Shown here one piece after another: positions 1 through 64,000 of a DNA stretch of 64,000 bases. This DNA comes from a virus (Duplodnaviria > Caudoviricetes): positions 1-64,000 of IMG/VR virus record IMGVR_UViG_3300028833_000144; one strand, written 5' to 3'. The notes beneath the pieces are model-generated. The model was not told the origin of the DNA, did not search any database, and worked only from the letters and a program-made list of their open reading frames with translations. Each line of letters opens with the position of its first letter. The first letter of the stretch is position 1. A program made the position numbers and the translations under genes.

Positions 1-356
1 CCGTCCTCTTTCTTTGAGTAATCGTTCTTATCGAGGTAGTAATCAACTGTTCCGTCAGATTTCAGCATACAAGGGCGAGGCATGAAGAAAGCATTTTCCC
101 AAGAGCCGTAAACAAACTTGTCATTAGCGTAGTCCATGTAAGCAGGTGTCATGCCTACTGCGTCCTCAAGGTAGGTAACTGCGTCATCTGCGTCCGTCTC
201 GGCACTATCAATGTGGAACCCGTAGCATATCTTCTTTCCGTCCACCTGATAGAGAGTGTCGCCTATCTTGAGAGTAGAGAGCGAGGCGGAGGGCGTGCCG
301 TCAGCGTTACCTTCAACGTATCCACTTATCTTATCACTCGACCAAGTAAGAGCCGT
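1..356. repeat. Direct repeat copy 1 (copy 2 at 58737-59092); weaker similarity continues to ~662/59398
   Basis: Base-by-base comparison at offset 58736: mismatches only at 128, 213, 290, 320, 336, 339 up to 356. Confidence 0.97.
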
Positions 357-662
357 TGATGTAACGCCATCGTCAATAACAGAAGGCTCGTCAGAACTCG
401 GTACAAGCACCCAGCTTGCCCCGTCAGATATAAACATATCCCCTGCTTTTGCAGACTGCGAGGCATAAGTGCCGTCTGTAATTACGATGTAAACAAAGCC
501 TTTGTTGCTGTCGCTTGCCGTGGGGAGAGTTTCAATAGTACCGCCTGTGCCGAGAGTGCCTTTAAAGACCATAGGCTCAGGCAAGTTAGTGATCTCGGCA
601 AGTGCTTCTTTCGCTTTCTTCAATGCGCCAAGAGCAAAAATAAATACTGTGTTAATATCCAT
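1..662 (-). CDS. Tail fibre / receptor-binding protein, 5' part only (runs off window start); paralogue of 57785-59398
   Basis: Not in ORF track. ATG at 662, open frame MDINTVFIFALGALKKAK..MVFKGTLGTGGTIETLPTAS..GFHIDSAETDADDAVTYLEDAVGMTPAYMD..MPRPCMLKSDG to position 3; near-identical to aa ~100-220 of 57785-59398. Confidence 0.85.
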   Translation of the reverse strand, partial: MDINTVFIFALGALKKAKEALAEITNLPEPMVFKGTLGTGGTIETLPTASDSNKGFVYIVITDGTYASQSAKAGDMFISDGASWVLVPSSDEPSVIDDGVTSTALTWSSDKISGYVEGNADGTPSASLSTLKIGDTLYQVDGKKICYGFHIDSAETDADDAVTYLEDAVGMTPAYMDYANDKFVYGSWENAFFMPRPCMLKSDGTVDYYLDKNDYSKKED

Positions 663-680
663 TTCTTATTTACCCCCTAA

Positions 681-899
681 TTACCATTGAACGCTTCCGT
701 CAGACTTAACCATTCCAACTTCCAAAGATGCAGTATAGAAAACAGAGTTTTCACTTATCTTCTTAACATCAGAAGGAAGTCCTACAATAGTAGGCTTATT
801 AGTAACAACATTAGCAGGTACTTCATTCTTTGTATCTGCATATACAACGAGTTCAGCAGAGCCGTTCATCTCTCTCTTAATTCCTTCACACTTCAACAT
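681..899 (-). CDS. Small tail-associated protein (homologue of 59410-59610)
   Basis: Shared motif ADTKxEV..S.....G.VG...SDG...W with 59410-59610; same position upstream of fibre gene. Confidence 0.65.
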   Translation of the reverse strand: MLKCEGIKREMNGSAELVVYADTKNEVPANVVTNKPTIVGLPSDVKKISENSVFYTASLEVGMVKSDGSVQW

Positions 900-1032
900 T
901 GTTCTTATCCTCCTTTGAGAGTTAATTTAATTTTACTATATCCTATAAGATATAACTACTTAATCTTCGTTAATGTCCTTATCATAAGCAATAAGGCTAA
1001 TATAAGTACCAATATTGCTATGCAGAAAAGTA

Positions 1033-2436
1033 TCATGTTCCACTTCCTACTGTAATTTCATATGTCAATTTCATCGTCAAGTCTGCGCTCTTAGTAACCG
1101 CTTCTTCGAGTTCGAGGTTGTTTACTGTGCTTACATAAGGGAAGAATGTGAGAAGATTAATGTAACTTGCAGACGTACCCCAATTAGCACGGTCAGAAAC
1201 AATAATAGAGCCTTTGCCCGTTGAATTAAGTGCATACTCACTAGCATCATTACCTCTACCTGTTCTATGAGCATATACCCGATAGAAATTACCATTGTGA
1301 TAATAAAGAGTTTCAGCAGTTTCTAACGTACTTCCACCGACAGTCTTATACCAGTCGCCATTCGGAAGATAAATAATAGGTCCATTAGTCACTTCCGATA
1401 AAGTGCCAAGCGGATTATCATAAGCAGTTACATCAGCGTCGTTATTGCCGAGCAGATTACACTTAACTATCTTATTTCCCGAACAACCCCATATATAGTT
1501 GCCGATAATAATGAAACAGTCTTTCCTCGGGTATCTATCTGTCCTGTAAGCAGAAGCAAAGTAATTGAACGTAACTCCCGAATAGGTGTGCGAAGTTACT
1601 GTAACGGTATCGAGGTCACTCAACGCAATAGCATAGTCTTTGAGGTTGCCCGTGTTATATTGGAAAGTAATCAAGTGAATTGTGCTGCCTGTGAAGCATA
1701 CGGTCGCCGTTGCCTTGTTATAATTATCCACCGTCTGTGAGATAGTATGTGTTTCAATAAGTTCCGCTATATATCTTTCGTCGGTAAGATGCAGATGCAA
1801 CGTAGGCACACGGTACACCTCAATAGTAATCGTGCCACTATCATAATCAATGAAATAGCCTCGCTCATTAGCAAAATCAATTATCTGACATTTTCCGAGC
1901 GTGTCAGCATCACTGTCATACCAACCATAAGTACCACTTCCGCCAAGACGATAAGAAGCAATAGCATCTGTATCGGGAATAGCAGAAGTCGTACCTAGCT
2001 CCGTCTTTCCAAATTCAGCTCGGGTACAACAGACCGAGGCTATAGGACCGTTGCCGTAGGCTGTTCCCCAGTCCCACACGTTCCTTATACCATTAGTGAT
2101 AAGACCGCTTTCTATCTGATTAAAAGTACCCCTCTTGGAATAAGTACCCGAATAGCTGTCATTACCTGCCTGTGCGGTAACCTCGCTATCTCCTGCTATC
2201 ATAGAAAGTGTAGGATCATTAGCCTTATCAGTAAGCAAACAACCATTAAAGAACTGCGATAACGGAAGCATTTTCGTAGGCTCAATTAACTGATAAAAAT
2301 TTCCTTGATGAAGCAGGTCATTTATCCAAGGCGTGATATTGTTATGCTTTTCTACTCGCTTAACAACTTCTCTCTTAACCTTGTTATTGATCTTCTTTTC
2401 TCTTGCAAATTCAAGAATTGTATTTCCTTGTAACAT
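1033..2436 (-). CDS. Tail/baseplate structural protein (homologue of 59633-61066)
   Basis: 467 aa; HNxITP..MLP...F.GC.LTD.AN..AGD.E..A.AGNDxY.G and C-terminal FFP.VSTV.NL...V.K....TM.L.YEIT shared with second module. Confidence 0.65.
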   Translation of the reverse strand: MLQGNTILEFAREKKINNKVKREVVKRVEKHNNITPWINDLLHQGNFYQLIEPTKMLPLSQFFNGCLLTDKANDPTLSMIAGDSEVTAQAGNDSYSGTYSKRGTFNQIESGLITNGIRNVWDWGTAYGNGPIASVCCTRAEFGKTELGTTSAIPDTDAIASYRLGGSGTYGWYDSDADTLGKCQIIDFANERGYFIDYDSGTITIEVYRVPTLHLHLTDERYIAELIETHTISQTVDNYNKATATVCFTGSTIHLITFQYNTGNLKDYAIALSDLDTVTVTSHTYSGVTFNYFASAYRTDRYPRKDCFIIIGNYIWGCSGNKIVKCNLLGNNDADVTAYDNPLGTLSEVTNGPIIYLPNGDWYKTVGGSTLETAETLYYHNGNFYRVYAHRTGRGNDASEYALNSTGKGSIIVSDRANWGTSASYINLLTFFPYVSTVNNLELEEAVTKSADLTMKLTYEITVGSGT

Positions 2437-2448
2437 ATCTACCTCCTG

Positions 2449-3123
2449 TTATGTTGAAGATTTGGTGTAACGAATAATCAGTCTTTCTGTTAAATTAGAT
2501 ACTGGGGGATAGTTACTTTCAACCAATGAAGCACCTTTAATATGACCGCCATCCAAAGTGAAACGAAGTATAAAATTTGTGTTCGGACACACTCGTACAA
2601 TTTCTGCGGAAATAAGCAAATCAATATCCGAAGGCTCATTGTTCCAAGGTATAGTTGCCCAACTCGTATTATTCAACTGTACCTGTGTATCGGTTTCAAG
2701 AACAATCTCATACACAGGAGAGCCATTTATCCAAGTGCCGACCACTTGTTCCGTTGTAGAGTACGTATGACTGCCGCCGCCACCAACAGAGCCGTTCTTC
2801 CATTTCTGCGCTGTGGCATCATAAACAATGCCCTGTCCATTTGCAAGAGTTTGAGAATCGATATCTACATCGTTAAGTGTATCAAGGCTCTGTCCGCTTC
2901 CCTGCGCCAACTCGTTGATAGCACCAATAATATTTTTTACTGTCGTGTGAAGGCTCGAAAACTGCAACGTATTAAATAGGAAATTGGCAATAGTACCGAG
3001 TGTAACCTTTCTCGATACATAGCCTGTTTCTGTCATAGCATTAGGCAGAGCAGTTTCAAACAGATCACTTGCACTCGTGCTTTCGGCAGTTGTCAGAGCC
3101 GATATTTCTCTTGTATCGGGCAT
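2449..3123 (-). CDS. Tail fibre adaptor / short fibre protein
   Basis: Tail module context; LHTTVKNIIGAINEL, LDTLNDVDI..NGQ.IVYD...QKWKN and YSTTEQVVGTWINGSPVYE motifs typical of phage fibre segments. Confidence 0.55.
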   Translation of the reverse strand: MPDTREISALTTAESTSASDLFETALPNAMTETGYVSRKVTLGTIANFLFNTLQFSSLHTTVKNIIGAINELAQGSGQSLDTLNDVDIDSQTLANGQGIVYDATAQKWKNGSVGGGGSHTYSTTEQVVGTWINGSPVYEIVLETDTQVQLNNTSWATIPWNNEPSDIDLLISAEIVRVCPNTNFILRFTLDGGHIKGASLVESNYPPVSNLTERLIIRYTKSST

Positions 3124-3127
3124 ATCT

Positions 3128-4906
3128 TTATACCTCCGTTAATCTTACGTCACCTTCTTCGGTAACTCTTGTGTTTCCATCTTCCGTAACTCTAGTGTAC
3201 TGTAATGTCTGTGCGGTCAATACCTGCGTATCAACAAGAGGAGCAACCTCAAGACCGAATGTGAACGGCTCGAATGTATCGCTTACCGTGATATTCGGGT
3301 TAACTGCTATCTTACTGATTACAGGTGTATCGACGAATGTAGCCGTATCAAGACCGAATGTGAACGGTTCAACTTCCTCATAAATCTCAAGTTCTCCGTT
3401 AAACTTATCTTGAGGTTCAAGATTTTGTCCTTGAAGTAATGCGTGTAAATCGCCTGTATTGATAGTACAGTCGCCACTATTAACCTTCGCCCACACTTCC
3501 CACTCATGCGTACTTCCTGCTTCTACTTCTTGAAGCCAAAATTGAGTGTCCCAAGTATGATACCCGTCCTCTCCATAGGTATGTGTAGGCTCATAATCAA
3601 ACTTTGTTCCGTCAAAATAGTAATTAAGTGTTACTTCTTGATTCTCGTTAGCAAGTTCATTAAGCCACTTAAACTCATGCCAAAGAGTAACAGTAGTTGT
3701 ACTGCCAACAACAAATCGTATGTGATATAACTGCTTAAACGTAGTTGTTAAACTTTTAGCACTACCATTTACATAAGTGTAATAAGTAAACTTACTTGCT
3801 TGTTGATCTTTACCTAACAGTCTTGTGCTTCCTATATCTGCCGTACTTACACCGGACATATAAGGATTAACACCCTTACTTACAAGCGTCATTCCACCAC
3901 CCCAAGTCCACTCATAACTTGTGATAATGGTTTGAATTGTATCTCCGTCAATAGTCGTAAGTTCTATTGTATCTCCAACATCAAAAGACGGATCATCAAC
4001 AGTGTTTATTTCAACAGGGGTATAAACAAGATTACTGATTACAGAGAATATAGCATTAGTCTGTGCTTGTAATACTTCATCTATACCATAATCCCATGCA
4101 GGTGCATCGGGAATTTTCATGTAGTTTCCTGTCTGGTCGCCTGTAAGTCTAGCCGTATAAGTACCTTTAGCACTCGTTACAGAAAGAGCAACGTATTGGC
4201 ACTCGTAATCTGCGATAGTAATGTCATACCAGTCACCTGCCGTAAGTTCATCGACAACAATATTGTTATACTTGAATAACTGCATTTGTCCTGTTCTATC
4301 ATCTCTAGCAGAACAACCTAAACATTGACATACCGCTTTTAACATATCTCTGTATGTCTGTAAGCCACTCGTACTATCAAAGTAAAGGTTAGTAGTTGTA
4401 TTTACAAAAGCAGATAATGAATCCTGTGTAAATGACAGAGGATAATTACAAATCTGTGAGATAAAAGAAAGAATATCCCACGGTTGTCCCGATACCGCAT
4501 CAGACAAAAGAGGTGTATCAAGTAAACGCATATCATCATAAGCAGTAAACTTAATAATATCTCCCTGTCTTTCTGCGTCAGAAATAGTAAACTGTCCAAG
4601 GTGTACTACTTTATAAGAACCATTTACCAATATCTTATAATCAAGAACAACTCTTGCACCAAAGAACGCATAACGTGATTTATCAGTAATCAACTGCATC
4701 TCAAGTTGGTCAGAATATACACCGCCAAACTCTAAATCATCTCCGTCTATACATTGTCTTGAAATAGTACAAGTCTTTTCGGGAATGATAGCAGGAGTAA
4801 TAAGTAAAGAGGTATTATCAGAAAAGGTAACAGTACCATAAACCTCGTCATAAGGCTTATCAATACTTCTTATAGCGGTCTTATAATCACTCGTTACGTT
4901 CTGCAT
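3128..4906 (-). CDS. Tail tip / baseplate hub (Tal-like) protein (homologue of 62066-63772)
   Basis: Directly after tape measure; LEFGGVYSDQL..LGQFTISDA..FTAYDDM N-terminus typical of siphophage tail tip proteins. Confidence 0.7.
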   Translation of the reverse strand: MQNVTSDYKTAIRSIDKPYDEVYGTVTFSDNTSLLITPAIIPEKTCTISRQCIDGDDLEFGGVYSDQLEMQLITDKSRYAFFGARVVLDYKILVNGSYKVVHLGQFTISDAERQGDIIKFTAYDDMRLLDTPLLSDAVSGQPWDILSFISQICNYPLSFTQDSLSAFVNTTTNLYFDSTSGLQTYRDMLKAVCQCLGCSARDDRTGQMQLFKYNNIVVDELTAGDWYDITIADYECQYVALSVTSAKGTYTARLTGDQTGNYMKIPDAPAWDYGIDEVLQAQTNAIFSVISNLVYTPVEINTVDDPSFDVGDTIELTTIDGDTIQTIITSYEWTWGGGMTLVSKGVNPYMSGVSTADIGSTRLLGKDQQASKFTYYTYVNGSAKSLTTTFKQLYHIRFVVGSTTTVTLWHEFKWLNELANENQEVTLNYYFDGTKFDYEPTHTYGEDGYHTWDTQFWLQEVEAGSTHEWEVWAKVNSGDCTINTGDLHALLQGQNLEPQDKFNGELEIYEEVEPFTFGLDTATFVDTPVISKIAVNPNITVSDTFEPFTFGLEVAPLVDTQVLTAQTLQYTRVTEDGNTRVTEEGDVRLTEV

Positions 4907-4912
4907 AATTTA

Positions 4913-7900
4913 TTATAACATTGTTCCTCTTATAATACTTCTTTGAGTATTATATCGGTCATTCGCTCTGCCTATTTCTTTATCGCCTATCTTCAATTCC
5001 TTATTATTAACTGCACTTACTACCTGCATTACTGCATCTACGATAGCCTCTGCGTAAGGCGCAAATTCTTCTCCAACTGCCTGCTTAATCGTATCAAGAG
5101 GTGCTTCAATGTTCGTACCACTTCTTTGATCTCCGAGCACCGCCAGGAATTGATTATTCGGAGGAATAACTGCACCTTGAGCAAGAGCCGGAATACGAGG
5201 TAAAGTGATCGTAGTTGGAGTTACATTTGCTATTGATCTGCCTGCTAATCCGGCAATACCACCGATAGCAGAATTATTAGCAAGTTCTGCTAATCCTTGA
5301 ATACAAGAATTAAGGAATGTTTCAATAGCACTAATACAAGTATTCAATGCTCCTCTTATATCTCCGCTAAACAGTTGAATAACGAAAGTTCCAAACGATT
5401 CAAAGTTAGACTTAATAAGTTCTACACCTCTAATAATCGTATCTTTAAAAGTAAGCCAAAGTTCTCTTACAAACAAGAATACGACAGAAAACTTTTCACT
5501 AATTGTTCCAAGTGCAGTTACAATAGCAATCTTTGCTAATTCAAAAGCTTCTTTAAATTTGCCCGTAGAGCTTATTGCAAAACTGATCCAATAGATTAAT
5601 GTAGGGAAAGCACCGCCAAAGAGCATTTGTAAATGTCCATACAGTCCTACTGCTCCCTCTGCACCGTCATCAAGACCTGCTCTGAATGAAGCAAGTGCTT
5701 CAACTGCGCCAACAATAGCACCACCAATTAATACTACCGCTATTGCTATCGGAGGAAATGCCCCTGCAATAGCAGCAAGTTCAGTAGCAAGTGTTCCTGT
5801 CGTAATAAAAGGCAACAAAGTTGAAATAAGAGGGAAAGCAACCGACATAGCACCGGATATTAAGGAAATGCCACCTGCTATTGAAGCAATAACCGCTGCC
5901 AAGGCAAGAAGATCGGGCAACAAATCAACTGCACCCTTAAACATATCCTCAATGCCAGATGCACCTTCGGGATTACCTTCTTTATAACCCTCCCAAAGTT
6001 CTTTGAGTGCTTCCTTAATCTTATCCCAAAGTTTAGACAAACTTTCCTTTAATGAAGATATGTCAATGTTCTCTATTAATTGACCAATACCCTTGCCAAG
6101 TTCTTTCCAGTCTGCTTCTCCAATAACTTTTCCGAGCATATCTATCATGCCCTGTGCAATCAGAGTTACATCTTGTCCGAGCATTTGCCAACCATTCAAG
6201 CCGGTATGTTCAACTTTTGCGTCAAATTGAAGAGTACCCTTACCACGAGTAATAACAACTTCCTCACTCATTTGTTCAAGGAAGTTATTAAAGCCCTCTG
6301 CAATAGATTCTCCCCAAGAAGCGAAGTCTGCTTTAGTTAAGAATCCCCATGCTCTTGCAATAGCACTCTTAAACAAATTACCGAGTGTTTCTCCAAGTTT
6401 AGGTACTACCATAGGAATAGCAGTATTTAATGCACTTGCTATCTGCTCTCCTATCTTAACCATTCTATCCGGTGTAACTATCTCGTCTATAAAATCAAGA
6501 GCAAGTACAATAGCTGCACCGATAGTTCTTCCAAAACTTTCTCCAAGAGTATCAACAGACAACGCACCGTCAAGGAATGTTCCTATGAGGTGTGCTATCT
6601 TCATAACTAAATCTCTACCTTCGCCTGTAAGCCACTCATAAGCATGATCTAAAGATTCCTTTAAACGAGTAGCAAATAATTCTCCAAGTTCAAAAGCATC
6701 TCCCGACTTCCATGCGTCACGAAGCATCTCGATAAGTTTGTTATAAGGTGTCTGAATCCTCTCAAACATCGAGTTAGGATCAAGAAGGTCGTCCGCACCT
6801 CCACCACCGCCTCCGCTTCCGGAAGGTGTCTTATCTTCATCAACGCCAAGTACATTAAGATCATCAAAGGCAGCAAGTCTATCATTAAGTTCTTCTTGTG
6901 CTTTTGCCGCCTTACCTGCACCGCCTGCTGCATCTTTCAGACTATCAGCATAATCTCCGGCATCTACTCTTAATGCCTGTAATACTGTACTCTGTCCTGT
7001 AAGAGCTGCCATAAAACGAGCAATAGCATTACCTACACTAGCAAGCAAGTTCATAAAACTTACAAGGATAGGATAAACTGCGTTAATTATAGGTGCAAAA
7101 GCTGCCGCCCATGCGTTCTTGAGAAAAAGCAGAGAACTTCTTAATTCTGTAATAGCCGTATTTGTTTCATTAGTAGCACTCTCAAATTGAACAAGATTTT
7201 TAAGTCCTTCGGCAATTCCTGCTCTTAACTTACGATATAAGAAAAAGAAACTTCTTACACCGAAGATGTACTTTGTAAGCATTGTTAAAGTACGCTTAAG
7301 ATTTTTGGTAGAAAATGCCCTATCTGCATCTTTAGCAAGACCTTTATAAATACCACTAAAGAAAGACTGTATACTCTTTCCGACAGACTTAAATACAGAA
7401 TAGATTTTCTTTGCTGCACTTACGGCTATGCTACCTAACTTCTTAAAGAAACTGATAACATTTTGAATACCTCTCTCAAGAACCTTCATTCCTTGAGAAG
7501 CCAGGTTCATAGCAGTTCTTGTATGAGAAACAAAAGAATCTATTTCAGCCTGTGTTCTCCTTAATGCTTCCTGTGCATTATTAAGTTCATTATCAAGCAA
7601 AGATGTACCTCTGCCTGTAACACCTGCGTTTCTTAATTGCTCTATACGTTCTTTAAGTGCAGACGCATAACGCATAAGTTCTATAATATTCATCTTGGCG
7701 GTATCTGCGCCAAAATCAATACCGGAAAGACCACCTACTTGATGTAATGCGTTTAAAAATTCTTTAGTAGCATTGGTAGCGGAAGATTCTTGCATAGCAA
7801 ATTCTCTTGCGCCTTGAGTTGCCTTTTCCTGTTCAGCATTATATTTATCGAGAGAACCGCTTAATATATCTGTATTTGAAATAAGAGATTTTAATATTCC

Positions 7901-8272
7901 ATATACATTATTTAAGTCTTTCCCTGCTGTGTTTAACGCCTTTAATCTACGGAGAGATTCAGTAAATCCATAAGACTTTTCTCCGTTCATTATGGTCGTT
8001 TGTTCTTGACCACGATTATAGGCTTGCATAGCATTAGTCGCCCATTTTCTAACTGAATCGGGCGTAGTAGCTTTATTTAAAGCCGTTTCAATCTCTTTGG
8101 TATCTTTTACTATTCTTTTTGTGGCAACGTCAAATTCAGTTACTAGATCGCCTAGTCCTGCCTTTTTAGCATCGACTTTTACTTTCTTGGCAGCTTCCTC
8201 TAATTCTTTGAATCCTTGGATCGCTTTAGCGTTCAGTAATTCGGCTTCAAATGAAATCTTGTCACTAGGCAT
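4913..8272 (-). CDS. Tape measure protein
   Basis: 1119 aa Ala/Gly/Leu-rich helical protein after tail chaperones; C-terminal IPALAQGAVIPPNNQFLAVLGDQRSGTNIEAPL motif. Confidence 0.9.
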   Translation of the reverse strand: MPSDKISFEAELLNAKAIQGFKELEEAAKKVKVDAKKAGLGDLVTEFDVATKRIVKDTKEIETALNKATTPDSVRKWATNAMQAYNRGQEQTTIMNGEKSYGFTESLRRLKALNTAGKDLNNVYGILKSLISNTDILSGSLDKYNAEQEKATQGAREFAMQESSATNATKEFLNALHQVGGLSGIDFGADTAKMNIIELMRYASALKERIEQLRNAGVTGRGTSLLDNELNNAQEALRRTQAEIDSFVSHTRTAMNLASQGMKVLERGIQNVISFFKKLGSIAVSAAKKIYSVFKSVGKSIQSFFSGIYKGLAKDADRAFSTKNLKRTLTMLTKYIFGVRSFFFLYRKLRAGIAEGLKNLVQFESATNETNTAITELRSSLLFLKNAWAAAFAPIINAVYPILVSFMNLLASVGNAIARFMAALTGQSTVLQALRVDAGDYADSLKDAAGGAGKAAKAQEELNDRLAAFDDLNVLGVDEDKTPSGSGGGGGGADDLLDPNSMFERIQTPYNKLIEMLRDAWKSGDAFELGELFATRLKESLDHAYEWLTGEGRDLVMKIAHLIGTFLDGALSVDTLGESFGRTIGAAIVLALDFIDEIVTPDRMVKIGEQIASALNTAIPMVVPKLGETLGNLFKSAIARAWGFLTKADFASWGESIAEGFNNFLEQMSEEVVITRGKGTLQFDAKVEHTGLNGWQMLGQDVTLIAQGMIDMLGKVIGEADWKELGKGIGQLIENIDISSLKESLSKLWDKIKEALKELWEGYKEGNPEGASGIEDMFKGAVDLLPDLLALAAVIASIAGGISLISGAMSVAFPLISTLLPFITTGTLATELAAIAGAFPPIAIAVVLIGGAIVGAVEALASFRAGLDDGAEGAVGLYGHLQMLFGGAFPTLIYWISFAISSTGKFKEAFELAKIAIVTALGTISEKFSVVFLFVRELWLTFKDTIIRGVELIKSNFESFGTFVIQLFSGDIRGALNTCISAIETFLNSCIQGLAELANNSAIGGIAGLAGRSIANVTPTTITLPRIPALAQGAVIPPNNQFLAVLGDQRSGTNIEAPLDTIKQAVGEEFAPYAEAIVDAVMQVVSAVNNKELKIGDKEIGRANDRYNTQRSIIRGTML

Positions 8273-8278
8273 AGCACA

Positions 8279-8863
8279 TTACCTCTTATTCCAAAGTTCT
8301 TGCAGTAATGCGTCATCTTCTTTTTCTTGTAACGTGCGTCTATCCCAATTAAAGTATTGAGGATTATCACGCCTAAATTCTTGTTCGTACTTCTCTAACT
8401 TTTTGCCTTTAACTATCTTGCTTCTAATACCAACAACAGTTGATAGAGGAGATTCCCCTATGGCACAATAATAACCCATAAACGTCCACCAATGACAGTA
8501 TTCAACGCTACGAATTTCTGTGTTTGCAACATTGTTGATAGCAGAAGAGATTAATTGTTCATCATTATCCCAGTCTATTAATTTGACATTAGTATTTGCA
8601 CCTGGAGAAGTCTGACCGCAATTAAAGAAGTTAAACATTTCTTCTGTTAATGCGGTCAACTCTTCTTCCGAGCAAGCAAATAATCTTTTAACATCATCAA
8701 ATTCAGTATAAAAGATAATGAGTGAAGTAAGTATTCTTTCTTGTTCCGATAACTCTACATCATTTAAAACCGTAAAAACGTCCAAGACCATACGATAATC
8801 TCCTTTATTGCGTATGGAATAGACGTTTTCATTTACGGTTATTGTTATCGGTAACTCATACAT
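8279..8863 (-). CDS. Tail assembly chaperone, A118 gp15-like
   Basis: GDYRMVLDVF..LND..DW..DEQLI..CHWWTFMGYY pattern; immediately before TMP. Confidence 0.75.
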   Translation of the reverse strand: MYELPITITVNENVYSIRNKGDYRMVLDVFTVLNDVELSEQERILTSLIIFYTEFDDVKRLFACSEEELTALTEEMFNFFNCGQTSPGANTNVKLIDWDNDEQLISSAINNVANTEIRSVEYCHWWTFMGYYCAIGESPLSTVVGIRSKIVKGKKLEKYEQEFRRDNPQYFNWDRRTLQEKEDDALLQELWNKR

Positions 8864-9405
8864 TAGTTGTGATACTTCTTTGTGTATTTGCTAGTGTGCT
8901 TTGCAGCCTTTTTCTCAAACTTCTTAATCTCGTCCTCAAATCCTGTTGTATAAAGCTTTGCAAGAGTTCCAATAATCTTCTCATATCTAAACTCTCCATC
9001 AACAGGATCAAACATATTTCCGGACGGGGCGCATACTTCCGATACGTTACTGTCAAACAGATAATCCATAAGACTACGCATCTTTGTATCAATATCTTCA
9101 AGGAAATCGGCAACTGTACTAATCTCCTCGTAAGTATTTTCTTCCTTTTCAAGATCGGGTAATTCAGTTATCTTCTTTGAAGCTTCTTCTGCAAAATTAC
9201 GAAGTTTAGAGATAACTTCTTTATAGCGGACATAGATATTCATGTCAGAAATATTAAGTTCCAACATTCTGTTGAAGTCGCCACCTATTCTAAACTTCTT
9301 CTTTTCTACAAATCCAAGATCAATATCTTGTATCTCTTGATCCTTAATAGGTGCAGATTCTACGATAGCTTCTGTTTTTGCTCTTTTCTTTGTGTCATCA
9401 ATCAT
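8863..9405 (-). CDS. Tail assembly chaperone (gp14-like position)
   Basis: Between major tail protein and gp15-like gene; start moved to ATG 9405 after AAGGAG. Confidence 0.55.
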   Translation of the reverse strand: MIDDTKKRAKTEAIVESAPIKDQEIQDIDLGFVEKKKFRIGGDFNRMLELNISDMNIYVRYKEVISKLRNFAEEASKKITELPDLEKEENTYEEISTVADFLEDIDTKMRSLMDYLFDSNVSEVCAPSGNMFDPVDGEFRYEKIIGTLAKLYTTGFEDEIKKFEKKAAKHTSKYTKKYHN

Positions 9406-9478
9406 TGTACTTTCTCCTTTTAAATAAAATACGCCCGACACGGCATATTAAGTCATGTCGGGTCGTATCTTAATTATA

Positions 9479-10036
9479 TCAAAGTTGAACGTCTGGAGTG
9501 AACGTAAAGTCCTCGGAAGTCTTATCAACAGTACCATTAGTAATGTTGTTAGAGAAATATACCGAAATAGGCATATTTACATTAACATCTCCACCGATAG
9601 AGTTGTATGTGATAGTACACTCAATGTGCTTCTCACACTCATAACCGCTTGAGGAATCGCCTACGAAAGCAGTAATAACATAAATCGTGAAGTCAGAAAG
9701 CTCTGTAAGGGCATTTCTCTTACGAATGTCATTCAGCTTCTCGCCAAGCAACGAATCGCCAAGAATGAGGAAAGGATCGAAGTCCTGCTGCGGTTGTGTC
9801 TTGTTGAGGTCAGAATAGTTGATTCCAAGAATATCCGTTGTGGTGGAAATATCGTTGTTGTACTCGATAGAGGAATCTTCTGTTCTTCTACCAAGAAGCT
9901 CACGATTTACCTTGTAGGAAGTTGTACCCTCGGTAACGGTAATCTCTCCGTTATCATCCTTCCACTCGGCTACTGTCATAAGCAACTTACGTTCTGCTCT
10001 CTGATGCTTGTTAAGATTAAACTTGCTTATAGCCAT
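9479..10036 (-). CDS. Major tail (tube) protein
   Basis: Position after tail terminator; ELLGRRTEDSSIEYN..TTDILG and IGGD..VNMPISVYF pattern; start MAISK at 10036. Confidence 0.7.
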   Translation of the reverse strand: MAISKFNLNKHQRAERKLLMTVAEWKDDNGEITVTEGTTSYKVNRELLGRRTEDSSIEYNNDISTTTDILGINYSDLNKTQPQQDFDPFLILGDSLLGEKLNDIRKRNALTELSDFTIYVITAFVGDSSSGYECEKHIECTITYNSIGGDVNVNMPISVYFSNNITNGTVDKTSEDFTFTPDVQL

Positions 10037-10053
10037 AATGCTTTTCTCCTTTC

Positions 10054-10536
10054 TTATGACCACATAACTTTTGTATAGTCTATATAATCAATCCGTATCT
10101 CCATGCTATATAAAGCAAGAGCAGGAGTGATTGCAGTATTGATTCCGTCTACTGACGGGTTTTCGGCGGTTGTTACCATTTCTTCGATGACACAATCCTC
10201 TCCGAAGTTAGGGAAATTATGAGCTTCCCCCTGCTCGTTTATCCAGTCCATAATCTCCTGTATATCAGCAAGATCATCAAGATTTTCATTAGTAAGAATA
10301 TCTTTCGCTATTGCCATGTCAGTAATAGACTTGGATATTACCATGTGTAAGGTATAACTCTTACGAACACTTCCGTCTATAAAGGGTTTATTAAGTCTTT
10401 TATCGTTATCCTCTGTTAAGAATTGAATAGTATCATTCTTTGCATTAACGAAGTTAATAAAGATAGGATTACTCTGTATATCGGGATATGTAGCGAGAAA
10501 TGATAATACCGCTTTGTTCTTATCAACAGTAGCCAT
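10054..10536 (-). CDS. Tail terminator-like protein
   Basis: Gene order in neck module; FIDGSVRKSY..DWINEQ..NFPNF motif. Confidence 0.6.
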   Translation of the reverse strand: MATVDKNKAVLSFLATYPDIQSNPIFINFVNAKNDTIQFLTEDNDKRLNKPFIDGSVRKSYTLHMVISKSITDMAIAKDILTNENLDDLADIQEIMDWINEQGEAHNFPNFGEDCVIEEMVTTAENPSVDGINTAITPALALYSMEIRIDYIDYTKVMWS

Positions 10537-11114
10537 TAAACGTGATACCTCGCTCCAGGAATACTCTCTCCGATAGCAACTTTCAACACTTCCATTATCT
10601 TCCTACGCATAGGGTTATATACCCACGATGTTTTTCTTGCCTTTTCAGTCCAATGGTGTGTAGAACCTGCCGTTGTATAACCTTTTACATAAGCAACCTT
10701 GCCTGCGTTCTTCCCTTTTGAATAGACAACATAATGAGGTTTTCCAATATGGTGCATATCAGAAGCATACTTCTTCTTAACACCTTTTGGAGTACGCCAT
10801 ACATCTGTATAAAGACTATTGCCTTTAAAAACAGGATATACCGGCTCCATAGCAATACCTTCCCATTGATAATGAGCATACTTATTTGAAGGATTCTTTA
10901 CACCCCATATTACAGTTACTCTGTTCTTACCTACATAGGCTCTGTAACCTCTCTTCAATGCTCCCGTATCTTCCGGTGCAAAAGTTCCCATAGCTTCTGC
11001 GGTAATATCCCCAACCTCTTTCCATACGGAATCATCGGGACCTTTTTTTAACTGTGCAATAGCACGAGCAAAGAAATCAGTATTATCAAGTTGAATCTTT
11101 AAACCATCACTCAT
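10536..11114 (-). CDS. Neck / tail-completion (minor capsid 2-like) protein
   Basis: FAPEDTGAL..YAHYQWEG..HHW..KA pattern; neck module order. Confidence 0.6.
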   Translation of the reverse strand: MSDGLKIQLDNTDFFARAIAQLKKGPDDSVWKEVGDITAEAMGTFAPEDTGALKRGYRAYVGKNRVTVIWGVKNPSNKYAHYQWEGIAMEPVYPVFKGNSLYTDVWRTPKGVKKKYASDMHHIGKPHYVVYSKGKNAGKVAYVKGYTTAGSTHHWTEKARKTSWVYNPMRRKIMEVLKVAIGESIPGARYHV

Positions 11115-11118
11115 AATA

Positions 11119-11586
11119 CTACTCTCCTATTACTCTGTAATGCTCCATACCCATTCCTGTGCCTGTATTGATTACATAAGAATCAATCTCTACACATTCA
11201 AGAAGTTCTTTATACTTGCTTACAAGATCAGTCGATCTCTGCCCGTCTGTGTACTCGTCAATAACATCATCAACTTCTCCGAGAATGATAATATCCCCTG
11301 TTGCAAGAGTGAAGTTCTTTGACTTATCTTGCAAAGCTCTCCATTCCTGTTGGTAAAGGAATCGTTCATCTTTAGGAATACGACATATAACGTGCTTCGT
11401 TTCCAATTCAATACCCGATACCTTTACGGAGTATTTACCTACATAGTAAGTAGTATTGTCATACTTCCAAAAGCAGTTATTAAGTACAGTTCTGTACCAT
11501 GTAACTCTCTGTGTAGATGGATCAACATACTTATTGTAGATAGTAAGGGTTTTATCCCACCAAGGAAAAGGAAAATTATTATTCAT
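11119..11586 (-). CDS. Head closure / head-tail joining protein
   Basis: TLTIYNKY..W.RTVL..CFW..FTL..GDII..G; order after adaptor. Confidence 0.6.
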   Translation of the reverse strand: MNNNFPFPWWDKTLTIYNKYVDPSTQRVTWYRTVLNNCFWKYDNTTYYVGKYSVKVSGIELETKHVICRIPKDERFLYQQEWRALQDKSKNFTLATGDIIILGEVDDVIDEYTDGQRSTDLVSKYKELLECVEIDSYVINTGTGMGMEHYRVIGE

Positions 11587-12019
11587 CTTCGTACAGTCCT
11601 CGGTAGAGAATCTTTCGTCCTGCGCTGTTCATTACACCATTAAGATAACGCTTAATACAGTCATCTATTTCCTGTTTAGACTTCTCGTACAAAGCATTAC
11701 CGGAAAGAACCGCATAAGTAGCAGAAACACCGTCATTAGCCTGTGACATAAGTTGTGCATTGGTATTAATACCGCCTGTACTGCTTACATCGGGAGTAAT
11801 GATACTAGCCTTAACCTCAAGTAACTTAATGAGTTGATACATACAGATTTTTACTCGTTCCATAACGTCCTCTGTACGCCACTTCTCTTTCCAAAGTCTG
11901 TTAAATGTGTACCAATCAATATACCCTTGAGCGTCAATAGCAAGAGAATTAAAGAGGGCTTCGTCAGTAATCTTACCGCCCATTTCAGTATATTCAGCAA
12001 ATGTTAAGTATTCTACCAT
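11579..12019 (-). CDS. Head-tail adaptor
   Basis: YLTFAEY..MGG..F..L..DA..YIDWYTFNR..LYRGL pattern typical of A118 gp8-like connectors. Confidence 0.65.
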   Translation of the reverse strand: MVEYLTFAEYTEMGGKITDEALFNSLAIDAQGYIDWYTFNRLWKEKWRTEDVMERVKICMYQLIKLLEVKASIITPDVSSTGGINTNAQLMSQANDGVSATYAVLSGNALYEKSKQEIDDCIKRYLNGVMNSAGRKILYRGLYEDE

Positions 12020-12045
12020 ACGAAACCCTCTCTTATTTGTTCTCT

Positions 12046-12366
12046 TTACTCTTCCGTTGACTTCCTACGAGTTCTCTTCGGCTTATCTTCGAAAACGATA
12101 ACGGGTTGTGTTTGTACCTCATTGAGTTGTGACTTCAAAGATTCGATTTCTGCTTCAAGAGCAGCGATCTTGTTCTTCAATGCCTCATTCTCTTTCTTGG
12201 CATCTACACAAGCCTTTTTCAAAGATTCTGTATCTGTCGGTACTGCCTCTTTGAGAATCTTGCCGTCAAGTGTCTTGGCGGTAAAACCCTTGCTTACATA
12301 GTAGTCCATTTGAGATTTGTCAACTCGGAGAACTACATTACCCTTAACGACTTTAATAATGTTCAT
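12046..12366 (-). CDS. Hypothetical coiled-coil protein between capsid and adaptor
   Basis: 106 aa ORF with SD; basic C-terminus. Confidence 0.5.
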   Translation of the reverse strand: MNIIKVVKGNVVLRVDKSQMDYYVSKGFTAKTLDGKILKEAVPTDTESLKKACVDAKKENEALKNKIAALEAEIESLKSQLNEVQTQPVIVFEDKPKRTRRKSTEE

Positions 12367-12378
12367 AACTACCTCTTA

Positions 12379-13326
12379 TCAAGACGTTGTTCCAGAACCC
12401 TCTGCGACATTGAATCTGATAGCACCTGCCTGCTTGTTCAGAATGAATACGTCCTCGTGAGATTCCTCATAGTAGTAATACTTACCCTCTGTAACTGCGG
12501 AAGGTGCAGTAAGGTCAGCAAACTCATAGGAAACAGGAGTAATAACTGCCATAGGGTGTACGAGGAACATATTGATTTGAAGTGCATCATCATCAATCGC
12601 CCAACCCTCTGTGAAGTCATAAGCAGTTTTCATAAGAGTTGCAGGTACAGGAATGATCTTAACCTCGTCAAGTCTGTTTACTCTACGATCAATAGCATTA
12701 GGTCCCGATGTAATATCCATAGAACGAGAAATGCCGTCAGCCTTTGCAAGCATCTTGTTTACTTCGTGTGTAACGTAGAGGATTCTGCCGTTAGAGGGAA
12801 CTCTCTCATTATCCATTTGAAGCATAAGGTTATCAAATACCTCAAGGATATTATTAACTGTAAGAACAGTTGTGTCGGGAGTTCTTACGTTACCCTGCTC
12901 GTCCTCAACAAGACACCAGTCAGCGAAAATCTTGGAAACTGTATAAGCGTCCATTTCCGGAAACTTCTGTGTCGTATTGAAAACAGATGTGATGTTAGAG
13001 ATAGAAGCAACAAGATTTGTTTCATCAATATCTCTAGGGTGTACGAGCGTTGACCACTTTCTCTCGTTAGAAAGTGTCTTTTGCTCCCATGCGTTATCGT
13101 AGTTTCTCTGTGCAGTACCGATAGAATCACGGCTTGCATTTGTTCTACCGGAAGTTCTGATAGAAGGAATCTCGATAGTCTTTGAGGAAGTCCAACGATA
13201 ACGGTTGTTGTTAGGTGTGGCGTAGAGATCGCCAAAGTTGAGCATATAAGGAAACCATTGTGACAGTTCTCTTTGATACTCGTCAGCGTAACTTACTGTG
13301 CCAAGATCGGAATGTTTTGTGGACAT
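12379..13326 (-). CDS. Major capsid protein
   Basis: 315 aa after scaffold; KTIEIPSI..LSNERKW...V.PRDIDET..PEMDAY and QINMFLVHP..YY.....DVFIL HK97-fold MCP pattern. Confidence 0.85.
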   Translation of the reverse strand: MSTKHSDLGTVSYADEYQRELSQWFPYMLNFGDLYATPNNNRYRWTSSKTIEIPSIRTSGRTNASRDSIGTAQRNYDNAWEQKTLSNERKWSTLVHPRDIDETNLVASISNITSVFNTTQKFPEMDAYTVSKIFADWCLVEDEQGNVRTPDTTVLTVNNILEVFDNLMLQMDNERVPSNGRILYVTHEVNKMLAKADGISRSMDITSGPNAIDRRVNRLDEVKIIPVPATLMKTAYDFTEGWAIDDDALQINMFLVHPMAVITPVSYEFADLTAPSAVTEGKYYYYEESHEDVFILNKQAGAIRFNVAEGSGTTS

Positions 13327-13341
13327 AGTTATAATTCTCCT

Positions 13342-14028
13342 TTACTCTTTTTTGTCCATAGGTCTTATAGGTGTGAAGTTAAAACCAAAGATATTCTTTG
13401 ATTCACTTCCGGAATTTGTACCGCCTGTGGGACCAGCAAAGTGAGGCTTCGGTTGAGCAGGATTATTAGCCGGAGGGGGAGGTGTATTTCCACCTTCATC
13501 TTCCTTTACGAAAGCATCTGCATTATCCTTTGAATAGGATTCTACAAAATCTTCCGCACCCATGATCTTGCCATTGTCGAACTTCAAATTTGCGCCTATC
13601 ATAGCGGTTGTGAAGTCCCTTCTCGCTGCATTAGACGAAAACTTTTTGCCATTAGCAAATTCTCTACAAGCAAATTCATACTGTTGAGAAGCAATTTGCT
13701 TTTGATAAGCTTCCATATCGGTTGTGTATCTTCCTTGAAGTGCATCAAAATCAGACTGTAACTTTGATAGCTTCTCTGCATCTGTTCCTGCACTTGCCAA
13801 CTGCTTCTTGAGATTTTCTAAATCGGTATCTCTCTGTGCAATAGTAGAATTAAGTTGCTCGATAGACTTATCCTTTGCGCCAAGTCCGTCATCATACTTA
13901 TCCTTGCTTACATACTTTCCTTCGGAAAGATCAGTAAACTTTGCACCGTCAGCCTTTGCAAATGCTTCAAACTGTGCGTAGGTAAGAGTTCCGTTTTCTC
14001 CCTTGTCAAAAATGTCTTTAATGTTCAC
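13342..14028 (-). CDS. Capsid scaffolding protein (GP20-like)
   Basis: GKYVSKDKY followed by coiled coil; immediately upstream of MCP. Confidence 0.8.
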   Translation of the reverse strand: MNIKDIFDKGENGTLTYAQFEAFAKADGAKFTDLSEGKYVSKDKYDDGLGAKDKSIEQLNSTIAQRDTDLENLKKQLASAGTDAEKLSKLQSDFDALQGRYTTDMEAYQKQIASQQYEFACREFANGKKFSSNAARRDFTTAMIGANLKFDNGKIMGAEDFVESYSKDNADAFVKEDEGGNTPPPPANNPAQPKPHFAGPTGGTNSGSESKNIFGFNFTPIRPMDKKE

Positions 14029-14202
14029 GAAAAGTTCCTCCTAAAACATTCTTTATATCTGCTTCGTTTTAAATCTGCGGTTGCAGTTCCGCATGAATGT
14101 ATCGAGATTTTAACGTCCCTCGACAAGACTATATAAAAAGGCATTATGCCTAATTATCAAAGAACTTATATTGTAATTTTACTAAACATAAGTAAAAGAA
14201 TC

Positions 14203-14220
14203 AACATTATATACAATGTT
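14203..14220. promoter_or_regulatory. AACATT-N6-AATGTT inverted repeat overlapping a TATAAT (minus strand)
   Basis: aacattatatacaatgtt; no good -35 seen for this copy. Confidence 0.5.
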
Positions 14221-15390
14221 TTAGTAATCTTTTACCCGTATTCTTTCAAGTTTAGCAGGTAAACCACATAGTCTGCTAAACTGCTTATACTGTGTTGTTA
14301 ATGATCCTACTCGATTACGGGAAGTAAACATATCCGCTTGTTTACCCAAAGATTTACTAAATAAATATTTTTCTTTAGCCTGCCTAATCTTTCTTTCATA
14401 ACGTCTTTGTATTTGGGAACACTCATAAAGGGTATAGTGTTTACCGCTAGGGGTAGTATAACCTCTTTCGTTATCTTCAAGTATCTTATCCAACTGTTCT
14501 TGAGTATATTCCGGTTCTTTCTTGCCTATCTTTATATTCATAAAATAGTGACGGCAATTATACTGATAAATTTGTCTTTCGAAGCCGATATAATGATTAC
14601 CTTGAACGTCCTCAAAATCCTCTGCACTTTGCATTTTATCTCTGTTTTCAAAAGTAAACTGATGACCTTGAGCAGGAGCATGATCGGGTGCAGGTGCTAC
14701 ATGAGCAGACAATTCTACACCGTCAGCACCAAACTGCTTACCCATAGTGTCCTGTACTCTCTGAATGAGATTTTTAATGCTCTCCAGGATATTAAATCTT
14801 ACTGCTCTTACTGCGCTTTGTAATCCTCCGTTCACTTCATATCTAACACCACTATCAAACAACTGTGATTCTGTTCTTTGCATAGCAACATCAAAAAGGT
14901 TTTCGGGTACATTACTGTAACTTCTTGCTTCGTTGATTACAGAACGATAAGCGGACTGTAAGTTATAATTCTGCATATAAGAACTGTTAGATAAATCACG
15001 CATAGTAATAACAGGACTATCCGTTAAAGTGGTAAAACTGCCCTGTGCTTCGTTTATCATTCTGTTAGTGAGTTCTACTATTTCTTCATTTTGTGCCAAT
15101 GCTAATTGAGTTTCATAGAAAAGCAGACCTTCTCCGTAGATATACTCTACTATCCACCACCAGTCTTTCTTAATTCTCTTCTTTTGATCCCGTCTAAAAG
15201 CGTTATATTCATCTTCTATAAGACGAATATCACGCTGCATGGTTGCTACTTTATTAAGAGCGTCTAGTTTATCAAAATCGGCAAGCTTGCTTATCCTATT
15301 CGCAATAATACTGATTACGGATAGGCTAAACTCCTCTTGCCGTTTTGCGTAAGGATAAAGTATATTCTCAATTTGCTCATCATTAAGCAT
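14221..15390 (-). CDS. Minor capsid protein (A118 gp4 / Phage_min_cap2-like)
   Basis: ELSAH..PAPDHAPAQG..YNCRHYF..YT.EQL..YT.YECSQIQRRYERKIR..K..RERI motif set. Confidence 0.8.
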   Translation of the reverse strand: MLNDEQIENILYPYAKRQEEFSLSVISIIANRISKLADFDKLDALNKVATMQRDIRLIEDEYNAFRRDQKKRIKKDWWWIVEYIYGEGLLFYETQLALAQNEEIVELTNRMINEAQGSFTTLTDSPVITMRDLSNSSYMQNYNLQSAYRSVINEARSYSNVPENLFDVAMQRTESQLFDSGVRYEVNGGLQSAVRAVRFNILESIKNLIQRVQDTMGKQFGADGVELSAHVAPAPDHAPAQGHQFTFENRDKMQSAEDFEDVQGNHYIGFERQIYQYNCRHYFMNIKIGKKEPEYTQEQLDKILEDNERGYTTPSGKHYTLYECSQIQRRYERKIRQAKEKYLFSKSLGKQADMFTSRNRVGSLTTQYKQFSRLCGLPAKLERIRVKDY

Positions 15391-17147
15391 TAGCTATACT
15401 GATTATCTCCACTCTTAAAGTTATTATCTCCGTCCTCATTCTTCGGACTTTCTTCTTTCTTGCTTTCTGGTGCTTGCCCAAGCATCTTCATTTCAGTAAC
15501 ATTCTGTTCAACTGCTTCAAGATTCTCCTGTTGAATACGAATGAGTGCTTCTTTAGCCTGCTTTTCGGTTTCTCCAAAGTACCACATACGAGTTTCCAAC
15601 CTGCCTGCAAGACCATTGTTCATAAGAATCATTCTTCTCGAAAGCTCTGTGTCCTTATCAACAAGAATACTGTCGTCCCATTCAAAAGACACTTCATATT
15701 CGCCCTCTTCTGTAATCTCATAAAGGGTACAATAAGCGTTCATTACATAAACTGCATCTTCCAATGCTTTTTGTGTAGCTTTTTGAATATCGTGGTTAGT
15801 TTCGTAATTCCTGGTTCTTTGAAGCATAAGTTCCGTGGCGGTTTTTGCTTCTGCCATAGTTTCATCAGATAAAGTACCTCTTGAAAGACCAACCTTATCC
15901 TCTATTCTCATAAGCATCATATTAAGACCATGAATAAGGGATTGATCTCTTAAATCGGGAGAAAATACGTTGTAAGTATTTTCGTCATTAAGATCGACCT
16001 TACGATAAAGTCTTTGTTGAAGTTTACCCATTACAGAATTACCGCTATCGGGATCATCGGGATTATCAATGTATCTCAAGGCATCTCTATCAATGTCGAT
16101 AGCAAGTTCTCCTGCTTCAAACTCCCAAAGAAGTCTTGAATACTGCATATCAGCATCTTCGATAAGAGAAGTTGCTTTAGAAAAACCACTAACACCAAGA
16201 GGACTTTTTCTATCAATAGTATTAGCTTCCGGCATCTTAAAATAAGCGAACATAAGCCTATCTACATCTTCAATATGAGCAACAGGGGTAAACAATTCCC
16301 ACCCAGGTACAGACTGCAAAGGCACTTCATCTCCGAGATATTCAGCAGGATTATTACCAATACCACTCTTAAAAGCCTTATTAATAACAGTAACAGTATT
16401 CCCGTCTAATTTGTGATACTCAAGTCTTGAATAAGTAGTATCTTTATCATACTTTCTTTGAATAAACGCTGCTTCTGTCAACTTGCCGTTTGCATCAAAC
16501 GAAAGAGGAAAAAACTCATTAGCTTGAACATAATCAAATTCAATATCGTAAGAAGTTCCAAATTCCTCTGTTTCAGACTTGCCTGTAAGCATATCTACAT
16601 TACCGGAATTAACCTTAACTTTTCTTTCAACAACATAAGGCTTAATAACAAGACCACCAAGAGCAATTCCATACTCTAACTGTTCTCTCAAATTATCTTT
16701 AATCTTCTGATATTGCTTATTAAGATATTCTGCTCTCTTTGTAGAGCCTTTCGCAACGTCCTGTACTACCACATGAGTAGCAACCATAGGTTCTGCTTTT
16801 CCGTCTGTGCCAACATTATTAGGATTCATGTAATTAGGGGTAACGGGTTCAACCTCTTTCATAGGTGCGGTAACTTCACTCTCAAATTCCACAAGAGCAG
16901 TTCTAGCCTTTTCACTAGCAATTAATTGAGGTAAGCCAAGAGAACGAACGGTAATAGGATCATCGGGTGTTCCTTTTCTTATCCAAAAAGCCTTATCCTC
17001 ATACATATCTGACCAAAGATCAATAGCTTTCATCATCTTATCGGAAACGGCAGGTGTAACGTGTAATACTTCTTGAATAGTTTTCTTACCTATCATTTTG
17101 CTCCATATCCCCTTTATTTTATTTATTACTTGATTAAGTAGTGACAT
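15390..17147 (-). CDS. Portal protein (A118/SPP1-like)
   Basis: LPQLIASEKAR..EYGIALGGLVIKPY..YSRLEYH..SPLGVS..AKTATE..VSFEWDDSILVD. Confidence 0.85.
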   Translation of the reverse strand: MSLLNQVINKIKGIWSKMIGKKTIQEVLHVTPAVSDKMMKAIDLWSDMYEDKAFWIRKGTPDDPITVRSLGLPQLIASEKARTALVEFESEVTAPMKEVEPVTPNYMNPNNVGTDGKAEPMVATHVVVQDVAKGSTKRAEYLNKQYQKIKDNLREQLEYGIALGGLVIKPYVVERKVKVNSGNVDMLTGKSETEEFGTSYDIEFDYVQANEFFPLSFDANGKLTEAAFIQRKYDKDTTYSRLEYHKLDGNTVTVINKAFKSGIGNNPAEYLGDEVPLQSVPGWELFTPVAHIEDVDRLMFAYFKMPEANTIDRKSPLGVSGFSKATSLIEDADMQYSRLLWEFEAGELAIDIDRDALRYIDNPDDPDSGNSVMGKLQQRLYRKVDLNDENTYNVFSPDLRDQSLIHGLNMMLMRIEDKVGLSRGTLSDETMAEAKTATELMLQRTRNYETNHDIQKATQKALEDAVYVMNAYCTLYEITEEGEYEVSFEWDDSILVDKDTELSRRMILMNNGLAGRLETRMWYFGETEKQAKEALIRIQQENLEAVEQNVTEMKMLGQAPESKKEESPKNEDGDNNFKSGDNQYS

Positions 17148-17497
17148 TCGACAGTTCCCCGTTCTTTCTTTTTCTCTTCAACGGCTACGAATATATCCAT
17201 ATTCTGTTCAGGTCTTACTACCTTAAATTTAACATTCTTTTGAGAAATAATCGACCTATAAGAAGTAACATTAGGGAATCCTGCCTTTTTAAGTTCTTTA
17301 AGAACATCTTTAGCAGCATCTACATGAGAATATTCCTCTAATTTCCAATCAAAAGGCATAAGACAACGAATAATAGCAGTATCAACTGCTTTACGATCTA
17401 ATTTCTCTGTTTGAATATAAGCAGAACTTCCATATAAAACATCATCAACATCTTGTTTCTTGGGTTTTCTGAAAGGGATTCCTTTATCATGGCTCAT
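17126..17497 (-). CDS. Hypothetical protein between terL and portal
   Basis: Start MSHDK at 17497 after AAGGAG. Confidence 0.5.
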   Translation of the reverse strand: MSHDKGIPFRKPKKQDVDDVLYGSSAYIQTEKLDRKAVDTAIIRCLMPFDWKLEEYSHVDAAKDVLKELKKAGFPNVTSYRSIISQKNVKFKVVRPEQNMDIFVAVEEKKKERGTVECHYLIK

Positions 17498-17516
17498 TTT
17501 TGTACTTCTCCTTTTA

Positions 17517-19178
17517 TTAGTGTCCTCTTCTATTTGCATATGTTTCAAGTGCGTATCTGCAATTATGAACTACAATGCCATTAGATAGTACAAAATTGTG
17601 GAAAATTGGCACTTCTAAATCATAAACAGGCAGCATCTTATCCGTTTTCTCAACAGATTTAACTCTACAACATTCATCTATACAGGCTATTGTATCTTCC
17701 GTAGTTAAATCTCCTGCCATCACATAACCTCTGTTAGATGTAAGAATCCTATGATTATCCGTACATTCAACAAAACGTCCGTCAAGCAGCCATACTTTAT
17801 ATATTTGAGCATTTTCAAAAGTCAGCCTACAATGAATATACTCTGTTTCTACGACTGTTTTTGTATTAATATCATAAGCAAACAGAGTTCCCTCTGTACC
17901 CACCATATCTTCTATCTTTTTATATCCGTCAGAAGTAAAAACTTCGGTATTTCCTACCAAACAGGCATCAATACTGTGGTTATTCTCGTCCGGATATGCA
18001 GAAATGAAATTACCGTCCCTATCTCTTTCGTACTCATAATTAACAAATTCGTAATATGTTTCGGGGCATCTTTTCTTATCTATATAAATATGTCTTAAAC
18101 CTTGTAACCACTTAATACCATATCTGACGCTATCGGGACCTTTTTTAGCAGGTCTTATAAAAGCACCATAAGCTCTAAAGTCTGCAATAGACTTTTCTTC
18201 TGCACTATCTGCGATAACAAGTTCTGTCCTCTTAACCTTTTTCTCTTCGTCATACAGTTGTTTAAAGTTATCTTCATTTCTAGTCTTATAAGAAGTAAAT
18301 TCATCAAAGATATAAAGGTCTAACTTCTTTGCATCAAAGTGCATACGGACATAACGGAAAGGATCACGGGCAAAACCCCAGTCTATTCCGTTATAAATAT
18401 GGTCAAAAGATTTAACCATAGTATTAGGCATACGCAAATCGGAGGCATTTTCAAATACATCTCCTCCCGTACCCGTAGCAATACCCAGGTATTCATGTTC
18501 ATAAGCACGAGGATTAATAGCCTTTAAGTCCTCCGCTTCTTCTATAAATTCATCTCCTAGCCAAATACGAGGTACATCAAGGTAATTATTCCTTACTACA
18601 AGTGTTCTCGCCCTGCTTGAAGCCTTATCTGCATACACATTCGCCCAATTATTCTTACTGATCGGAGGGTTAAATGTTCTAAAATCCCAATATTTATCTC
18701 CTCCACGCATAGTTGACTGCGTTACTGAACGAATCTCATTCTCACCGGAGAACTGATCTAACTCCTCAAACCATGTGATACCGATATAACCGAACGTAGG
18801 CTTGATAGATTTTACTTTTTGTGGATTATCCAAGCCTAAAAAGTATATTTTTTGCCCTGTCGGTTTAAAAATAATAGGATTTTGATACGCTTTAGGTATT
18901 AAAAAGTAGTCTGTTAAGCCTAATTTGCCTATTCCCCACTCAATTTGCGCCCTTATACTGTTCTGTATGGTATTTCCTATCTTACGAAAACACGCTGCAT
19001 GAACACCAGGATTACTTATTACCAATAAAGGTATAACAATACCCACAAACGATGATTTTGTACTGCCTCTTCCTCCAAGGAAAGTGTAATGAACGTGTCC
19101 ATGATTCAAAATATCCTCAAGGACTTTATCATACATAGGAATTATACAGTCTTGTATATCTACGTTAAAGTTAAGCAT
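17517..19178 (-). CDS. terL: Terminase large subunit (PBSX/SPP1-type) containing an intein
   Basis: Walker A GGRGSTKSS, WFEELDQ Walker B, nuclease motifs GIDWGFARDP, ADSAE, NHSIDA. Confidence 0.95.
   Translation of the reverse strand: MLNFNVDIQDCIIPMYDKVLEDILNHGHVHYTFLGGRGSTKSSFVGIVIPLLVISNPGVHAACFRKIGNTIQNSIRAQIEWGIGKLGLTDYFLIPKAYQNPIIFKPTGQKIYFLGLDNPQKVKSIKPTFGYIGITWFEELDQFSGENEIRSVTQSTMRGGDKYWDFRTFNPPISKNNWANVYADKASSRARTLVVRNNYLDVPRIWLGDEFIEEAEDLKAINPRAYEHEYLGIATGTGGDVFENASDLRMPNTMVKSFDHIYNGIDWGFARDPFRYVRMHFDAKKLDLYIFDEFTSYKTRNEDNFKQLYDEEKKVKRTELVIADSAEEKSIADFRAYGAFIRPAKKGPDSVRYGIKWLQGLRHIYIDKKRCPETYYEFVNYEYERDRDGNFISAYPDENNHSIDACLVGNTEVFTSDGYKKIEDMVGTEGTLFAYDINTKTVVETEYIHCRLTFENAQIYKVWLLDGRFVECTDNHRILTSNRGYVMAGDLTTEDTIACIDECCRVKSVEKTDKMLPVYDLEVPIFHNFVLSNGIVVHNCRYALETYANRRGH
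17562..17963 (-). mobile_element. Mini-intein (134 aa) in TerL
   Basis: Begins CLVGNTEV, block B VECTDNHRILT, block F VYDLEV, ends HNFVLSNGIVVHN followed by Cys+1; no endonuclease domain. Confidence 0.95.
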
Positions 19179-19196
19179 TACTAAACTTTTCCTTTA

Positions 19197-19607
19197 TTAC
19201 TGTTCGGCAGGTGTATTCTCCGATTCAGGTGTTCTAGCAGGACGGACGGCAACCATATTACAAGTGAAACCCTTACATCTCTTGCCTTGAGCATTAACAA
19301 AATAGATTTCATCCTGGCAAGAGCCAAAATAACCCTCTATCTCTTCCGTAGCATAAGGCAAAATAATAGTATGATTAGAAGGTGCAGTAACTTTCAACCA
19401 AAAATTCTCATACTCAACAGGATCATGCCCCTGTTCTACGCCAAAAGTATAATTATAATAAGTACCTATTATCTTTCTATGGAGAACACCGTCTTGAGTT
19501 CTTGTAGCTTCAAGATCAAGAACATCTCCTTTTCTCTTCAAGTTAGTAATAGGCACTTTATACTCTGTATTATCTATACGAATATATTTAGAAGGTGTAA
19601 CAGACAT
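19197..19607 (-). CDS. Distal-tail (Dit)-like protein in non-canonical position
   Basis: RTQDGVLHRKIIGTYYNYTF motif resembles post-TMP Dit proteins of clostridial siphophages; recalled similarity, not searched. Confidence 0.55.
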   Translation of the reverse strand: MSVTPSKYIRIDNTEYKVPITNLKRKGDVLDLEATRTQDGVLHRKIIGTYYNYTFGVEQGHDPVEYENFWLKVTAPSNHTIILPYATEEIEGYFGSCQDEIYFVNAQGKRCKGFTCNMVAVRPARTPESENTPAEQ

Positions 19608-20098
19608 TACTCTTCTCCTTCAAGCAAATCCTCTTCGGTAGGAAGATCGGGGGAAACCTTATCATTCTGTCTTGACCAATTAACAGTAACATTAATCTCA
19701 TTGGCAGCAGCCCTGTCAGCAATAGCCTGCATATCTATCTGCCTCTTTGCCAAAGCATCAGCAGCTTTCATTCTATCCGCTAACGTAGCTTCAATACCAA
19801 ACTGATCCTTAATCTCTCCACGCATAGCCTTTGTATAAAAACACATTATCTCTGTCGTAGAAGCAATAGCATCATTCTTAATGCCCTCTAACTGATTCTT
19901 TAGTTCCTGTTGTATCTTCGCCTTGCCAAGCAGTTTCCTGGCATACTGAATAGGGGCATTAGTTTCAAATCCGGCTTCCTTAACCGCCTTTGTCGCATCC
20001 CCATACTCTATATAGTAAGCAACAAACTTCTGCTCCCTTATGGATAACTTATATTCCCCTCTTTCTATCTTCGCCTTACTTGTCCTTGCCATAATCAA
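19607..20098 (-). CDS. terS: Terminase small subunit
   Basis: REQKFVAYYI..GDATKAVKEAG HTH, IAS..EI..FYT..MRGE, DRMKAADALAK. Confidence 0.85.
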   Translation of the reverse strand: MIMARTSKAKIERGEYKLSIREQKFVAYYIEYGDATKAVKEAGFETNAPIQYARKLLGKAKIQQELKNQLEGIKNDAIASTTEIMCFYTKAMRGEIKDQFGIEATLADRMKAADALAKRQIDMQAIADRAAANEINVTVNWSRQNDKVSPDLPTEEDLLEGEE

Positions 20099-20445
20099 CC
20101 ATGCTCCTCATAATACTTTGCTTTCGCCTCTTCCCAAATAGGATTATCGTGAGGTATCTCCTCCCCACGTTTCTCGAACAGCAAATCCCTCAAAAAGAAT
20201 GTTACCTGTATCTGTGAACAAGATGAAAATAACTCCACCATACTAGACTTTCCATCCTCTTCAAATACCTGCTTCTTTATATGATACCTCGTAACCGTCT
20301 TATGCTTATCCGCACTCCAAAATTGAGAAGTATTGATTACAATAATCTCCCCCTCATATATCAACGCCTGTTGAAGTTTCTTTATAGTTTTAGTCTGTCC
20401 ACCTGCTCCCATAAAGTAAACTCCTAACTCAAATACTACCGCCAA
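20095..20445 (-). CDS. Hypothetical protein upstream of terS
   Basis: 116 aa ORF overlapping terS start by 4 nt. Confidence 0.55.
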   Translation of the reverse strand: MAVVFELGVYFMGAGGQTKTIKKLQQALIYEGEIIVINTSQFWSADKHKTVTRYHIKKQVFEEDGKSSMVELFSSCSQIQVTFFLRDLLFEKRGEEIPHDNPIWEEAKAKYYEEHG

Positions 20446-21585
20446 GAAGTTAATTTCCCTGTCGTAAGTACTTAATATAATTCCTCTAGTAAATCAGAAT
20501 ACTGTAATCACTCTCTATCCTACTCGCTGCCAGTCATCGGTATCTCTACCTAATCCGTTGCCACTTTCGGTGACCTCGATTCAGCCTATCCTTCTTTACT
20601 ATACCTAAAATATATCAAACACATTTCCAAATATCAAATTCATATATATTCCTTATTTCCCTACTCTCCACTCAAATATCCCCACTCTCCCCAATCACTC
20701 CCCCTCTCTCACTTTTCAAACTCGCCCCCACTTTATATATTTTTACCCCGTATAAAATACCAACTCCCAAGATCAACTCTCCCTCCCACATCCTCCCTCC
20801 TCAAAGGGTGTGTATCTCCCGTAATTGCTGCATCTGCGCCCCACTTTACTGTTTTTGGCTACACATCAAATTTGGGGTACGGGGGCACCCCCTGGCTTCA
20901 ACCTCCGGCGCTCCCGTGCCCGTGTGTCCCCCTGTTTCCCCTCACCGTGTTTCCCCCTGCCTGTCTGTCGATCCGTGACAATTTAGGGCGTGGGGGTGTC
21001 GTGTGGGTGGGTTGTGGGTTGCTTTTTTATCCTGTTTCCTGTTTTTGTTTCACGCCTGTTAAATACCCCGTAGAATCACGCTTGTTTTGTGTTGGCAGTA
21101 TAATTTCCTTTTTGTATTCTTACTTGATTAAATAAGGGCGTTTTCGTGCGTTATAGATAGCATTACTTTTTGGGGTTATTTCTTAAAATATAGGGGTTGT
21201 TTCTATCTATACATAATGCACAAAATAATTACATCATTTTTGGTGTTTTTATCAAGTGTTGATATTGGGGCGTTCTTGTATCATATAGTCAAGTTAGGTT
21301 TTGACGGGGGTTGATCCCGTGGGGCGTGGTGGCTCATTCGTACCTTTACAAGTTCATATATAGATGTCACTTATATGGTAGTGATTGCGCGCTCTGAAGG
21401 GGTTGACTTGTCCCTCCTTCGGTCTGTTGACGTGTCCAGATTTCAGAGTGTAGGCGTCCGAGAGGAAGAAGGATGATGTCTTTATTTGACTTTATACTTT
21501 AAGGGTCTTTTATGCCGTTAAGCGTGAATAATTAACGGCATTATAAAGCTTTTAAAGCTTATTTATTTTAAGGAGGTTTTACACC
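20446..21585. other. Long non-coding divergent control region / possible packaging or genome-end region
   Basis: No credible ORF; separates minus-strand late genes from plus-strand early genes; strong strand compositional skew. Confidence 0.65.
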
Positions 21586-21807
21586 ATGAAAACTACACTG
21601 ACCAATATCAAGGCTTTTTATTGTGAGGATATTACAAGATACTCTGATTCAGATATACAGGCGTTAAAGAATGAAGAGCAATTTTTCCATCGTGTAGCAT
21701 ATTCTATTGGCGTTTATGGTGTTACAGGGTGTGTATTACAGGGACACAAAACAGGTAAGTTATATAAAATTACTTCTCGCAATTCTAATTTATTTTATCT
21801 TTATTAA
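21586..21807 (+). CDS. Early hypothetical protein
   Basis: AAGGAGGT SD; first gene of plus-strand cluster. Confidence 0.65.
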   Translation: MKTTLTNIKAFYCEDITRYSDSDIQALKNEEQFFHRVAYSIGVYGVTGCVLQGHKTGKLYKITSRNSNLFYLY

Positions 21808-21957
21808 TGGGGGTTAATTGATTATGTATTCATTCTATACAAACGATAAAAACGGGGCGGTTTTAGTTTACTTCAACGGCAAGCTTAAGGCAGTTACAAA
21901 GGACACTAACAAGGCATTAACATATATCAATATTCATAATAAAAGGGGGTGCTGATT

Positions 21958-22137
21958 ATGACACGAGTTATCTATTGTGACCATTGTTTAGATTATTTGA
22001 AATCATGCGGTTATAAGATTTTCAAGGGTTCTGTTATTGATTCCGATGAGGTTATAGATAATTGTTTGAAGTGTGAATTTTGCATGAATGAAGATTATGA
22101 GGATATTGAGTTAATTGAATGTTATGAGGAGGTTTAA
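21958..22137 (+). CDS. Small acidic Cys-containing (CxxC..CxxC) protein
   Basis: YCDHC..CEFC; ATG at 21958. Confidence 0.55.
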   Translation: MTRVIYCDHCLDYLKSCGYKIFKGSVIDSDEVIDNCLKCEFCMNEDYEDIELIECYEEV

Positions 22138-22141
22138 TATT

Positions 22142-22564
22142 ATGCTAAAGACAAATTCAAAGAAGGCTATCGAGAACATAAAGGCATATATCGTGAAGGG
22201 TTTTGACGGTACAAATTACGAGCCTAGATTCAATTATATTGATGAGGCTATCGAGGACAATAAACACGGTGCAAACATTGACATTTTTTCACTTGTGGCA
22301 AATGCTATTTATAGTACTTTCGTAGATGAGTATATTCATGAGTACAACCGCAAAAGAAACAAGCAAGAAGTATTTATTGAATGGTGTACGTGTTTACCCT
22401 CGATTCTTGACACTTGTTACTACTATAACCGTTCAGCCGTTACGGATCTCGGAGACATTCTCGAACAAACAGAAGAAGAGCGTAACCGATATACAGAAGA
22501 ACAGGCAGAAGAAACACTGTCAAGGCTTATTTATCGAGAGATTATTAAGGCAACTAAACATTAA
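22142..22564 (+). CDS. Early hypothetical protein
   Basis: Start MLKTNSKK after GGAGGT. Confidence 0.65.
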   Translation: MLKTNSKKAIENIKAYIVKGFDGTNYEPRFNYIDEAIEDNKHGANIDIFSLVANAIYSTFVDEYIHEYNRKRNKQEVFIEWCTCLPSILDTCYYYNRSAVTDLGDILEQTEEERNRYTEEQAEETLSRLIYREIIKATKH

Positions 22565-22652
22565 TAATTCCAGGTTTTAGCGGTATCCCTCAACACCGCT
22601 GCCATAGGCTTATAGCCTTAATTTACACCACATTATTAAGGAGGATTTTACC

Positions 22653-22820
22653 ATGAAACAGTATATTTATGAATTGCCAAAAAAAAGACAGAATAAAATC
22701 CGTAAACAAGTTATTGAATGTTTGCATGGTATTGTTTCATCGGATCGTTTGGAAAGTGAAGTCAATATCATTATGACCGGAACTATTAACGATTTACGTT
22801 ATTTGGAGGTGGAATTATGA
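22653..22820 (+). CDS. Small early hypothetical protein (55 aa)
   Basis: AAGGAGG SD, MKQYIYELPKKRQN..LEVEL; below ORF-track cutoff. Confidence 0.5.
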   Translation: MKQYIYELPKKRQNKIRKQVIECLHGIVSSDRLESEVNIIMTGTINDLRYLEVEL

Positions 22821-22904
22821 TAAAAGAAATTTGCCGGATTTTCTACGAACTGTATTTTGATTATTGCATGAAGTATAACGAAAGATTTTTGGAGGACTGA
22901 TAAT

Positions 22905-23093
22905 ATGAATTTATTTAATTCGGAAAAATGGATTGAGCATAACGGATATTCTTTTGAGGTTACAAGCAATTCTATGGGCGTTTGTTTAACTTCTTACTTG
23001 CCTTATCATTGGAAAGTTTATAACGGATATTCATGGTTTGAAATGTTGGAAATGTTTACCCAGGAATTAAAGGAAATTGAGGAGGCTGCATAA
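22905..23093 (+). CDS. Small early hypothetical protein
   Basis: GGAGG SD. Confidence 0.55.
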   Translation: MNLFNSEKWIEHNGYSFEVTSNSMGVCLTSYLPYHWKVYNGYSWFEMLEMFTQELKEIEEAA

Positions 23094-23114
23094 ATTCTAT
23101 TATGGAAATTTATG

Positions 23115-23146
23115 TTGAAAATCAAGGAAACATTTATTAGAATGTT
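23115..23146 (+). promoter_or_regulatory. Sigma-70/SigA-type promoter with AACATT-N6-AATGTT operator
   Basis: TTGAAA(23115)-17 bp-TAGAAT; aacatttattagaatgtt at 23129-23146. Confidence 0.7.
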
Positions 23147-23179
23147 TATACACCACAAAACAAAACAGGAGGTTTTTAC

Positions 23180-23806
23180 ATGAACACTACAAAGCTTTAT
23201 CAGATCATCACGGAAAACAAGGACGGAATCGAAGCAGGCGTATATGATGTACTGCTTGGAATCGTTAAGGAAGAACTTGCAAAAGAATGTGAAAAGGCAG
23301 CAGGCAGGAAGGCTAATGTCCGGAAGGCAGCGGAAAGAATGTTGTCTAAAGATATTACAAGGGAATATCTTACTAAAACGCAGGTTAGAACTATTAACGG
23401 TGTAAAGTATTACGCACAAATTGACGGCTTTAGAATGTCCTGGTCACCTATTGATTTTGGTTTTGGAACTTGCGAGGAAAATGAATCTATAAACTTTGAA
23501 CGGATCATCGAATACAGATATAAGGAACCTGGAATCGTTAAGGTAAACAAGGCAGATTTGATGAATCATATTAAGACAATGAAGTATAGCGATTATGCCT
23601 GTCATGGAATTGTCCCTTATACAATTAAGTTTGGAAACGGGTGTGAAATTGACCTTAACCCAAAGTATTTAAAGGATGCACTCGATTTTACGGAAACAGA
23701 TGAACTTACCGTTGACTTTGGTGTAAAGGGTGCAGGTGCTTATCCCGTAATGCTCCATAACGAAAAGGAAGATCGTCATGCTCTTGTACTTCCTATAAGA
23801 AGATAA
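23180..23806 (+). CDS. Protein with sliding-clamp (DnaN) C-terminal-like segment
   Basis: C-terminal IDLNPKYLKDALDF..ALVLPIR resembles beta-clamp C-terminal domain. Confidence 0.4.
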   Translation: MNTTKLYQIITENKDGIEAGVYDVLLGIVKEELAKECEKAAGRKANVRKAAERMLSKDITREYLTKTQVRTINGVKYYAQIDGFRMSWSPIDFGFGTCEENESINFERIIEYRYKEPGIVKVNKADLMNHIKTMKYSDYACHGIVPYTIKFGNGCEIDLNPKYLKDALDFTETDELTVDFGVKGAGAYPVMLHNEKEDRHALVLPIRR

Positions 23807-23918
23807 GAATAAATCAGGTGTGCGATAGGCAAAGGCTAAAGGGTATATATTACCCCTAAGATGGAAACGGCAGACCGGTATTTGAACTACCTTTGAGCCC
23901 CCATCAATGCAGCATTAA

Positions 23919-24983
23919 ATGGAGTTTGACGAACAGCCTGATATTTATAAAAAGGAAGTTGCAGCTATGGAAGATCAGATTTATAAATCATTGTTGGAAT
24001 CTATCAATACAATCTTAACTGCTTACGGAATCACGGAAGATACACCCGTTAATTCTCTTACCAAAAATACAGTTAAGAATCTTACGAGATCAATCGCCGG
24101 AGTTTTGGAAACGGCAATCAAATATTCTAAGGAGGTATGAAACATGAACTATACTATCAGTACCGACAACAGAATCATTCATCTTGATAGTTTTAATGGA
24201 ACTGACTACCATGCGATAGTTTCAGAAATAGAAATTGACGATGATGGGAATGTGAAAGTGCTTAATGAGTTTGGAACATTCTACACTACATCTGAAATTG
24301 GAAATCTTATCGGTAAAACTGCTGAATATAAATTAAGAATGAGTACATACGAATAGGAGGATTGATTATGACCGTTAAGGACTTAAAGAAGATACTAAAA
24401 TTCTATGACGAGGAAGCGGAAGTTAAGATCATTGTTAATACGGATGACGTTCACTATGGTTACGGATTTTACCATGATAACAACGAGATCACTACGGAAA
24501 CGGAAGAAGAATACGGATATAACGATGATAGAGAAACACTTTATCTTCGAGCAGATATTTAAGGAGGTACGGTATGTATACAGTAATAATGAATGACGGA
24601 GACTATCGCTACATTAATGCTCGAAATAATAAAGAAGCATTACTCACATTTCATCTAATGTTTTCGGAAGAAGAGATAAAGGAAAAGGAAATAGAATTAC
24701 TTGATATATATGGAAATATAGTTAAGGAGGTAACAACATGAATTACTACTACACAATAGTTATCAGGGATAAAGAAAAGAATCTTAACTCCGCAGCGGTA
24801 TTGAAAGTAAATGAAGCATACAATCTTCTTGGTAAGTTAAAAGGTATTAAGAATCTTTACGCAGTACACCCTACGGAAACAAGAAAAAAGGCTTTTGAGT
24901 TAGCTAACTTTTGGAATGAATGTTACTTGAATAACGGTACTTATCCTTTTGATAGAGTATATCCTGCTTATGAATGGAGGTAA
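23919..24983 (+). other. Run of small early hypothetical ORFs (23919-24140, 24144-24356, 24362-24562, ~24573-24724, 24738-24983)
   Basis: Tightly packed, most with GGAGG SD; no recognised family. Confidence 0.6.
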
Positions 24984-25140
24984 TATCAATGACTACCAAA
25001 GAATTAGCGGAAAAGATTTATGAAACATTATTCGATTCGTTTGATGATGAAAATTCAGTAGAAGAAATTGAAAGAACTATTAAGGAAACACCGGAAGTAG
25101 TTATTGACTATATTCTTGAACAGTATAAGGAGGCTATTTT

Positions 25141-25452
25141 ATGAATAAAGTTTATTATGTAACGTGCGATAGACAGGGCGGAACATTCGGAATGGGTAGG
25201 TTGTTTACTGCTACAGAATGGCTTGAACAGGCAATTAACTGGGCTGATGATGATAATTGGTGGACTACAGATGAAGATGAAGAAGAAAAGTATAGAAAAG
25301 AGTTTATAAGTAATTCAGAACAGTTAATCAAAGAAGGAAAAGAACAGGATTTTATTGATTATATCGCTGATGTTTGGGAACTTGACTTTGAAGAGGGTGA
25401 TATTGAAAAGGGAATACCAGAAGAGTTTAATCCCTGGGATGATAACTATTAA
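25141..25452 (+). CDS. Highly acidic small protein
   Basis: DDDNWWTTDEDEEE; Asp/Glu-rich throughout. Confidence 0.6.
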   Translation: MNKVYYVTCDRQGGTFGMGRLFTATEWLEQAINWADDDNWWTTDEDEEEKYRKEFISNSEQLIKEGKEQDFIDYIADVWELDFEEGDIEKGIPEEFNPWDDNY

Positions 25453-25467
25453 GGAGGTAAATGAACT

Positions 25468-25677
25468 ATGCTGCCGGAAACATATTGGAAGAAAAACGGA
25501 ATTATCTACGGGGTAAGAAGCAGATACATAAAGCCTGGTGTTTGGCAGCATGAGTTTATTACCTTTAGGAATCTTAAAAAGGCAATGGAATGGAAAAAGA
25601 AAAAGGAATACGGATATACAAGAGAACTGTTAAGCAAGGATAGAGCAAAGGCTTTAGGAATGAAATTTGAGAAATAA
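25468..25677 (+). CDS. Small basic hypothetical protein
   Basis: AAGGAGGT SD. Confidence 0.55.
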   Translation: MLPETYWKKNGIIYGVRSRYIKPGVWQHEFITFRNLKKAMEWKKKKEYGYTRELLSKDRAKALGMKFEK

Positions 25678-25709
25678 TTGATTTTAAATCAAACGTGTAT
25701 TATAATATT
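25678..25709 (+). promoter_or_regulatory. SigA-type promoter with degenerate operator
   Basis: TTGATT(25678)-17 bp-TATAAT(25701); aacgtg-N6-aatatt. Confidence 0.7.
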
Positions 25710-25744
25710 TACAACACCACAATAACAGGAGGTTTTACAACATT

Positions 25745-26374
25745 ATGCCTATTACAAAGACAGAAAAAGAGAAGTTAAGAACAGAGTATTCAAAGGTATG
25801 GAAAGATCAGAAGATGGTTGACTATTGTGTAAACAAGGTTGCAGAGTATGCAGTATTATCAAACGGAAATATCGTAACTGTTGATAAGCAGACTATTGAA
25901 AAGGATTTCTGTTTTGGAGAATCCGGTTACGATTACGATGATGCTCAAGCTATGGCAGCACACGCAAGGAAGAGTGAAAAGTATTTCAAGGATAAGAACA
26001 TGGAATACTTCAAAGAATGGATTAATGATCTTACAAATTGTGTGAACGTGACTAACAACGGAAGATATGTTTTAGTTATAGCTCCAAAAGCTTATTATTC
26101 ACAAACAGAAGATTGCAAATTAGCAAGTATAACTTGGTGTAAACTGACTGACGTTATAGATTCTATGGGCGGCTCGTGCTACGTTGAAGATTTACCTGGA
26201 ACGGAAGTTACTGTTTGTGGAACTCTTTACAGAATCGCAACGAAAGAAGAAGTATATCAGATTTATGAGATGTACCGAAGAGCAGAAAAGAATCACGAAA
26301 AGAAAGTTGACAGTTATTTGAAGAGATACGGCACATCGAAAGTTAATTCATGGACGTATTGGAGAGATGCTTGA
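25745..26374 (+). CDS. Conserved phage hypothetical protein
   Basis: 209 aa; ends YLKRYGTSKVNSWTYWRDA. Confidence 0.65.
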   Translation: MPITKTEKEKLRTEYSKVWKDQKMVDYCVNKVAEYAVLSNGNIVTVDKQTIEKDFCFGESGYDYDDAQAMAAHARKSEKYFKDKNMEYFKEWINDLTNCVNVTNNGRYVLVIAPKAYYSQTEDCKLASITWCKLTDVIDSMGGSCYVEDLPGTEVTVCGTLYRIATKEEVYQIYEMYRRAEKNHEKKVDSYLKRYGTSKVNSWTYWRDA

Positions 26375-26390
26375 AAGGAGGTTTTACAAC

Positions 26391-27098
26391 ATGGCATATA
26401 CAGGAATGGTTTACGATTTCTATGAGGACTTAATTACAAGACACCAACACATTATGATAGCCGGAATGACGGGAAGTGGTAAGTCTGTAATTATGAACGG
26501 AATGATTTACTCAATTCTCTTTCGTGATCCAGGCATGAACAGAATGGTGCTTCTTGATCCTAAACGAGTAGAGTTATCAATGTACAAGGATATGCCCCAC
26601 GTTGACGCTTTCGCTTCGGAAATATACGAGATAGAAAAGATGTTGACCGCTTGCCTTTACGTTATTGAAGCACGATTTAAGGAAATGGAAACAAGAAGAG
26701 AAAAGTTATACACGGGACCTAAACTATATATTTTCGTAGATGAAATGGCAGATTTGGTTTTGTGTAATACCGGAATAAAGAAATTAATTCAGAGAATCGC
26801 ACAAATAGGAAGAGCAGCGAATGTTCAGTTGATATGTGCAACACAATGTCCGAAGTCTAATGTAATTCCTACGGAGATCAAAGTAAACTTTGGTGTGATT
26901 ATCGGATTACATACAAGAAACAGGCAGGATAGCAGGAACATCTTGGATAGATCGGGTTGCGAATTGTTACCTAACTACGGAAGATGTTTAATGCAGATAG
27001 CGGATAAGGTGGAACTTCTTAACCTCGATGTGCCTATGATACCGGAAGTTAAGATAGAAGAAGCCATGCAGCAGAGATTATTAATGGAGGTAAGTTGA
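26391..27098 (+). CDS. FtsK/SpoIIIE-family ATPase (motor domain only)
   Basis: HIMIAGMTGSGKS, LLDPKRVEL, YIFVDEMADL, RIAQIGRAANVQLICATQ.P. Confidence 0.9.
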   Translation: MAYTGMVYDFYEDLITRHQHIMIAGMTGSGKSVIMNGMIYSILFRDPGMNRMVLLDPKRVELSMYKDMPHVDAFASEIYEIEKMLTACLYVIEARFKEMETRREKLYTGPKLYIFVDEMADLVLCNTGIKKLIQRIAQIGRAANVQLICATQCPKSNVIPTEIKVNFGVIIGLHTRNRQDSRNILDRSGCELLPNYGRCLMQIADKVELLNLDVPMIPEVKIEEAMQQRLLMEVS

Positions 27099-27099
27099 T

Positions 27100-28980
27100 A
27101 TGACAGTATATACAGTAAGAAAAATAGAATTGAAGCCAGGAATGACATTTACAGATCGTATAGTTGCTTATGAAGAAGCGGAGAAGATATATTGCAAGGG
27201 TATGAAAGAAGTAGAGAAGTTTGTTGGTGGTAAGTTGCATAGAGGGCGTTGTGGATATTCTGGAATCGTAGGCAATACGGAATATATCGCAGAAAAGTCA
27301 TACACAATTAAGGAGGTATAACATGAACATTAACGAAATTGCAGATAGATTAAATAAGGAGCATTACAGGCTTGGAACTTCACTTCTTGCTATTGTAGAT
27401 ATGTGTGAGAACGGGAGAAATAGTGATTATCTTGACGGGTACACTCATGCTTTGTATATGGCAGATGTAATTACAGATGAAGAGAAGTATATCATTAGAG
27501 AATATTGTAAGAGAAGAGTATATGTAGTTGCTAATTCTCATACCGGAATACCTTACAGAAACCAGGAATACATGACGGAATCAGAATGTGAAGAATGGAT
27601 CAGGCGTGACATGGAAGAGAATGAACAGTTAGGTCTTAACCCTAGCAGAGAAGATTATGAGATACAGGATCATAGTGAGTTTATTAAGGAGGCATGATTA
27701 TGGGTTATACAAGATATTGGAAGAGAACAGATAAGGCTATTACAGAAGATTTTGTTAAGAAGGTTTATGAGGTTATTGGTAATTCTATCTCAAGAGGTAT
27801 TGTTATTTGCGGTTGGGACGGAACAGGAACACCGGAAGTATCAACAGAAGCTATCTCATTCAACGGAAATGGTAATAGAGGATTAGACCATGAAACACTT
27901 TTTATTGGCAAGGAAACAGGATTCAATTTCTGCAAGACTGCTTGTAAACCTTATGACTATACAGTAAGAGAAGTATTAAGAGCAGCAGAAAAGGAAGGAT
28001 TGATTTATGATCTGTCAGATGACGGAGAAAATGAAGAGATTATTTCCGATGATGATTATATCAAGAGGTATGGAGCATGAAAGAAATTAGAAACATTACA
28101 ACAGTTACTTATGAACTTAATAATGGATTCAGATGTGATGTAGTAATTACAACAGATATGATAGAAGCCTGGATTTACCATGAAGATTATGGAATTAAGT
28201 CTCACATCTTCGGAATGGATAATAAGAATACATCTCTTGATGAAGTTATTTCTATCATTAATGAATGTTCAGAAGAATACATGGATAGTTACCGTAATGA
28301 GTTTATGGATTACTGTTATCTATGAAAGATGTGTTGGAGGATTAACATGACTAACTTTGAATGGATAGTATTAGCACTTGGATTATTATTCTTAAATATC
28401 AGTTGGTTTGCTTTGTATTATAAGATCAATATGGAGGTTCACGATGACTAAAGAAGAGATTATTAAGGAATTATGGAATTGTCGTGACGAATTATGTTTG
28501 AGGTGTGGGAAATACCAAGACGCATGGAAAGGAGCTTGTAACGACTGCCGGTATAACTTCGAGAATATGGAGAAGTGGAAGGAGGCAGACGATGTATAAG
28601 GTAGAATATGAAATCAGTTTTAGCGCAATATCGGCACACGGAAAAGAAGAAACTATCCGTTCAGAAAAGTTGTTTGATAACTTTGTCCAAGCATTAGCTT
28701 TTGCACATGATGTAAACGGAGAAGTAGTTGTAGAGGAAAATAGATGATAGTAGTAGCAGTAATATTTTTCCTTATTGGAATGGCAACCGGAATTATCGTG
28801 TATTGTTATACATCTGTTATCAGATATGAAAAGGATATTGAAGTTATCTTGGAACGGATCAATAAAGAACATCAAGAAGAACTTAATAGGAAAGAAGAAG
28901 AGAATAAAAGGCTTCACGATAGCCTTATGGAAGCACAGGTAAAGCTGGCAGAAAAGAAGGTGAGGAAGAATGCAAATTAA
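27100..28980 (+). other. Run of small hypothetical ORFs (27100-27321, 27323-27697, 27694-28080, 28077-28325, ~28445-28597, ~28593-28747, 28744-28980 with TM + coiled coil)
   Basis: Tight packing with SD sequences and ATGA overlaps. Confidence 0.6.
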
Positions 28981-29248
28981 CTTTGATGCTGTTGAGAAAG
29001 ATGTTAAAGGTAGGCTTATTCATAATGAGTGTTCTAAAGAATATTCAGATGGTGCTATGGATGCTTTGAGTATTGTTAAACTTCATGGCTATGATAGACC
29101 GACAGGACACTGGGTACCAAAAAAATGCAATTTCTATTGGTATAGACAGTTTGCTTGCTCCGAGTGCGAGCATGAAATAATCTGCCGTAAAAAAACACCG
29201 AACTTTTGCGAGAATTGCGGAGCTGATATGAGAGGAGAACGAAAATGA
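28970..29248 (+). CDS. Zn-ribbon protein (..CSEC..CENCGADMR)
   Basis: Common phage small Zn-finger family. Confidence 0.65.
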   Translation: MQINFDAVEKDVKGRLIHNECSKEYSDGAMDALSIVKLHGYDRPTGHWVPKKCNFYWYRQFACSECEHEIICRKKTPNFCENCGADMRGERK

Positions 29249-29397
29249 GAAAGTATAAGTGCTATTACTGCGGAGCTATCATAGACCATTTCCTGTATCT
29301 GTACGACAGTTCCCCGAGAGGCGATGATGAATCTGTCTGCCCTGTATGCAGGCATGATGATGGATTTGAGGAAGTAAAGGAGGAAGAAGATGCCTGA
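29245..29397 (+). CDS. Small Zn-finger protein MRKYKCYYC.. (paralogue of 29813-30163 N-terminus)
   Basis: 50 aa, CxxC..CxxC; not in ORF track. Confidence 0.6.
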   Translation: MRKYKCYYCGAIIDHFLYLYDSSPRGDDESVCPVCRHDDGFEEVKEEEDA

Positions 29398-29543
29398 TAT
29401 TAATTTTCGCAACAAAATGATCGTGAACGATAGCGGAATATGTCAGAGATTGTACATTGATAATAAGATTTTTGGAGATAAGATCGTGATCACGAAAGAA
29501 GCGTTCATCGAAGCATATTATCGCTACATCAAGGAGGCTGAGA

Positions 29544-29816
29544 ATGAAGATAGTAATTGATATTCCTGAAATGGCTTACGAGGCTTATAAGGAATGGCAT
29601 AAAAACAAGGTTGCAACGGTTGAGCAGAGCCTTATAGCGCAAGGCGCACCTTATGAAGCAAGACCAACAGGCGAGTGGATAGTAGGTGAATATATGGATT
29701 GTCATTCAGATATATTGCCTGAATATACTTGTCCCTTTTGCGGTGAAGTAGAGTATAGAAAATATGATTTTTGCCATTGTGGAGCTGATATGCGAGTTAA
29801 AGGAGGCAGAGAATGA
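29544..29816 (+). CDS. Zn-ribbon protein (MKIVIDIP..CPFC..CHCGADMR)
   Basis: Same family as 28970-29248 C-terminus. Confidence 0.65.
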   Translation: MKIVIDIPEMAYEAYKEWHKNKVATVEQSLIAQGAPYEARPTGEWIVGEYMDCHSDILPEYTCPFCGEVEYRKYDFCHCGADMRVKGGRE

Positions 29817-30163
29817 GAAAGTATAAGTGTTTTTATTGTGGAAAGATTATTGACCATTTTGAGTACAGATATGATTCTGCTCCTAATGGAGATGATATAT
29901 CTGTTTGTCCCGAATGTGGACATGATGACGGATTCGAGGAAGTAGAATCATTAGACAAGGAATCATGTGAGAAACTGATGTTGGAAAAGATAAAGGAACT
30001 ACTCGATATTTTCCATAAGTACGATCCTGCCGGAAATTATCTTACGTTCTCATATATTAATGAGAATGATGATAACTACATTAACTGTTATTCAATAGAA
30101 GAGTATGGAAGTATGCCCCCTGTTGACGTTCTTTCGTATAAAGGAAAGGAAGATAAAGCATGA
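29813..30163 (+). CDS. Zn-finger protein MRKYKCFYC..
   Basis: CxxC..CxxC N-terminus. Confidence 0.6.
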   Translation: MRKYKCFYCGKIIDHFEYRYDSAPNGDDISVCPECGHDDGFEEVESLDKESCEKLMLEKIKELLDIFHKYDPAGNYLTFSYINENDDNYINCYSIEEYGSMPPVDVLSYKGKEDKA

Positions 30164-30432
30164 TTTATGATAAGTCTATCTTTCCTGCAAGGCTTAAAGC
30201 TGCTATGGAAAGCCGTAGAGTAAACGGGAAAGAGTTAAGTGAGAAAACAGGCGTAACGCAGTCTAGTATTTCACGTTATCTATCTGGAGAAAACATACCG
30301 AGGATCGACAATGTATTTGTTCTTTCAGATGTTCTCGATGTAGAGCCTAAATGGTTGCTTGGATTAGATGATACAGAAAAGGAAGTTACTAACTATATTT
30401 TCTGCCCGTGGTGCGGAAGAAGATTAAGATAA
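30160..30432 (+). CDS. XRE-family HTH regulator
   Basis: RLKAAM..KELSEKTGVTQSSISRYLSG..PRID..LDVEPKWLLG. Confidence 0.85.
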   Translation: MIYDKSIFPARLKAAMESRRVNGKELSEKTGVTQSSISRYLSGENIPRIDNVFVLSDVLDVEPKWLLGLDDTEKEVTNYIFCPWCGRRLR

Positions 30433-30435
30433 AAG

Positions 30436-30463
30436 AAACCCCTCATTTACGAGGGGTTTTTAT
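30436..30463. terminator. Bidirectional intrinsic terminator at convergence point
   Basis: aaacccctc-atttac-gaggggttt flanked by A and T runs between convergent genes. Confidence 0.85.
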
Positions 30464-30468
30464 TTTGT

Positions 30469-31509
30469 TTACATTATGTTTTCATCTACTAACTTTTCTA
30501 CTTGTTCAAGAATATCGGAATGTTCTTCAAGGAATTTACATACTCCATCCGATCCTTGTATTTGTTTCTCTGCTCCAGGTATTGTGTACCATGCTCCTGC
30601 TTGAGAAATAACGGAAAGCTTAATTGCCATATCAACAAGGTCTTTTAAGTAATCTATTCCTTTACTAAATACCAAAGTACAGAATCCTGATCTTCTATCC
30701 GGTGCGCCTGTCTTTATCTTTGTAATCAAAGTCTGAATCTTCATGCCGTAAGGAGATTCAGTATAGCTAGGTAATTCTTTACCCTTCTCGTCAATGTAAA
30801 TACCCTTGCCTACGTTAATACGAAGTGAAAGAGCATACTTCCATGCTCGTCCTCCAGGTGTTCTCTTACCACCATGCTGACTGTTGATAATGTCACGTTC
30901 TTGGTTAATGCCTACGATAGTACAGTTATACTTTTGAAGCAGTCCTGTAACTCTGTTGGAAAAACGTGAGATAGGTGCGGAAGCTCCTCCGTAAGTCTTA
31001 TCCTCATAACTCTTCTTGGGATCAAGTTCGGCAGCGGACACCATAGCAGCAATACTGTCTATAACTACAAAACCTACATCTCCTGTCTTAATGGAGGCTT
31101 CTACAATATCAAATATCTTCTCTGCTGACTGCTTTTCTTTTGGTTGGAAAAGATACATGGAATCTATATCTACTCCGAGAAGTTCTGCCCATTCAGTATT
31201 AAGGGAATTTTCAACGTCACAATAGAAAACGGAACGCTCGATGTAATTATCGTCCTCTTCTGCTTTGCGTCTTTCTATCGCTTGGAAATTAGCAACAAGG
31301 TCAAGAGCTAATGTTGTCTTTCCTCCGTATTCATCTCCGTATAATTCTGTTATTCTCTCGACCGGAATACCACCTCTAGTACAGTAATTCAGTCTTGGAG
31401 ATGTAAAAGGAATCTTCTCATAGTTATAATGAGCAAGTCCTTTAAACATAATCTCTTCTTTTGCGTCTTTATTAAATTCCTTAATAAGTGCGTCCATTTT
31501 GGAACTCAT
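30469..31509 (-). CDS. recA: RecA-like recombinase
   Basis: GGIPVERITELYGDEYGGKTT, DVENSL, VVIDSIAAM, GINQER, TPGGRAWKY. Confidence 0.9.
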   Translation of the reverse strand: MSSKMDALIKEFNKDAKEEIMFKGLAHYNYEKIPFTSPRLNYCTRGGIPVERITELYGDEYGGKTTLALDLVANFQAIERRKAEEDDNYIERSVFYCDVENSLNTEWAELLGVDIDSMYLFQPKEKQSAEKIFDIVEASIKTGDVGFVVIDSIAAMVSAAELDPKKSYEDKTYGGASAPISRFSNRVTGLLQKYNCTIVGINQERDIINSQHGGKRTPGGRAWKYALSLRINVGKGIYIDEKGKELPSYTESPYGMKIQTLITKIKTGAPDRRSGFCTLVFSKGIDYLKDLVDMAIKLSVISQAGAWYTIPGAEKQIQGSDGVCKFLEEHSDILEQVEKLVDENIM

Positions 31510-31517
31510 TTTAAAAT

Positions 31518-31982
31518 TTACCTCCTTACTAATTCTGCAATTCCTCTGATCGTGAATAATTCCTCACAAAATTCTTCCCATTCTTTCTCATTATCCCATT
31601 CGTTAAACGCTCCATGATAGCTATATTCGCCTGCAACATAGTTTTCACATATCTCTACTATCTGACGGTAAGTAAGCGTTATTTGCCCTGTTACAAGCGT
31701 TCCTAAAGGCATCTTCTGAATCCATTGTCTGTTGGAATACCTTTTTGAAACTTTAAATCTCTCTTTTTGTGTTTCTGTATAGCCAGGAGCGAATGTATCA
31801 AAGCAAAAAGATAACTCCTCTGTCGGAAGTATAAAATTACTTCTCTCATAAGTTACTACTTCGGAATCAAGCCACCAATAAATAGGTGCTTGGATAGTAA
31901 AGATCAATACAGGGTTTCTTTTAAATAAGAAAAACCCTGTATCAACTAATTTATTGGATTCAATGTTTAGAATTTTAAGCAT
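31518..31982 (-). CDS. Hypothetical protein, weakly ThyX-like
   Basis: TIQAPIYWW..MPLG....ITLTYRQI..EWEEFC resembles degenerate phage ThyX-like proteins; catalytic motif not evident. Confidence 0.3.
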   Translation of the reverse strand: MLKILNIESNKLVDTGFFLFKRNPVLIFTIQAPIYWWLDSEVVTYERSNFILPTEELSFCFDTFAPGYTETQKERFKVSKRYSNRQWIQKMPLGTLVTGQITLTYRQIVEICENYVAGEYSYHGAFNEWDNEKEWEEFCEELFTIRGIAELVRR

Positions 31983-32496
31983 TGCCTATCCTCGATAACT
32001 TCATTTCATCTTGCCTGCGTGAAATTACTTTCTTAATGCTTGCAAGTAATTCCATAGCATTTTCTATCTTTGCTTTAGCAGTCTTATAAGCACTTGTATA
32101 TGCTATGCTTACCACACTCTCTTTAAGGCTTTGAAGCTCTGCCGTGTTAGTCTTATCCTGTGCAGTTCCTTTTTTGCAATTAAGCCTGTATGTGTTAAAT
32201 GCTTCTTTGTATGTGGTCTTTGCCACTCCGTCACGGACACCTATTCTTTCTGCACCCTCTCCGGCAAAGTAGATCAATGTGGAAAGATTAAGACAATAAT
32301 CATCAAGTTCGGAATCTGTTGGTGGATTCTTCTTGTCTTGCAGCTTTGTCTGAATCTTCTTAACATATTCATCAAGGTCTTTCATAAAAGGCTCTGTGAT
32401 TTCATCTACAATTTCATCTATGTATGATGAATTAATCTGAACGTCATTAGATATATTCTTAATCTGATTCAGAATTATCGGTTCTATCTTGCTCAT
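31975..32496 (-). CDS. Helical hypothetical protein in recombination cluster (possible recombination mediator)
   Basis: Between recA and recU; start MSKIEP. Confidence 0.45.
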   Translation of the reverse strand: MSKIEPIILNQIKNISNDVQINSSYIDEIVDEITEPFMKDLDEYVKKIQTKLQDKKNPPTDSELDDYCLNLSTLIYFAGEGAERIGVRDGVAKTTYKEAFNTYRLNCKKGTAQDKTNTAELQSLKESVVSIAYTSAYKTAKAKIENAMELLASIKKVISRRQDEMKLSRIGNA

Positions 32497-32926
32497 GTTC
32501 TGTAACCTCCTCTTCAATAATAGGTAATTCTATGCACTCCAGGTAATCCGCAGGAATAAGGTATGTAGCACCTTCTAGGTCAAAGCAAGTGAGAACAGGG
32601 TAAATTTCATTAGAACAGTAGGATTCTACTGTCATACCCTTTAATTCTCCTCTATATACTTTGTAAACATATGTCTTTTTCATAAGAACTTATCCTTTAG
32701 GTGTAACGTCTTTTGCATTTGCCATTCTCAATCTATCTTCGTCTGTTTCAAAATAAGCCGTAAATGTCATATCTTTAAAATTAAAAATATCTACTTGTGA
32801 CTTATCAATAACCTTCTGATTAGAAAACCATTCATTTATCTCGTTTGTAGCATCATGTATCTTATGAAGTTTTCCTTCTTTATCTTTAGAATAAAACTCT
32901 AATTTCCCCATACCTTCAACATTCAT
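32459..32926 (-). other. Two small hypothetical ORFs (32459-32683, 32690-32926)
   Basis: ORF track, SD-like sequences. Confidence 0.5.
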
Positions 32927-33404
32927 ATAACCTCCTCAAAAAATTCTCCATGTCATATTCAAAGTACACTCTCTTTTTCTTACCTTGAATTACTATGTGT
33001 CTGATGCGTTCTGTATGTTTATCTTGTATATTTTTAATATTGATAGATTTATTTCCAATATCTCTCCAAAACGCAATCTCATTTATAGGAATCCAAACTG
33101 TTAAATCATGGTCAATAAACCAAACTATTACTCCTGCTAACACTCCATTTATTTTTGACTTTTCTAACATTCCAGTTATCTGTTCTTCTCTAATACAAGA
33201 GAACGGAAGAGTATTACCCTTATGTGACTTACATTCAACGTATATCTGATGTGGATATTTATAAACGATAAAATCAGAAGGATTATCTACATTCTTTAAC
33301 TTCTTTGGTGCGTCACGAAGTCTGTCTATTGATACATCTTCTACTTCTTCAAAGGATCGCTTGATTACGTCCTCGAAAATCTTTCCTTTGTTTGCTCTAG
33401 CCAT
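32916..33404 (-). CDS. recU: RecU-like Holliday junction resolvase
   Basis: NKGKIFE..PSDF..IYVECKS..LPFS.I..EQ..ML motif; start MARAN. Confidence 0.8.
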   Translation of the reverse strand: MARANKGKIFEDVIKRSFEEVEDVSIDRLRDAPKKLKNVDNPSDFIVYKYPHQIYVECKSHKGNTLPFSCIREEQITGMLEKSKINGVLAGVIVWFIDHDLTVWIPINEIAFWRDIGNKSINIKNIQDKHTERIRHIVIQGKKKRVYFEYDMENFLRRLYEC

Positions 33405-33578
33405 ATTTACCTCATTATTAATCCGGCTATAACGGTCGGACACCACTCCGGCTATGAATTGCACATAATTAATATAAGGAGGTTTCACATGAAAGTGAAA
33501 CGTGGCTGCCGTTGTAGGTACTGCCCCTACGCTAGAAGTGCCAAAAACTCCTGTACTGCTTTTATACTAAACGGCAAT

Positions 33579-33914
33579 TTACCAACTACAATAATCAGAT
33601 ATACATTTGTTATAGTATTCTAAATCGTTTCCTTTAAGATTCTGCCTACAATGATTATCTATCTGTTCCCACATCGACTGATACAGTTTACATATCCACT
33701 TTTCCTTATCATAATGCTCGTAAACTTTCCAATTTACTGCCATTGATAATTCGGTTATGAAAATAGGATCATGCCTGTTCTCGACAAATAATCTGTCATA
33801 GGTGTTGGCAATAGCGGAAATACCAAAAGGCTCTGCCATACTTAACTCAACATAAAAACTCTTATGAGGTTTATATCCCGTAAGTTGTTCGATCTTCCAA
33901 TCCTTTATTGCCAC
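33579..33914 (-). CDS. Conserved phage hypothetical protein
   Basis: 111 aa with SD and own promoter. Confidence 0.6.
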   Translation of the reverse strand: MAIKDWKIEQLTGYKPHKSFYVELSMAEPFGISAIANTYDRLFVENRHDPIFITELSMAVNWKVYEHYDKEKWICKLYQSMWEQIDNHCRQNLKGNDLEYYNKCISDYCSW

Positions 33915-33935
33915 TCAATTAACCTCCTTACACTA

Positions 33936-33967
33936 AACATTATAGTAAATGTTCGTAAGAAGTTCAA
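33936..33967 (-). promoter_or_regulatory. SigA-type promoter with AACATT-N6-AATGTT operator
   Basis: Minus strand TTGAAC-17 bp-TATAAT; operator 33936-33953. Confidence 0.75.
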
Positions 33968-34776
33968 GCACTAAAAGCAGACCATTCATTTTCAATATCA
34001 GAAAGCCATTCATAGAATAAATCCTCTGTGGAATCTGCATCAGAAATGTCTTGCAAGTAATCTCCGGTTATTGCCATAAGTCTGCAATAGATAACGGGAT
34101 TATTTGCTGTTTGTACCTGTTCTGAACAAGCCTGTTTAAATGCTTTCCAAAGAATGTGCAAGGGGAATCTGTCATCATTATCGTTGTATGCGTTTATAAG
34201 GCTATTCTCGTCAGTTTTAAGGGTATTCAGTATATCTCTTACACTCTTTCTTAATAATTCGGTATTCAGTTCACACATCTCTTTTACCTCTCCTATATTT
34301 GTGGCTACTTCCAGGATATATTCTTTTTCTTCATCGGGAAGATCAATGTCATTAAGGTAATCGCATTTATCTTCATAAGAATAGGATTCCATAATGTAAG
34401 TTACTGCATTATTCTTTATCTTTAGCGGAATGTTATTCAGATTCTCGCAAGTAAGAATAAAGTATGCTTCGTAAGGCAGGTCTTTTATCGTATAAAGCAG
34501 AAGCTTTGTAGTTTCCTCTGATATATTATCGCACTCTGTAAGGACATAAAGCATAGGCATGGCAGGTGCTACTTGATATGCTAGTTCAAGTATATGTTCT
34601 ACTGCATGAGATGTAGGTGCTATATAAGTAAGACCATGATCTAAACTTCCGGCAATATAGTTAGCAAGTGTTTTTCTTCCGCTGCCTTTTTCTCCGATGA
34701 TAATAGATACTCTGGGAAATCTGTTTAATTCAACTTGCCTGTCTATTCTTTTAAGAAGTTCTCTTTGTCCGATCAT
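33964..34776 (-). CDS. DNA polymerase III delta-prime/gamma-like clamp-loader subunit (degenerate)
   Basis: MIGQRELL..IIIGEKGSGRKTLA; YFILTC..L..I; SRC motif replaced by NNA. Confidence 0.65.
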   Translation of the reverse strand: MIGQRELLKRIDRQVELNRFPRVSIIIGEKGSGRKTLANYIAGSLDHGLTYIAPTSHAVEHILELAYQVAPAMPMLYVLTECDNISEETTKLLLYTIKDLPYEAYFILTCENLNNIPLKIKNNAVTYIMESYSYEDKCDYLNDIDLPDEEKEYILEVATNIGEVKEMCELNTELLRKSVRDILNTLKTDENSLINAYNDNDDRFPLHILWKAFKQACSEQVQTANNPVIYCRLMAITGDYLQDISDADSTEDLFYEWLSDIENEWSAFSA

Positions 34777-35947
34777 TCTTTATTCTCCCTATACATCTCA
34801 CAAAATCCTCTAGCAGTAACTTCAAGAACGAATCCGTCTTTTTCGTTTGCTAATGCTATACAACAATTAGTTATCGTAAAGCCTTTGCCTTGAATAAAGT
34901 CTTTCTTTAATTCTCTACAATAAACACATGATTTACAATTCATCATTCTCTCCATATTGTTTCTACTAAATCTATTATCCATTTAATAACAAAGTACATT
35001 ATTGTCATAGAACATAGAACTATTAACAACGTATCAACTATCTCTATCATTCTTTGTTCTTGCCACCTACATCATCAAATAATAACTTTACCAATACTGT
35101 CAGACATAATGCCTGTTCATAATTTAATTTTGAAAATCCACATACATCGGGAATAACACAATTCCACATTAACATTACAGGCAAGGCATATAACAAGCAT
35201 AAAATAATAAATGCTATTATTGCTATTACTACTTCTTTCATGTCTTATTCTCCTTCTGCTTTGGGTAATAAACGACCATATCCCCGTTCTTTAACCATAT
35301 TGTCATTCCTTCTTTATCTGCTTGAAACACCTCATAACATACAGGTCTATAATCGTCTACCTCTGCTAAAGGAAAAGTGCTGTGAAACTTATTTAAACAT
35401 TCTTTAAAGGTCATTCTCTGTCTCCTTATCTGCTTCTATAATTGTTGAAGCGTTATCAATGGCAATAACAGGAACTACTTTAATTACTCCTTCATATTCA
35501 ACACCATTCCAACTGTCGTGGTCTATTGAAAATAATTTAATATAATCAGCATCTTTCAATCTTCCGTGTCCTTTTGGAACTGGTGTGCCGTTTGCGATTG
35601 CCTGTGCTATCATGTCCATTCCTGCATCACCAAGCATAGGGGGTCTGCCTTTGTAACATTCATATATTTCATCGGGAATATCAATTATCAGTTTCATTCT
35701 CTGTACCTCTCAAACTCTTTTTAAATTCTCTTATTGTGTCTATATTACGCTTTAACATTTCTAGGTTTATTAAAGCCTGTATATTATTCTCTTCTAAAGG
35801 TACAACTTCTCCTTCGTCAAGAACTATCATGTGAGTAATAAGAGGTTTTGCATCTATATCATGCAAATTACCGTCTTTATCTCTTATACAGACTGTACTA
35901 AACTCTTTGTCTATAAAATCGTGATCTATTATTGCTATGTATTTCAT
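34773..35947 (-). other. Run of small hypothetical ORFs (34773-34982, 35047-35241 TM, 35404-35697 MKLIIDIP family, 35681-35947)
   Basis: ORF track; SD sequences and overlaps. Confidence 0.55.
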
Positions 35948-35961
35948 ATTTCTAAATCACC

Positions 35962-36096
35962 TTAATACCTTATTATCGTTCCTTTCCCATTATGTTTATT
36001 TACCCAGTCGATTACTTCTTTGTAATTAAGACCACCTTGTTCTTTAGGACGCATTACAAAATCGTATATTTGAGGGTGTGTTATCTTCATTATCAT
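35962..36096 (-). pseudogene. Possible C-terminal remnant of a PAPS-reductase-family phage gene
   Basis: KITHPQIYDFVMRPKEQGGLNYKEVIDW..IRY resembles the recalled C-terminus of that family; N-terminal domain absent. Confidence 0.4.
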
Positions 36097-36271
36097 TCTC
36101 TGTCTTATCAAGCATGAGCATTTCATCTCGTACCTTCTGATACTCTTCAAAATCTTTATCGTTAAGATAGATTTTTGATCCACAAAAAGCACAATTCATT
36201 TCCCCACGAGAACTAATACGATATTCAGAACCACAATTATCGCAACGAATACAAAATAGCTTACTTCTCAT
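36044..36271 (-). CDS. Zn-ribbon protein (CDNCG..CAFCG)
   Basis: Two CxxC pairs; own promoter at 36292-36323. Confidence 0.6.
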   Translation of the reverse strand: MRSKLFCIRCDNCGSEYRISSRGEMNCAFCGSKIYLNDKDFEEYQKVRDEMLMLDKTENDNEDNTPSNIRFCNAS

Positions 36272-36291
36272 TTATTAACCTCCTTATGTTA

Positions 36292-36323
36292 AACATTATA
36301 ATAAATGTTTAGTGTAAAATCAA
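36292..36323 (-). promoter_or_regulatory. SigA-type promoter with AACATT-N6-AATGTT operator
   Basis: Minus strand TTGATT-17 bp-TATAAT; taaacatt..aatgttta palindrome. Confidence 0.75.
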
Positions 36324-36550
36324 GGATTTTTCATGTAATTCAAACACCATTTTTCAAAGTCTTGGTGTGACATAGGATCAACAGTATAATTTCTAAATTC
36401 AGACTGAAATTGCTCCATGTCATAAACAGTAATAGAAGCGATACCTAACATTTCATGGTAATTAAAGCCATATTTGCCTACTTCATATGTATCTAAATGA
36501 CATTGTAAGCTTTGTAATCTTTTTAACTCTTTTAATTCATCGTTTGTCAT
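36320..36550 (-). CDS. Hypothetical protein
   Basis: ORF track. Confidence 0.5.
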   Translation of the reverse strand: MTNDELKELKRLQSLQCHLDTYEVGKYGFNYHEMLGIASITVYDMEQFQSEFRNYTVDPMSHQDFEKWCLNYMKNP

Positions 36551-37278
36551 TTTACTTCTCCCCCAAACATCTTTGCTATCTCTGCTTCTCTTTTAGGAAT
36601 GTAAATATCAAGTGCTTTTTTAAGCTCTGCTAATTCTCCTTTATCTTCCCAAAAGATACTCATTGTGTCTTTGTCCGGATCACGTTGTTTATTACAAATA
36701 GAGCCACCAAGCCACTTATCAATATGATTAACTACATTAGGTGCAAGATTTATTTCCTCAATGCTGCCATGATTATCATAGAGCCATTCACGAAAGATAA
36801 GATCATCACTATTATTTCTCTTAACCGCCCCCTTAAAGTGCTGACTTTGCCACAAATTTCCATTCGCCCAATTAGCAAAAGAAGTAGTAAGAACAGTAGA
36901 AATATTTATGCAAGGAAAAGAATACCACATCTTATGTTCTTCTAATTTGAATGTTCCTGCCTGCGGTTCTTTATCATATCCACAAGTAAAACCACATACT
37001 ATCTCATGGTTTTCGTATTCCTCTGTAATTTTCTTAAAGTCCTTACTGATAACAACATCATCTTGTAAGTGCCATACATTCTTTATTCTTGCGTATCGTG
37101 CTTGAAAAGATAATCTGTTACAGGAATCCACCCAGGCTCTTAAATTGCCTATTCTATTCTTATCACGATATACAAGAATGTGATCCTGGTTAATACCCTG
37201 CTTAATCATTGAGGGTAAAAGAAAATCTTTAACGTACCAATACCGATCCTCACAAGTATGAATCATATAATAAGCCAT
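36547..37278 (-). CDS. GT-A-fold glycosyltransferase-like protein
   Basis: YMIH N-terminal strand, WHLQDDVVIS (DxD-like), SFPC, NVVNH. Confidence 0.55.
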   Translation of the reverse strand: MAYYMIHTCEDRYWYVKDFLLPSMIKQGINQDHILVYRDKNRIGNLRAWVDSCNRLSFQARYARIKNVWHLQDDVVISKDFKKITEEYENHEIVCGFTCGYDKEPQAGTFKLEEHKMWYSFPCINISTVLTTSFANWANGNLWQSQHFKGAVKRNNSDDLIFREWLYDNHGSIEEINLAPNVVNHIDKWLGGSICNKQRDPDKDTMSIFWEDKGELAELKKALDIYIPKREAEIAKMFGGEVK

Positions 37279-37426
37279 TACTCTTCCTCCTTTTTTATCC
37301 ACTCGTTATAACAAGCTATAAACTCTTCTTTTGTAATAACGGGTTCGCTTCGCATCATAGAATGGTCGTGTTCAACAGGAATCATTCTACACATTACATC
37401 TTTGATTATCTGAAATTTAGGCTTAT

Positions 37427-38071
37427 TCATCTGTAAATTTCTCCACCCTCAAATTTCTTAATATCTTCCGGTGTATCAATATCACAAGTGTAATCGTTGA
37501 TAACCGTGTAGTTTGTATAATCTATCTTTGCTAAAGGTGTATGCTTGATGACCTGCCACAATTCCCATGATACAGGCTGTCTATAAAACTTGCCCTGTTT
37601 CTCATACTCTTTCGTTTCCTCGATAGCTTCAAAGAATCTCTTTGTATCAATTACCTTATACGCAAAAGGCTCTGCCCATTCCTTACAGTAATTCTTTGCA
37701 AAAGGAGGAGCAGAAGCAAAGAACTCAATATCATCTGTTTCAGTTTCAACTATCGTCTTAATAGCATTAGGAGAAAATACTACATCTCCAAAGATATAAC
37801 AAACAGGATCGGTCATAGGGTAAAATCCGTCAAGCCAGGGTGTCTTTGCATCGTTATTCTTCGGAAGATAATAAGGATTTTCATGGTGCAGCACAGGAAC
37901 GCCAAACTGTTCAAAGATAGGATTGTTAGAACTGATAGCAATATCCTCTATTCCATTTTCTCTTAACAGTCTTATTGTCCTTGCTACTAAAGGTTCTCCG
38001 TGTATCATAGATAAATGCTTAGGCGTTTCCCATTTTTCATAACTGCCACCTGCCATTATAATGTAGATCAT
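37427..38071 (-). CDS. Nucleotidyltransferase (LicC/IspD/MobA-like)
   Basis: IIMAGGS..PKHL..GEPLVARTIRLL, IFGDVVFS, DIDTPED. Confidence 0.8.
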   Translation of the reverse strand: MIYIIMAGGSYEKWETPKHLSMIHGEPLVARTIRLLRENGIEDIAISSNNPIFEQFGVPVLHHENPYYLPKNNDAKTPWLDGFYPMTDPVCYIFGDVVFSPNAIKTIVETETDDIEFFASAPPFAKNYCKEWAEPFAYKVIDTKRFFEAIEETKEYEKQGKFYRQPVSWELWQVIKHTPLAKIDYTNYTVINDYTCDIDTPEDIKKFEGGEIYR

Positions 38072-38364
38072 TTTTGTTTGTCCTCCTTTGCTTGTCTGCC
38101 ACCTCTGTTCTTCTCGTTTGCCATGACTACTCTTTTTTGAATACCAAGAACAACATAACCCTCTTTTAATCCCTCATGTTCTTCTGTCTTACTGATAATT
38201 TCTTTCTTTGCTTCTCTGCCTGTGTAATCAAAACTGTCAAATTCACGAAAGATTAACGTATCTCCTATCTTAAACTGTCTGTCATTAGGAAGTATGACGA
38301 ATGTTGTAGTATTCTTCCTTAATTTAAGGAGAGTATCGGTATCTACTGAATACTTATAGATCAT
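38068..38364 (-). CDS. ASCH/DUF3850-like protein
   Basis: NDRQFKIGDTLIFREF..YTGR..GLKEGYVVLGI. Confidence 0.7.
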   Translation of the reverse strand: MIYKYSVDTDTLLKLRKNTTTFVILPNDRQFKIGDTLIFREFDSFDYTGREAKKEIISKTEEHEGLKEGYVVLGIQKRVVMANEKNRGGRQAKEDKQK

Positions 38365-38692
38365 ATTCTGCCTCCAAACTTCTCTTCATAGCCAAGAATG
38401 TTTTTTCGTCAACAAGGTAAAACTGTTCTCCGTCCCCAAAGTCAATTACTAAAGCAGAATAGTCTTTACCCATAGCAAACGCTTCTTCCTTATTTTTCTC
38501 TATCCATTCACGCTTGATAGAAAAGGATTTACTTTCAGTAGTCTTTGTCTTTGCTTCAAAAAGCCACTTATCTGTTTTTACATCTCCGGCGCAAAACTTT
38601 GGCGCACCACTATTCGCTACCTGCTTCCCCTGTACTGCTTTCGCTATCTTCTTCTCTTGTCGGTTTGAAAAAAATCGTGTCGGACGGTTCAT
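38354..38692 (-). CDS. PD-(D/E)xK nuclease, Hjc-like
   Basis: QEKKIAK..NSGA..GDV..LFEAKT..SFSIKREW. Confidence 0.7.
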   Translation of the reverse strand: MNRPTRFFSNRQEKKIAKAVQGKQVANSGAPKFCAGDVKTDKWLFEAKTKTTESKSFSIKREWIEKNKEEAFAMGKDYSALVIDFGDGEQFYLVDEKTFLAMKRSLEAEYDL

Positions 38693-38856
38693 AATACGGT
38701 ATTACTCCTTTAAATCCTTGTTGCATTTACCTCTCCTCATATACTTCTGACAGTTAGGACAATAGATAGGTTGTGTCTTGCACTTATATCCACAAAAGGT
38801 ACATTCTCTTATTAACTGTCCGTTGATTACTATATACTTCCAAAGTGTACTGTTCT

Positions 38857-39111
38857 TTACTTCCATTTAATAGTTACCTCCTTTAAGCCTAGTGCATCAA
38901 ATATACGGATCATTGACCGGAAAGAAGGGCAAGCCGTTCCGTCCTCTCTGTATATCTCGCATAACGTAGCCGATGATAATTGAGAATCTTTACCTAATTT
39001 AATAGTCGAAATCTTCTTCTCTTCCTTAATTTCTCTTATCTGTCTTGCTACATCATCTCTCGCAAACAACTCAGCAGTATTCATATACTTTCTTTTCTTC
39101 CATACATTCAT
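38857..39111 (-). CDS. XRE-like HTH protein
   Basis: IREIKEEKKISTIKLGKDSQLSSATL..PSFRSM. Confidence 0.6.
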   Translation of the reverse strand: MNVWKKRKYMNTAELFARDDVARQIREIKEEKKISTIKLGKDSQLSSATLCEIYREDGTACPSFRSMIRIFDALGLKEVTIKWK

Positions 39112-39299
39112 TCCTTAATCTCCTCCACTCTCCATGTACTAGGAAGATGTAAAACACTATAATCACATACACAATGAGCATTTAAGATACTGTCATTCTT
39201 ATTACCAATGTTTAACGGACAATTAGTACATACATGATTCCTACAAAACTCTGCTATTGTCTTTGCAGCTTGTACTACTTCCTTTTCAGTCTGCGTCAT
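39108..39299 (-). CDS. Small Cys-rich protein
   Basis: FC...CTNCPL..C.C..P..W. Confidence 0.5.
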   Translation of the reverse strand: MTQTEKEVVQAAKTIAEFCRNHVCTNCPLNIGNKNDSILNAHCVCDYSVLHLPSTWRVEEIKE

Positions 39300-39525
39300 T
39301 CTTAATGTCCTCCTCGATAGAATATCTAGTGATCCTTACCTTCTTACCATTCTTCCTTGCGGTAATGGTAATAGGTTCTCTCTTAATCTTAACCCTGTCT
39401 ATTCTCTCAAGTTCTCCTATTCTGGAAGATAATTCAGTAACACCTATCTCCAAGAAAGATTCCATTCTAGTGATACTTCCATGCTCTCTCATGTACTGTA
39501 ATACTTCATGCCTCTGTGATTCCAT
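39286..39525 (-). CDS. Winged-helix HTH protein
   Basis: QRHEVLQYMREHGSIT..E....GVTELSSRI.EL. Confidence 0.7.
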   Translation of the reverse strand: MESQRHEVLQYMREHGSITRMESFLEIGVTELSSRIGELERIDRVKIKREPITITARKNGKKVRITRYSIEEDIKNDAD

Positions 39526-39526
39526 A

Positions 39527-40057
39527 TCAATTTTCCTCCTTAATTCTGTCTAACTGTCTTTCAAGCTTAATATCTTTCATAGCTTTAATATCTCTTTCGG
39601 ATATTTCAAGAAGATGTTTAATTTGAGAAATCATAATCTCTACATCTGCAATCTCTTCTTCAATGTGAATTTTCTTAAAAGCTTCGAGATCATTCGATCT
39701 TCTGTACTTACTTACTGCCTGTATCAACTCTGAACATTCTTCCTGTAATATATCGAGTTGAGAATCCTTACCGTAATGTTCTGCTATCTTAATGATTCTC
39801 TTATCTACCTTTGCCTTTTTATCAAAGCCTCCGATATTAAAATAACTTTCACAATGCAAAGCATCTTCTGTCTGACTGTCCATAGGAATCTTGTTATCTT
39901 CCATAACAAAGCGGTATGATCCACCCTCTCCGCTACCATCTCCGCATTGAAGATTATGGTAAGTAAGATAATGTCCGTCCTCGCTTATCCTCAAACTGTC
40001 ATGCTTGTTACTGCCATAGGTATGAACAGTCCCGTTACATAAATCAAGAATCTTCAT
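39527..40057 (-). CDS. MazG-like nucleotide pyrophosphohydrolase (C-terminal domain)
   Basis: QLDILQEECSELIQAVSK..EEIADVEIMISQ. Confidence 0.75.
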   Translation of the reverse strand: MKILDLCNGTVHTYGSNKHDSLRISEDGHYLTYHNLQCGDGSGEGGSYRFVMEDNKIPMDSQTEDALHCESYFNIGGFDKKAKVDKRIIKIAEHYGKDSQLDILQEECSELIQAVSKYRRSNDLEAFKKIHIEEEIADVEIMISQIKHLLEISERDIKAMKDIKLERQLDRIKEEN

Positions 40058-40068
40058 TAAAAACCTCC

Positions 40069-40437
40069 TTATAATTCACATTTATCAAATTCTTCTTTAG
40101 TTCCCTTGCAGGAAAAATCATAGTAAGGACAAACACAACTGCCAGGACAAACAAAGTCTTTATTATTATGTGATTCAAGTTTAAGTGTTGTTTCCGGCAA
40201 CGCTTCATAAACTAACTGACCTTTGCCAATAAGTTCGTATATATCTTTAGGAGAAGGAAAGAAATTACCTTTCGTCTTAATATATACTCTAGCAGCCTTA
40301 TAAACTTTTCCTGTATCTTCATCTCCTAAAGCTAATTCCCAAGCAGCTATCGTATTCTCAGGATCAGTAATAGGCTTAGTGTTAGGATAAGTAGCCTTAA
40401 ATAAATTCAATAAACGAATAATCTCTTCTCTTTTCAT
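40069..40437 (-). CDS. Helicase loader (G39P-like)
   Basis: EII.LL..F...YP..AAW..FFPSPKDI; directly after initiator. Confidence 0.6.
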   Translation of the reverse strand: MKREEIIRLLNLFKATYPNTKPITDPENTIAAWELALGDEDTGKVYKAARVYIKTKGNFFPSPKDIYELIGKGQLVYEALPETTLKLESHNNKDFVCPGSCVCPYYDFSCKGTKEEFDKCEL

Positions 40438-41225
40438 AAATAGTCATCAAATTCACTATGCGATTCGATATGTTCTCCTTTCATAAATTTATCCCAATTA
40501 TCTTCTGCCTGTTTAGGTTGATAAGAAGTTCTCTTCTTTTCTAATTCAAATAGTCCTAGCCACTCTTTTTCAATACTCTGATTAAGAATATCTATCATAA
40601 TCTGATGATTACCATTAGATAAATCTCTTAATTTGTTAAGAAGCTTGTTAAGACCTTGCGTTGTCTTAATAGGTTTAACCGCTTTTCTAAATTCTATAAA
40701 GTCTTTCCATGCTTGCAGTAATTCTGAATCACTACTTATCTCTTCATTAAGTTCAACTACCTTTATAGCATCAAACTTCTCTTTCTTTTGTATTTTTTCT
40801 TTCTCTATATTTAATTCTTTAGTATTTTGTTCTTTAGTATTTAATATATTAGTATTTAATTGTGGCAGATTTTCCGTTGACGGATTTTCCGTTGACGGGT
40901 TTTCCGTAAACGGAAATTCCGCTTCGCTTATATGAGGTTCTTCATATATGTCATACTCATACCCATCAAACTTTCCAAACTCATTTGTTCTTTGTGTTCT
41001 AACAATATACCCATGTTCTATTAGTTCTTGTAACGCATTGTTTACTGCATCTTTCCCATCAGAAAAAAGAGTTACAAGACCTTTTACAGAATATTCCCAA
41101 TCATCGGGTAATGAATATATCTGTGTTAAAAGACCTTTTGCTTTCAAACTCAAAGAATGATCCATAAAAACGTGATTATCAATATGAGTATAATTTTCTT
41201 TCTTATGTCTGCGATAACGACCCAT
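40434..41225 (-). CDS. Replication initiator protein
   Basis: YTHIDN..LSLKAKGLL..SLPDDWEY..GKDAV..L.EL...GY N-terminal wHTH; internal iterons; C-terminal W.DFIEFRK domain. Confidence 0.85.
   Translation of the reverse strand: MGRYRRHKKENYTHIDNHVFMDHSLSLKAKGLLTQIYSLPDDWEYSVKGLVTLFSDGKDAVNNALQELIEHGYIVRTQRTNEFGKFDGYEYDIYEEPHISEAEFPFTENPSTENPSTENLPQLNTNILNTKEQNTKELNIEKEKIQKKEKFDAIKVVELNEEISSDSELLQAWKDFIEFRKAVKPIKTTQGLNKLLNKLRDLSNGNHQIMIDILNQSIEKEWLGLFELEKKRTSYQPKQAEDNWDKFMKGEHIESHSEFDDYL
40790..40913. repeat. Probable replication origin: three 14-bp iterons (period 15) plus AT-rich tract inside initiator gene
   Basis: ttttccgttgacgg at 40870 and 40885, ttttccgtaaacgg at 40900; adjacent repeated ttagtattt AT-rich run. 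Confidence 0.75.
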
Positions 41226-41674
41226 TACGTCAAACTCCCTTTAATGTATTTTTCTACCGTGTGATACTGTTCTATAGTTATGTAATATCCATTTGTATAT
41301 TCATCTCGAAAAGGAGATATATCTAATTTATTTAGAATTTTTCTCAAATCCCACACATTAAATTTAGAATAATAATATTCTCTTATCAAAGTTTTCACTT
41401 TGTTTAATGAATAAACAGCACTATAATTCCGGCATTTATTGTACTTCGGTTTGTATTTTTCAATGTAAAAATCTTCGGTTTCGTTAAGCTTATCAATAGA
41501 ACAAGGCAAAACCTTAACTAAATTAAACTTCTTATCGTTATGAGAAAATGGTCTTGATAACCCTACTGATGTCTGTCCGACATAAACAACTTCATCATCT
41601 TGAAGCAAGAAATAAACAAGACAATTACTGCATCTAACAAATGTATAAACGTCATCTTTTTCATCAAACTTCAC
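41225..41674 (-). CDS. GIY-YIG domain protein
   Basis: VYFL..VVYVGQT..R..H..E..YI..KPKYN; GTG start after AAAGGAG. Confidence 0.7.
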   Translation of the reverse strand: MKFDEKDDVYTFVRCSNCLVYFLLQDDEVVYVGQTSVGLSRPFSHNDKKFNLVKVLPCSIDKLNETEDFYIEKYKPKYNKCRNYSAVYSLNKVKTLIREYYYSKFNVWDLRKILNKLDISPFRDEYTNGYYITIEQYHTVEKYIKGSLT

Positions 41675-41853
41675 ATCACATTCTCCTTTAAAACACAAAA
41701 CCCTCCAAGAAGTCGCAGGTCTTGGAGGGTTAGGGGGTATATCGAGGGGCATCGTCTGCGACCCGATACACCCCAAATTGTGTGACTTGATTCTACCATA
41801 TTCTGTGTTAAAATCAAATTAGGTAGTTCATATTTTTACCTCTGATAAATTCT

Positions 41854-41881
41854 AACCCTGGTTTCCACGCTCGCCAGGGTT
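41854..41881 (-). terminator. Hairpin after ssb
   Basis: aaccctgg-12 nt-ccagggtt. Confidence 0.45.
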
Positions 41882-41891
41882 TCTTTATTAA

Positions 41892-42311
41892 TTAAAACTC
41901 CAACGTATCGTTTACGTCATCTTCGCTTACAAACTCATAATCATCTTCGTTAAGATCAGTATTTGTATTTGCAGGCTTTGTCTGTGCAGAAGTATTAAGA
42001 GATTCTACAAACTCTGCTTCATCTACTACAACCTCTGTAACAAACTTCTTATCTCCATTCTTATCCTCATAAGTTCTTGTCTGAATACTGCCTGTAAGAC
42101 CGATCCTACTTCCCTTATGGAAATACTGACTGATGAATGTTGCCGTCTGCCTCCATGCTACGCAGTTAATGAAATCTGCCTGTCTTTGTCCGTTACTGTC
42201 CTTAAACTTTCTGTCAACTGCAACGGTAAAAGTACATACTGTAACTTGATTAGATGTATTCTTAACTTCCGGTTCTTTTGTAAGTCTGCCGATGATTACG
42301 CACTTATTCAT
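41892..42311 (-). CDS. ssb: Single-stranded DNA-binding protein
   Basis: MNKCVIIGRLTKEPE..ADFINCVAW..KGSRIGLTGSIQTRTYE; acidic tail. Confidence 0.95.
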   Translation of the reverse strand: MNKCVIIGRLTKEPEVKNTSNQVTVCTFTVAVDRKFKDSNGQRQADFINCVAWRQTATFISQYFHKGSRIGLTGSIQTRTYEDKNGDKKFVTEVVVDEAEFVESLNTSAQTKPANTNTDLNEDDYEFVSEDDVNDTLEF

Positions 42312-42324
42312 AAATAATTCTCCT

Positions 42325-43086
42325 TTACTGATCTTCAACAGGGAATGGTAAACCAACCTGCTCGTCTATCTTCATCTTCTCTTCTTTTGCTTTCTTTGCC
42401 TTTACTACTGCATCATGGGCGCACTTGGCACAAAGCACCTTACCAAACTTATTCTTTGTTTCAAGAGCAATAGCTTCCGGAGAACGCTCAATTCCCTTTT
42501 TGTCCGTAAACTTGGTAATCTCATTCTTGCAAACGTCACAAGTAAGCTTTTCGGGTTCTGTTTCTTCTTTCGGATCATTCTTAAATTCCTCTGCTTCGGA
42601 ATCAGAATAAATACCTGCATAAGCCAACTTACTGCTCTTGAGAATAACACGATCCATACATCTCTTTAATGCCATAGCATAAGGATAAGCATTAGTACAA
42701 TTCTTATCAGATACTTCGCCTACCTCATAAATACCCTGTTCATCATTACAGTATGTATAAACCAAAGACTTATTAAATCCGTCCTTGTCGATAGTAAGAC
42801 AACTAGGCTTAAATCTCTTCTCAGCAGGCAGCGCATCATTGATCTTCAAACAACCATTATGCGAAATGATAAGTCCGGTATAAGCCATTTTACCGTTCTT
42901 CGTAGCGTTCATGAGAATCCAGAAGTCTGATTCAGATAAAACACTCTTATACATATCGGATTCCAAAGCTTCAATAGCCTTTTTCTTTGCTTCCTTATAC
43001 TTTGGTGTAAGGAATGTTTCAACTTCCTTACCTACTTTGGCGTTCCATTCTGTACTCTTCTCTCCAAAATTATAACTCTTCGCCAT
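42325..43086 (-). CDS. Probable ssDNA-annealing recombinase
   Basis: YPYAMALKR..DRVILK..IYSDSEA motif; between Gp157-like gene and ssb; C-terminal Zn finger. Confidence 0.55.
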   Translation of the reverse strand: MAKSYNFGEKSTEWNAKVGKEVETFLTPKYKEAKKKAIEALESDMYKSVLSESDFWILMNATKNGKMAYTGLIISHNGCLKINDALPAEKRFKPSCLTIDKDGFNKSLVYTYCNDEQGIYEVGEVSDKNCTNAYPYAMALKRCMDRVILKSSKLAYAGIYSDSEAEEFKNDPKEETEPEKLTCDVCKNEITKFTDKKGIERSPEAIALETKNKFGKVLCAKCAHDAVVKAKKAKEEKMKIDEQVGLPFPVEDQ

Positions 43087-43089
43087 TTC

Positions 43090-43320
43090 TTACCTCCTTC
43101 TTGGCATTGGTAGTTCATCTTCTTCTAAATTAGGTGCTAAAGGCTTCTCTATGCCCTCTATTTTGCGTTTGCTAGGTTTGTAAATAAAATTACTCTCCTG
43201 TTCTGCTTCACGCTCTATAACGGCATCTAGCGAGTTCTCCTTAATAAACAGGTACATTCCCGTTGCTCCAAGAAAACTACCAATTAAAACACCTATTGCT
43301 ATTCCTATGAAAGCAGTCAT
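43090..43320 (-). CDS. Small membrane protein
   Basis: N-terminal TM helix. Confidence 0.5.
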   Translation of the reverse strand: MTAFIGIAIGVLIGSFLGATGMYLFIKENSLDAVIEREAEQESNFIYKPSKRKIEGIEKPLAPNLEEDELPMPRRR

Positions 43321-43329
43321 GTATTAACC

Positions 43330-43830
43330 TCACTTAATATTCATAGTAACATTATCTTCGATGTGCGCTCCCTCTGTGATCGTTCCGTCCTCGATAGCCT
43401 TTTTGATAGACTTGAGGTCTGCTTTTCTCTCTACTGTAACATTAAAAAACTCGTCAGGAATCTTACTTGCATCATCAACAATAGTCTTTTTAGACTTACG
43501 GAAAGTGAACGCAACTTTGGAACTCTCCCACTTCTCTCCACCTAACATAGCACTTGCGTAATTAGCAAGTCTTTCTCTTGACTTCTTCTTACTGTTTTTC
43601 CTGTCCTTGATAGCCTTTTCTTCTTTGTCTAAAGCTTCAATTTCAGCATCAAGATTTTTCAACTTGCAACCAATAGCTTCGATCTTATCAAACTGTGCCA
43701 TTTTAAGTTCTGCAAGAAGATCGGTAGTTTCATCTGATACCTCTCCGTCATTCTCTTCTGCTTCAATAAACATCTTATTGAGAACATCATCTATCTGCTT
43801 GTTAATTTCCCAAAGTGTAAAATTGCTCAT
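43330..43830 (-). CDS. Siphovirus Gp157-family protein
   Basis: TLWEI..DKIEAI..KNLDAE..RKS....D...IPDEF..DLKSIKKAI..GAHI. Confidence 0.85.
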   Translation of the reverse strand: MSNFTLWEINKQIDDVLNKMFIEAEENDGEVSDETTDLLAELKMAQFDKIEAIGCKLKNLDAEIEALDKEEKAIKDRKNSKKKSRERLANYASAMLGGEKWESSKVAFTFRKSKKTIVDDASKIPDEFFNVTVERKADLKSIKKAIEDGTITEGAHIEDNVTMNIK

Positions 43831-43832
43831 AT

Positions 43833-44057
43833 TTAATCTCCTCTGTTTTTAATAATCTTCCACATTTCTTCATCGGGTACTTTGTAAAACTTCTGCACTT
43901 TATCCCAAGTTTCAACTCTGCCGGAAGTCTTACCCTGTTCTATTCTTTGATAGACAATGATAGGAATATCCATTTTCTTCGCTGCATCTATCTGCGTCAG
44001 TCCGTGTTCATGTCTTAAATTAAACAAACGCAGATTTTTTGCTATAAGTGAACCCAT
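43833..44057 (-). CDS. Cro/XRE-like HTH regulator
   Basis: LRHEHGLTQIDAAKKM..YQRIEQG. Confidence 0.8.
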   Translation of the reverse strand: MGSLIAKNLRLFNLRHEHGLTQIDAAKKMDIPIIVYQRIEQGKTSGRVETWDKVQKFYKVPDEEMWKIIKNRGD

Positions 44058-44080
44058 GTAGTTTACCTCCTTTCCGAATT

Positions 44081-44109
44081 ATGATACACCATTAGCGATT
44101 TATGGTCAA
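44081..44109 (-). promoter_or_regulatory. SigA-type promoter for HTH gene with accat..atggt inverted repeat
   Basis: Minus strand TTGACC-17 bp-TATCAT. Confidence 0.65.
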
Positions 44110-44114
44110 CCACT

Positions 44115-45044
44115 TTATAGGTATTTTTCAACATCTCCGATAATGCCTGTTTCTTCATCTCCAAAGTGTTTCTTACATACTGCTATGCAGAACTCTTCAA
44201 TTTCGCTACTCCACACAGGCTCACAACCACTTCTCTTAAAGACTAAACAGAAGCCGGATATGCCGTCAAAAAGGCTACCCATAGTAGGATTCTCTACCCC
44301 GTCTGCTTTAAGCTGCTTAACCATTCGATCAGCAAGAAATTGCCAATAAGGAAGTGCTATTGAATTACCTAAAGCCTTATATTTTGGTGCATCTGCTTCT
44401 TTGTGTTTCTTTCCGTTTTCGTCAACCCATTCTCCTATATCAACCCAAGTTTCTTCGTGTATTATTTGTTGAACTCTACTGTCACTTATCCCAAACATTT
44501 CTGACAAGTCTTTACAAGTAAAGTCTGTATTTTTATATATTAATTGAATTAAGTCGTGTTCTTCGTTACTTAATTTAGCCTGACCTGCATCTTCTTTAAT
44601 TTTATATAATCCATCTTTTCTTGCTTTTAAAGAATTTTGAGCAGATGTTAATAATTGAAGATTACATAAACGATTATCAGTTTTGTCATTGTTTATATGA
44701 TCTATAACATAACCATTTGGCAATACTCCATTAGCAGAAATCCAAATTATTCTGTGAACTCTACATTGAACTTTAGTATCTCCATTTCTTATATTAACAA
44801 CTAAATATCCTTTAAGATTACTTCCTTTTAATTCTTTTGGATTATCTAACTTAATTCCCCCAGGACCACGAGTAGCATAAACTTTTCCTGTGTTTACATC
44901 TGCTATAATATTTCCTTCATATAAATTCCAAGCGATATATTCATCTTTTGTCATTTCTGAAAATTTTACCGTTCTAACATTAGGAAAACCCTGCAATCTA
45001 CAACATTCCGTGGGCGTTAATCTTCTTACAACTGCATTAGGCAT
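44115..45044 (-). CDS. C5 DNA methyltransferase C-terminal subunit (motifs IX, X, I, II) with in-frame HNH insertion
   Basis: VRRLTPTECCRLQGFP, YKALGNSIA, SLFDGISGF, SEIEEF. Confidence 0.9.
   Translation of the reverse strand: MPNAVVRRLTPTECCRLQGFPNVRTVKFSEMTKDEYIAWNLYEGNIIADVNTGKVYATRGPGGIKLDNPKELKGSNLKGYLVVNIRNGDTKVQCRVHRIIWISANGVLPNGYVIDHINNDKTDNRLCNLQLLTSAQNSLKARKDGLYKIKEDAGQAKLSNEEHDLIQLIYKNTDFTCKDLSEMFGISDSRVQQIIHEETWVDIGEWVDENGKKHKEADAPKYKALGNSIALPYWQFLADRMVKQLKADGVENPTMGSLFDGISGFCLVFKRSGCEPVWSSEIEEFCIAVCKKHFGDEETGIIGDVEKYL
44454..44981 (-). mobile_element. HNH homing-endonuclease domain inserted in frame
   Basis: VHRIIW..VIDHINNDKTDNRLCNLQLLTSAQN plus C-terminal HTH; removal restores GFP-ET-WVDIG. 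Confidence 0.85.
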
Positions 45045-45545
45045 TTTTTCTTCTCCTTTATTAATAACATAGGGTGTGCAATTCCCCCCGTTCCGTACCT
45101 GGCTCTAACAGTTTCACACACATTATCAAACTGCTTATATCCATGATGTACGGAAGAATCATAAACACATTGAGCGTCTTTATAATCTCTGCTTCTCAAA
45201 CTAAACGCTACCCCCCGTATCAATTTTAGGTGTCATTTCTGTTGTCAGACATATTTCTTCGTTCATTTCTTACCTCTCTATTATCCAAGATATATATTTC
45301 TCCCCCCCGTATCTGCTTTCTCCTGCATATAAAGAATTACAAATACCATTAATATCGAGGATAGTTTTACTTTGAAAATCATTTTTATTAAGATTTATCA
45401 CCTTGTTCATCTTCTACCTCTTCAACAATTAAAACTAAAGGTATATGGTCACTATCAGTAGCAATATTAGTTAATGCTTTCGTTACCCCCCTGTTACAGT
45501 TTGGTTATAAGCATCTATTCCTATTACTACCTTTTCTTCTTTCAT
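45026..45545 (-). other. MTase variable-region (TRD-like) modules broken at G tracts
   Basis: Starts at 45545, 45410, 45266; G6/G7 tracts at 45486, 45302, 45211, 45084. Confidence 0.75.
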
Positions 45546-45949
45546 TTGCTCTCCCACTTTTCACAAGTATCGCATCTGTGCATATAGCACCCTTTTTCAA
45601 ATTTGCAATTACCATATCTACCCTCTTTGTGCTTATTAGAAACAGTCCAATTCTTACAATCTTGACAATACTTATGTGCTATTCCAAAAGACTGTAAGAC
45701 TTCTGTTTTAATTTCATCAAGATAACCCTCTATTCTCTTCTGTCGACCTATTTCTGTAAACCACTTTTCCTTGAACTTATCTCTTGCTTCGTTCCAATTA
45801 CCTTCTCCTGTATCTCCCGAAAGATACCACTCTCTGTCATGGAATAATTGAGCAAGGTCTTTTACAAGGTCATCAAGCTCTCTATCTTTAAAATCTCCAA
45901 CGTGTTCTTCTAATCTATTATAGAAATAATCTAAACTTCCACCACTCAT
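45542..45949 (-). CDS. Unrelated hypothetical protein (MSGGSLDY..) inserted among MTase modules
   Basis: Start at 45949; C-terminal Cys cluster. Confidence 0.65.
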   Translation of the reverse strand: MSGGSLDYFYNRLEEHVGDFKDRELDDLVKDLAQLFHDREWYLSGDTGEGNWNEARDKFKEKWFTEIGRQKRIEGYLDEIKTEVLQSFGIAHKYCQDCKNWTVSNKHKEGRYGNCKFEKGCYMHRCDTCEKWESK

Positions 45950-46164
45950 TTTTCTTCGTCCTCCTCTATTATTAAAATAGCCATTTGATCGTGCATACAA
46001 TTCAATGTATGACTTACCTCATAACTCATTGTCATAGCTTCCTGTACTTGTCCGTTACCTATGCACCAAGTACCCCCCCGTTTAGTCTTTAAGGGATATG
46101 ATGATCTTTCCTTCATCGACATATTGATTTCCAACCCCTTTATAATCTCTTGCACATAAAGCAC
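45946..46164 (-). CDS. MTase variable-region module
   Basis: CIGNGQ..TLNCMHDQ motif; same frame as 46165-47388, after its TAG. Confidence 0.55.
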   Translation of the reverse strand: MLYVQEIIKGLEINMSMKERSSYPLKTKRGGTWCIGNGQVQEAMTMSYEVSHTLNCMHDQMAILIIEEDEEK

Positions 46165-47388
46165 CTACGGTATCATTACCCCCCCAGGTCCCCTAGCAAC
46201 TAATGGTTGTGCTATTTCTTCTTGAATAGAAATATCATACTTTGCGTTTTTGCCTTGATTAAAAGAAGCTCTGTCAATACCAAGCACACAAGGAATATCG
46301 TGATTATCATTCTTACCATGTAATAAAGCATTGGTTCTATCTTCATTAATAGTAAGATCGTGAGAATTAACAACTAACATTCCACCTTGATTACAGGCAG
46401 GATTACCACCATTAAGATCAAGTGTTCTTGAAGTATCTGCCTCATAAATACCGCTATTCGGATTATCAGACTTCATAGCATTAGAATCATAAGAGGATAT
46501 TCCATAAGCTATAACTTCTCTTTCTATACCCGCTCTTTCTCCGCACCCTTTATAATAAGAAGCGTCAATAGGAGCTGCTATGTCATTCCCGTTTATGTTG
46601 CAAGACTGACTGATTATTGAGGGTTGACAATGTTCCTGTTCGTTCTTCTTGTATGAGGATTCCTTTACCCCCCCATTTTTGCCTGCTCTTTCTTGGAAGG
46701 ACAAAGCTCCTTTGCCTGTTTCTCCAATGTCGTCTTGAGCAGTTCCGGTAACTCTTTCTTCCTCGCTTCTGCTCTCCTCAATATTCCTGCACTCGCTTTC
46801 GCACTCAAATTGTAACGAGGGTGCGGATAGTCCTCCAAAATCTGCGACAACCGAGATTCTTCTGCGACGCTGCGGTGTCCCCAACGCAATAACATCTCCT
46901 GTATCGCTATCTCTGATGGTTTTTCCCCAGTATTGAGCGTCATGTGTTCTCCACGATATACTAAAGGGAGTTCCATCATCTCCCACTCCATCAATGCTTC
47001 CTGCGTAGTGCCACCCCTCTTTAGGGATAGGAATAGGGGGGCAGTCCTTGCAGACAACTTTACAGATTTCTTGTAAGACCGCTTGGAAGTCTGCTCCTTT
47101 ATTTGAGGAATAGCAGCCAACAACATTTTCGTAGACGGCAAACCGAGGTCGAATATTGATACCTGTCCTTCCATTACTTCTATCATCTTCTCGCATCTCC
47201 TTTATGATTCTTATTGCTTCAAAAAATAAACCCGATCTTGTTTCTTCGTCATCTTGATTAAGTTTGCTTTTCATTCCGGCTCTCTTTCCTGCTATACTTA
47301 AATCCTGGCAAGGAGCTCCGAAAGTTATAATATTGACTTTAGGTGTTTTTGAGCCATCTATTTTTTGAATATCCCCATAGTGAATCAT
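46165..47388 (-). CDS. C5 DNA methyltransferase N-terminal subunit (motifs III-VIII plus variable region)
   Basis: GDI, catalytic PCQ, RSGLF, ENV, QRRRR; no motif I at N-terminus. Confidence 0.92.
   Translation of the reverse strand: MIHYGDIQKIDGSKTPKVNIITFGAPCQDLSIAGKRAGMKSKLNQDDEETRSGLFFEAIRIIKEMREDDRSNGRTGINIRPRFAVYENVVGCYSSNKGADFQAVLQEICKVVCKDCPPIPIPKEGWHYAGSIDGVGDDGTPFSISWRTHDAQYWGKTIRDSDTGDVIALGTPQRRRRISVVADFGGLSAPSLQFECESECRNIEESRSEEERVTGTAQDDIGETGKGALSFQERAGKNGGVKESSYKKNEQEHCQPSIISQSCNINGNDIAAPIDASYYKGCGERAGIEREVIAYGISSYDSNAMKSDNPNSGIYEADTSRTLDLNGGNPACNQGGMLVVNSHDLTINEDRTNALLHGKNDNHDIPCVLGIDRASFNQGKNAKYDISIQEEIAQPLVARGPGGVMIP
46665..47186 (-). CDS. Overlapping alternative-frame ORF, M.EcoHK31I beta-subunit-like
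   Basis: HMTLNTGE..SRLSQILE..YNLS..GILRRA..LP..L motif recalled from dual-coded C5 MTases; ends on G7 tract. Confidence 0.6.
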   Translation of the reverse strand: MIEVMEGQVSIFDLGLPSTKMLLAAIPQIKEQTSKRSYKKSVKLSARTAPLFLSLKRGGTTQEALMEWEMMELPLVYRGEHMTLNTGEKPSEIAIQEMLLRWGHRSVAEESRLSQILEDYPHPRYNLSAKASAGILRRAEARKKELPELLKTTLEKQAKELCPSKKEQAKMGG

Positions 47389-48005
47389 CGTGTAATCTCC
47401 TTATATTTCCATTTATAACCACAAGCTGTTTTGCTTTTGTTTGTTAAACACATTCTGATGTTTCGAGTGGAAGTTTTTAATTTTCTTGCAGCTTCACTTA
47501 TACTTTCATACTCTTTAATAAAATTTCCATCATTATCGAATTGATAAACAGGGTGCATAAATCTTATGTGCGATATACGATTTTTCTCTTTTTCTTCTTC
47601 CGTTCTTTTCTTTCTATAATTGCCATTATTTATTCCACTATGTTTGCCTTTTTGAGATATTCTCATTTTATTTTTTGTTGCTTCATTATGCTTTAATCCC
47701 TTCCAAACGCAAATTCCCCCTTTAGATATATTGTAACCAACATTAGGATCGGTAGAATTGAATTGTGCTATATACTTAATCTCCGCAGCATCAGCTTCGT
47801 CTTTTGTTAAGTTATCTTCGAGTATTTCTGATTTTAGAAATTTTTTATCAATAAAAGACATAGCATCTTTCATTCGTTGATTATGTTGATAACCTGATTC
47901 AATTCTTTTTTGAATGGTATGTTTTGTCATACCTATATAAATCATTCCGTCCGGAAATGTATGCTTATATACTTTATAGATACGTTCTTCCATACCCAAC
48001 CTCAT
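47385..48005 (-). CDS. GIY-YIG homing endonuclease with NUMOD3/NUMOD1-like C-terminus
   Basis: VYKHT..IYIGMT..E..YI..GYN; HNEATK.KM; VYQF..G.FIKEYESISEAA..YKWKY. Confidence 0.88.
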   Translation of the reverse strand: MRLGMEERIYKVYKHTFPDGMIYIGMTKHTIQKRIESGYQHNQRMKDAMSFIDKKFLKSEILEDNLTKDEADAAEIKYIAQFNSTDPNVGYNISKGGICVWKGLKHNEATKNKMRISQKGKHSGINNGNYRKKRTEEEKEKNRISHIRFMHPVYQFDNDGNFIKEYESISEAARKLKTSTRNIRMCLTNKSKTACGYKWKYKEITR

Positions 48006-48184
48006 ATCATGTGCTTATAATCATAAGCAGTCATTCTTTTAATCTTCTTAATGCTTGATCTTGGTTCTATCTTTCGAAAAGCCTTTTTACATTCTTCTGT
48101 ACTATCAGCATCATAGTTAGCCATGATCCTTTTGAATCCTTTACTATCCAGGTATTCAATTACATATACATATTCTTCCATGTG

Positions 48185-49318
48185 TTAATCCTCGTTATAT
48201 AATTCTACTGATAATCTGTATCTTTCTGCATCTAGGTCAGAAAAGAATCCGTCATCTTCTAGGTTCTTTATTTGTTCATCTGTAAGTTTGTGTTCCTTTT
48301 CGTATTCCTTGCATCTATCTATTCTTACATTAGGAACGCCATAAGCTTCCATATTATTTCTACATTCATCTTTATTTTTACAAGTAGTACAGATAGATTT
48401 CATTCTCTTTTCTCCTCTCCCGAGTTATAGATAGTTTCTTCTCCTACCTGAATACCAAATGCTTCATGCATATTAAAACCTTTAATTCTTACATTGTACT
48501 CGGGCTTATTATCCTTATTAGTAATATATACTCCTGTTACTTCTCCTATTATAAGAACTGTATCTCCTACTTTATGTTCTATTTTCATTTCTGTATCTCC
48601 TTTAATTCTGTTCCGCAGTATTCACAATAAACTACATCTATGTAACGTCTGCCACATTCGGGACAAAACATATTATTAGAATTATATTTAGTGTCCATAC
48701 GCACTAAACCAAAAAACATACCAAGAGCAAGTGAAACAATTATAATAACAATTATCGCAAGTATAAATTTAAAATTCTCCCATTCATAGTTACTCATTCT
48801 CTGTCCTCCTCGTCAAACCCTAACCACTCGTTCTCGGATATTACACCTGCGATATATTCCACATCTTCTGTGGTAATTACCTGACCTTTGCTCTGTAAAA
48901 CAACTATCAGTCTTTTCATATCGTCAGTCATTGTGTATCCCCCTCATACCTGTCCGTCTGTACTTAGGGTGTGCCTCCACTTCTTTCCATTCAATACCTT
49001 CCACTTCAACCTTATGCTCTTTGTGTTTTGCAGGGATAGTCTGTAAGATGTTTCCCTTATCGTCCTGTATTACAATCTCATACTTCCGCATTATCATTCT
49101 CCTTCAAACACTATCTTAAATCTCTCCATATCGCAGTATTCAAATTGTCCACACTCGTCACAAAGAATTAAACTTCCGTCCTGCAAGATAGCAAATCCTT
49201 CCATATCACAGTACATTAGTTTATTCGCCCACTTCTCATGCAAAGCAATTTCATACTCGTTTGCTTCTTTTCCCGTTCTACTATCAATAACAATAAAAGG
49301 TCTAGGTTTATTAGTCAT
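48185..49318 (-). other. Run of small hypothetical ORFs (48185-48403, 48400-48588, 48585-48797 TM + Zn ribbon, 49094-49318 and shorter ones)
   Basis: ORF track; overlapping stops/starts. Confidence 0.55.
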
Positions 49319-49815
49319 GTTTCCTCATCTATCATAGGTTCTGCTATGGAAAAGTAATTTCCTCCAATGCAGTCATACGCCTCATATCCGCTAAAGTAAT
49401 TCCTGCAATTAAAGAAAAGTACCCAGGGATATTCCTCTCCGCTATTTATCCACGCTACCGCTTCAATTACTGCTTGATCCGATAAATCTGTTCTCTGTGT
49501 TACGCTATGTCCATTCCTTACCGTACTGAATTGACCTCGCTGCGTGAGAACTTCTGTAATAGTGTCCGGAAATCTACTGTCCATTACTCTACACAAAATA
49601 CAAAGTGCTATGTATCTTCTACCCTCTGTACTGTCAGTACATCGGTTACTCTCTGCTTCGGTTACAGAACTGATTAGGATAAATTCATCTAGTTCCATAC
49701 CTGCCATTTCTGCTCTTTGTTCTATTGATAATGCTTCAATAGGTACATCTTCTTTAAACATAAAGATGTTTATTCCCATTGAAGCAATAGTTAAAAGTAC
49801 CACTAATTTGTTCAT
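49315..49815 (-). CDS. SleB/CwlJ-like cell wall hydrolase (Hydrolase_2), N-terminal membrane anchor
   Basis: VTEAES..RVMDSRFPDTITEVLTQRGQFS..LFF..GGNYF. Confidence 0.8.
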   Translation of the reverse strand: MNKLVVLLTIASMGINIFMFKEDVPIEALSIEQRAEMAGMELDEFILISSVTEAESNRCTDSTEGRRYIALCILCRVMDSRFPDTITEVLTQRGQFSTVRNGHSVTQRTDLSDQAVIEAVAWINSGEEYPWVLFFNCRNYFSGYEAYDCIGGNYFSIAEPMIDEET

Positions 49816-49932
49816 TCTATACCTCCTGTGGTTTGCATCATCTTCTTTATATTACATCTATTGTGGTTTATCGTCAACCACAAAAGAATTATTGTAATGT
49901 ATCTGTAATAAAGAGATGAAGCAAGATATTGT

Positions 49933-50214
49933 TTATGTTTTATCTGATTTAACATTCTTCTGATAGCGTTGAGTTACACTTCCCATTACGCCACTTCTAC
50001 CTTTAGGCTTTGTTTCCTTAAATCTTTTAAGAGTATCAATATCCTTTTGTGTCCATACCTTTTGTCTGCGGACATTTAAGGTTATAGGCTCCGGCAATAT
50101 CTTGGCGTATTCGTCATCGGGATTTTCTTTCTTAAATCTGTACCAATTATTAATAGTTTGCAAAGATACTCCCACGGCAACACATACTTCTTCTTTTGTA
50201 AACATCGGCTTCAT
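49933..50214 (-). CDS. MerR/Xis-like DNA-binding protein
   Basis: EEVCVAVGVSLQTINNWY..WTQKDI..LK.FK. Confidence 0.65.
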   Translation of the reverse strand: MKPMFTKEEVCVAVGVSLQTINNWYRFKKENPDDEYAKILPEPITLNVRRQKVWTQKDIDTLKRFKETKPKGRSGVMGSVTQRYQKNVKSDKT

Positions 50215-50233
50215 TACTCATACCTCCATGATA

Positions 50234-50265
50234 AATATTATAGTACACGTTTGTTATGTTAGCAA
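50234..50265 (-). promoter_or_regulatory. SigA-type promoter with degenerate operator
   Basis: Minus strand TTGCTA-17 bp-TATAAT; aaacgtgta.tataatattta shared with 25691. Confidence 0.7.
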
Positions 50266-51720
50266 ATAGTTAATAAGGGTTGTTTTATCTAATTCAGAAC
50301 TTCCGTTTATCAGAATATTAGACATTTCTCCTCGCATTTCTACAAGGTGGTGTACTCTTTCATCTATCGTGTCTTTGCACATAAGAGTATAGATAGTGAT
50401 GTTATGAGTAGCCCCTATTCTATGAAGTCTATCGAGTGCTTGATTCTTTCTTTCCATATTCGTAGGTTCGTCAAGGAAGATGACTACTTCTCCTGCGTAT
50501 AGATCAATTCCATATCCCATAGCACCGATAGTGCCTATGACAAACTCTACGCTATCATCGTTCTGGAACAACTCTTTATTCTCATAGCGTTCATTATCAC
50601 TAATATCTCCTGTAATGATTACGCCCTTATGTTTCCTGGATAGTCTTTCATAAGCAGGGTTCACAATTTGAGTCCAAAGAGAGAATATGACAACCTTCTT
50701 TCCGTTGCTTACTGCATTATCAACTATCTCTTCCATCCTATCGAACTTCGCAGATACTTTCACATCGGAAAGAATACCCGTATATCCCGTTGCCTGTCTT
50801 GCTCTTATAAATTCAGTAAGAGGATTAGCAGACTTCTTTATTCTGTCTATATTCTTAACAAGCGTTCTTTTTTCTCCGTTGTATATTCTTGCCTGTTTAC
50901 TGCTCATTTCAACATATTCATCAACAAACAGTTTATCCGGAAGATCAAGTGTTTCTTCTTTCAATCTGCGTAACATCATCGTATCGAGAATAGAAGATAA
51001 TTCGTCAAGATGTTTATAGCCTAATATCTCCTTGCCGTTATATCCTCCCATCTTGCAATAATGATACTTAAACTTCCCGTAAGGATCGTTGTAATATCCA
51101 AGCCACCTTAACGACATATAAATATCAAGAGGAGAATTTTCTACAGGAGTTCCGGTTATAGCTATTTGAACAGGGGTATGAAGTTTTAAAATCTGTTTAG
51201 CCTGTTCTGTATTGTCATTCTTACAGATACTAAATTCATCTATTGCTATCATTTCTATTTGCCCTGTTTCACATAACTCTTGCAGTTTTTCTGTAATAGG
51301 ATAACTGTATTTGTCAACAGTCTTAATTCTCCCTCTTATTACCTTTTCTACCTTTTCTCCTGTGGGTATTCTGTATTTAAGAGTTTCAATGTTGGTAATA
51401 ATAAAACGAGGTAATTCATCTATCCTGTTTAAATCTTCTAACCTCTGTATATTACTTCCGATAGAATTACCTCTTTGTCCGAGAATATAACCCTCTTCAT
51501 AAGAATGTTTATGTATTTCATTAAGCCAATTCCATTTAAGACCATTCACGCAGCATATAATAAGACAATGCTTTACTTTCCGTATATCAGCGATGCAGAT
51601 AGTCTGTTGACTTTTTCCAAGTCCCATCTGATCTGCAAGAAGCCACTTATCGTGAGCAAGTCCGTATTCTATCCCTTCAAGTTGATGTTTAAAAGGTTGT
51701 AGTTTAAACGAAAAATCCAT
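50254..51720 (-). CDS. SNF2-family helicase/translocase
   Basis: LADQMGLGKS, IDE, ITGTPVEN, MLRRLKE, GYGIDL, QALDRLHRIG. Confidence 0.92.
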   Translation of the reverse strand: MDFSFKLQPFKHQLEGIEYGLAHDKWLLADQMGLGKSQQTICIADIRKVKHCLIICCVNGLKWNWLNEIHKHSYEEGYILGQRGNSIGSNIQRLEDLNRIDELPRFIITNIETLKYRIPTGEKVEKVIRGRIKTVDKYSYPITEKLQELCETGQIEMIAIDEFSICKNDNTEQAKQILKLHTPVQIAITGTPVENSPLDIYMSLRWLGYYNDPYGKFKYHYCKMGGYNGKEILGYKHLDELSSILDTMMLRRLKEETLDLPDKLFVDEYVEMSSKQARIYNGEKRTLVKNIDRIKKSANPLTEFIRARQATGYTGILSDVKVSAKFDRMEEIVDNAVSNGKKVVIFSLWTQIVNPAYERLSRKHKGVIITGDISDNERYENKELFQNDDSVEFVIGTIGAMGYGIDLYAGEVVIFLDEPTNMERKNQALDRLHRIGATHNITIYTLMCKDTIDERVHHLVEMRGEMSNILINGSSELDKTTLINYLLT

Positions 51721-51744
51721 AACGCCCCCCTTTTTATGTTAATA

Positions 51745-51774
51745 AAAAAGAGATGGTATTTCTACCATCTCTTT
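51745..51774 (-). terminator. Intrinsic terminator ending the accessory cluster
   Basis: aaagagatggta-tttc-taccatctcttt with U-tail on minus strand. Confidence 0.8.
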
Positions 51775-51835
51775 CCCTAAGAAGTACAGTATTGGATTCA
51801 AGGGAATCAACTGATTCAATAAGATAATTATAACC

Positions 51836-52318
51836 TTATCTCTTCATCTGCTCAATAGCTCTACGATAAGATTCTCTTTCCTCTTCGTTACGAGCATTAC
51901 GCATCATTTCCTCAAGATGTCCTATCATATCTTCTTTCCCATGTCTGCTATAGCCATCGTCATATGAACCACGACTTGTATAACGACCCATAGAATCACG
52001 ACCTCTGCGATAAGAGCTATCTTCACTATATCTGCCATCTCCGTCACCATCTCTACCACGCCTACCGTCATAAGAAGTGCGGTAAGAGCCGTAAGCATTT
52101 GCATAATCCTCTGAATAACCACGAGAGTAATCCCTTGCGTAATCACGAGAATAACCTTCTTGCTCTGCTTTGTGCATAGCATCAACAGTCGTAATATCCT
52201 TAATAACATCGACCATCTTATAGATGTTATCGAGGTCAGCAGAAGATATTTCTTCTTTCTTTGAAATAGACTTGAGTTCATCTTCCATTATGTCTTGAAT
52301 GTCATATAAAGCCTTCAT
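51836..52318 (-). CDS. RG/SY-rich low-complexity protein with helical ends
   Basis: YSRDYARDYSRGYSEDY..GRRGRDGDGDGRYS..RGRDSMGRYTSRG. Confidence 0.75.
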   Translation of the reverse strand: MKALYDIQDIMEDELKSISKKEEISSADLDNIYKMVDVIKDITTVDAMHKAEQEGYSRDYARDYSRGYSEDYANAYGSYRTSYDGRRGRDGDGDGRYSEDSSYRRGRDSMGRYTSRGSYDDGYSRHGKEDMIGHLEEMMRNARNEEERESYRRAIEQMKR

Positions 52319-52335
52319 CTTGCAATCCTCCTTCC

Positions 52336-52791
52336 TTATGCAATTCTTTCAACAGATATTGAAGCGTTACGTCTAACTGTTATCGAGGGAGTAGGTGTTA
52401 CCGCAGGATCATCTTCTGTACCATCAACATACCTTCCTGAAACTGTCATACAACAGCCACAGGGAATAGTTATGATCGCTACAGTATTGATATGCGTGTA
52501 ATCTTCTACCGCCGCAGGAGTAACAATGGCTACACTTTCGGGTATCGTAACCCCATCAAGCGTAATACCGAGGGCAATAGGTGTGACCGCTCCACCTGTC
52601 GGGATCGCCACATTTGCCTGCATCGTAACTTTGTATCTTGCAAATCTGTTCGGAGTATTACCTTTGAGAATAAGAATCCCAGGGGCAGCAGGAATAACGT
52701 GTCCTGCATTGCAAGGAATAGAAACACTATTGAACGGAATAGTACCATTTAACGCAACAGTAGCATCCGCAGTAGTTATATATTCTGCCAT
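52336..52791 (-). CDS. BclA C-terminal-like beta-sandwich protein
   Basis: IPFN..L.G..ARYKV..AN.AIP.GG..I.L.I..DG..T..A..CGCC; fold inferred from recalled similarity. Confidence 0.55.
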   Translation of the reverse strand: MAEYITTADATVALNGTIPFNSVSIPCNAGHVIPAAPGILILKGNTPNRFARYKVTMQANVAIPTGGAVTPIALGITLDGVTIPESVAIVTPAAVEDYTHINTVAIITIPCGCCMTVSGRYVDGTEDDPAVTPTPSITVRRNASISVERIA

Positions 52792-52804
52792 AGGTCATTC
52801 CTCC

Positions 52805-53665
52805 TTAATTGTAGAAGCTACCATTGCATCCGCAACCGGAGTTCTGATTGCAAGTGAAGATAGGTGTTCTGCCATAGACCGGAGTTGTCGGAACAGGACA
52901 GTTATTCAGCCTGTTGTAAAGCTGATCTACCTCATTCGCAAAGCCCTGTGAGATAAGAGCATTCTGCGCCGTCTGGCTTTCCCTAAAGTTTGCCGCCGTG
53001 AGCTGTGTTCTGAGGCTGTCGTTCTCCCTCTTGTAACCGTCAAGTTCAAGCTGGCAAAGCTTATCAAGGATAGCCTGTGTACCATTGCTCTGGCTCTGGA
53101 TGATGTCTCTTGTGTTATTCGCATCAGCAAATCTTGTAGCAGCACTCTCACTCTGAATGATGTTCTGTGTCTGACAAGTAGCAAGACGCTGATCACAACA
53201 GCACTGTGCCAACTGCGATCCAAGAGAATTAAATCCCTGATTCATAGCTGTCTGCATACCAAATGCCGTCTGCATATTAGCTATCTGACGAGCGTTAGCA
53301 GAAGATTCAGCGTTAGAGAAACCGTTAGCAAGAGCCATCTGCATATCTCCGCAACAACCGCAAAGTTGTGTAGAAAGACTGCTTATTCCATCTCTAATGC
53401 TTGTGATACCGTCATTGAGCATAGCATCTCTGAAACCTGCATTAGTGTTTGTATTAATTCCCTGCTGTCCATTAAGAAGCCAAGGAAATTCATACATTCC
53501 GCCTCCGAAGCCACCTCCGAAGCCATTACCCCAACCGCCACCTGCGAACAAGAGCAGTAAGAGAATCCACCAACCATCGTAACCGAATGAGTTACCGAAT
53601 CCACTACCCATGCCACCATACATAGGTGCTACAGGCATTACCATGTTTTCTGAACCATTTGTCAT
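52805..53665 (-). CDS. Gly/Phe-rich membrane-anchored, Asn/Gln-rich protein with CGCC and CCC motifs
   Basis: GWWILLLLLFAGGGWGNGFGGGFGGG TM; LCGCCG; LAQCCCD; C-terminal CPVP..CGC. Confidence 0.75.
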   Translation of the reverse strand: MTNGSENMVMPVAPMYGGMGSGFGNSFGYDGWWILLLLLFAGGGWGNGFGGGFGGGMYEFPWLLNGQQGINTNTNAGFRDAMLNDGITSIRDGISSLSTQLCGCCGDMQMALANGFSNAESSANARQIANMQTAFGMQTAMNQGFNSLGSQLAQCCCDQRLATCQTQNIIQSESAATRFADANNTRDIIQSQSNGTQAILDKLCQLELDGYKRENDSLRTQLTAANFRESQTAQNALISQGFANEVDQLYNRLNNCPVPTTPVYGRTPIFTCNQNSGCGCNGSFYN

Positions 53666-53830
53666 TGTTTTTCTCCTTTTCTAAAGAATTTTTATTTCTC
53701 TATCGTTGCAACTAATAGAAATCGAATTAAATAACTCGTTTATCGAGTTAAGTTCGTTGAATGAGAATTAAAAATACGTTAGAATGAAGATGGTACGGGT
53801 GTGTCATCTTCGTACTTTTCTAACTCTCAC

Positions 53831-53869
53831 ACCTCGTAGCTATTCGCCCAACCCCCGAAGCTACGAGGT
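53831..53869. promoter_or_regulatory. Strong hairpin in cluster-internal intergenic region
   Basis: acctcgtagct-17 nt-agctacgaggt (11-bp perfect arms). Confidence 0.65.
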
Positions 53870-53955
53870 TTATTTCTGTAAATAACTGCAAATAAATGCA
53901 AAATAACTTAAAATTTTGCAAAAAATCTGCAAAAAACGCAGTTAAATTTCAAAAA

Positions 53956-54186
53956 TCAACCTTTAAATAAGTTTTGAAACTGCGGATTATTCTTCATCTG
54001 CATAACTCTGTTCACTTGTTCTTGTGATACTTGACCACTATTAAGTAAGTGTTGAATAATCTGATTAGGATCATTCATTCCTTGAGGAATATTAAATCTC
54101 TGAGATAACATAGCCATAGGATTTTGCTTAAACTGATTAAGTATAGTCATAAAGTTATTGTCATTAGGTTGTATGGGTGCTGCCAT
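53956..54186 (-). CDS. Gln/Asn/Met-rich small protein
   Basis: NQFKQNPMAMLSQ..NDPNQIIQHLLNSGQVSQEQ. Confidence 0.7.
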   Translation of the reverse strand: MAAPIQPNDNNFMTILNQFKQNPMAMLSQRFNIPQGMNDPNQIIQHLLNSGQVSQEQVNRVMQMKNNPQFQNLFKG

Positions 54187-54616
54187 AGTTTTCCTCCTTC
54201 TGTCGCTTTTGCTGACTATTACTATTCTGTCTTTGCTTTATAGCTTGTGTTATTTCGCTCTTGAACGCATCAAATTCGCTTCTGCTTACATAATCCGTAT
54301 TCTCTGTCGGTTGAGTTTGAGCAACGCTATTTGAAGGGGCATTTGCTGTACGCTCTTTGTAATCAAAGATACGCAAAGGTTGTGGCATACCGGAATTATC
54401 CATAGTTTTTATAAAGAAGATAGGTTCATCTCGATCGAATAACCACATACGCATACCAGGTGCTACGGGATAAGCGTTAGCACTTGCTTCTCCACCTTGA
54501 ATCCAGGCAAGAGAATTATTCTGTTGCGGTTGCTGAATGTTTTGTTGAACCGGATAACTTATTTGCTGCGGTTGATAGTAGGAATTAAAATAACCATTAG
54601 GATAAGCCATAATCAA
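54164..54616 (-). CDS. Gln/Pro-rich protein with conserved core
   Basis: YYQPQQ..QQPQQNN; WIQGGE..A.AYPVAPG..FFIKT.D..GMP..LRIFDY. Confidence 0.7.
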   Translation of the reverse strand: MIMAYPNGYFNSYYQPQQISYPVQQNIQQPQQNNSLAWIQGGEASANAYPVAPGMRMWLFDRDEPIFFIKTMDNSGMPQPLRIFDYKERTANAPSNSVAQTQPTENTDYVSRSEFDAFKSEITQAIKQRQNSNSQQKRQKEENYGSTHTT

Positions 54617-54993
54617 TACTCCTTTTCAAAGTAATAAAGAACTATCTCGTCCCCACTATCCCAAGAATCATAGTAGTTACCATCTATGCAAGTAACAACG
54701 TGACTTTGGCAAGTGAGAACATAACTACCTTTAGGGTGTTCATCGGCAAATTGAGCAACTGTAGTACATTTAGGACAAACAGAATCAATCGTCTTTTGAA
54801 CATATCCATACTTTCTCAAAAACATTCCCCATACGTAATTAGACGATGGCATATCTGCATAAATCAGTCCTTCTGAACACAATCCGAGATATGCTTCTTC
54901 CCAATTTTTCCCTGTAGCTTTACTGACTGCTCGTACAGAGCAATCTCCTACACGTTGATTACGAGGATTGTCATTGAAATAAACATAGGGCAT
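54613..54993 (-). CDS. Papain-like (C39-like) Cys-His-Asp protein
   Basis: GDCSVRAV..SHVVTC.DG.YYDSWD. Confidence 0.6.
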   Translation of the reverse strand: MPYVYFNDNPRNQRVGDCSVRAVSKATGKNWEEAYLGLCSEGLIYADMPSSNYVWGMFLRKYGYVQKTIDSVCPKCTTVAQFADEHPKGSYVLTCQSHVVTCIDGNYYDSWDSGDEIVLYYFEKEY

Positions 54994-55091
54994 ATAGTAA
55001 ACCTCCTATATGTCCTATTTTGTCAAAATATAATGTTCGTTAAAATGAAATATCCGTGTAACTTTCTTGCAATTTAAGATAAATTTACGGG

Positions 55092-55134
55092 TAATTAAAA
55101 ACCCTTGTGCGTTCCAGACACAAAGGTTTTAATT
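55092..55134 (-). terminator. Long hairpin after HTH gene
   Basis: taattaaaaacc-cttgtg..cacaa-aggttttaatta. Confidence 0.55.
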
Positions 55135-55142
55135 AAAAGGAA

Positions 55143-55346
55143 TTAGATATGTTTAAAAAGTTTGGACTCGCATTTTGATACGATATTCTTTATCTGTTTA
55201 ACCGACATATTCATTTCATCAGCAAGAGGTTCATAACAGATACCATCTATAAGCCTACGCTTGAGTATCTTTCTATCTCGTTCTGAATGAATCCACTCGT
55301 CTATCTCGTGTTCTATCTGAGAATTGGTAATATTCTCATAGTTCAT
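55143..55346 (-). CDS. Sigma-70 region-4-like HTH protein
   Basis: ERDRKILKRRLIDGICYEPLADEMNMSVKQIKNIV. Confidence 0.7.
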   Translation of the reverse strand: MNYENITNSQIEHEIDEWIHSERDRKILKRRLIDGICYEPLADEMNMSVKQIKNIVSKCESKLFKHI

Positions 55347-55376
55347 CTTCTTCTACGCCTTGTTCCGTTACTACCA

Positions 55377-55676
55377 TTACGGCGTACTCTCGAATTGCTC
55401 CTGCGTCTGCGGATCGTTACTGTTTGTGCCATAATCAACATCTCCTGCTCCTACGATATTAACTCCATCTCCGTCTTGAGAAGCCTCTACTTCGATGTAG
55501 TCATCACTAACATAGTCATACTGATTCCAAAAATACAACCATGCAGCGTTTGTTGCGATCAAGGCAATAATGAGAAATATTATGATTCTATTACGCCAAA
55601 GATCATTTCTCTCGTCTTTTGCCTGCATACGTTCAAAAGCGATACGGCTCATAATGATATTATCATTGTTTTCCAT
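55377..55676 (-). CDS. Single-TM membrane protein with acidic tail
   Basis: IIIFLIIALIATNAAWLYFW; start MENND. Confidence 0.65.
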   Translation of the reverse strand: MENNDNIIMSRIAFERMQAKDERNDLWRNRIIIFLIIALIATNAAWLYFWNQYDYVSDDYIEVEASQDGDGVNIVGAGDVDYGTNSNDPQTQEQFESTP

Positions 55677-55766
55677 ATTTTTACCTCCATTCATGTGAAA
55701 GATTTTCCACGTTGCACTTTTAGTTTAACTTACCGGAAGTTCAATATCAACAAATTCTTTGTAAAC

Positions 55767-55798
55767 TAAAACCCTCACGATACGGAATGAGGGTTTTA
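55767..55798 (-). terminator. Terminator after endolysin
   Basis: taaaaccctca-10 nt-tgagggtttta. Confidence 0.7.
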
Positions 55799-55861
55799 AT
55801 GATGATGCGCCACATAAAAAGGAGGTTTATAGTTATGGGTTTGATCCGTATCTTCTCCTAG

Positions 55862-56566
55862 TTATCCTTTAAGCAGATAGTTCCAGGTCTTTTGTCCGCA
55901 TATATCATCAATGTTTTGAATGATACCCTTCTTCTGCATTTCAACTTGAACATTATGAACGGCATATCTTACGTTTTTACCAAAATCGCAGTCAACAGTA
56001 AGAGGCTTGCCGTTTTCGCCCTTGAAATTCTTTCCATTGAGTATAATTTGAAGTGTACCTACTTCATAACACTTTGAACCTAACTGTAATACAGGCATTT
56101 CTACTGTCACGGTCTTAATCTCCTTATCTTCTCTGTATCTTAAAACGTAATCCCAACCTTTTGAAAATTCATAGAATTTACCGACTGCTATTTCCCAACC
56201 TGTTTGGTCGCCGTCTTTTCCGTTATAGATACCGCCCTTTTCGTTACAAGACGCTTGTACTATCTGACCATTACCGATAAATATACAAGTATGCTTCTTC
56301 TCGTTAAGAAGTACATCTCCTTTTAAAAGTAACATACCTTTTGTGTACTTAATATCTTGAAAGCCACATTTCTTAAAAGCACTACGCATATTTTCTGTAT
56401 ATGACGCACCTGCTTCTTTTACTTTCAGTCCTGCTTCTTCGTATGCTTGGATAACAAGGCTAGAGCAGTCATAATCAACGCCCCAACGTCCTATTTGGTC
56501 GTAACCATGAGAATTATCATTAGCAATACCTACTGCCCAATTAACTGCTTTATCAATGATAGTCAT
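55862..56566 (-). CDS. Endolysin: NlpC/P60 peptidase plus peptidoglycan-binding domain
   Basis: YDCSSLV..GDVLL..HT..IG; C-terminal V..LQ..L..L.VDCDFG..DDICG..TW. Confidence 0.85.
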   Translation of the reverse strand: MTIIDKAVNWAVGIANDNSHGYDQIGRWGVDYDCSSLVIQAYEEAGLKVKEAGASYTENMRSAFKKCGFQDIKYTKGMLLLKGDVLLNEKKHTCIFIGNGQIVQASCNEKGGIYNGKDGDQTGWEIAVGKFYEFSKGWDYVLRYREDKEIKTVTVEMPVLQLGSKCYEVGTLQIILNGKNFKGENGKPLTVDCDFGKNVRYAVHNVQVEMQKKGIIQNIDDICGQKTWNYLLKG

Positions 56567-56928
56567 GCTTTAGCCTCTCTTTCTTCTCTGCTCTTAACGT
56601 ATTCACGAACTTCATCTATACGATTAAAAGCGGTCTTGAGGTCACGCTTGATAACTGCTATTTCTTCCCCATGCTCCGCAAGTGTCTTATTCATAGCCTT
56701 TATATCTGCTCTTGTTTCGTTTGTAGTAGCACATACTTGGTCTAATTTCATATTAGCCTTAAATATGCCCGACCGCATTTCAGATAACTCTTTCTCATCT
56801 TCTTTAATATCAGTCTTACCATTACGCACTTGAGCGAGAATAAAGGTGGTAACACCCACTATCATAGCGATAGCAGAAATACCCGTCTTTATGAGTTCGT
56901 TAATGTCTATCTCGTTACTAAGTACCAT
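56563..56928 (-). CDS. Lysis-associated membrane protein (TM plus coiled coil)
   Basis: One TM then heptad repeats; between holin and endolysin. Confidence 0.55.
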   Translation of the reverse strand: MVLSNEIDINELIKTGISAIAMIVGVTTFILAQVRNGKTDIKEDEKELSEMRSGIFKANMKLDQVCATTNETRADIKAMNKTLAEHGEEIAVIKRDLKTAFNRIDEVREYVKSREEREAKA

Positions 56929-56929
56929 T

Positions 56930-57133
56930 TCAGTCCTCTACTTCGGGCAAGCCTGCAAGAGATGTAGCAAGAGAGAGAATAGACGCTAGGGCGGATGCAG
57001 AGAGTACATACACCCAATTAACATCTTGAAGCACAACAGAACAACCCACGCCTGCAACAAAGGCTTGAAAAAAAGTCTTAATTGCTCTAACGCCTGCTTT
57101 TTCCCACCATTCTTTACTTTTAAGATATTTCAT
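56930..57133 (-). CDS. Holin, r1t-like
   Basis: WWEKAGVRAIKTFFQA..SLATSLAGLPEV. Confidence 0.85.
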   Translation of the reverse strand: MKYLKSKEWWEKAGVRAIKTFFQAFVAGVGCSVVLQDVNWVYVLSASALASILSLATSLAGLPEVED

Positions 57134-57171
57134 AGTCTTAATCCTCCCTTCACTTAAAGTATAACACGAAG

Positions 57172-57267
57172 TTATATTTCCTTATACAACACACTCGCAA
57201 TAAACGCAATTACAGGAACGGCTATCTCGCCTATGGTACGGATAATGTCGTAGGTTTTATTAGTCAT
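57172..57267 (-). pseudogene. Truncated Dp-1-type holin (31 aa)
   Basis: MTNKTYDIIRTIGEIAVPVIAFIASV then premature stop; SD AAGGAG; N-terminus matches recalled SNKTYDILK..I..PA holin family. Confidence 0.6.
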
Positions 57268-57278
57268 TGTGAGTCTCC

Positions 57279-57392
57279 TTATTTTAACTCGTCAGCGTCA
57301 AGTAAAGCCTTAACTGCCTCATACCACCTTGCAGGTACTTCTTCAAGCGTCATTTCTCCTGCCTTTATGCGTCTGTAATATATTTTCGCCAT
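57279..57392 (-). CDS. Small tail-module protein (CD1375/XkdX-like)
   Basis: MAKIYYRRIKAGEMTLEEVPARW..V..LL, 37 aa. Confidence 0.7.
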   Translation of the reverse strand: MAKIYYRRIKAGEMTLEEVPARWYEAVKALLDADELK

Positions 57393-57393
57393 A

Positions 57394-57669
57394 TTACTCA
57401 CCTCCTACGATAATTCCTGCAAGCTCTGTAAGTGCGGAAAACACATCGTCAAGAGCCACATCATGCCCCTGAACAGATTGGAATATCTCCCAGTCCTCTT
57501 TGGCTATTTTCTTTTCCAAGAAGTGCCAATGCGGCTCGATGCGCTCTCCGTCTCCTTCGATGAACTCGAAGTCTTTACGAACTCTTACCCACCTTCTGTC
57601 TGTGAACACCACAGAATCGGGTTGATGTTCTCTGTCCGATGTGTCGTATGCGTCATACCAACTTAACAT
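57394..57669 (-). CDS. Small tail-fibre-associated protein
   Basis: Typical position after fibre gene; C-terminal DD...AL.ELA..I. Confidence 0.6.
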   Translation of the reverse strand: MLSWYDAYDTSDREHQPDSVVFTDRRWVRVRKDFEFIEGDGERIEPHWHFLEKKIAKEDWEIFQSVQGHDVALDDVFSALTELAGIIVGGE

Positions 57670-57710
57670 GATGCTTTACCTCCATTTGGTTATGTATTCT
57701 TTGCCAATGT

Positions 57711-57737
57711 GTTGTTGCAATTACCGTCGTAAATCGT
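57711..57737 (-). repeat. DGR template-repeat-like scar (27 nt)
   Basis: ACGATTTACGACGGTAATTGCAACAAC vs fibre GCGGTTCGCGGCGGTGCTTGCTACAAC (57878-57904): 7 of 8 mismatches are A in the scar. Confidence 0.6.
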
Positions 57738-57784
57738 GAGAATTTTCGTGCTACGTAAACCCATATATCAAAGTTCCTTTACTA

Positions 57785-59398
57785 TTACCTATAAGAAACG
57801 GAAGCCCCGACGTCCCCGTACGCAGAAGACGCAGTGTTGCTCAGAAAAAGATAGAACGCACCGCAAGAAGCCGCATCGTTGTAGCAAGCACCGCCGCGAA
57901 CCGCGTATCTTTTACCTGTTGTCGTGACATAGAAGTAGTCTTTATATCTTGTCGAAGATGAAGAACTTATTTCCTTATCATAGAATGAGCCGTCCTCATT
58001 GAAGTACATCTTCTGAACAAAGTTCTGTGCGGGTGCGGTATCATTCTGCGTAAGGTAATTCGTTCCTTCTGTGTTATAGTCAGAAGCCGCAGAGCCGTCA
58101 GCCGTACTCTTTGTCAACTTATATTTCCACACATTATCATCGAGAATAAGTCCACAGAAGCGTCTCATCTGGTTAGACCATTGATTCTCCATGCCGAACA
58201 CTTTCACACCGTAGTCATTCGTGTTGCTACCCCAGAACATACCCTTTGTGTCCATAGTGCCTGTACCAAGCATAGATGAAACGGCTGAAGTCTGCCTGCA
58301 CCTACCGTTACCAAACTTACCGCTTGTGTCGAGCGACTTACTTATGAGAATAAGTAAGTAAGACATGACGATGTAATCACAGTAGACTTCCGTGTCCCAA
58401 CCGCTACCATTCCTCTGTGCCATTGTTCTTTCAACTGTTACGGTCTTACTCTGGCACAAGTCCTTATAGGTCTTGCCACTCAATGAACGGAGAACATCAT
58501 TCGTTCCGTCATTGACGATAGAGCCGTTGTAAATCGGTGTGTAGAAATGTTCCACAGCATTTCCGTTATCATCGAGATTAGACCATGCGTGATACTGTCC
58601 GTCAAGTTTCCTATCAGAGATATAAACCGAAACAGAAGCGTCATCGTTAGCGTCAGGAACTACCTTATACCATATCTTACCCCACTCCATCATGGCGTTT
58701 CCGTCATAAGCGTCATTCGCTATATCAGAAGCCGTGCCGTCCTCTTTCTTTGAGTAATCGTTCTTATCGAGGTAGTAATCAACTGTTCCGTCAGATTTCA
58801 GCATACAAGGGCGAGGCATGAAGAAAGCATTTTCCCAAGAGCCGTAAACAAACTTGTCATTAGTGTAGTCCATGTAAGCAGGTGTCATGCCTACTGCGTC
58901 CTCAAGGTAGGTAACTGCGTCATCTGCGTCCGTCTCGGCACTATCAATATGGAACCCGTAGCATATCTTCTTTCCGTCCACCTGATAGAGAGTGTCGCCT
59001 ATCTTGAGAGTAGAGAGCGAGGCGGCGGGCGTGCCGTCAGCGTTACCTTCAACGTGTCCACTTATCTTATCGCTTGACCAAGTAAGAGCCGTACTTATAA
59101 CACTATCATCAATAACAGAAGGCTCGTTAGCCGAAGGCACAAGCACCCAAGACGAGCCGTCAGAAACAAAAGTATCTCCCGCTTTTGCCGTCTGCCCCGC
59201 ATATGTGCCGTCTGTTATGACGATATACACAAAACCTTCGTTAGAACTTGAAGCTGTAGGTAGAGTTGTTATCGTTCCGCCTGTGCCAAGAGTTCCCTTA
59301 AAAATCATAGGCAAGGGAAGTGCGTCTATGCGTTCATTGGCAACTTTGGCTCTCTTTAATGCGGCAACGGCAAGTGCAAATGTTGTATCGTTATCCAT
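57785..59398 (-). CDS. Tail fibre / receptor-binding protein with C-type-lectin (DGR-target-like) C-terminus
   Basis: VKVFGMEN.W.N...F..G; C-terminal RGGACYNDAASCGAFYLFLSNTASSAYGDVGASVSY resembles Mtd-class variable regions. Confidence 0.8.
   Translation of the reverse strand: MDNDTTFALAVAALKRAKVANERIDALPLPMIFKGTLGTGGTITTLPTASSSNEGFVYIVITDGTYAGQTAKAGDTFVSDGSSWVLVPSANEPSVIDDSVISTALTWSSDKISGHVEGNADGTPAASLSTLKIGDTLYQVDGKKICYGFHIDSAETDADDAVTYLEDAVGMTPAYMDYTNDKFVYGSWENAFFMPRPCMLKSDGTVDYYLDKNDYSKKEDGTASDIANDAYDGNAMMEWGKIWYKVVPDANDDASVSVYISDRKLDGQYHAWSNLDDNGNAVEHFYTPIYNGSIVNDGTNDVLRSLSGKTYKDLCQSKTVTVERTMAQRNGSGWDTEVYCDYIVMSYLLILISKSLDTSGKFGNGRCRQTSAVSSMLGTGTMDTKGMFWGSNTNDYGVKVFGMENQWSNQMRRFCGLILDDNVWKYKLTKSTADGSAASDYNTEGTNYLTQNDTAPAQNFVQKMYFNEDGSFYDKEISSSSSTRYKDYFYVTTTGKRYAVRGGACYNDAASCGAFYLFLSNTASSAYGDVGASVSYR
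58737..59092. repeat. Direct repeat copy 2 (see 1-356)
   Basis: Direct comparison. Confidence 0.97.
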
Positions 59399-59409
59399 AC
59401 CCTACCTCC

Positions 59410-59610
59410 TTATAACCAATGCCATGTTCCATCTGAGTCACAAATGCCGACATCGCCATCAACAGTTACGGCTGTGGAGCCAAATCCCAGTTCATAATCT
59501 CCCACTGTCAGCTCGTCCGTGACTTCCACCTTTGTGTCAGCGACAACAGTCGCGATCACTTTTCCACTCTCTGCGTTTCTCTGCTGGATTCCTACCATTC
59601 TAACTGCCAT
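59410..59610 (-). CDS. Small tail-associated protein, second module
   Basis: Homologous to 681-899. Confidence 0.65.
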   Translation of the reverse strand: MAVRMVGIQQRNAESGKVIATVVADTKVEVTDELTVGDYELGFGSTAVTVDGDVGICDSDGTWHWL

Positions 59611-59632
59611 TTTCTTGATCTCCTTTGTATTT

Positions 59633-61066
59633 TTAATTTTCTGTTATTTCATAGATTAAGGTCATTGTGTGGTTCAGGTTCTTATCAACGAAATCCACAC
59701 TGTTCAAGTTATATACTGTTGATACCCATGGGAAGAACGCATCCAGTGAGCAGGTCCAGTTCGCAGCTGCGGGCCTGTTGGAGTCCATCTTCATGATATT
59801 CGTTCCATACAGATCACCACTGTGGATGCCCTGAAGCAGATTGCCCTGCACGTGGTAATCGTTCAGATTCGTTCTGTACCACTTATCGTTGTGCCAGTAG
59901 AGTGCCGACGTGCCGTTCCTCAGCGCCTTGTAGCGGTCTCCGTTTGGAAGACCTATCCATACTCCGTTCTTATCTGAAGCGATCGGATCGTCACAAACTT
60001 CAGTCCATGACGAATCTGAAAGACCACACTGAACGACTTTCAACACGGAATTGACTTCTGCGACTGCATACAGATATGGAACTCCGTTATCGTATTCGAT
60101 CCACATTCCGTCCTTAACATTCGTGGTAAAATCGACCAGGCTTCCCGCCCAGGTCGGGAATGTCAGCCCGGTGTAAGTCCTCGAATAAGTCGTGACCAGT
60201 GTGAAGTCTGATGGATCAATCACATAGTCAACAAGCTGATTGGATCCAACATTCACGAAGATATAGTGAAGCAGATTCCCGACATACACGACTGTCGTGT
60301 TCTCGAAAATGTGTCTTTCTGACATAGCATAAGGAATGCCACTCTCCATGCTGATGATGTGAGTGCTTCCGATCTGCTCCCGGATATCGAGGGAAGCACC
60401 GGTCAGATGCAGGATCTTCGTGTTGAGTGCATACTCTTCAATCTTGATCTCACCCTCTGTCGTGTCCCCTTCATACCAAACCTTATAACCAATCTCGCGC
60501 TCGTAGTCGATGACGGTCAGCTTCATGAGGTCATTTGACATCGCGACAGTTCCGTTTGAAAGAGACTCGTTCGCGAAAGTCATGGGAAGAGTCGGATCGT
60601 CTTCATAGTCGAGGTTGCCCGCGACCTTGAAGTGTACTTTTGCCAGATTCGGCCTGGTTAAACACACGGACTCGATATGTCCGTTTCCGTGGGTTTCGTT
60701 CCATCTCCACACGAACCTATATCCACCGGTTATCGGACCGGTCATGCCTGAAGAGTTATCAGCTGAACCTCTTCTCAGGTTGTTTCCTGTGTAAGCATCG
60801 TTGCCCGCCGTGGCGACGATCTCCGCATCACCGGCGACCATGCCAAAAGTGTCGCCTGCTGTCGGGTTCGCCTTATCAGTGAGGATGCAGCCACCGAACC
60901 AGTTCTGCGCAACGGGCATCATCTTCGTTCTATCCATAATGCCGTTGAAGTCGCCTCTTGAGATAGCCTGAGCAACAAATGGAGTGATGGTATTATGGCC
61001 CTCGATTCTTTTTATAACGCGGTCTGTTCTCGCGTCGTGCAGTTCAAGTCTAACGTGACCTTTCAT
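59633..61066 (-). CDS. Tail/baseplate protein, second module
   Basis: Start MKGHVRL at 61066; homologous to 1033-2436. Confidence 0.7.
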   Translation of the reverse strand: MKGHVRLELHDARTDRVIKRIEGHNTITPFVAQAISRGDFNGIMDRTKMMPVAQNWFGGCILTDKANPTAGDTFGMVAGDAEIVATAGNDAYTGNNLRRGSADNSSGMTGPITGGYRFVWRWNETHGNGHIESVCLTRPNLAKVHFKVAGNLDYEDDPTLPMTFANESLSNGTVAMSNDLMKLTVIDYEREIGYKVWYEGDTTEGEIKIEEYALNTKILHLTGASLDIREQIGSTHIISMESGIPYAMSERHIFENTTVVYVGNLLHYIFVNVGSNQLVDYVIDPSDFTLVTTYSRTYTGLTFPTWAGSLVDFTTNVKDGMWIEYDNGVPYLYAVAEVNSVLKVVQCGLSDSSWTEVCDDPIASDKNGVWIGLPNGDRYKALRNGTSALYWHNDKWYRTNLNDYHVQGNLLQGIHSGDLYGTNIMKMDSNRPAAANWTCSLDAFFPWVSTVYNLNSVDFVDKNLNHTMTLIYEITEN

Positions 61067-61728
61067 TCTTGCTCCTCCTCCGAGGTGTCTTTGATCTTTA
61101 TATAATTCGCCTTGCCGTCGAATTGATGAAGAGCAACACCGCCGTACCACTCGCCGATTTTTATGTCGTTAATCGGGAAGGAATCCCAATACGAGGTAAT
61201 ATGTTCCCACTCTCCCTCATGTCCTTCCTCCCATTCTTTAGGGACGCCTTGCGGGATTGTGGTGCATATAGAGTTCCAAAAGCCGTGCTCGTCTTGAGTG
61301 AATAAGATAAAGCCTCCGTCTTTGTTAAAAGAGACGCGGAGCGGTGTATTTCTCCAATCGCCTTCAAAGCGTCTTGATGCGCCTGAAATCTCCCCGATTG
61401 CCCGATGTTTCTCGTCAGAGTCATCGAAATAAATACGACCGAGAATATACACTATCATTCTGTATTTATTCATCGAGAACTCGACAACACGGGTACATTC
61501 GTGTGGCTCGACGCCTGGTCCTGACATCGTGATAAACCCGAACGCGTTGTCGTTGTCGTAGTTTTCCGCGTCTGTATCGAGGCTGAACTCGACCAAAAAG
61601 GAACGCCCGCGCAAATTGATCGTATCGTATGGATCTTCGCTCGAAAAATCGACATTATACAATTCCATGTCCCACTCTGACGGTGCCGGTGGAAGATTCC
61701 TGTTCGGGTATGCTTTGAAAAAAATCAT
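61063..61728 (-). CDS. Tail accessory protein, possibly ConA/LamG-like
   Basis: C-terminal IKIGEWYGG..FDGK.NYIKI pattern; no counterpart in first module. Confidence 0.4.
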   Translation of the reverse strand: MIFFKAYPNRNLPPAPSEWDMELYNVDFSSEDPYDTINLRGRSFLVEFSLDTDAENYDNDNAFGFITMSGPGVEPHECTRVVEFSMNKYRMIVYILGRIYFDDSDEKHRAIGEISGASRRFEGDWRNTPLRVSFNKDGGFILFTQDEHGFWNSICTTIPQGVPKEWEEGHEGEWEHITSYWDSFPINDIKIGEWYGGVALHQFDGKANYIKIKDTSEEEQE

Positions 61729-62066
61729 CCTATTATCCTCACTGTTACAACCAGGTCATACGAGAGTTCCGGGAATGTCAGATTGAGGACTCCCGGAACA
61801 GCCTGCTCATTAGTCGGATAAACTCCGCGCGGAACTGTGAAATACTCAATGCAGGAACCGTCTTTGATATGAGGATCTTGGAAGAGGAGCGAAGTCTCAC
61901 CTGCTTCCAAGGTCGCCTGCAACTTTGTAATGCACGAACCGACTATATCTTTTGGAGTCGTGCTATATGAACCATATGCACCGTTGACCAAGTTATCCGT
62001 CGCAAGCATCGAGGTCTCGGAATCGAGTGTCCCACTCGGGAGCTGATTAATCTCCACATTTGCCAT
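61725..62066 (-). CDS. Short tail adaptor protein, second module
   Basis: N-terminus parallels 2449-3123; positional equivalent. Confidence 0.5.
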   Translation of the reverse strand: MANVEINQLPSGTLDSETSMLATDNLVNGAYGSYSTTPKDIVGSCITKLQATLEAGETSLLFQDPHIKDGSCIEYFTVPRGVYPTNEQAVPGVLNLTFPELSYDLVVTVRIIG

Positions 62067-63772
62067 TATTCATTCCCTCCTGATATAACAATATTGTCAC
62101 CACCTACTGTGGCGATTCCGTCACCTGATACAGTCGATAGATAGAAAGTTTCCGTGCTCTGCTCTGTGGTGAGTGTCACACTCTCGGTCAGGTCTGAATT
62201 GAAGACAGGACCGGAAACGAGAGGCGTGTATTCGTCTGTAAGTGAAAGATATCCATCTTCTCCGCCTGTGGAAGCATCCATCTTCTGTCCCATTAACAGG
62301 GCATGAACATCGCCTGCCGCAATAGTCGCGGAACCTGAGTCGATGGAAGCTGCAACCTTGAATCTGTGAACGACTCCCGGAGCGACATTGACGAGCCAGT
62401 AGTCTCCCTTGAAGAGATGATATCCGTTCTCTCCATAAGTATTGATAGGTTCATACTCGATCAAACCGCCATCATAGTAGTAATGCAGTTTGACCTTCTG
62501 CGTGGTTCCATCAAGAGCTGACAGGATCTTCAGCTCGTGCCACAAGGTTACGGTTGTTTGGTCAGCTGTTGCGAAATAAATCTCATATATCTTCTTTTCT
62601 GTATGCGATAGCGAGATAGCATCTGCGTTTATAAACGGGTAATAAGTGATCCCTTGCGACTTGCTGTTCTTCGCATTTGAAGCGATCTGCTTCTCTTCTT
62701 TGCTCATTACGGTTGAAGCTGCCGGATTCTCTCCATAGCCTTCGATGACGGTGCAGTCCATCTTGATCGTGTAAGACATGATGACTCCGATAGAATTTGC
62801 ACCGATGCCGCCCGTGAAGCGAATAACATCGCCAAGGTCATAGGCAGGATTCGGAAGAATCGACACAGAGAACGGTGTCGCGTTGAATGGTTCCAGCGAA
62901 TCAATGACAGCCTGTCTCTGTCTATCAAGGTCCGCATCCTCACCGTACTGCAAGAATGGGTTCGTGCCGATCTTCATAGTCAGTCCGCCGCTTCTGGTAT
63001 TGAAGTAGAGCGAAATGGTGTCATCGACCATGTTCTGAACTTCGAGATCTGAATAGAAACTCGTGTAATCGGAGAACGAAGTCGAATATCTCAACTTCGC
63101 GGGAATCTCGTCAGTGATGACCGATGTGTCCGGCATCGGCCTGAAGACCAGATATCCGGACCTGTCTATTGTGGCGAAGCATCCAACCGCAGCTGCAAGT
63201 TGTGACAGCATATCGCGGTAAGTCATGATGGACGAGCCTCCGACAAGTGTCAGAGTCTCTGTCCCGTTCGGGAGTGCTTCACATTCTGCCTGTGTCATTT
63301 CCAGAGTCGCGCTGCATTCAGTGCAGATCAGGGAAAGCAAATCGAATAAGCTCCCCGATGTTGTATTGAATTGAGCAGTCTTATCGAACAGGCTCATATT
63401 GTCGTAAGCCACGACTTTGAGTCCTGCATCGCTCCATACTGCCTGTTCTATCGTGAACACTCCAATCGGAATGTATTCGAAGGAACTGTCTTCAAGCTCC
63501 ACACCGAACGAGATCGTGATGGAGAGTCCTCTCCAAGAGCCTCGGATGTTCATAGTGTTGGCGAATGCTTCCGTGAAAGTCAGGTCTAATTCGCCGACAT
63601 ACACGCCGCCAAGCTCGATCTCTGTTGCGGGGCAAAACTGATTCTTATAGACGAACGAATTGCGAATGATATCGCCATCATCGAAGGACGTGCCTCGGAC
63701 GGTTCCTGATATCTTATGCGCCCGCGCGTTACTTGCAATCGCGGTCAAATAGTCGTTCGATACGGAATACAT
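62066..63772 (-). CDS. Tail tip / hub (Tal-like), second module
   Basis: IELGGVYVGEL..IGVFTI..VVAYDNM; homologous to 3128-4906. Confidence 0.75.
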   Translation of the reverse strand: MYSVSNDYLTAIASNARAHKISGTVRGTSFDDGDIIRNSFVYKNQFCPATEIELGGVYVGELDLTFTEAFANTMNIRGSWRGLSITISFGVELEDSSFEYIPIGVFTIEQAVWSDAGLKVVAYDNMSLFDKTAQFNTTSGSLFDLLSLICTECSATLEMTQAECEALPNGTETLTLVGGSSIMTYRDMLSQLAAAVGCFATIDRSGYLVFRPMPDTSVITDEIPAKLRYSTSFSDYTSFYSDLEVQNMVDDTISLYFNTRSGGLTMKIGTNPFLQYGEDADLDRQRQAVIDSLEPFNATPFSVSILPNPAYDLGDVIRFTGGIGANSIGVIMSYTIKMDCTVIEGYGENPAASTVMSKEEKQIASNAKNSKSQGITYYPFINADAISLSHTEKKIYEIYFATADQTTVTLWHELKILSALDGTTQKVKLHYYYDGGLIEYEPINTYGENGYHLFKGDYWLVNVAPGVVHRFKVAASIDSGSATIAAGDVHALLMGQKMDASTGGEDGYLSLTDEYTPLVSGPVFNSDLTESVTLTTEQSTETFYLSTVSGDGIATVGGDNIVISGGNE

Positions 63773-63773
63773 A

Positions 63774-63998
63774 TCAGTCCTCCAAGTCTTCCAGTTTGAA
63801 GCTCACTTTGTAAAATCGAGTCGTCGCAGTCTCAAGAATCAGGTCAGCGGAATAGTTCGTCATGAAGCAGTGCCATGTGACAACAGCGCCACTCGCTTCA
63901 TTCCATCGCTTGCAAGTCAGTTTCGAGGCGCGAGAGAGTGCGTCAAGTTTGCCCTTCTCGGTGCCGTCACACTTATAAGCTACGGACAGAGAAGGAAT
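63774..63998 (-). CDS. 3' end of Dit-like distal tail protein (partial)
   Basis: Open frame IPSLSVAYKC..WHCFMTNYSADLI..YKVSFKLEDLED-stop directly upstream of Tal; not in ORF track. Confidence 0.6.
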   Translation of the reverse strand: MPSLSVAYKCDGTEKGKLDALSRASKLTCKRWNEASGAVVTWHCFMTNYSADLILETATTRFYKVSFKLEDLED

Positions 63999-64000
63999 GC

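Follow-up and report, generated by a model that had tools for sequence, protein, structure and literature searches.

Phase-variable methyltransferases are well known in bacterial pathogens. The Bacillus phages SPR, phi3T, rho11s and H2 encode multispecific C5 methyltransferases, in which tandem short TRDs are inserted between motifs VIII and IX of one catalytic core; these enzymes are single polypeptides with the canonical motif order and without repeats. Switching between specificity modules has been described for NgoAV of Neisseria gonorrhoeae, where a G tract of 6-9 nucleotides among strains, mostly 7, separates the two modules hsdS1 and hsdS2 (PMC9577141, citing Adamczyk-Poplawska 2011). 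Loss of one G fuses the modules and changes the recognised sequence, and some tract lengths yield no active protein (PMC9577141). Phages also carry such tracts, including G7-G11 in receptor-binding genes of Fletchervirus, homopolymers of 6 or more in T2/T4, and poly-G in the BPP-1 methylase (10.1101/2025.10.21.683753). That report ascribes to these phage contingency loci, one of which lies in a methylase gene, homopolymer slippage, reversible frameshifts and mixed populations; the loci it covers are whole-gene on/off switches, none of which rewires recognition modules or places seven tracts in one enzyme. Two-part C5 enzymes have precedents in M.AquI, which has two subunits, and in M.EcoHK31I, whose beta chain is read from a different frame within the gene for alpha (PMC2836561, PMC5944983), and natural circularly permuted C5 methyltransferases (M.BssHII and others) place motif X before motif I (PMC5944983).

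We analysed a 64-kb stretch of phage DNA (hereafter the window) from gut or rumen metagenomes. Judged by the motifs that it encodes, a locus on the minus strand is a predicted multispecific phage C5 cytosine methyltransferase. It is circularly permuted and split in two, with motifs III/IV-VIII in the alpha part and IX, X and I-II in the C-terminal part. Like NgoAV, it has short G tracts between specificity modules. NgoAV, however, belongs to the bacterial type I N6-adenine systems and has a single tract with two modules, whereas the phage locus is a C5 system with seven tracts (T1 to T7) and about eight modules, and unlike NgoAV it combines a split, permuted catalytic core with an overlapping-frame gene at one junction. 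In contrast to the Bacillus phage enzymes, its recognition modules occupy separate cistrons gated by G tracts. The tandem module arrangement of those multispecific enzymes is nevertheless found here: single-ORF homologues carry the same modules in frame between motifs VIII and IX, in mosaic order, and we regard the modules as TRDs for this reason. The original prediction knew of no description of such switching for phage methyltransferases. We likewise found no published description of multi-tract TRD switching, but poly-G in the BPP-1 methylase has already been noted, as cited in 10.1101/2025.10.21.683753.

The catalytic core is distributed over at least two ORFs, in the order III/IV-VIII, TRDs, IX, X, I-II, rather than running from I to X on one polypeptide.

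46165..47388, minus strand: ORF A, 407 aa as assembled, the alpha part of the methyltransferase
44115..45044, minus strand: ORF C, 309 aa, with its own SD and ATG, the C-terminal part

ORF A matches PF00145 (E=1e-17, profile positions 46-130) and runs from GDI through PCQ (motif IV, GAPCQDLS), ENV (VI, YENV) and QRRRR (VIII, PQRRRR) to a linker and, via T1, the TRD modules, ending 4 codons past T2. ORF C begins with motif IX (RRLTPTECCRLQGFP), continues through an HNH_3 and HTH insertion to motif X (YKALGNS), and carries motifs I-II at its C-terminus (motif I, SLFDGISGF), where residues 255-306 match profile positions 3-51 of PF00145. As in M.BssHII, X precedes I, with the break here between motifs II and III; residues 403-447 of a homologue (L023) align to residues 11-55 of M.HhaI, as expected of a circular permutation. 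The alpha and C-terminal parts of a related contig (L084) were modelled as a complex that scored 0.92, against 0.01 for the best control, although the two together make up a fold known from solved single-chain relatives, and the score may reflect that likeness. The mark applied to such models is reached by 58 of 80 solved complexes and by 2 of 110 mismatched pairs; contact agreement between runs was at least 76% and partner pLDDT at least 64. The HNH_3 and HTH insertion (about 44451-44981; HNH_3 E=3e-17) is in frame. We rejected an intron or intein as its identity, since it leaves no space for non-coding sequence and lacks both a Cys/Ser start and a His-Asn end.

The prediction had placed seven poly-G tracts between 45084 and 46674 on the minus strand, the coding strand of the locus, and all seven positions were confirmed. 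It had also called such runs scarce elsewhere. The plus strand of the whole window contains four C7 and four C6 runs; these tracts account for every C7 run and all but one of the C6 runs. For 45050-46700, 0.25 G>=6 runs would be expected and seven are observed (Poisson P(>=7) = 9e-9), and GGG makes up 7% of glycine codons in the other long ORFs of the window. The assembled T3 is already in frame, which leaves six tracts at frame junctions, as claimed. T1, T2, T4, T5 and T7 are each one G short of the alternative reading quoted for them, T6 is in frame at G5 or G8, and every quoted reading at alternative length could be reproduced (e.g., YGGGEIYIL at 45302 and GTGGNCTPYV..KMPNAVVRRL at 45084). 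Five of the six on/off tracts (T2-T7) are OFF in the assembled window. A G-quadruplex or recombination-site role for the tracts was considered and rejected; the runs are 100-600 nt apart and have only G(n)TA in common.

T1 lies where ORF A, a second gene in the +1 frame and a recognition module meet; n denotes the number of G residues in a tract.

46665..47186, minus strand: overlapping +1-frame ORF, 173 aa, within ORF A; its stop is the TAA directly after T1
46668..46674, minus strand: tract T1, G7, with conserved flanks; n is 7 in the window, 6 in L084, 8 in L086, 8 in L087, 7 in L088 and 7 in L090
46589..46667, minus strand: module A (GKGILIQEERTGTLSTLNNQSV), out of frame as assembled

The overlapping ORF encodes a conserved tail (LSQILE..PRYNLSAKASAGILRRAEARKKELPELL) and has 100 called homologues; in many phages it forms the N-terminus of a 440-670 aa beta subunit. 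Pfam returned no match for it, and its structure model (mean pLDDT 62), which is confident in the C-terminal helices only, had no Foldseek match in the PDB with E<2. The locus resembles M.AquI and M.EcoHK31I in having two polypeptides split near the variable region and a further product encoded in a frame that overlaps the catalytic gene. As in M.EcoHK31I, the second ORF occupies an alternative frame of that gene (173 codons, present in 81 of 84 sources scanned) and bears a selection signature in its own frame, codon-position entropy switching to that frame over the last ~48 codons. The EcoHK31I beta chain, however, carries motif IX, whereas the overlapping ORF is without motif IX and has a different conserved tail (LSQILE..GILRRA..), leading in many relatives into TRDs, IX, X and I. 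Neither M.AquI nor M.EcoHK31I has repeat tracts or a permutation of this kind.

Each T1 length selects a different pair of continuations. At n=7 the main frame proceeds into the linker and the downstream modules and the overlapping ORF stops; at n=6 a TAA ends the main frame and the overlapping ORF enters module A; at n=8 the main frame enters module A and the overlapping ORF proceeds to the downstream modules. All three states were found among natural genomes. The DNA of module A, read in the frame of ORF A, encodes the linker VKESSYKKNEQEHCQPSIISQS. In six of six clade members the module-A frame is open for 25-32 codons, the linker frame is open into the next modules, and the third frame is an immediate TAA; nucleotide entropy in the module-A frame of clade members peaks at position 3, and a GGGKG(A/I)L(V/I)Q module is in frame within intact homologues. 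Our analysis refines the first reading of this junction, in that T1 would also control a conserved overlapping +1-frame gene.

Downstream of T1 the remaining modules and tracts follow in close succession.

46179..46185, minus strand: tract T2, G7 (OFF); G8 joins ..LVARGPGG to module D
46085..46178, minus strand: module D (NDTVGALCARDYKGVGNQYVDEGKIIISLKD), with a TAA end just before T3
45946..46122, minus strand: cistron e (MSMKERSSYPLKTKRGG-TWCIGNGQ..MHDQMAILIIEEDEEK), 58 aa, containing T3
46073..46079, minus strand: tract T3, G7, ON in the window; n is 7 in the window, 6 in L084, 8 in L086, 8 in L042, 8 in L087, 6 in L088, 7 in L090 and 6 in L100
45542..45949, minus strand: inserted Cys-rich ORF, 135 aa, with no methyltransferase similarity
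45391..45545, minus strand: cistron f (MKEEKVVIGIDAYNQTVTGG / VTKALTNIATDSDHIPLVL..), split by T4
45486..45491, minus strand: tract T4, G6 (OFF, immediate TAA), in frame at G7; n is 6 in the window, 6 in L084, 7 in L087 and 8 in L090
45229..45410, minus strand: cistron g (MNKVINL..LYAGESRYGG / GEIYILD..), split by T5
45302..45308, minus strand: tract T5, G7 (OFF), in frame at G8; n is 7 in the window and 7 in L042
45090..45266, minus strand: cistron h (MNEEICLTTEMTPKIDTGG / VAFSLRSRDYKD..VHHGYKQFDNVCETVRARYGTGG), split by T6, with T7 between h and ORF C
45211..45216, minus strand: tract T6, G6 (OFF); n is 6 in the window, 7 in L086, 8 in L100 and 6 in L087 (different next base)
45084..45089, minus strand: tract T7, G6 (OFF); one added base joins module h to motif IX of ORF C

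An SD and an ATG are visible in the sequence before the module cistrons, as had been predicted for several modules. Cistron e starts within the end of module D in a different frame, is called as a gene in contig L099, and has a dN/dS of 0.0-0.16; its stop overlaps the ATG of the Cys-rich ORF (ATGA), and relatives have different small Cys-rich ORFs at the same position. A Pfam search gave no match for the Cys-rich ORF or the small module ORFs. pN/pS was 0.09 for module D (10 loci), 0.11 before and 0.14 after T4 in cistron f, 0.12 and 0.11 on the two sides of T5 in cistron g (compared with L042), and 0.00-0.06 in cistron h. T2 is G8 in L084, L042, L087 and L088 and G7 in the window, L086, L085, L089, L090 and L100; T7 is in frame in L084, L042 and L087 and out of frame in the window, L090 and L100. 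Modules e, f and g end at real stops, which rule out any fusion to a neighbour; their tracts therefore serve as per-cistron on/off switches rather than wiring, and even when ON these cistrons would yield free peptides of 52-61 aa. We know of no C5 methyltransferase that uses a detached TRD. A scan for promoters and terminators found sites no more numerous than in shuffled sequence, and thus no evidence for separate transcription units.

A survey of homologous methyltransferases for tracts at the same codons had been proposed as a check. We drew relatives from IMG/VR, JGI metagenomes, ENA and Logan, each with the same design, and ten related contigs (L042, L084-L090, L100) retained pure G tracts at homologous sites within near-identical 40-nt flanks. 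The 48 tract lengths comprised 14 G6, 19 G7 and 15 G8, none interrupted or outside 6-8, and both purity and range persist although dS reaches about 1 or more. G>=6 runs number 6-7 in five clade members against about 0.45 expected; the 57 tract-free homologues have 5 against 47 expected. Between relatives of 90-97% identity, frame-breaking indels occur at the tracts only, apart from an 8-nt insertion in the catalytic PCQ motif of L085 and L086, which suggests a possible loss of activity in some lineages. The remaining gaps comprise exchanges of whole modules, a single in-frame gap of 3 nt, pairs that compensate each other and ragged ends of alignments. In a 565-nt alignment of the window with L100, there are 18 substitutions and a single indel, at T3. 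The halves before and after the tracts have a pN/pS of 0.0-0.2, each in its own frame. As in contingency loci, a coding homopolymer sets the frame, its length varies between close relatives within conserved flanks, much more often than indels arise at other sites, and selection acts on both sides; a length of G6-G8 is on the short side for a classical contingency locus. Every genome has at least one tract out of frame.

The same strain was also assembled separately as contig L099 (59.7 kb), which matches the window without a difference across 9,224 nt, all seven tract lengths included. This agreement makes assembly error unlikely, and identical lengths in two assemblies of one strain indicate that any switching would be too slow to blur consensus sequences. 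We rejected L092 and L096, from a second clade and other metagenomes, as a case of near-isogenic switching: in three samples each, G6 went together with a TGA substitution and a second SNP. As their sequences read, G7 and G6 in this second clade are stable haplotypes, not scrambled states or fast switching. A megablast search of the 4.1-kb region against GenBank phages returned only a single 162-nt match, and the exact T3 pattern had no match among prokaryote genome contigs, hence no prophage or host was identified.

We consider it probable that selected slippery tracts rewire a multispecific split methyltransferase through heritable, reversible changes in length. The runs are most likely mutational switches, because related phages carry them at other lengths. 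The TRD modules are broken into a string of small cistrons, each with a ribosome-binding site and start codon, and replication slippage that adds or removes one G, heritably and reversibly, would shift the reading frame. A module would thereby be completed, truncated at an adjacent stop (TAA or TAG after many tracts), or joined to another polypeptide. T1 would serve as a three-way selector among the catalytic frame, the overlapping +1-frame gene, module A and the downstream modules, and T7 would set whether module h fuses to the IX-X-I subunit; these G runs may in addition provoke slippage of RNA polymerase or of the ribosome. If the pieces form an active enzyme whose specificity changes with its modules, a phage population would contain many variants differing in the recognition modules expressed, and so in the sequences carrying 5mC. 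Such a mixture would spread the risk of meeting hosts that differ in their restriction systems and methylation-dependent nucleases.

It is unlikely, in our judgement, that the length of the DNA tract is nearly irrelevant, with polymerase stuttering or ribosomal slippage producing a constant mixture of frames, all products made in every infected cell, and length differences reflecting neutral drift. Shifty stops are known, as is transcriptional slippage that rescues frameshifted homopolymers. Tract length moves freely among 6, 7 and 8 at each site, with purifying selection maintained on either side, as expected if any length yields some in-frame product. G GGG GGG permits glycine tRNA re-pairing in the -1 frame; in the assembled frame, TAA, TAG or an early stop comes after five of the seven tracts. 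G/C runs of 6-8, however, serve bacterial RNA polymerase slippage less well than A/T runs of at least 9. Slippage in decoding is compatible with switching at the DNA level, and both may act.

A decaying pseudogene, in which homopolymers would be the first place for frameshifts once selection was lost, seems to us quite improbable. Several tracts are out of frame in every clade genome, the PCQ insertion is present in two relatives, and the locus is crowded with selfish inserts (an upstream GIY-YIG gene, the HNH insertion, and an intein in L042). Decay is nevertheless difficult to reconcile with a pN/pS of 0.0-0.4 in every segment, OFF modules included, at dS up to about 1 or more, or with the lack of frame-breaking indels or stops outside the tracts, the PCQ insertion excepted. 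The tracts also stay pure G within 6-8 in an AT-rich genome where GGG is rare, and the dual-frame junction at T1 and the SD and ATG before each cistron are conserved. Sequencing or assembly errors in one continuous ORF can be dismissed as hardly credible: every break does fall at a single-base homopolymer in a metagenome assembly of unstated platform, but the separate contig repeats all seven lengths over 9.2 kb, the exact 407-aa ORF A protein occurs on three long contigs, relatives from other sources share the design, real stops separate D/e, f/g and g/h so that no set of lengths yields one ORF, and A/T runs do not break genes (20 of the 36 A/T runs of at least 6 in the window sit well inside long open frames, with none seen to break one). 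On that last point, the prediction had long A/T runs and a G6 at 47036 in frame; the run of seven T at 11043 and the C6 at 47036-41 do lie in frame inside long ORFs, but the A8 at 22679 falls only in a 55-codon ORF and so supports the point weakly.

Heritable switching by tract length thus remains our preferred reading. The claim that length selects which TRD modules are attached holds in part. It agrees with tracts that are conserved against codon bias, held at 6-8 and the sole sites of frame-breaking indels between close relatives, with the joins made in silico and with purifying selection, but it does not extend to e, f and g as fusion partners. More tentatively, seven tracts with three length classes each might constitute a heritable combinatorial switchboard over about eight modules and their attachment to the alpha, C-terminal or overlapping-frame protein; one lineage would then continually yield progeny with different 5mC methylomes, a hedge against host restriction enzymes and methylation-dependent nucleases.

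Homopolymer contingency loci have been argued for phages only recently. The gene family described here also offers a well-supported overlapping gene and a natural circular permutation outside the variable region, and is a hot spot for homing endonucleases and inteins. Tract switching would help to explain why these phage methyltransferase genes so frequently look frameshifted, and are annotated as fragments or pseudogenes, in metagenome assemblies. The system can be rebuilt in a laboratory strain, as defined tract lengths are clonable and the methylated motifs directly readable. If the proposed explanation is true, several tracts gating separate recognition modules would be a compact means to diversify anti-restriction methylation.

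All seven runs of G named in the original prediction were found where it had placed them, in a C5 cytosine methyltransferase gene. In 64 kb, that base pair forms four runs of 7 bases and four of 6; all of the former and three of the latter are these tracts. By chance, 0.25 runs would be expected across the 1.65 kb they occupy (P ~9e-9). GGG represents 7% of the glycine codons in the window's other long ORFs, so the runs oppose the codon bias. G runs of at least 6 were ten times rarer than expected in 57 tract-free homologues of higher G+C (5 vs 47), whereas five members of the low-G+C clade had about fifteen times as many as expected. The window belongs to a 74-kb IMG/VR virus record.

Features of the methyltransferase locus in the window
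47388 to 44115, minus strand: C5 cytosine methyltransferase (PF00145)
46165-47388, minus strand: ORF A, the alpha part; starts at the GDI motif and carries PCQ, ENV and QRRRR (PF00145 profile positions 46-130)
46665-47186, minus strand: +1-frame ORF within the catalytic part, also in L004-L083 and L084-L098
46668-46674, 46179-46185, 46073-46079, 45486-45491, 45302-45308, 45211-45216 and 45084-45089, minus strand: tracts T1 to T7
46589-46667 and 46085-46178, minus strand: modules A and D
45946-46122, 45391-45545, 45229-45410 and 45090-45266, minus strand: cistrons e, f, g and h (module h)
44115-45044, minus strand: ORF C, the C-terminal part; motif IX, an in-frame HNH_3 and HTH insertion, motif X, then a terminal motif I (profile 3-51)

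The interval between ORF A and ORF C is occupied by short segments in all three frames, which are the tandem target-recognition modules (TRDs) of a multispecific enzyme. In an alignment of a single-ORF homologue with M.HhaI, the C-terminal 45 residues of the homologue matched HhaI 11-55 and its N-terminal 89 matched HhaI 58-136; members of this family are therefore circularly permuted between motifs II and III. Permuted members (44115-47388, minus strand, in the window; L004, L021 and L023 among related contigs) start with GDI..PCQ and end with FxGxG..EIE.., and single-ORF relatives include both permuted and unpermuted forms. In a 2018 REBASE survey, natural C5 methyltransferase permutations were confined to the variable region (PMC5944983). 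When the alpha and C-terminal parts were modelled for the relative L084, the score was 0.92 (best control, 0.01), passing a mark that 58 of 80 solved complexes and 2 of 110 mismatched pairs reached; contact agreement between runs was at least 76%, and partner pLDDT was at least 64. Because the two parts are halves of one fold for which single-chain relatives have been solved, this pass may only reflect likeness to those structures.

The locus also carries inserted elements. An HNH_3 endonuclease with a sigma-70 region-4-like HTH (window 44451-44981, minus strand) lies in frame between GFPN and ETWVDIG (motifs IX/X), lacks the hallmarks of inteins and introns, and is missing from L084, L042, L087 and L090. 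Directly upstream of the methyltransferase, each relative has a different homing-endonuclease-type gene of the GIY-YIG/NUMOD1, HNH_3 or NUMOD3 kind (window 47385-48005, minus strand; L084:5304-5807; L085:5154-5807; L086:1698-2363). The PCQ catalytic motif is interrupted by short insertions starting with TAG (L085:5890-5915, L086:2470-2495, L092-L098 near 2870-2900): 8 nt after CAA in L085 and L086, TAGTACAT or TAGCGCAT, and 4 nt (TAGC or TAGA) between TGT and CAG in L092-L098. Downstream of the insertions the catalytic frame still appears conserved, and they may represent a scar, a recoding site or a deliberate split. A full intein occupies this site in L042; together with the upstream genes, it identifies the locus as a selfish-element hot spot.

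We surveyed homologues for tracts at corresponding codons, as had been proposed. Relatives sharing the design came from IMG/VR (L042), ENA or Logan (L084, L085, L086) and JGI metagenomes (L087-L090 and L100). Homologous sites were occupied within near-identical 40-nt flanks, and the lengths differed.

Tract lengths in the window (W) and its relatives
T1: W 7, L084 6, L086 8, L087 8, L088 7, L090 7
T2: 7 in W, L086, L085, L089, L090 and L100; 8 in L084, L042, L087 and L088
T3: W 7, L084 6, L086 8, L042 8, L087 8, L088 6, L090 7, L100 6
T4: 6, 6, 7, 8
T6: 6, 7, 6, 8
T7: 6, 6, 6, 7, 8, 7

None of the 48 tract observations (14 G6, 19 G7 and 15 G8) was interrupted or fell outside 6-8. In pairwise alignments at 90-97% identity, frame-breaking indels were those at the tracts; the other gaps were whole-module replacements, one 3-nt in-frame gap, paired compensating gaps and ragged alignment ends. 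TRD cassettes are exchanged entire between phages 94-97% identical elsewhere (window 46510-46604, minus strand, against L084, L086, L087 and L088): this cassette reads CNINGNDIAAPIDASYYKG.. in the window and CIAYATQACGDRDNPSQS.. in L084 and L087, and is absent from L086.

The +1-frame ORF (133-178 codons) was present in 81 of 84 sources scanned, intact tract-free genes included. By codon-position entropy, the methyltransferase frame is the one selected over its first ~84 codons; over the last ~48 (LSQIL..KYxLSxKAxxGILRRAxxRGKELP..), variation is highest at the +1-frame third position. The predicted protein has a disordered N-terminus and a confidently helical C-terminus, with no PDB match for the structure. 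Gene callers report the ORF a hundred times as a 150-190 aa protein, and also as the N-terminus of 440-670 aa beta-type proteins that extend across the TRDs and motifs IX, X and I. The family therefore alternates between two arrangements: either the main frame is fused and the +1 protein short, or the alpha is short and the beta long. The known precedent is M.EcoHK31I, in which a different frame of the alpha gene encodes the beta chain (PMC2836561).

T1 is a three-way junction, retained by each of the six members carrying the tract. It is entered by the catalytic frame and by a 173-codon +1-frame ORF; the frames that leave are module A (GKGILIQ.., 25-32 codons), a linker open into the downstream modules, and an immediate TAA. 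G7 (window, L088, L090) takes the catalytic frame on into the downstream modules and ends the +1 ORF; G6 (L084) ends the catalytic frame and attaches module A to the +1 ORF; with G8 (L086, L087) module A goes to the catalytic frame and the downstream modules to the +1 ORF. T2 would add or withhold module D. T3-T6 lie one per small cistron; every such cistron has a Shine-Dalgarno sequence and an ATG of its own, and each tract would complete or truncate its cistron. T7 would either fuse module h to motif IX or leave ORF C starting from its own ATG. In the assembled window, T1 leads the main frame into the downstream modules, T3 is in frame, and T2, T4, T5, T6 and T7 are out of frame. Cistrons e, f and g would yield detached peptides of 52-61 aa; we know of no functional detached TRD. 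Small Cys-rich ORFs of no known family, which vary between relatives, interrupt the series of TRD cistrons and are translationally coupled to them through overlapping ATGA (window 45542-45949, minus strand; L084:7282-7744; L086:3753-4157).

In L092-L098, which form a second clade from different metagenomes, G7/G6 at the homologous RIRGG tract toggles the beta protein, 465 aa vs 186 + 278 aa. These states were linked to other substitutions and are therefore stable haplotypes. In a higher-G+C clade, L021 has G8 at 1752 and G7 at 2043; G8 falls at WGG codons within the catalytic domain, and the database proteins P0033 and P0098 switch from methyltransferase to +1 frame exactly at this point.

The closest known mechanism is the NgoAV poly-G tract between hsdS1 and hsdS2, which has 6-9 G among strains; there, dropping a single G joins two specificity modules and alters the target (PMC9577141). 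Among phages, contingency loci have been reported in Fletchervirus receptor-binding genes and in T2/T4, and a poly-G tract has been noted in the BPP-1 methylase gene, as cited in a preprint (10.1101/2025.10.21.683753). Our literature search found no phage C5 enzyme described as having separate TRD modules gated by several tracts.

An assembly artefact is very unlikely, as the window is matched identically over 9,224 nt, all seven lengths included, by a 59.7-kb contig assembled separately (JGI sample 3300031992). Consensus lengths are thus stable over the time scale separating two assemblies of one strain. The 407-aa ORF A product was found on three long contigs. True stop codons lie between module D and cistron e, between f and g, and between g and h, and one continuous ORF is therefore impossible at any set of tract lengths. 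Decay of the gene is also unlikely: dN/dS was 0.05-0.4 in the catalytic part, modules and C-terminal part, with dS up to ~1 or more.

Judged from sequence, decoding may occur at the DNA, RNA or ribosome level. Each half flanking T4, T5 and T6, computed separately in its own frame, had a pN/pS of 0.0-0.14, despite the halves being mutually out of frame in most genomes. The joined product must therefore be exposed to selection often enough, which requires frequent length change or slippage during expression.

Follow-up and report, generated by a model that had tools for sequence, protein, structure and literature searches.

An eight-gene accessory cassette of tailed phages from gut and rumen anaerobes with a BclA/ExsF-like jelly roll, a Cys-rich helical protein and a candidate peptidase

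The window (the whole stretch of viral DNA analysed, 64,000 nucleotides) contains a copy of an accessory cassette that is self-contained, horizontally mobile and found in tailed phages from gut and rumen anaerobes. Our tentative reading, to which we give a probability of about 35%, is that its genes, g1–g8, specify a protease-matured, membrane-anchored stalk-and-knob assembly that would be made late and act on the host envelope.

Results

Organization of the cassette

All eight open reading frames are present on the minus strand (51836–55694), where they follow the holin–endolysin genes and precede an SNF2 helicase gene, and the part list drawn up in an earlier, sequence-only reading of this DNA proved correct. 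That reading had also placed terminators at both ends, and strong hairpins do flank g1–g8 on either side. The upstream one (55765–55800, minus strand; a 14-bp stem, then a U-rich stretch) ends the holin–endolysin unit and folds with −17.5 kcal/mol (z −5.9); the other (51745–51777, minus strand; a 15-bp stem, then a U-tract) ends the cassette before the SNF2 helicase gene, with −19.2 kcal/mol (z −5.5). A third hairpin with a following U-tract, directly 3' of g2 (55092–55135, minus strand; −16.5 kcal/mol, z −5.2), insulates g3–g8 from g1–g2. The three energies come from RNA folding, and all three hairpins are missing from the output of a simple terminator scan. In front of g1, a consensus scan gave a sigma-70-like promoter candidate (55722–55750, minus strand; TTGATA, 17 nt, TAAACT), a pattern match only, with 9 of 12 consensus positions. 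A strong Shine–Dalgarno sequence precedes each of g3–g8.

Five genes have PHROG matches to families without a known function (E 1e-7 to 1e-28), and searches of protein families, defence systems, the sequences of known structures and the literature named no function for the cassette. By inspection, none of the eight proteins has a signal peptide or a lipobox. Hydrophobic segments are confined to g1 and g6.

Recurrence and gene neighbourhood

The earlier reading had spoken of similar clusters in gut phages, and this cassette does recur in phages of gut and rumen: the genes co-occur in the same order in about 95 fetched loci. Among those sharing the order are Ceridwen, a virulent phage of Butyrivibrio, and 16 metagenomic loci. 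Across 99 loci, g6 was counted in 97, g7 in 96, g4 in 86, g8 in 82, g3 in 75 and g5 in 71; the core of the cassette is g4–g6–g7. It is carried by a great number of phages from gut and rumen anaerobes, so far only by those of strict anaerobes, and many of the host MAGs are Clostridia.

Endolysin and holin domains dominate among the three ORFs upstream of the cassette (about 52 loci). In most cases the cassette lies after the lysis genes; in L017, L018 and L044 the two are interleaved. The order holin, lysin, g1–g8, SNF2 is repeated on the independent contig L101. Downstream neighbours vary (integrase, Cro-like HTH, SNF2, terminase); an integrase often adjoins the cassette, and two loci have genes for Ltp-type exclusion lipoproteins immediately after it. 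Not every relative carries the cassette: of the SNF2-bearing ones, 8 have it and 15 do not. Distance co-variation, computed with no null model and partly reflecting linkage, was highest for g6–g7 (0.47) and g6–g8 (0.36), against 0.25 for the adjacent pair g7–g8. Counting against the assembly proposed above, the cassette's own promoter, terminators and regulator, together with the frequent integrase neighbour, would also fit a moron expressed in lysogeny.

Core proteins g6, g7 and g4

The gene for g6 (52805–53665, minus strand; 286 residues; PHROG 16490, E 5.7e-28) encodes a hydrophobic run of about 11 residues between two Gly/aromatic-rich arms (residues 1–66 are 30% Gly), followed by a long helical region, rich in Q/N/A and bearing conserved Cys clusters, and a Pro/Cys/Gly tail. 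Of its 12 Cys residues, some form the motifs CGCC at 102, CCC at 155 and CGC at 278. The hydrophobic core, the Gly arms and ten conserved Cys columns are kept across 59 diverse homologues, in which the run has a median length of 11 residues and Lys or Arg is nearly absent from both flanks. Because the run is so short and lacks flanking Lys/Arg, a true membrane span is uncertain.

At 90% identity the homologues of g6 fall into at least 8000 clusters, and at 50% identity they reduce to 889 representatives. By profile comparison, gp022 of the crAss-like phage cr116_1 is a true homologue of g6 (hhalign 99.3%), so a common role cannot depend on siphovirus virion architecture. The cr116_1 gene is located between the small terminase (terS) and capsid genes, a position that a virion part would fit equally well. 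The neighbours of the crAss-like homologue are an HExxH protein and a Cys-bearing beta-rich protein, for which homology to g7, g4 or the zincin described below could not be shown. A profile of g6 homologues (A1) weakly matched the coiled-coil tail of ZorA (E 0.018). The fusion peptide and first helix of HA2 align with g6 positions 43–121 at non-significant E values of 0.09–2.

The proposal that g7 resembles the BclA C-terminal domain was borne out at fold level. This 151-residue protein (52336–52791, minus strand; PHROG 20016, E 3.2e-27) is predicted to form a TNF/C1q-like jelly roll of the BclA-CTD/ExsF (BxpB) kind (AF2 pLDDT 85.1, pTM 0.80). The best Foldseek matches were to BclA (3twi/1wck; E 7e-8 to 3e-7, TM 0.70–0.78), followed by F-BclA, BxpB and ExsFA; the phi812 central spike, the cyanophage A-1(L) fibre and the A4 tail were also matched. 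Sequence searches matched neither Pfam BclA_C nor any PDB chain. Its homologues fall into 3511 clusters. It is the most conserved cassette member (mean pairwise identity 0.54), with C27 and G112-C113-C114 invariant and a CGCC motif at 111.

The third core member, g4 (54164–54616, minus strand; PHROG 21718, E 1.4e-21), has a Q/Y/N/P-rich N-terminus (residues 1–36: Q 25%, Y 14%, N 14%, P 11%), a beta-rich core that is conserved and, at the C-terminus, a helix. Its start is probably the ATG at 54610; the Atlas copy begins at residue 3.

The peptidase and its replacement

A papain- or C39-like character had been suggested for g3 (54613–54993, minus strand; 126 residues; PHROG 3754, E 1.4e-28) and is upheld by the predicted fold (AF2 pLDDT 95.3), which marks it as a candidate clan CA cysteine peptidase. 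All top VIA-align matches are papain-like (C39 double-glycine peptidase 6mpz, Z 7.2; ComA, 7.1; Josephin, 7.0), with Z values of about 7 lying in a range where, as the tool warns, a common arrangement may be reflected. In the alignment the Cys-His-Asp triad is kept (D17-C18, H98, D109), and g3 carries an extra conserved CPxC at 73–76. Pfam gave no C39 match to g3, and no double-glycine leader consensus was seen.

Thirteen loci without g3 carry instead, just after the cassette, an HExxH protein of about 105–125 residues with sub-threshold SprT/M78-like matches. A protease, as the earlier reading had it, thus seems integral to the cassette: papain-like g3 here and a putative HExxH mini-zincin in another subtype.

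Remaining proteins and the g5–g6 spacer

The gene for g1 (55377–55694, minus strand) probably starts at the second ATG (Met7, 55676), which is preceded by GGAGG. The product is a small single-pass membrane protein with one strong hydrophobic helix (residues 37–55, KD19 2.36) and an acidic C-terminal tail; it was found in 31 related loci, first in order every time. g2 (55143–55346, minus strand), seen in 48 related loci, is a 67-residue HTH protein resembling sigma-70 region 4. It matches Pfam Sigma70_r4 with E 2.6e-4 and 20.9 bits, below the curated cut-off of 24.1, TIGR02937 with E 6e-6, likewise under the curated cut-off, and the transcriptional regulator family PHROG 36 with E 4.9e-4; SigH region 4 is among its weak matches. 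We presume that g2 is the regulator of the cassette. Lacking region 2, it cannot act alone as a sigma factor.

The 76-residue helical protein g5 (53956–54186, minus strand; PHROG 22984, E 1.8e-7) is rich in Q (17%), N (17%) and M (9%), and its divergence follows that of g4 best (Spearman 0.37). In g8 (51836–52318, minus strand), acidic helical N- and C-terminal segments surround a low-complexity centre (residues 55–128: R 19%, G 18%, Y 18%, S 16%, D 15%). Longer versions occur in subtype B loci, and family searches with g8 yielded no match other than a weak one to the YqbF HeH domain (E 0.006). The Q/P, Q/N/M, G/F and RG/SY compositions and the Cys motifs of the cassette proteins are as originally described.

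Upstream of g6 lies a structured spacer of 290 nt (53666–53955, minus strand; −77.7 kcal/mol, z −5.4) with five T-rich direct repeats of the TTTGCA type, several hairpins and, about 15 nt upstream of the g6 ribosome-binding site, a 21-bp imperfect palindrome. The sole Rfam match scored under its gathering score. Palindrome and repeat arrays are present in relatives too with the words changed, even among relatives whose g2 is 75–78% identical.

Discussion

In the assembly that we propose, the HTH protein g2 would gate transcription past the terminator 3' of its gene. The Gly-flanked hydrophobic segment of g6 would insert into the cytoplasmic membrane and leave the helical, Cys-rich part of the protein in the cytoplasm as the stalk, and trimers of g7 would dock on g6 much as ExsF/BclA-type trimers do on partner peptides in the exosporium. 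During assembly one cassette protein would be trimmed by the peptidase, and the Cys clusters may link the parts, via metal in the anoxic cell or by disulfides once oxidised, with g4, g5 and g8 as possible low-complexity adaptors or chaperones. The assembly would be made late alongside the lysis genes, a timing read from gene position alone. Its target may be the host envelope, for instance with a role in the release of progeny or in preventing re-adsorption or entry, and it would not be a fixed component of one virion type.

A fixed virion part is what a doubtful alternative supposes, namely an accessory fibre or decoration comparable with PRD1 P5 or with knob-tipped tail fibres: g6 as coiled-coil shaft, g7 as trimeric knob, g4 and g5 as assembly chaperones, a peptidase maturing the fibre, and the product on the particle binding host or gut surfaces. 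TNF/C1q-like phage-fibre knobs are among the fold matches of g7, late genes always adjoin the cassette, depositors labelled g6 homologues 'viral fiber' or 'spike', and both the terS–capsid location in cr116_1 and the strong ribosome-binding sites of g3–g8 agree. However, the cassette is optional and has its own regulator and terminators. Its transfer as a whole among unrelated types of phage is hard to reconcile with docking on one virion architecture. Receptor-binding tips differ from g7 in that it is the most conserved and not the most variable member, and the hydrophobic, Gly-rich N-terminus of g6 shows no recognisable virion-attachment domain. Those strong ribosome-binding sites, suggestive of bulk structural output, speak in turn against a moron that is also expressed in lysogens from its own promoter, whose membrane protein, protease and partners would block the entry of other phages or abort their infection. 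We consider such superinfection exclusion or anti-phage defence unlikely. The slot between lysis genes and integrase or early genes is the classic one, and promoter candidate, regulator, insulating terminators, optional presence, the two Ltp-type neighbours and the weak ZorA match of the A1 profile all suit it; but PADLOC gave no match except a weak one to g1, carriers include phages reported or classed as virulent (Ceridwen, Crassvirales), and known exclusion systems do not resemble a set of eight genes so rich in low-complexity proteins.

The sequence-only reading had favoured self-assembly: low-complexity and Cys-rich proteins, matured by a protease and crosslinked, would form a coat, matrix or condensate that resembles an occlusion body or serves as a nucleic-acid-binding compartment, and would protect virions or DNA. 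Oxygen exposure between hosts is one occasion on which such protection could act. The observation itself is confirmed, and the earlier reading is supported in part, for its part list, the g7 and g3 folds, the recurrence and the protease. The composition as described, the integral protease, the restriction so far to phages of strict anaerobes, the RG/SY-rich centre of g8 with its weak HeH-like match, and a g7 fold common to exosporium proteins that assemble in the cytoplasm with Cys-rich partners (PMC12357932) are in keeping with self-assembly. Against this, the Pfam, NCBIfam and PHROG results gave no lattice-forming family, with ExsY/CotY-like, encapsulin, polyhedrin and shell proteins all absent, and the Cys-rich g6 is long and helical with a hydrophobic anchor rather than a compact tile; we judge such a coat or compartment quite unlikely. 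Its spore-coat flavour is disfavoured, since the cassette occurs in a virulent phage of non-sporulating Butyrivibrio and a g6 homologue in a crAss-like phage infecting Bacteroidota. A spore-specific role is unlikely, and conversion of the spore surface, in which the phage would provide exosporium- or coat-like proteins built into host spores, is hardly credible: the best folds for g7 (BclA, F-BclA, BxpB/ExsFA), the SigH region 4 match of g2 and the Clostridia among host MAGs are set against growth of the phage of non-sporulating Butyrivibrio fibrisolvens seen only as lytic, Crassvirales hosts in the Bacteroidota, no exosporium leader in NCBIfam results and no collagen repeats in the sequences.

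Comparison with known systems

Like the minimal HTH regulators of the GerE/sigma-70 region 4 type, the 67-residue g2 is barely more than a region-4-like HTH and sits ahead of the genes it would control, although every match remains under curated cut-offs. The C39 domains of PCAT and ComA and the Josephin peptidases of clan CA share with g3 a papain-like core, in which helix 1 begins with the Cys and consecutive strands bear the His and Asp (Z 7.0–7.2, within the range noted above; rmsd 3.6–4.2 over 100–106 residues), and the Gly-Gly-rich N-terminal arms of g6 could offer such enzymes cleavage sites. In contrast to C39, g3 is free-standing at 126 residues, is not fused to an ABC transporter and has the extra CPxC.

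Phage spanins (lambda Rz/Rz1) and class I viral fusion proteins (influenza HA2) can be used as working analogues for g6. In each, long helices with conserved Cys come after a membrane-active N-terminus that is hydrophobic or rich in Gly and aromatic residues, and as for spanins the gene adjoins lysis genes. Most cassette hosts, however, are monoderm Clostridia without an outer membrane to fuse, the cassette has no lipoprotein partner, and a terminator and its own regulator set it apart from the endolysin.

Closest to g7 are the BclA C-terminal domain and ExsF (BxpB/ExsFA) of the Bacillus cereus-group exosporium, F-BclA and the ExsF/F-Anchor peptide complex included (1wck, 3twi, 8d02, 7r1m, 9h38, 9h3d), with the same TNF/C1q-like jelly roll (E 7e-8 to 1e-6, TM 0.68–0.79). 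g7 differs in its specific conserved Cys residues and in being phage-borne, in phages of non-sporulating hosts too, and the cassette has neither a collagen-like stalk nor an exosporium leader. Like ExsF, g7 is small and stands alone. BclA/ExsF proteins of the exosporium assemble in the cytoplasm with Cys-rich partners, Pro-rich partner peptides dock in the cleft of ExsF-type trimers, and the N-terminus of a BclA partner is trimmed by proteolysis (PMC12357932). Parallels in the cassette are its protease and the conserved, Pro-rich termini of g6.

Organization of the cassette

ORF translation and composition analysis recovered all eight minus-strand genes of the cassette (g1–g8 in transcription order, 51836–55694), with the properties that the sequence-only reading had ascribed to them. 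g1 encodes a single strong hydrophobic helix; its probable start is codon 7 (55676), behind a GGAGG. The N-terminus of g4 is rich in Q/Y/N/P, g5 is rich in Q/N/M and the centre of g8 in R/G/Y/S/D. Residues 1–66 of g6 are 30% Gly, and the protein has 12 Cys, among them CGCC, CCC and CGC motifs; g7 contains one CGCC. The Shine–Dalgarno sequence is strong for every gene from g3 to g8.

Hairpins of −17.5 and −19.2 kcal/mol, both with z below −5, bound the cassette. Directly after g2 lies another strong intrinsic terminator (55092–55135, −16.5 kcal/mol hairpin), and no good sigma-70 promoter was found between it and g3. Expression of g3–g8 may therefore need read-through of this terminator or a g2-dependent promoter. 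The HTH protein g2 (67 aa) scores against sigma-70 region 4 (Sigma70_r4) at E 2.6e-4, with 20.9 bits versus a cut-off of 24.1, and against the ECF sigma model TIGR02937 at E 6e-6, with 25.9 bits versus a cut-off of 42.9. It cannot be counted as a sigma-70 protein, being below the Sigma70_r4 threshold and, at 67 aa, without room for region 2.

A structured spacer of 290 nt (53666–53955; z −5.4, several stable hairpins) separates g5 from g6. It contains five T-rich direct repeats of the TTTGCA type (53890–53945), and a 21-bp imperfect palindrome is found about 15 nt ahead of the g6 ribosome-binding site. In relatives the palindrome persists with altered bases, and other repeat words occur (TTTTGAAAT, TTTAACTC). 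A window-wide scan found the TTTTGCAR motif clustered in this spacer only and no window-wide enrichment. The repeats were considered as an operator for g2, an idea that we dropped because the repeat words differ among relatives with a similar g2. Rfam yielded a single, sub-threshold sRNA match in the cassette.

Among loci from other genomes and contigs fetched for comparison, L086 has g6 interrupted by about 1.25 kb (1604–2856), precisely where the conserved CCC motif is encoded, and g6 is in two pieces in L007 and L027 as well. L021 and L029 have insertions of about 1 kb in the g5–g6 spacer, each an ORF on the opposite strand. All of these look like homing-type insertions; in the five loci concerned, Rfam detected no intron model at the gathering score.

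Genomic setting and linkage to lysis genes

A single contig of 74,007 bp, whose first 64 kb make up the window, carries two unrelated head/packaging modules, both complete. The AT-rich one (1–20445, G+C about 0.36–0.42) includes the portal (15390–17147) and TerL (17517–19178) genes. Portal, TerL, major head protein and tape measure of the second lie between 57785 and 73771, the stretch from 57785 to 64000 and on to contig position 73771 having a G+C of 0.47–0.49. Tandem prophages or a chimeric assembly could account for such a contig, and so could an unusual genome. The cassette lies left of the second module. In minus-strand order, tail genes are followed by two holin-like genes and a 234-aa endolysin-like protein (together 55862–57133), g1–g8 and an SNF2 helicase gene (50254–51720). 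As holin, lysin, g1–g8 and SNF2 occur in identical order on an independent viral contig (L101), no assembly junction falls within this stretch.

Endolysin and holin domains made up all of the commonest families among 150 ORFs located up to three genes upstream of the cassette at about 52 loci. A lysin gene is even found between g3 and g4 in two loci (L017, L018), and a holin gene at the same place in a third (L044). The downstream neighbours differ and include DUF7211, integrases, Cro-like HTH proteins, SNF2 helicases and terminases. Of the relatives found through SNF2 and having 6 kb or more of sequence to either side, eight contain the cassette and 15 lack it. From the lysis-gene linkage, the varied downstream genes and this uneven presence it follows that the cassette is an optional unit travelling with the late/lysis end of the genome.

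A DUF7211 protein of roughly 100 aa is a frequent ninth gene after g8 (L004:9780–10076, L007:7045–7359 and five more loci); the copies scanned by us had no Pfam match, while other copies match DUF7211. The window has no such gene, and its terminator comes directly after g8. On a Bacillota MAG contig (L027:13158–18326), at least 17 tRNA genes are clustered a few kb downstream of the cassette.

Recurrence and hosts

Searches by tblastn and iterative profiles were evaluated for 99 loci drawn from a phage collection, viral contigs, metagenome contigs and species-representative genomes. g6 was present in 97 of them and g7 in 96, followed by g4 (86), g8 (82), g3 (75), g5 (71), g2 (48) and g1 (31). 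The gene order is constant with few exceptions, and the core of the cassette is g4-g6-g7. The recurrence in gut phages that the sequence-only reading mentioned for such clusters is supported. At 90% identity, g6 comprises at least 8000 clusters, all with E ≤ 0.001 (889 representatives at 50% identity), and g7 3511 clusters, which places the cassette among the most widespread function-unassigned multi-gene modules of gut and rumen phages.

Searches of family, defence, structural and literature resources gave no name for the cassette. Five of the eight genes match PHROG families of unknown function. Pfam, NCBIfam and PADLOC produced only sub-threshold or noise matches for the eight proteins (in PADLOC-DB 2.0, none for g2–g8 and a weak one of g1 to PDC-S01, E 0.0043), and Pfam had no match for long variants of g8 and g4. 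The ESM Atlas returned only unnamed viral clusters for g6 and g4, and no description of the cassette was found in a literature search.

According to genome records, the named hosts are mostly rumen and gut Clostridia, typically Lachnospiraceae, Ruminococcus and Acutalibacteraceae; host isolates include Lachnospira intestinalis and Lachnospiraceae strain JLR.KK009. The only cultured phage in the phage collection with a Clostridia-type cassette is the Butyrivibrio phage Ceridwen, in which g2–g8 follow the lysin gene and iterative search detected a g1 homologue too. Only lytic growth was seen for this phage, and its authors judged it virulent (PMC7372960).

g6 extends from Clostridia prophages to the crAss-like phage cr116_1, with an hhalign probability of 99.3% (E 2e-20) over the C-terminal half. 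The homologue shares the Gly-flanked hydrophobic segment, the CCC motif and the Cys tail. Near it are encoded an HExxH protein of 115–116 aa, a beta-rich protein of 136 aa that has Cys pairs and a C-terminus ending like that of g7, and a protein with a long C-terminal helix; hhalign comparison of these neighbours with profiles of g7, g4 and the HExxH protein (zincin) of other loci gave nothing significant. crAss001 was absent from the tblastn matches, and its structural atlas lists no g6-like part among the named virion proteins.

Co-variation was analysed for 62 complete cassettes. Mean pairwise identity was highest for g7 (0.54) and lowest for g4 (0.31). The between-locus distances of the cassette genes were poorly correlated overall, therefore indicating mosaicism inside the cassette. 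The best correlations, computed with no null model, were g6–g7 (0.47), g4–g5 (0.37) and g6–g8 (0.36), the adjacent pair g7–g8 giving 0.25. They weakly suggest two sub-modules, g4-g5 and g6-g7-g8, a split that coincides with the spacer before g6.

A peptidase candidate and its replacement

The AF2 model of g3 (pLDDT 95) has a papain-like fold with Cys, His and Asp in canonical positions: C18 opens a helix (18–27), and H98 and D109 are located at consecutive strands (99–103 and 106–109). Across 28 homologues, Cys18, His98 and Asp109 vary little or not at all. An extra feature is a conserved CPxC (73–76) at a helix start. Foldseek gave only a weak hit (E 0.07), but in an exhaustive structural alignment the top fifty were all clan CA papain-like peptidases, with C39 (Z 7.1–7.2), Josephin (7.0), YopQ (7.0) and AvrPphB (6.5) tied within 1 Z unit. 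The earlier description of g3 as a papain- or C39-like protein therefore holds for the fold; membership of the C39 family does not, as neither g3 nor any of the 28 homologues scanned singly matched Pfam Peptidase_C39 or C39_2. The single scans of these homologues gave no consistent Pfam match. Proteins resembling g3 also occur free of the cassette, both in the large Tsamsa-group phages of Bacillus (some annotated 'putative peptidase') and in Prevotella Lak megaphages.

Thirteen loci lacking g3 (L023–L027, L063, L067, L086, L088, L092–L095) carry instead an HExxH protein of 105–125 aa, belonging to one family. The distance from the last cassette gene detected to its start ranges from under 50 nt to about 2 kb. 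Where g3 is present, this family is absent or kilobases off. Its Pfam matches, SprT-like and M78, are below threshold. That two unrelated peptidase folds occupy the same cassette is an argument for proteolysis as part of its function.

Structural features of g6 and g7

The AF2 model of g7 (pLDDT 85.1, pTM 0.80) is a ten-strand jelly roll of the TNF/C1q type. Foldseek matched it to 3twi, 1wck, 2z5w, 9h38, 8d02 and 7r1m (E 7e-8 to 1.2e-6, TM 0.64–0.79). The best match was the C-terminal domain of BclA (E 7e-8, TM 0.71/0.78), followed by F-BclA, BxpB and ExsFA; domains of TNF and C1q came next, along with a few knobs of phage fibres. The likeness to the BclA C-terminus noted beforehand was thus confirmed as a fold and not as a family: g7 had no Pfam match at E up to 1, BclA_C (PF18573) included, and phmmer and profile searches of PDB sequences retrieved no BclA or BxpB chain.

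In 59 diverse homologues of g6, the hydrophobic run is 9–13 residues long (median 11) and flanked by two arms of about 20 residues with about eight Gly each, Lys and Arg being nearly absent on either side. A run of this kind is not typical of standard membrane anchors. The homologues also conserve ten Cys columns. A profile of g6 homologues (A1) found only coiled-coil-type matches in the PDB (ZorA, the topoisomerase I linker and HA2; E 0.018 or worse), and PDB sequence and profile searches with g3, g6 and g7 gave nothing significant. Hydrophobic segments are restricted to g6 and g1 among the cassette proteins, and no signal peptide or lipobox was seen by inspection in any of them. Since none of the others but g1 has a hydrophobic segment or signal peptide, any partners that g6 has must reach it in the cytoplasm or once the cell is lysed. 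A complex prediction for three copies of g7 with three of g6 residues 130–286, leaving out the N-terminal 129 residues of g6, scored 0.00, a value that speaks neither for nor against binding.

Possible functions

The anatomy of the cassette, the folds of g3 and g7, the conservation, the exchange of proteases and the linkage to lysis genes are shown by the data. For the function of the cassette as a whole we infer, with a probability of roughly one in three, a protease-matured stalk-and-knob assembly that is made late, is anchored by g6 at the cytoplasmic membrane and acts on the host envelope. The envelope, rather than one type of virion, would be its site of action, because the unit moves between unrelated phage architectures, is optional and self-regulated, and adjoins the lysis genes. 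Its mobility, optional presence and own regulator weigh against a virion fibre, the class of structure whose knobs are among the fold matches of g7; we regard this alternative as unlikely, though worth keeping in mind. An exclusion or defence moron seems a little less plausible still. We are doubtful about the matrix or compartment proposed by the sequence-only reading.

The spore-coat version of that proposal was rejected on host range. The cassette occurs in phages of non-sporulating hosts, which argues against g7 as part of a spore layer, and Ceridwen and the crAss-like homologue make any role at the spore surface very unlikely. A long shot, to which we give little credence, is a new phage machine of gut anaerobes in which a protease-matured, fusion-peptide-like g6, a BclA-like g7 trimer and prion-like adaptors would remain in a reduced or metal-bound state inside the anoxic cell. 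Locked by thiol oxidation when the lysate meets oxygen, this assembly would encase or clump the progeny with membrane debris. If true, this would be the bacterial-virus counterpart of an occlusion matrix, serving transmission between hosts.

The combination of parts is unusual: an exosporium-type jelly roll that occurs away from any spore, a helical protein with Cys clusters whose anchor resembles a fusion peptide, one role filled by two unrelated peptidases, and a private regulator. A known function would annotate thousands of hypothetical proteins and could reveal a life-cycle step that phages take only in anoxic, host-associated habitats. Ceridwen, virulent and cultivable, offers a direct genetic and proteomic route to it.

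Comparison with known systems

In the BclA/ExsF system, homotrimers belonging to a spore surface layer dock a partner peptide, and it is this docking partner that has a collagen-like GXY stalk and the N-terminal exosporium leader TIGR03720. Here, none of the eight translations contains GXY repeats, and g6, g7 and g8 have no NCBIfam match beyond noise. C39 peptidases are fused to or partnered with an ABC exporter, whereas g3 is a free ORF of 126 aa; there is no ABC transporter in the cassette or its flanks, and inspection of the cassette proteins revealed no double-glycine leader consensus.

Two-component spanins comprise an o-spanin lipoprotein with a lipobox and act in a diderm host. The cassette does not belong to this class, since inspection of its proteins revealed no lipobox and its hosts are mostly Clostridia. 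g6 itself resembles the i-spanin of Rz/Rz1, which has an N-terminal TM segment and coiled coils, in combining a hydrophobic N-terminal segment with a long helical Cys-bearing region. Matches of the g6 profile to the HA2 N-terminus are weak and non-significant; in composition, the hydrophobic segment of g6 is similar to viral fusion peptides.
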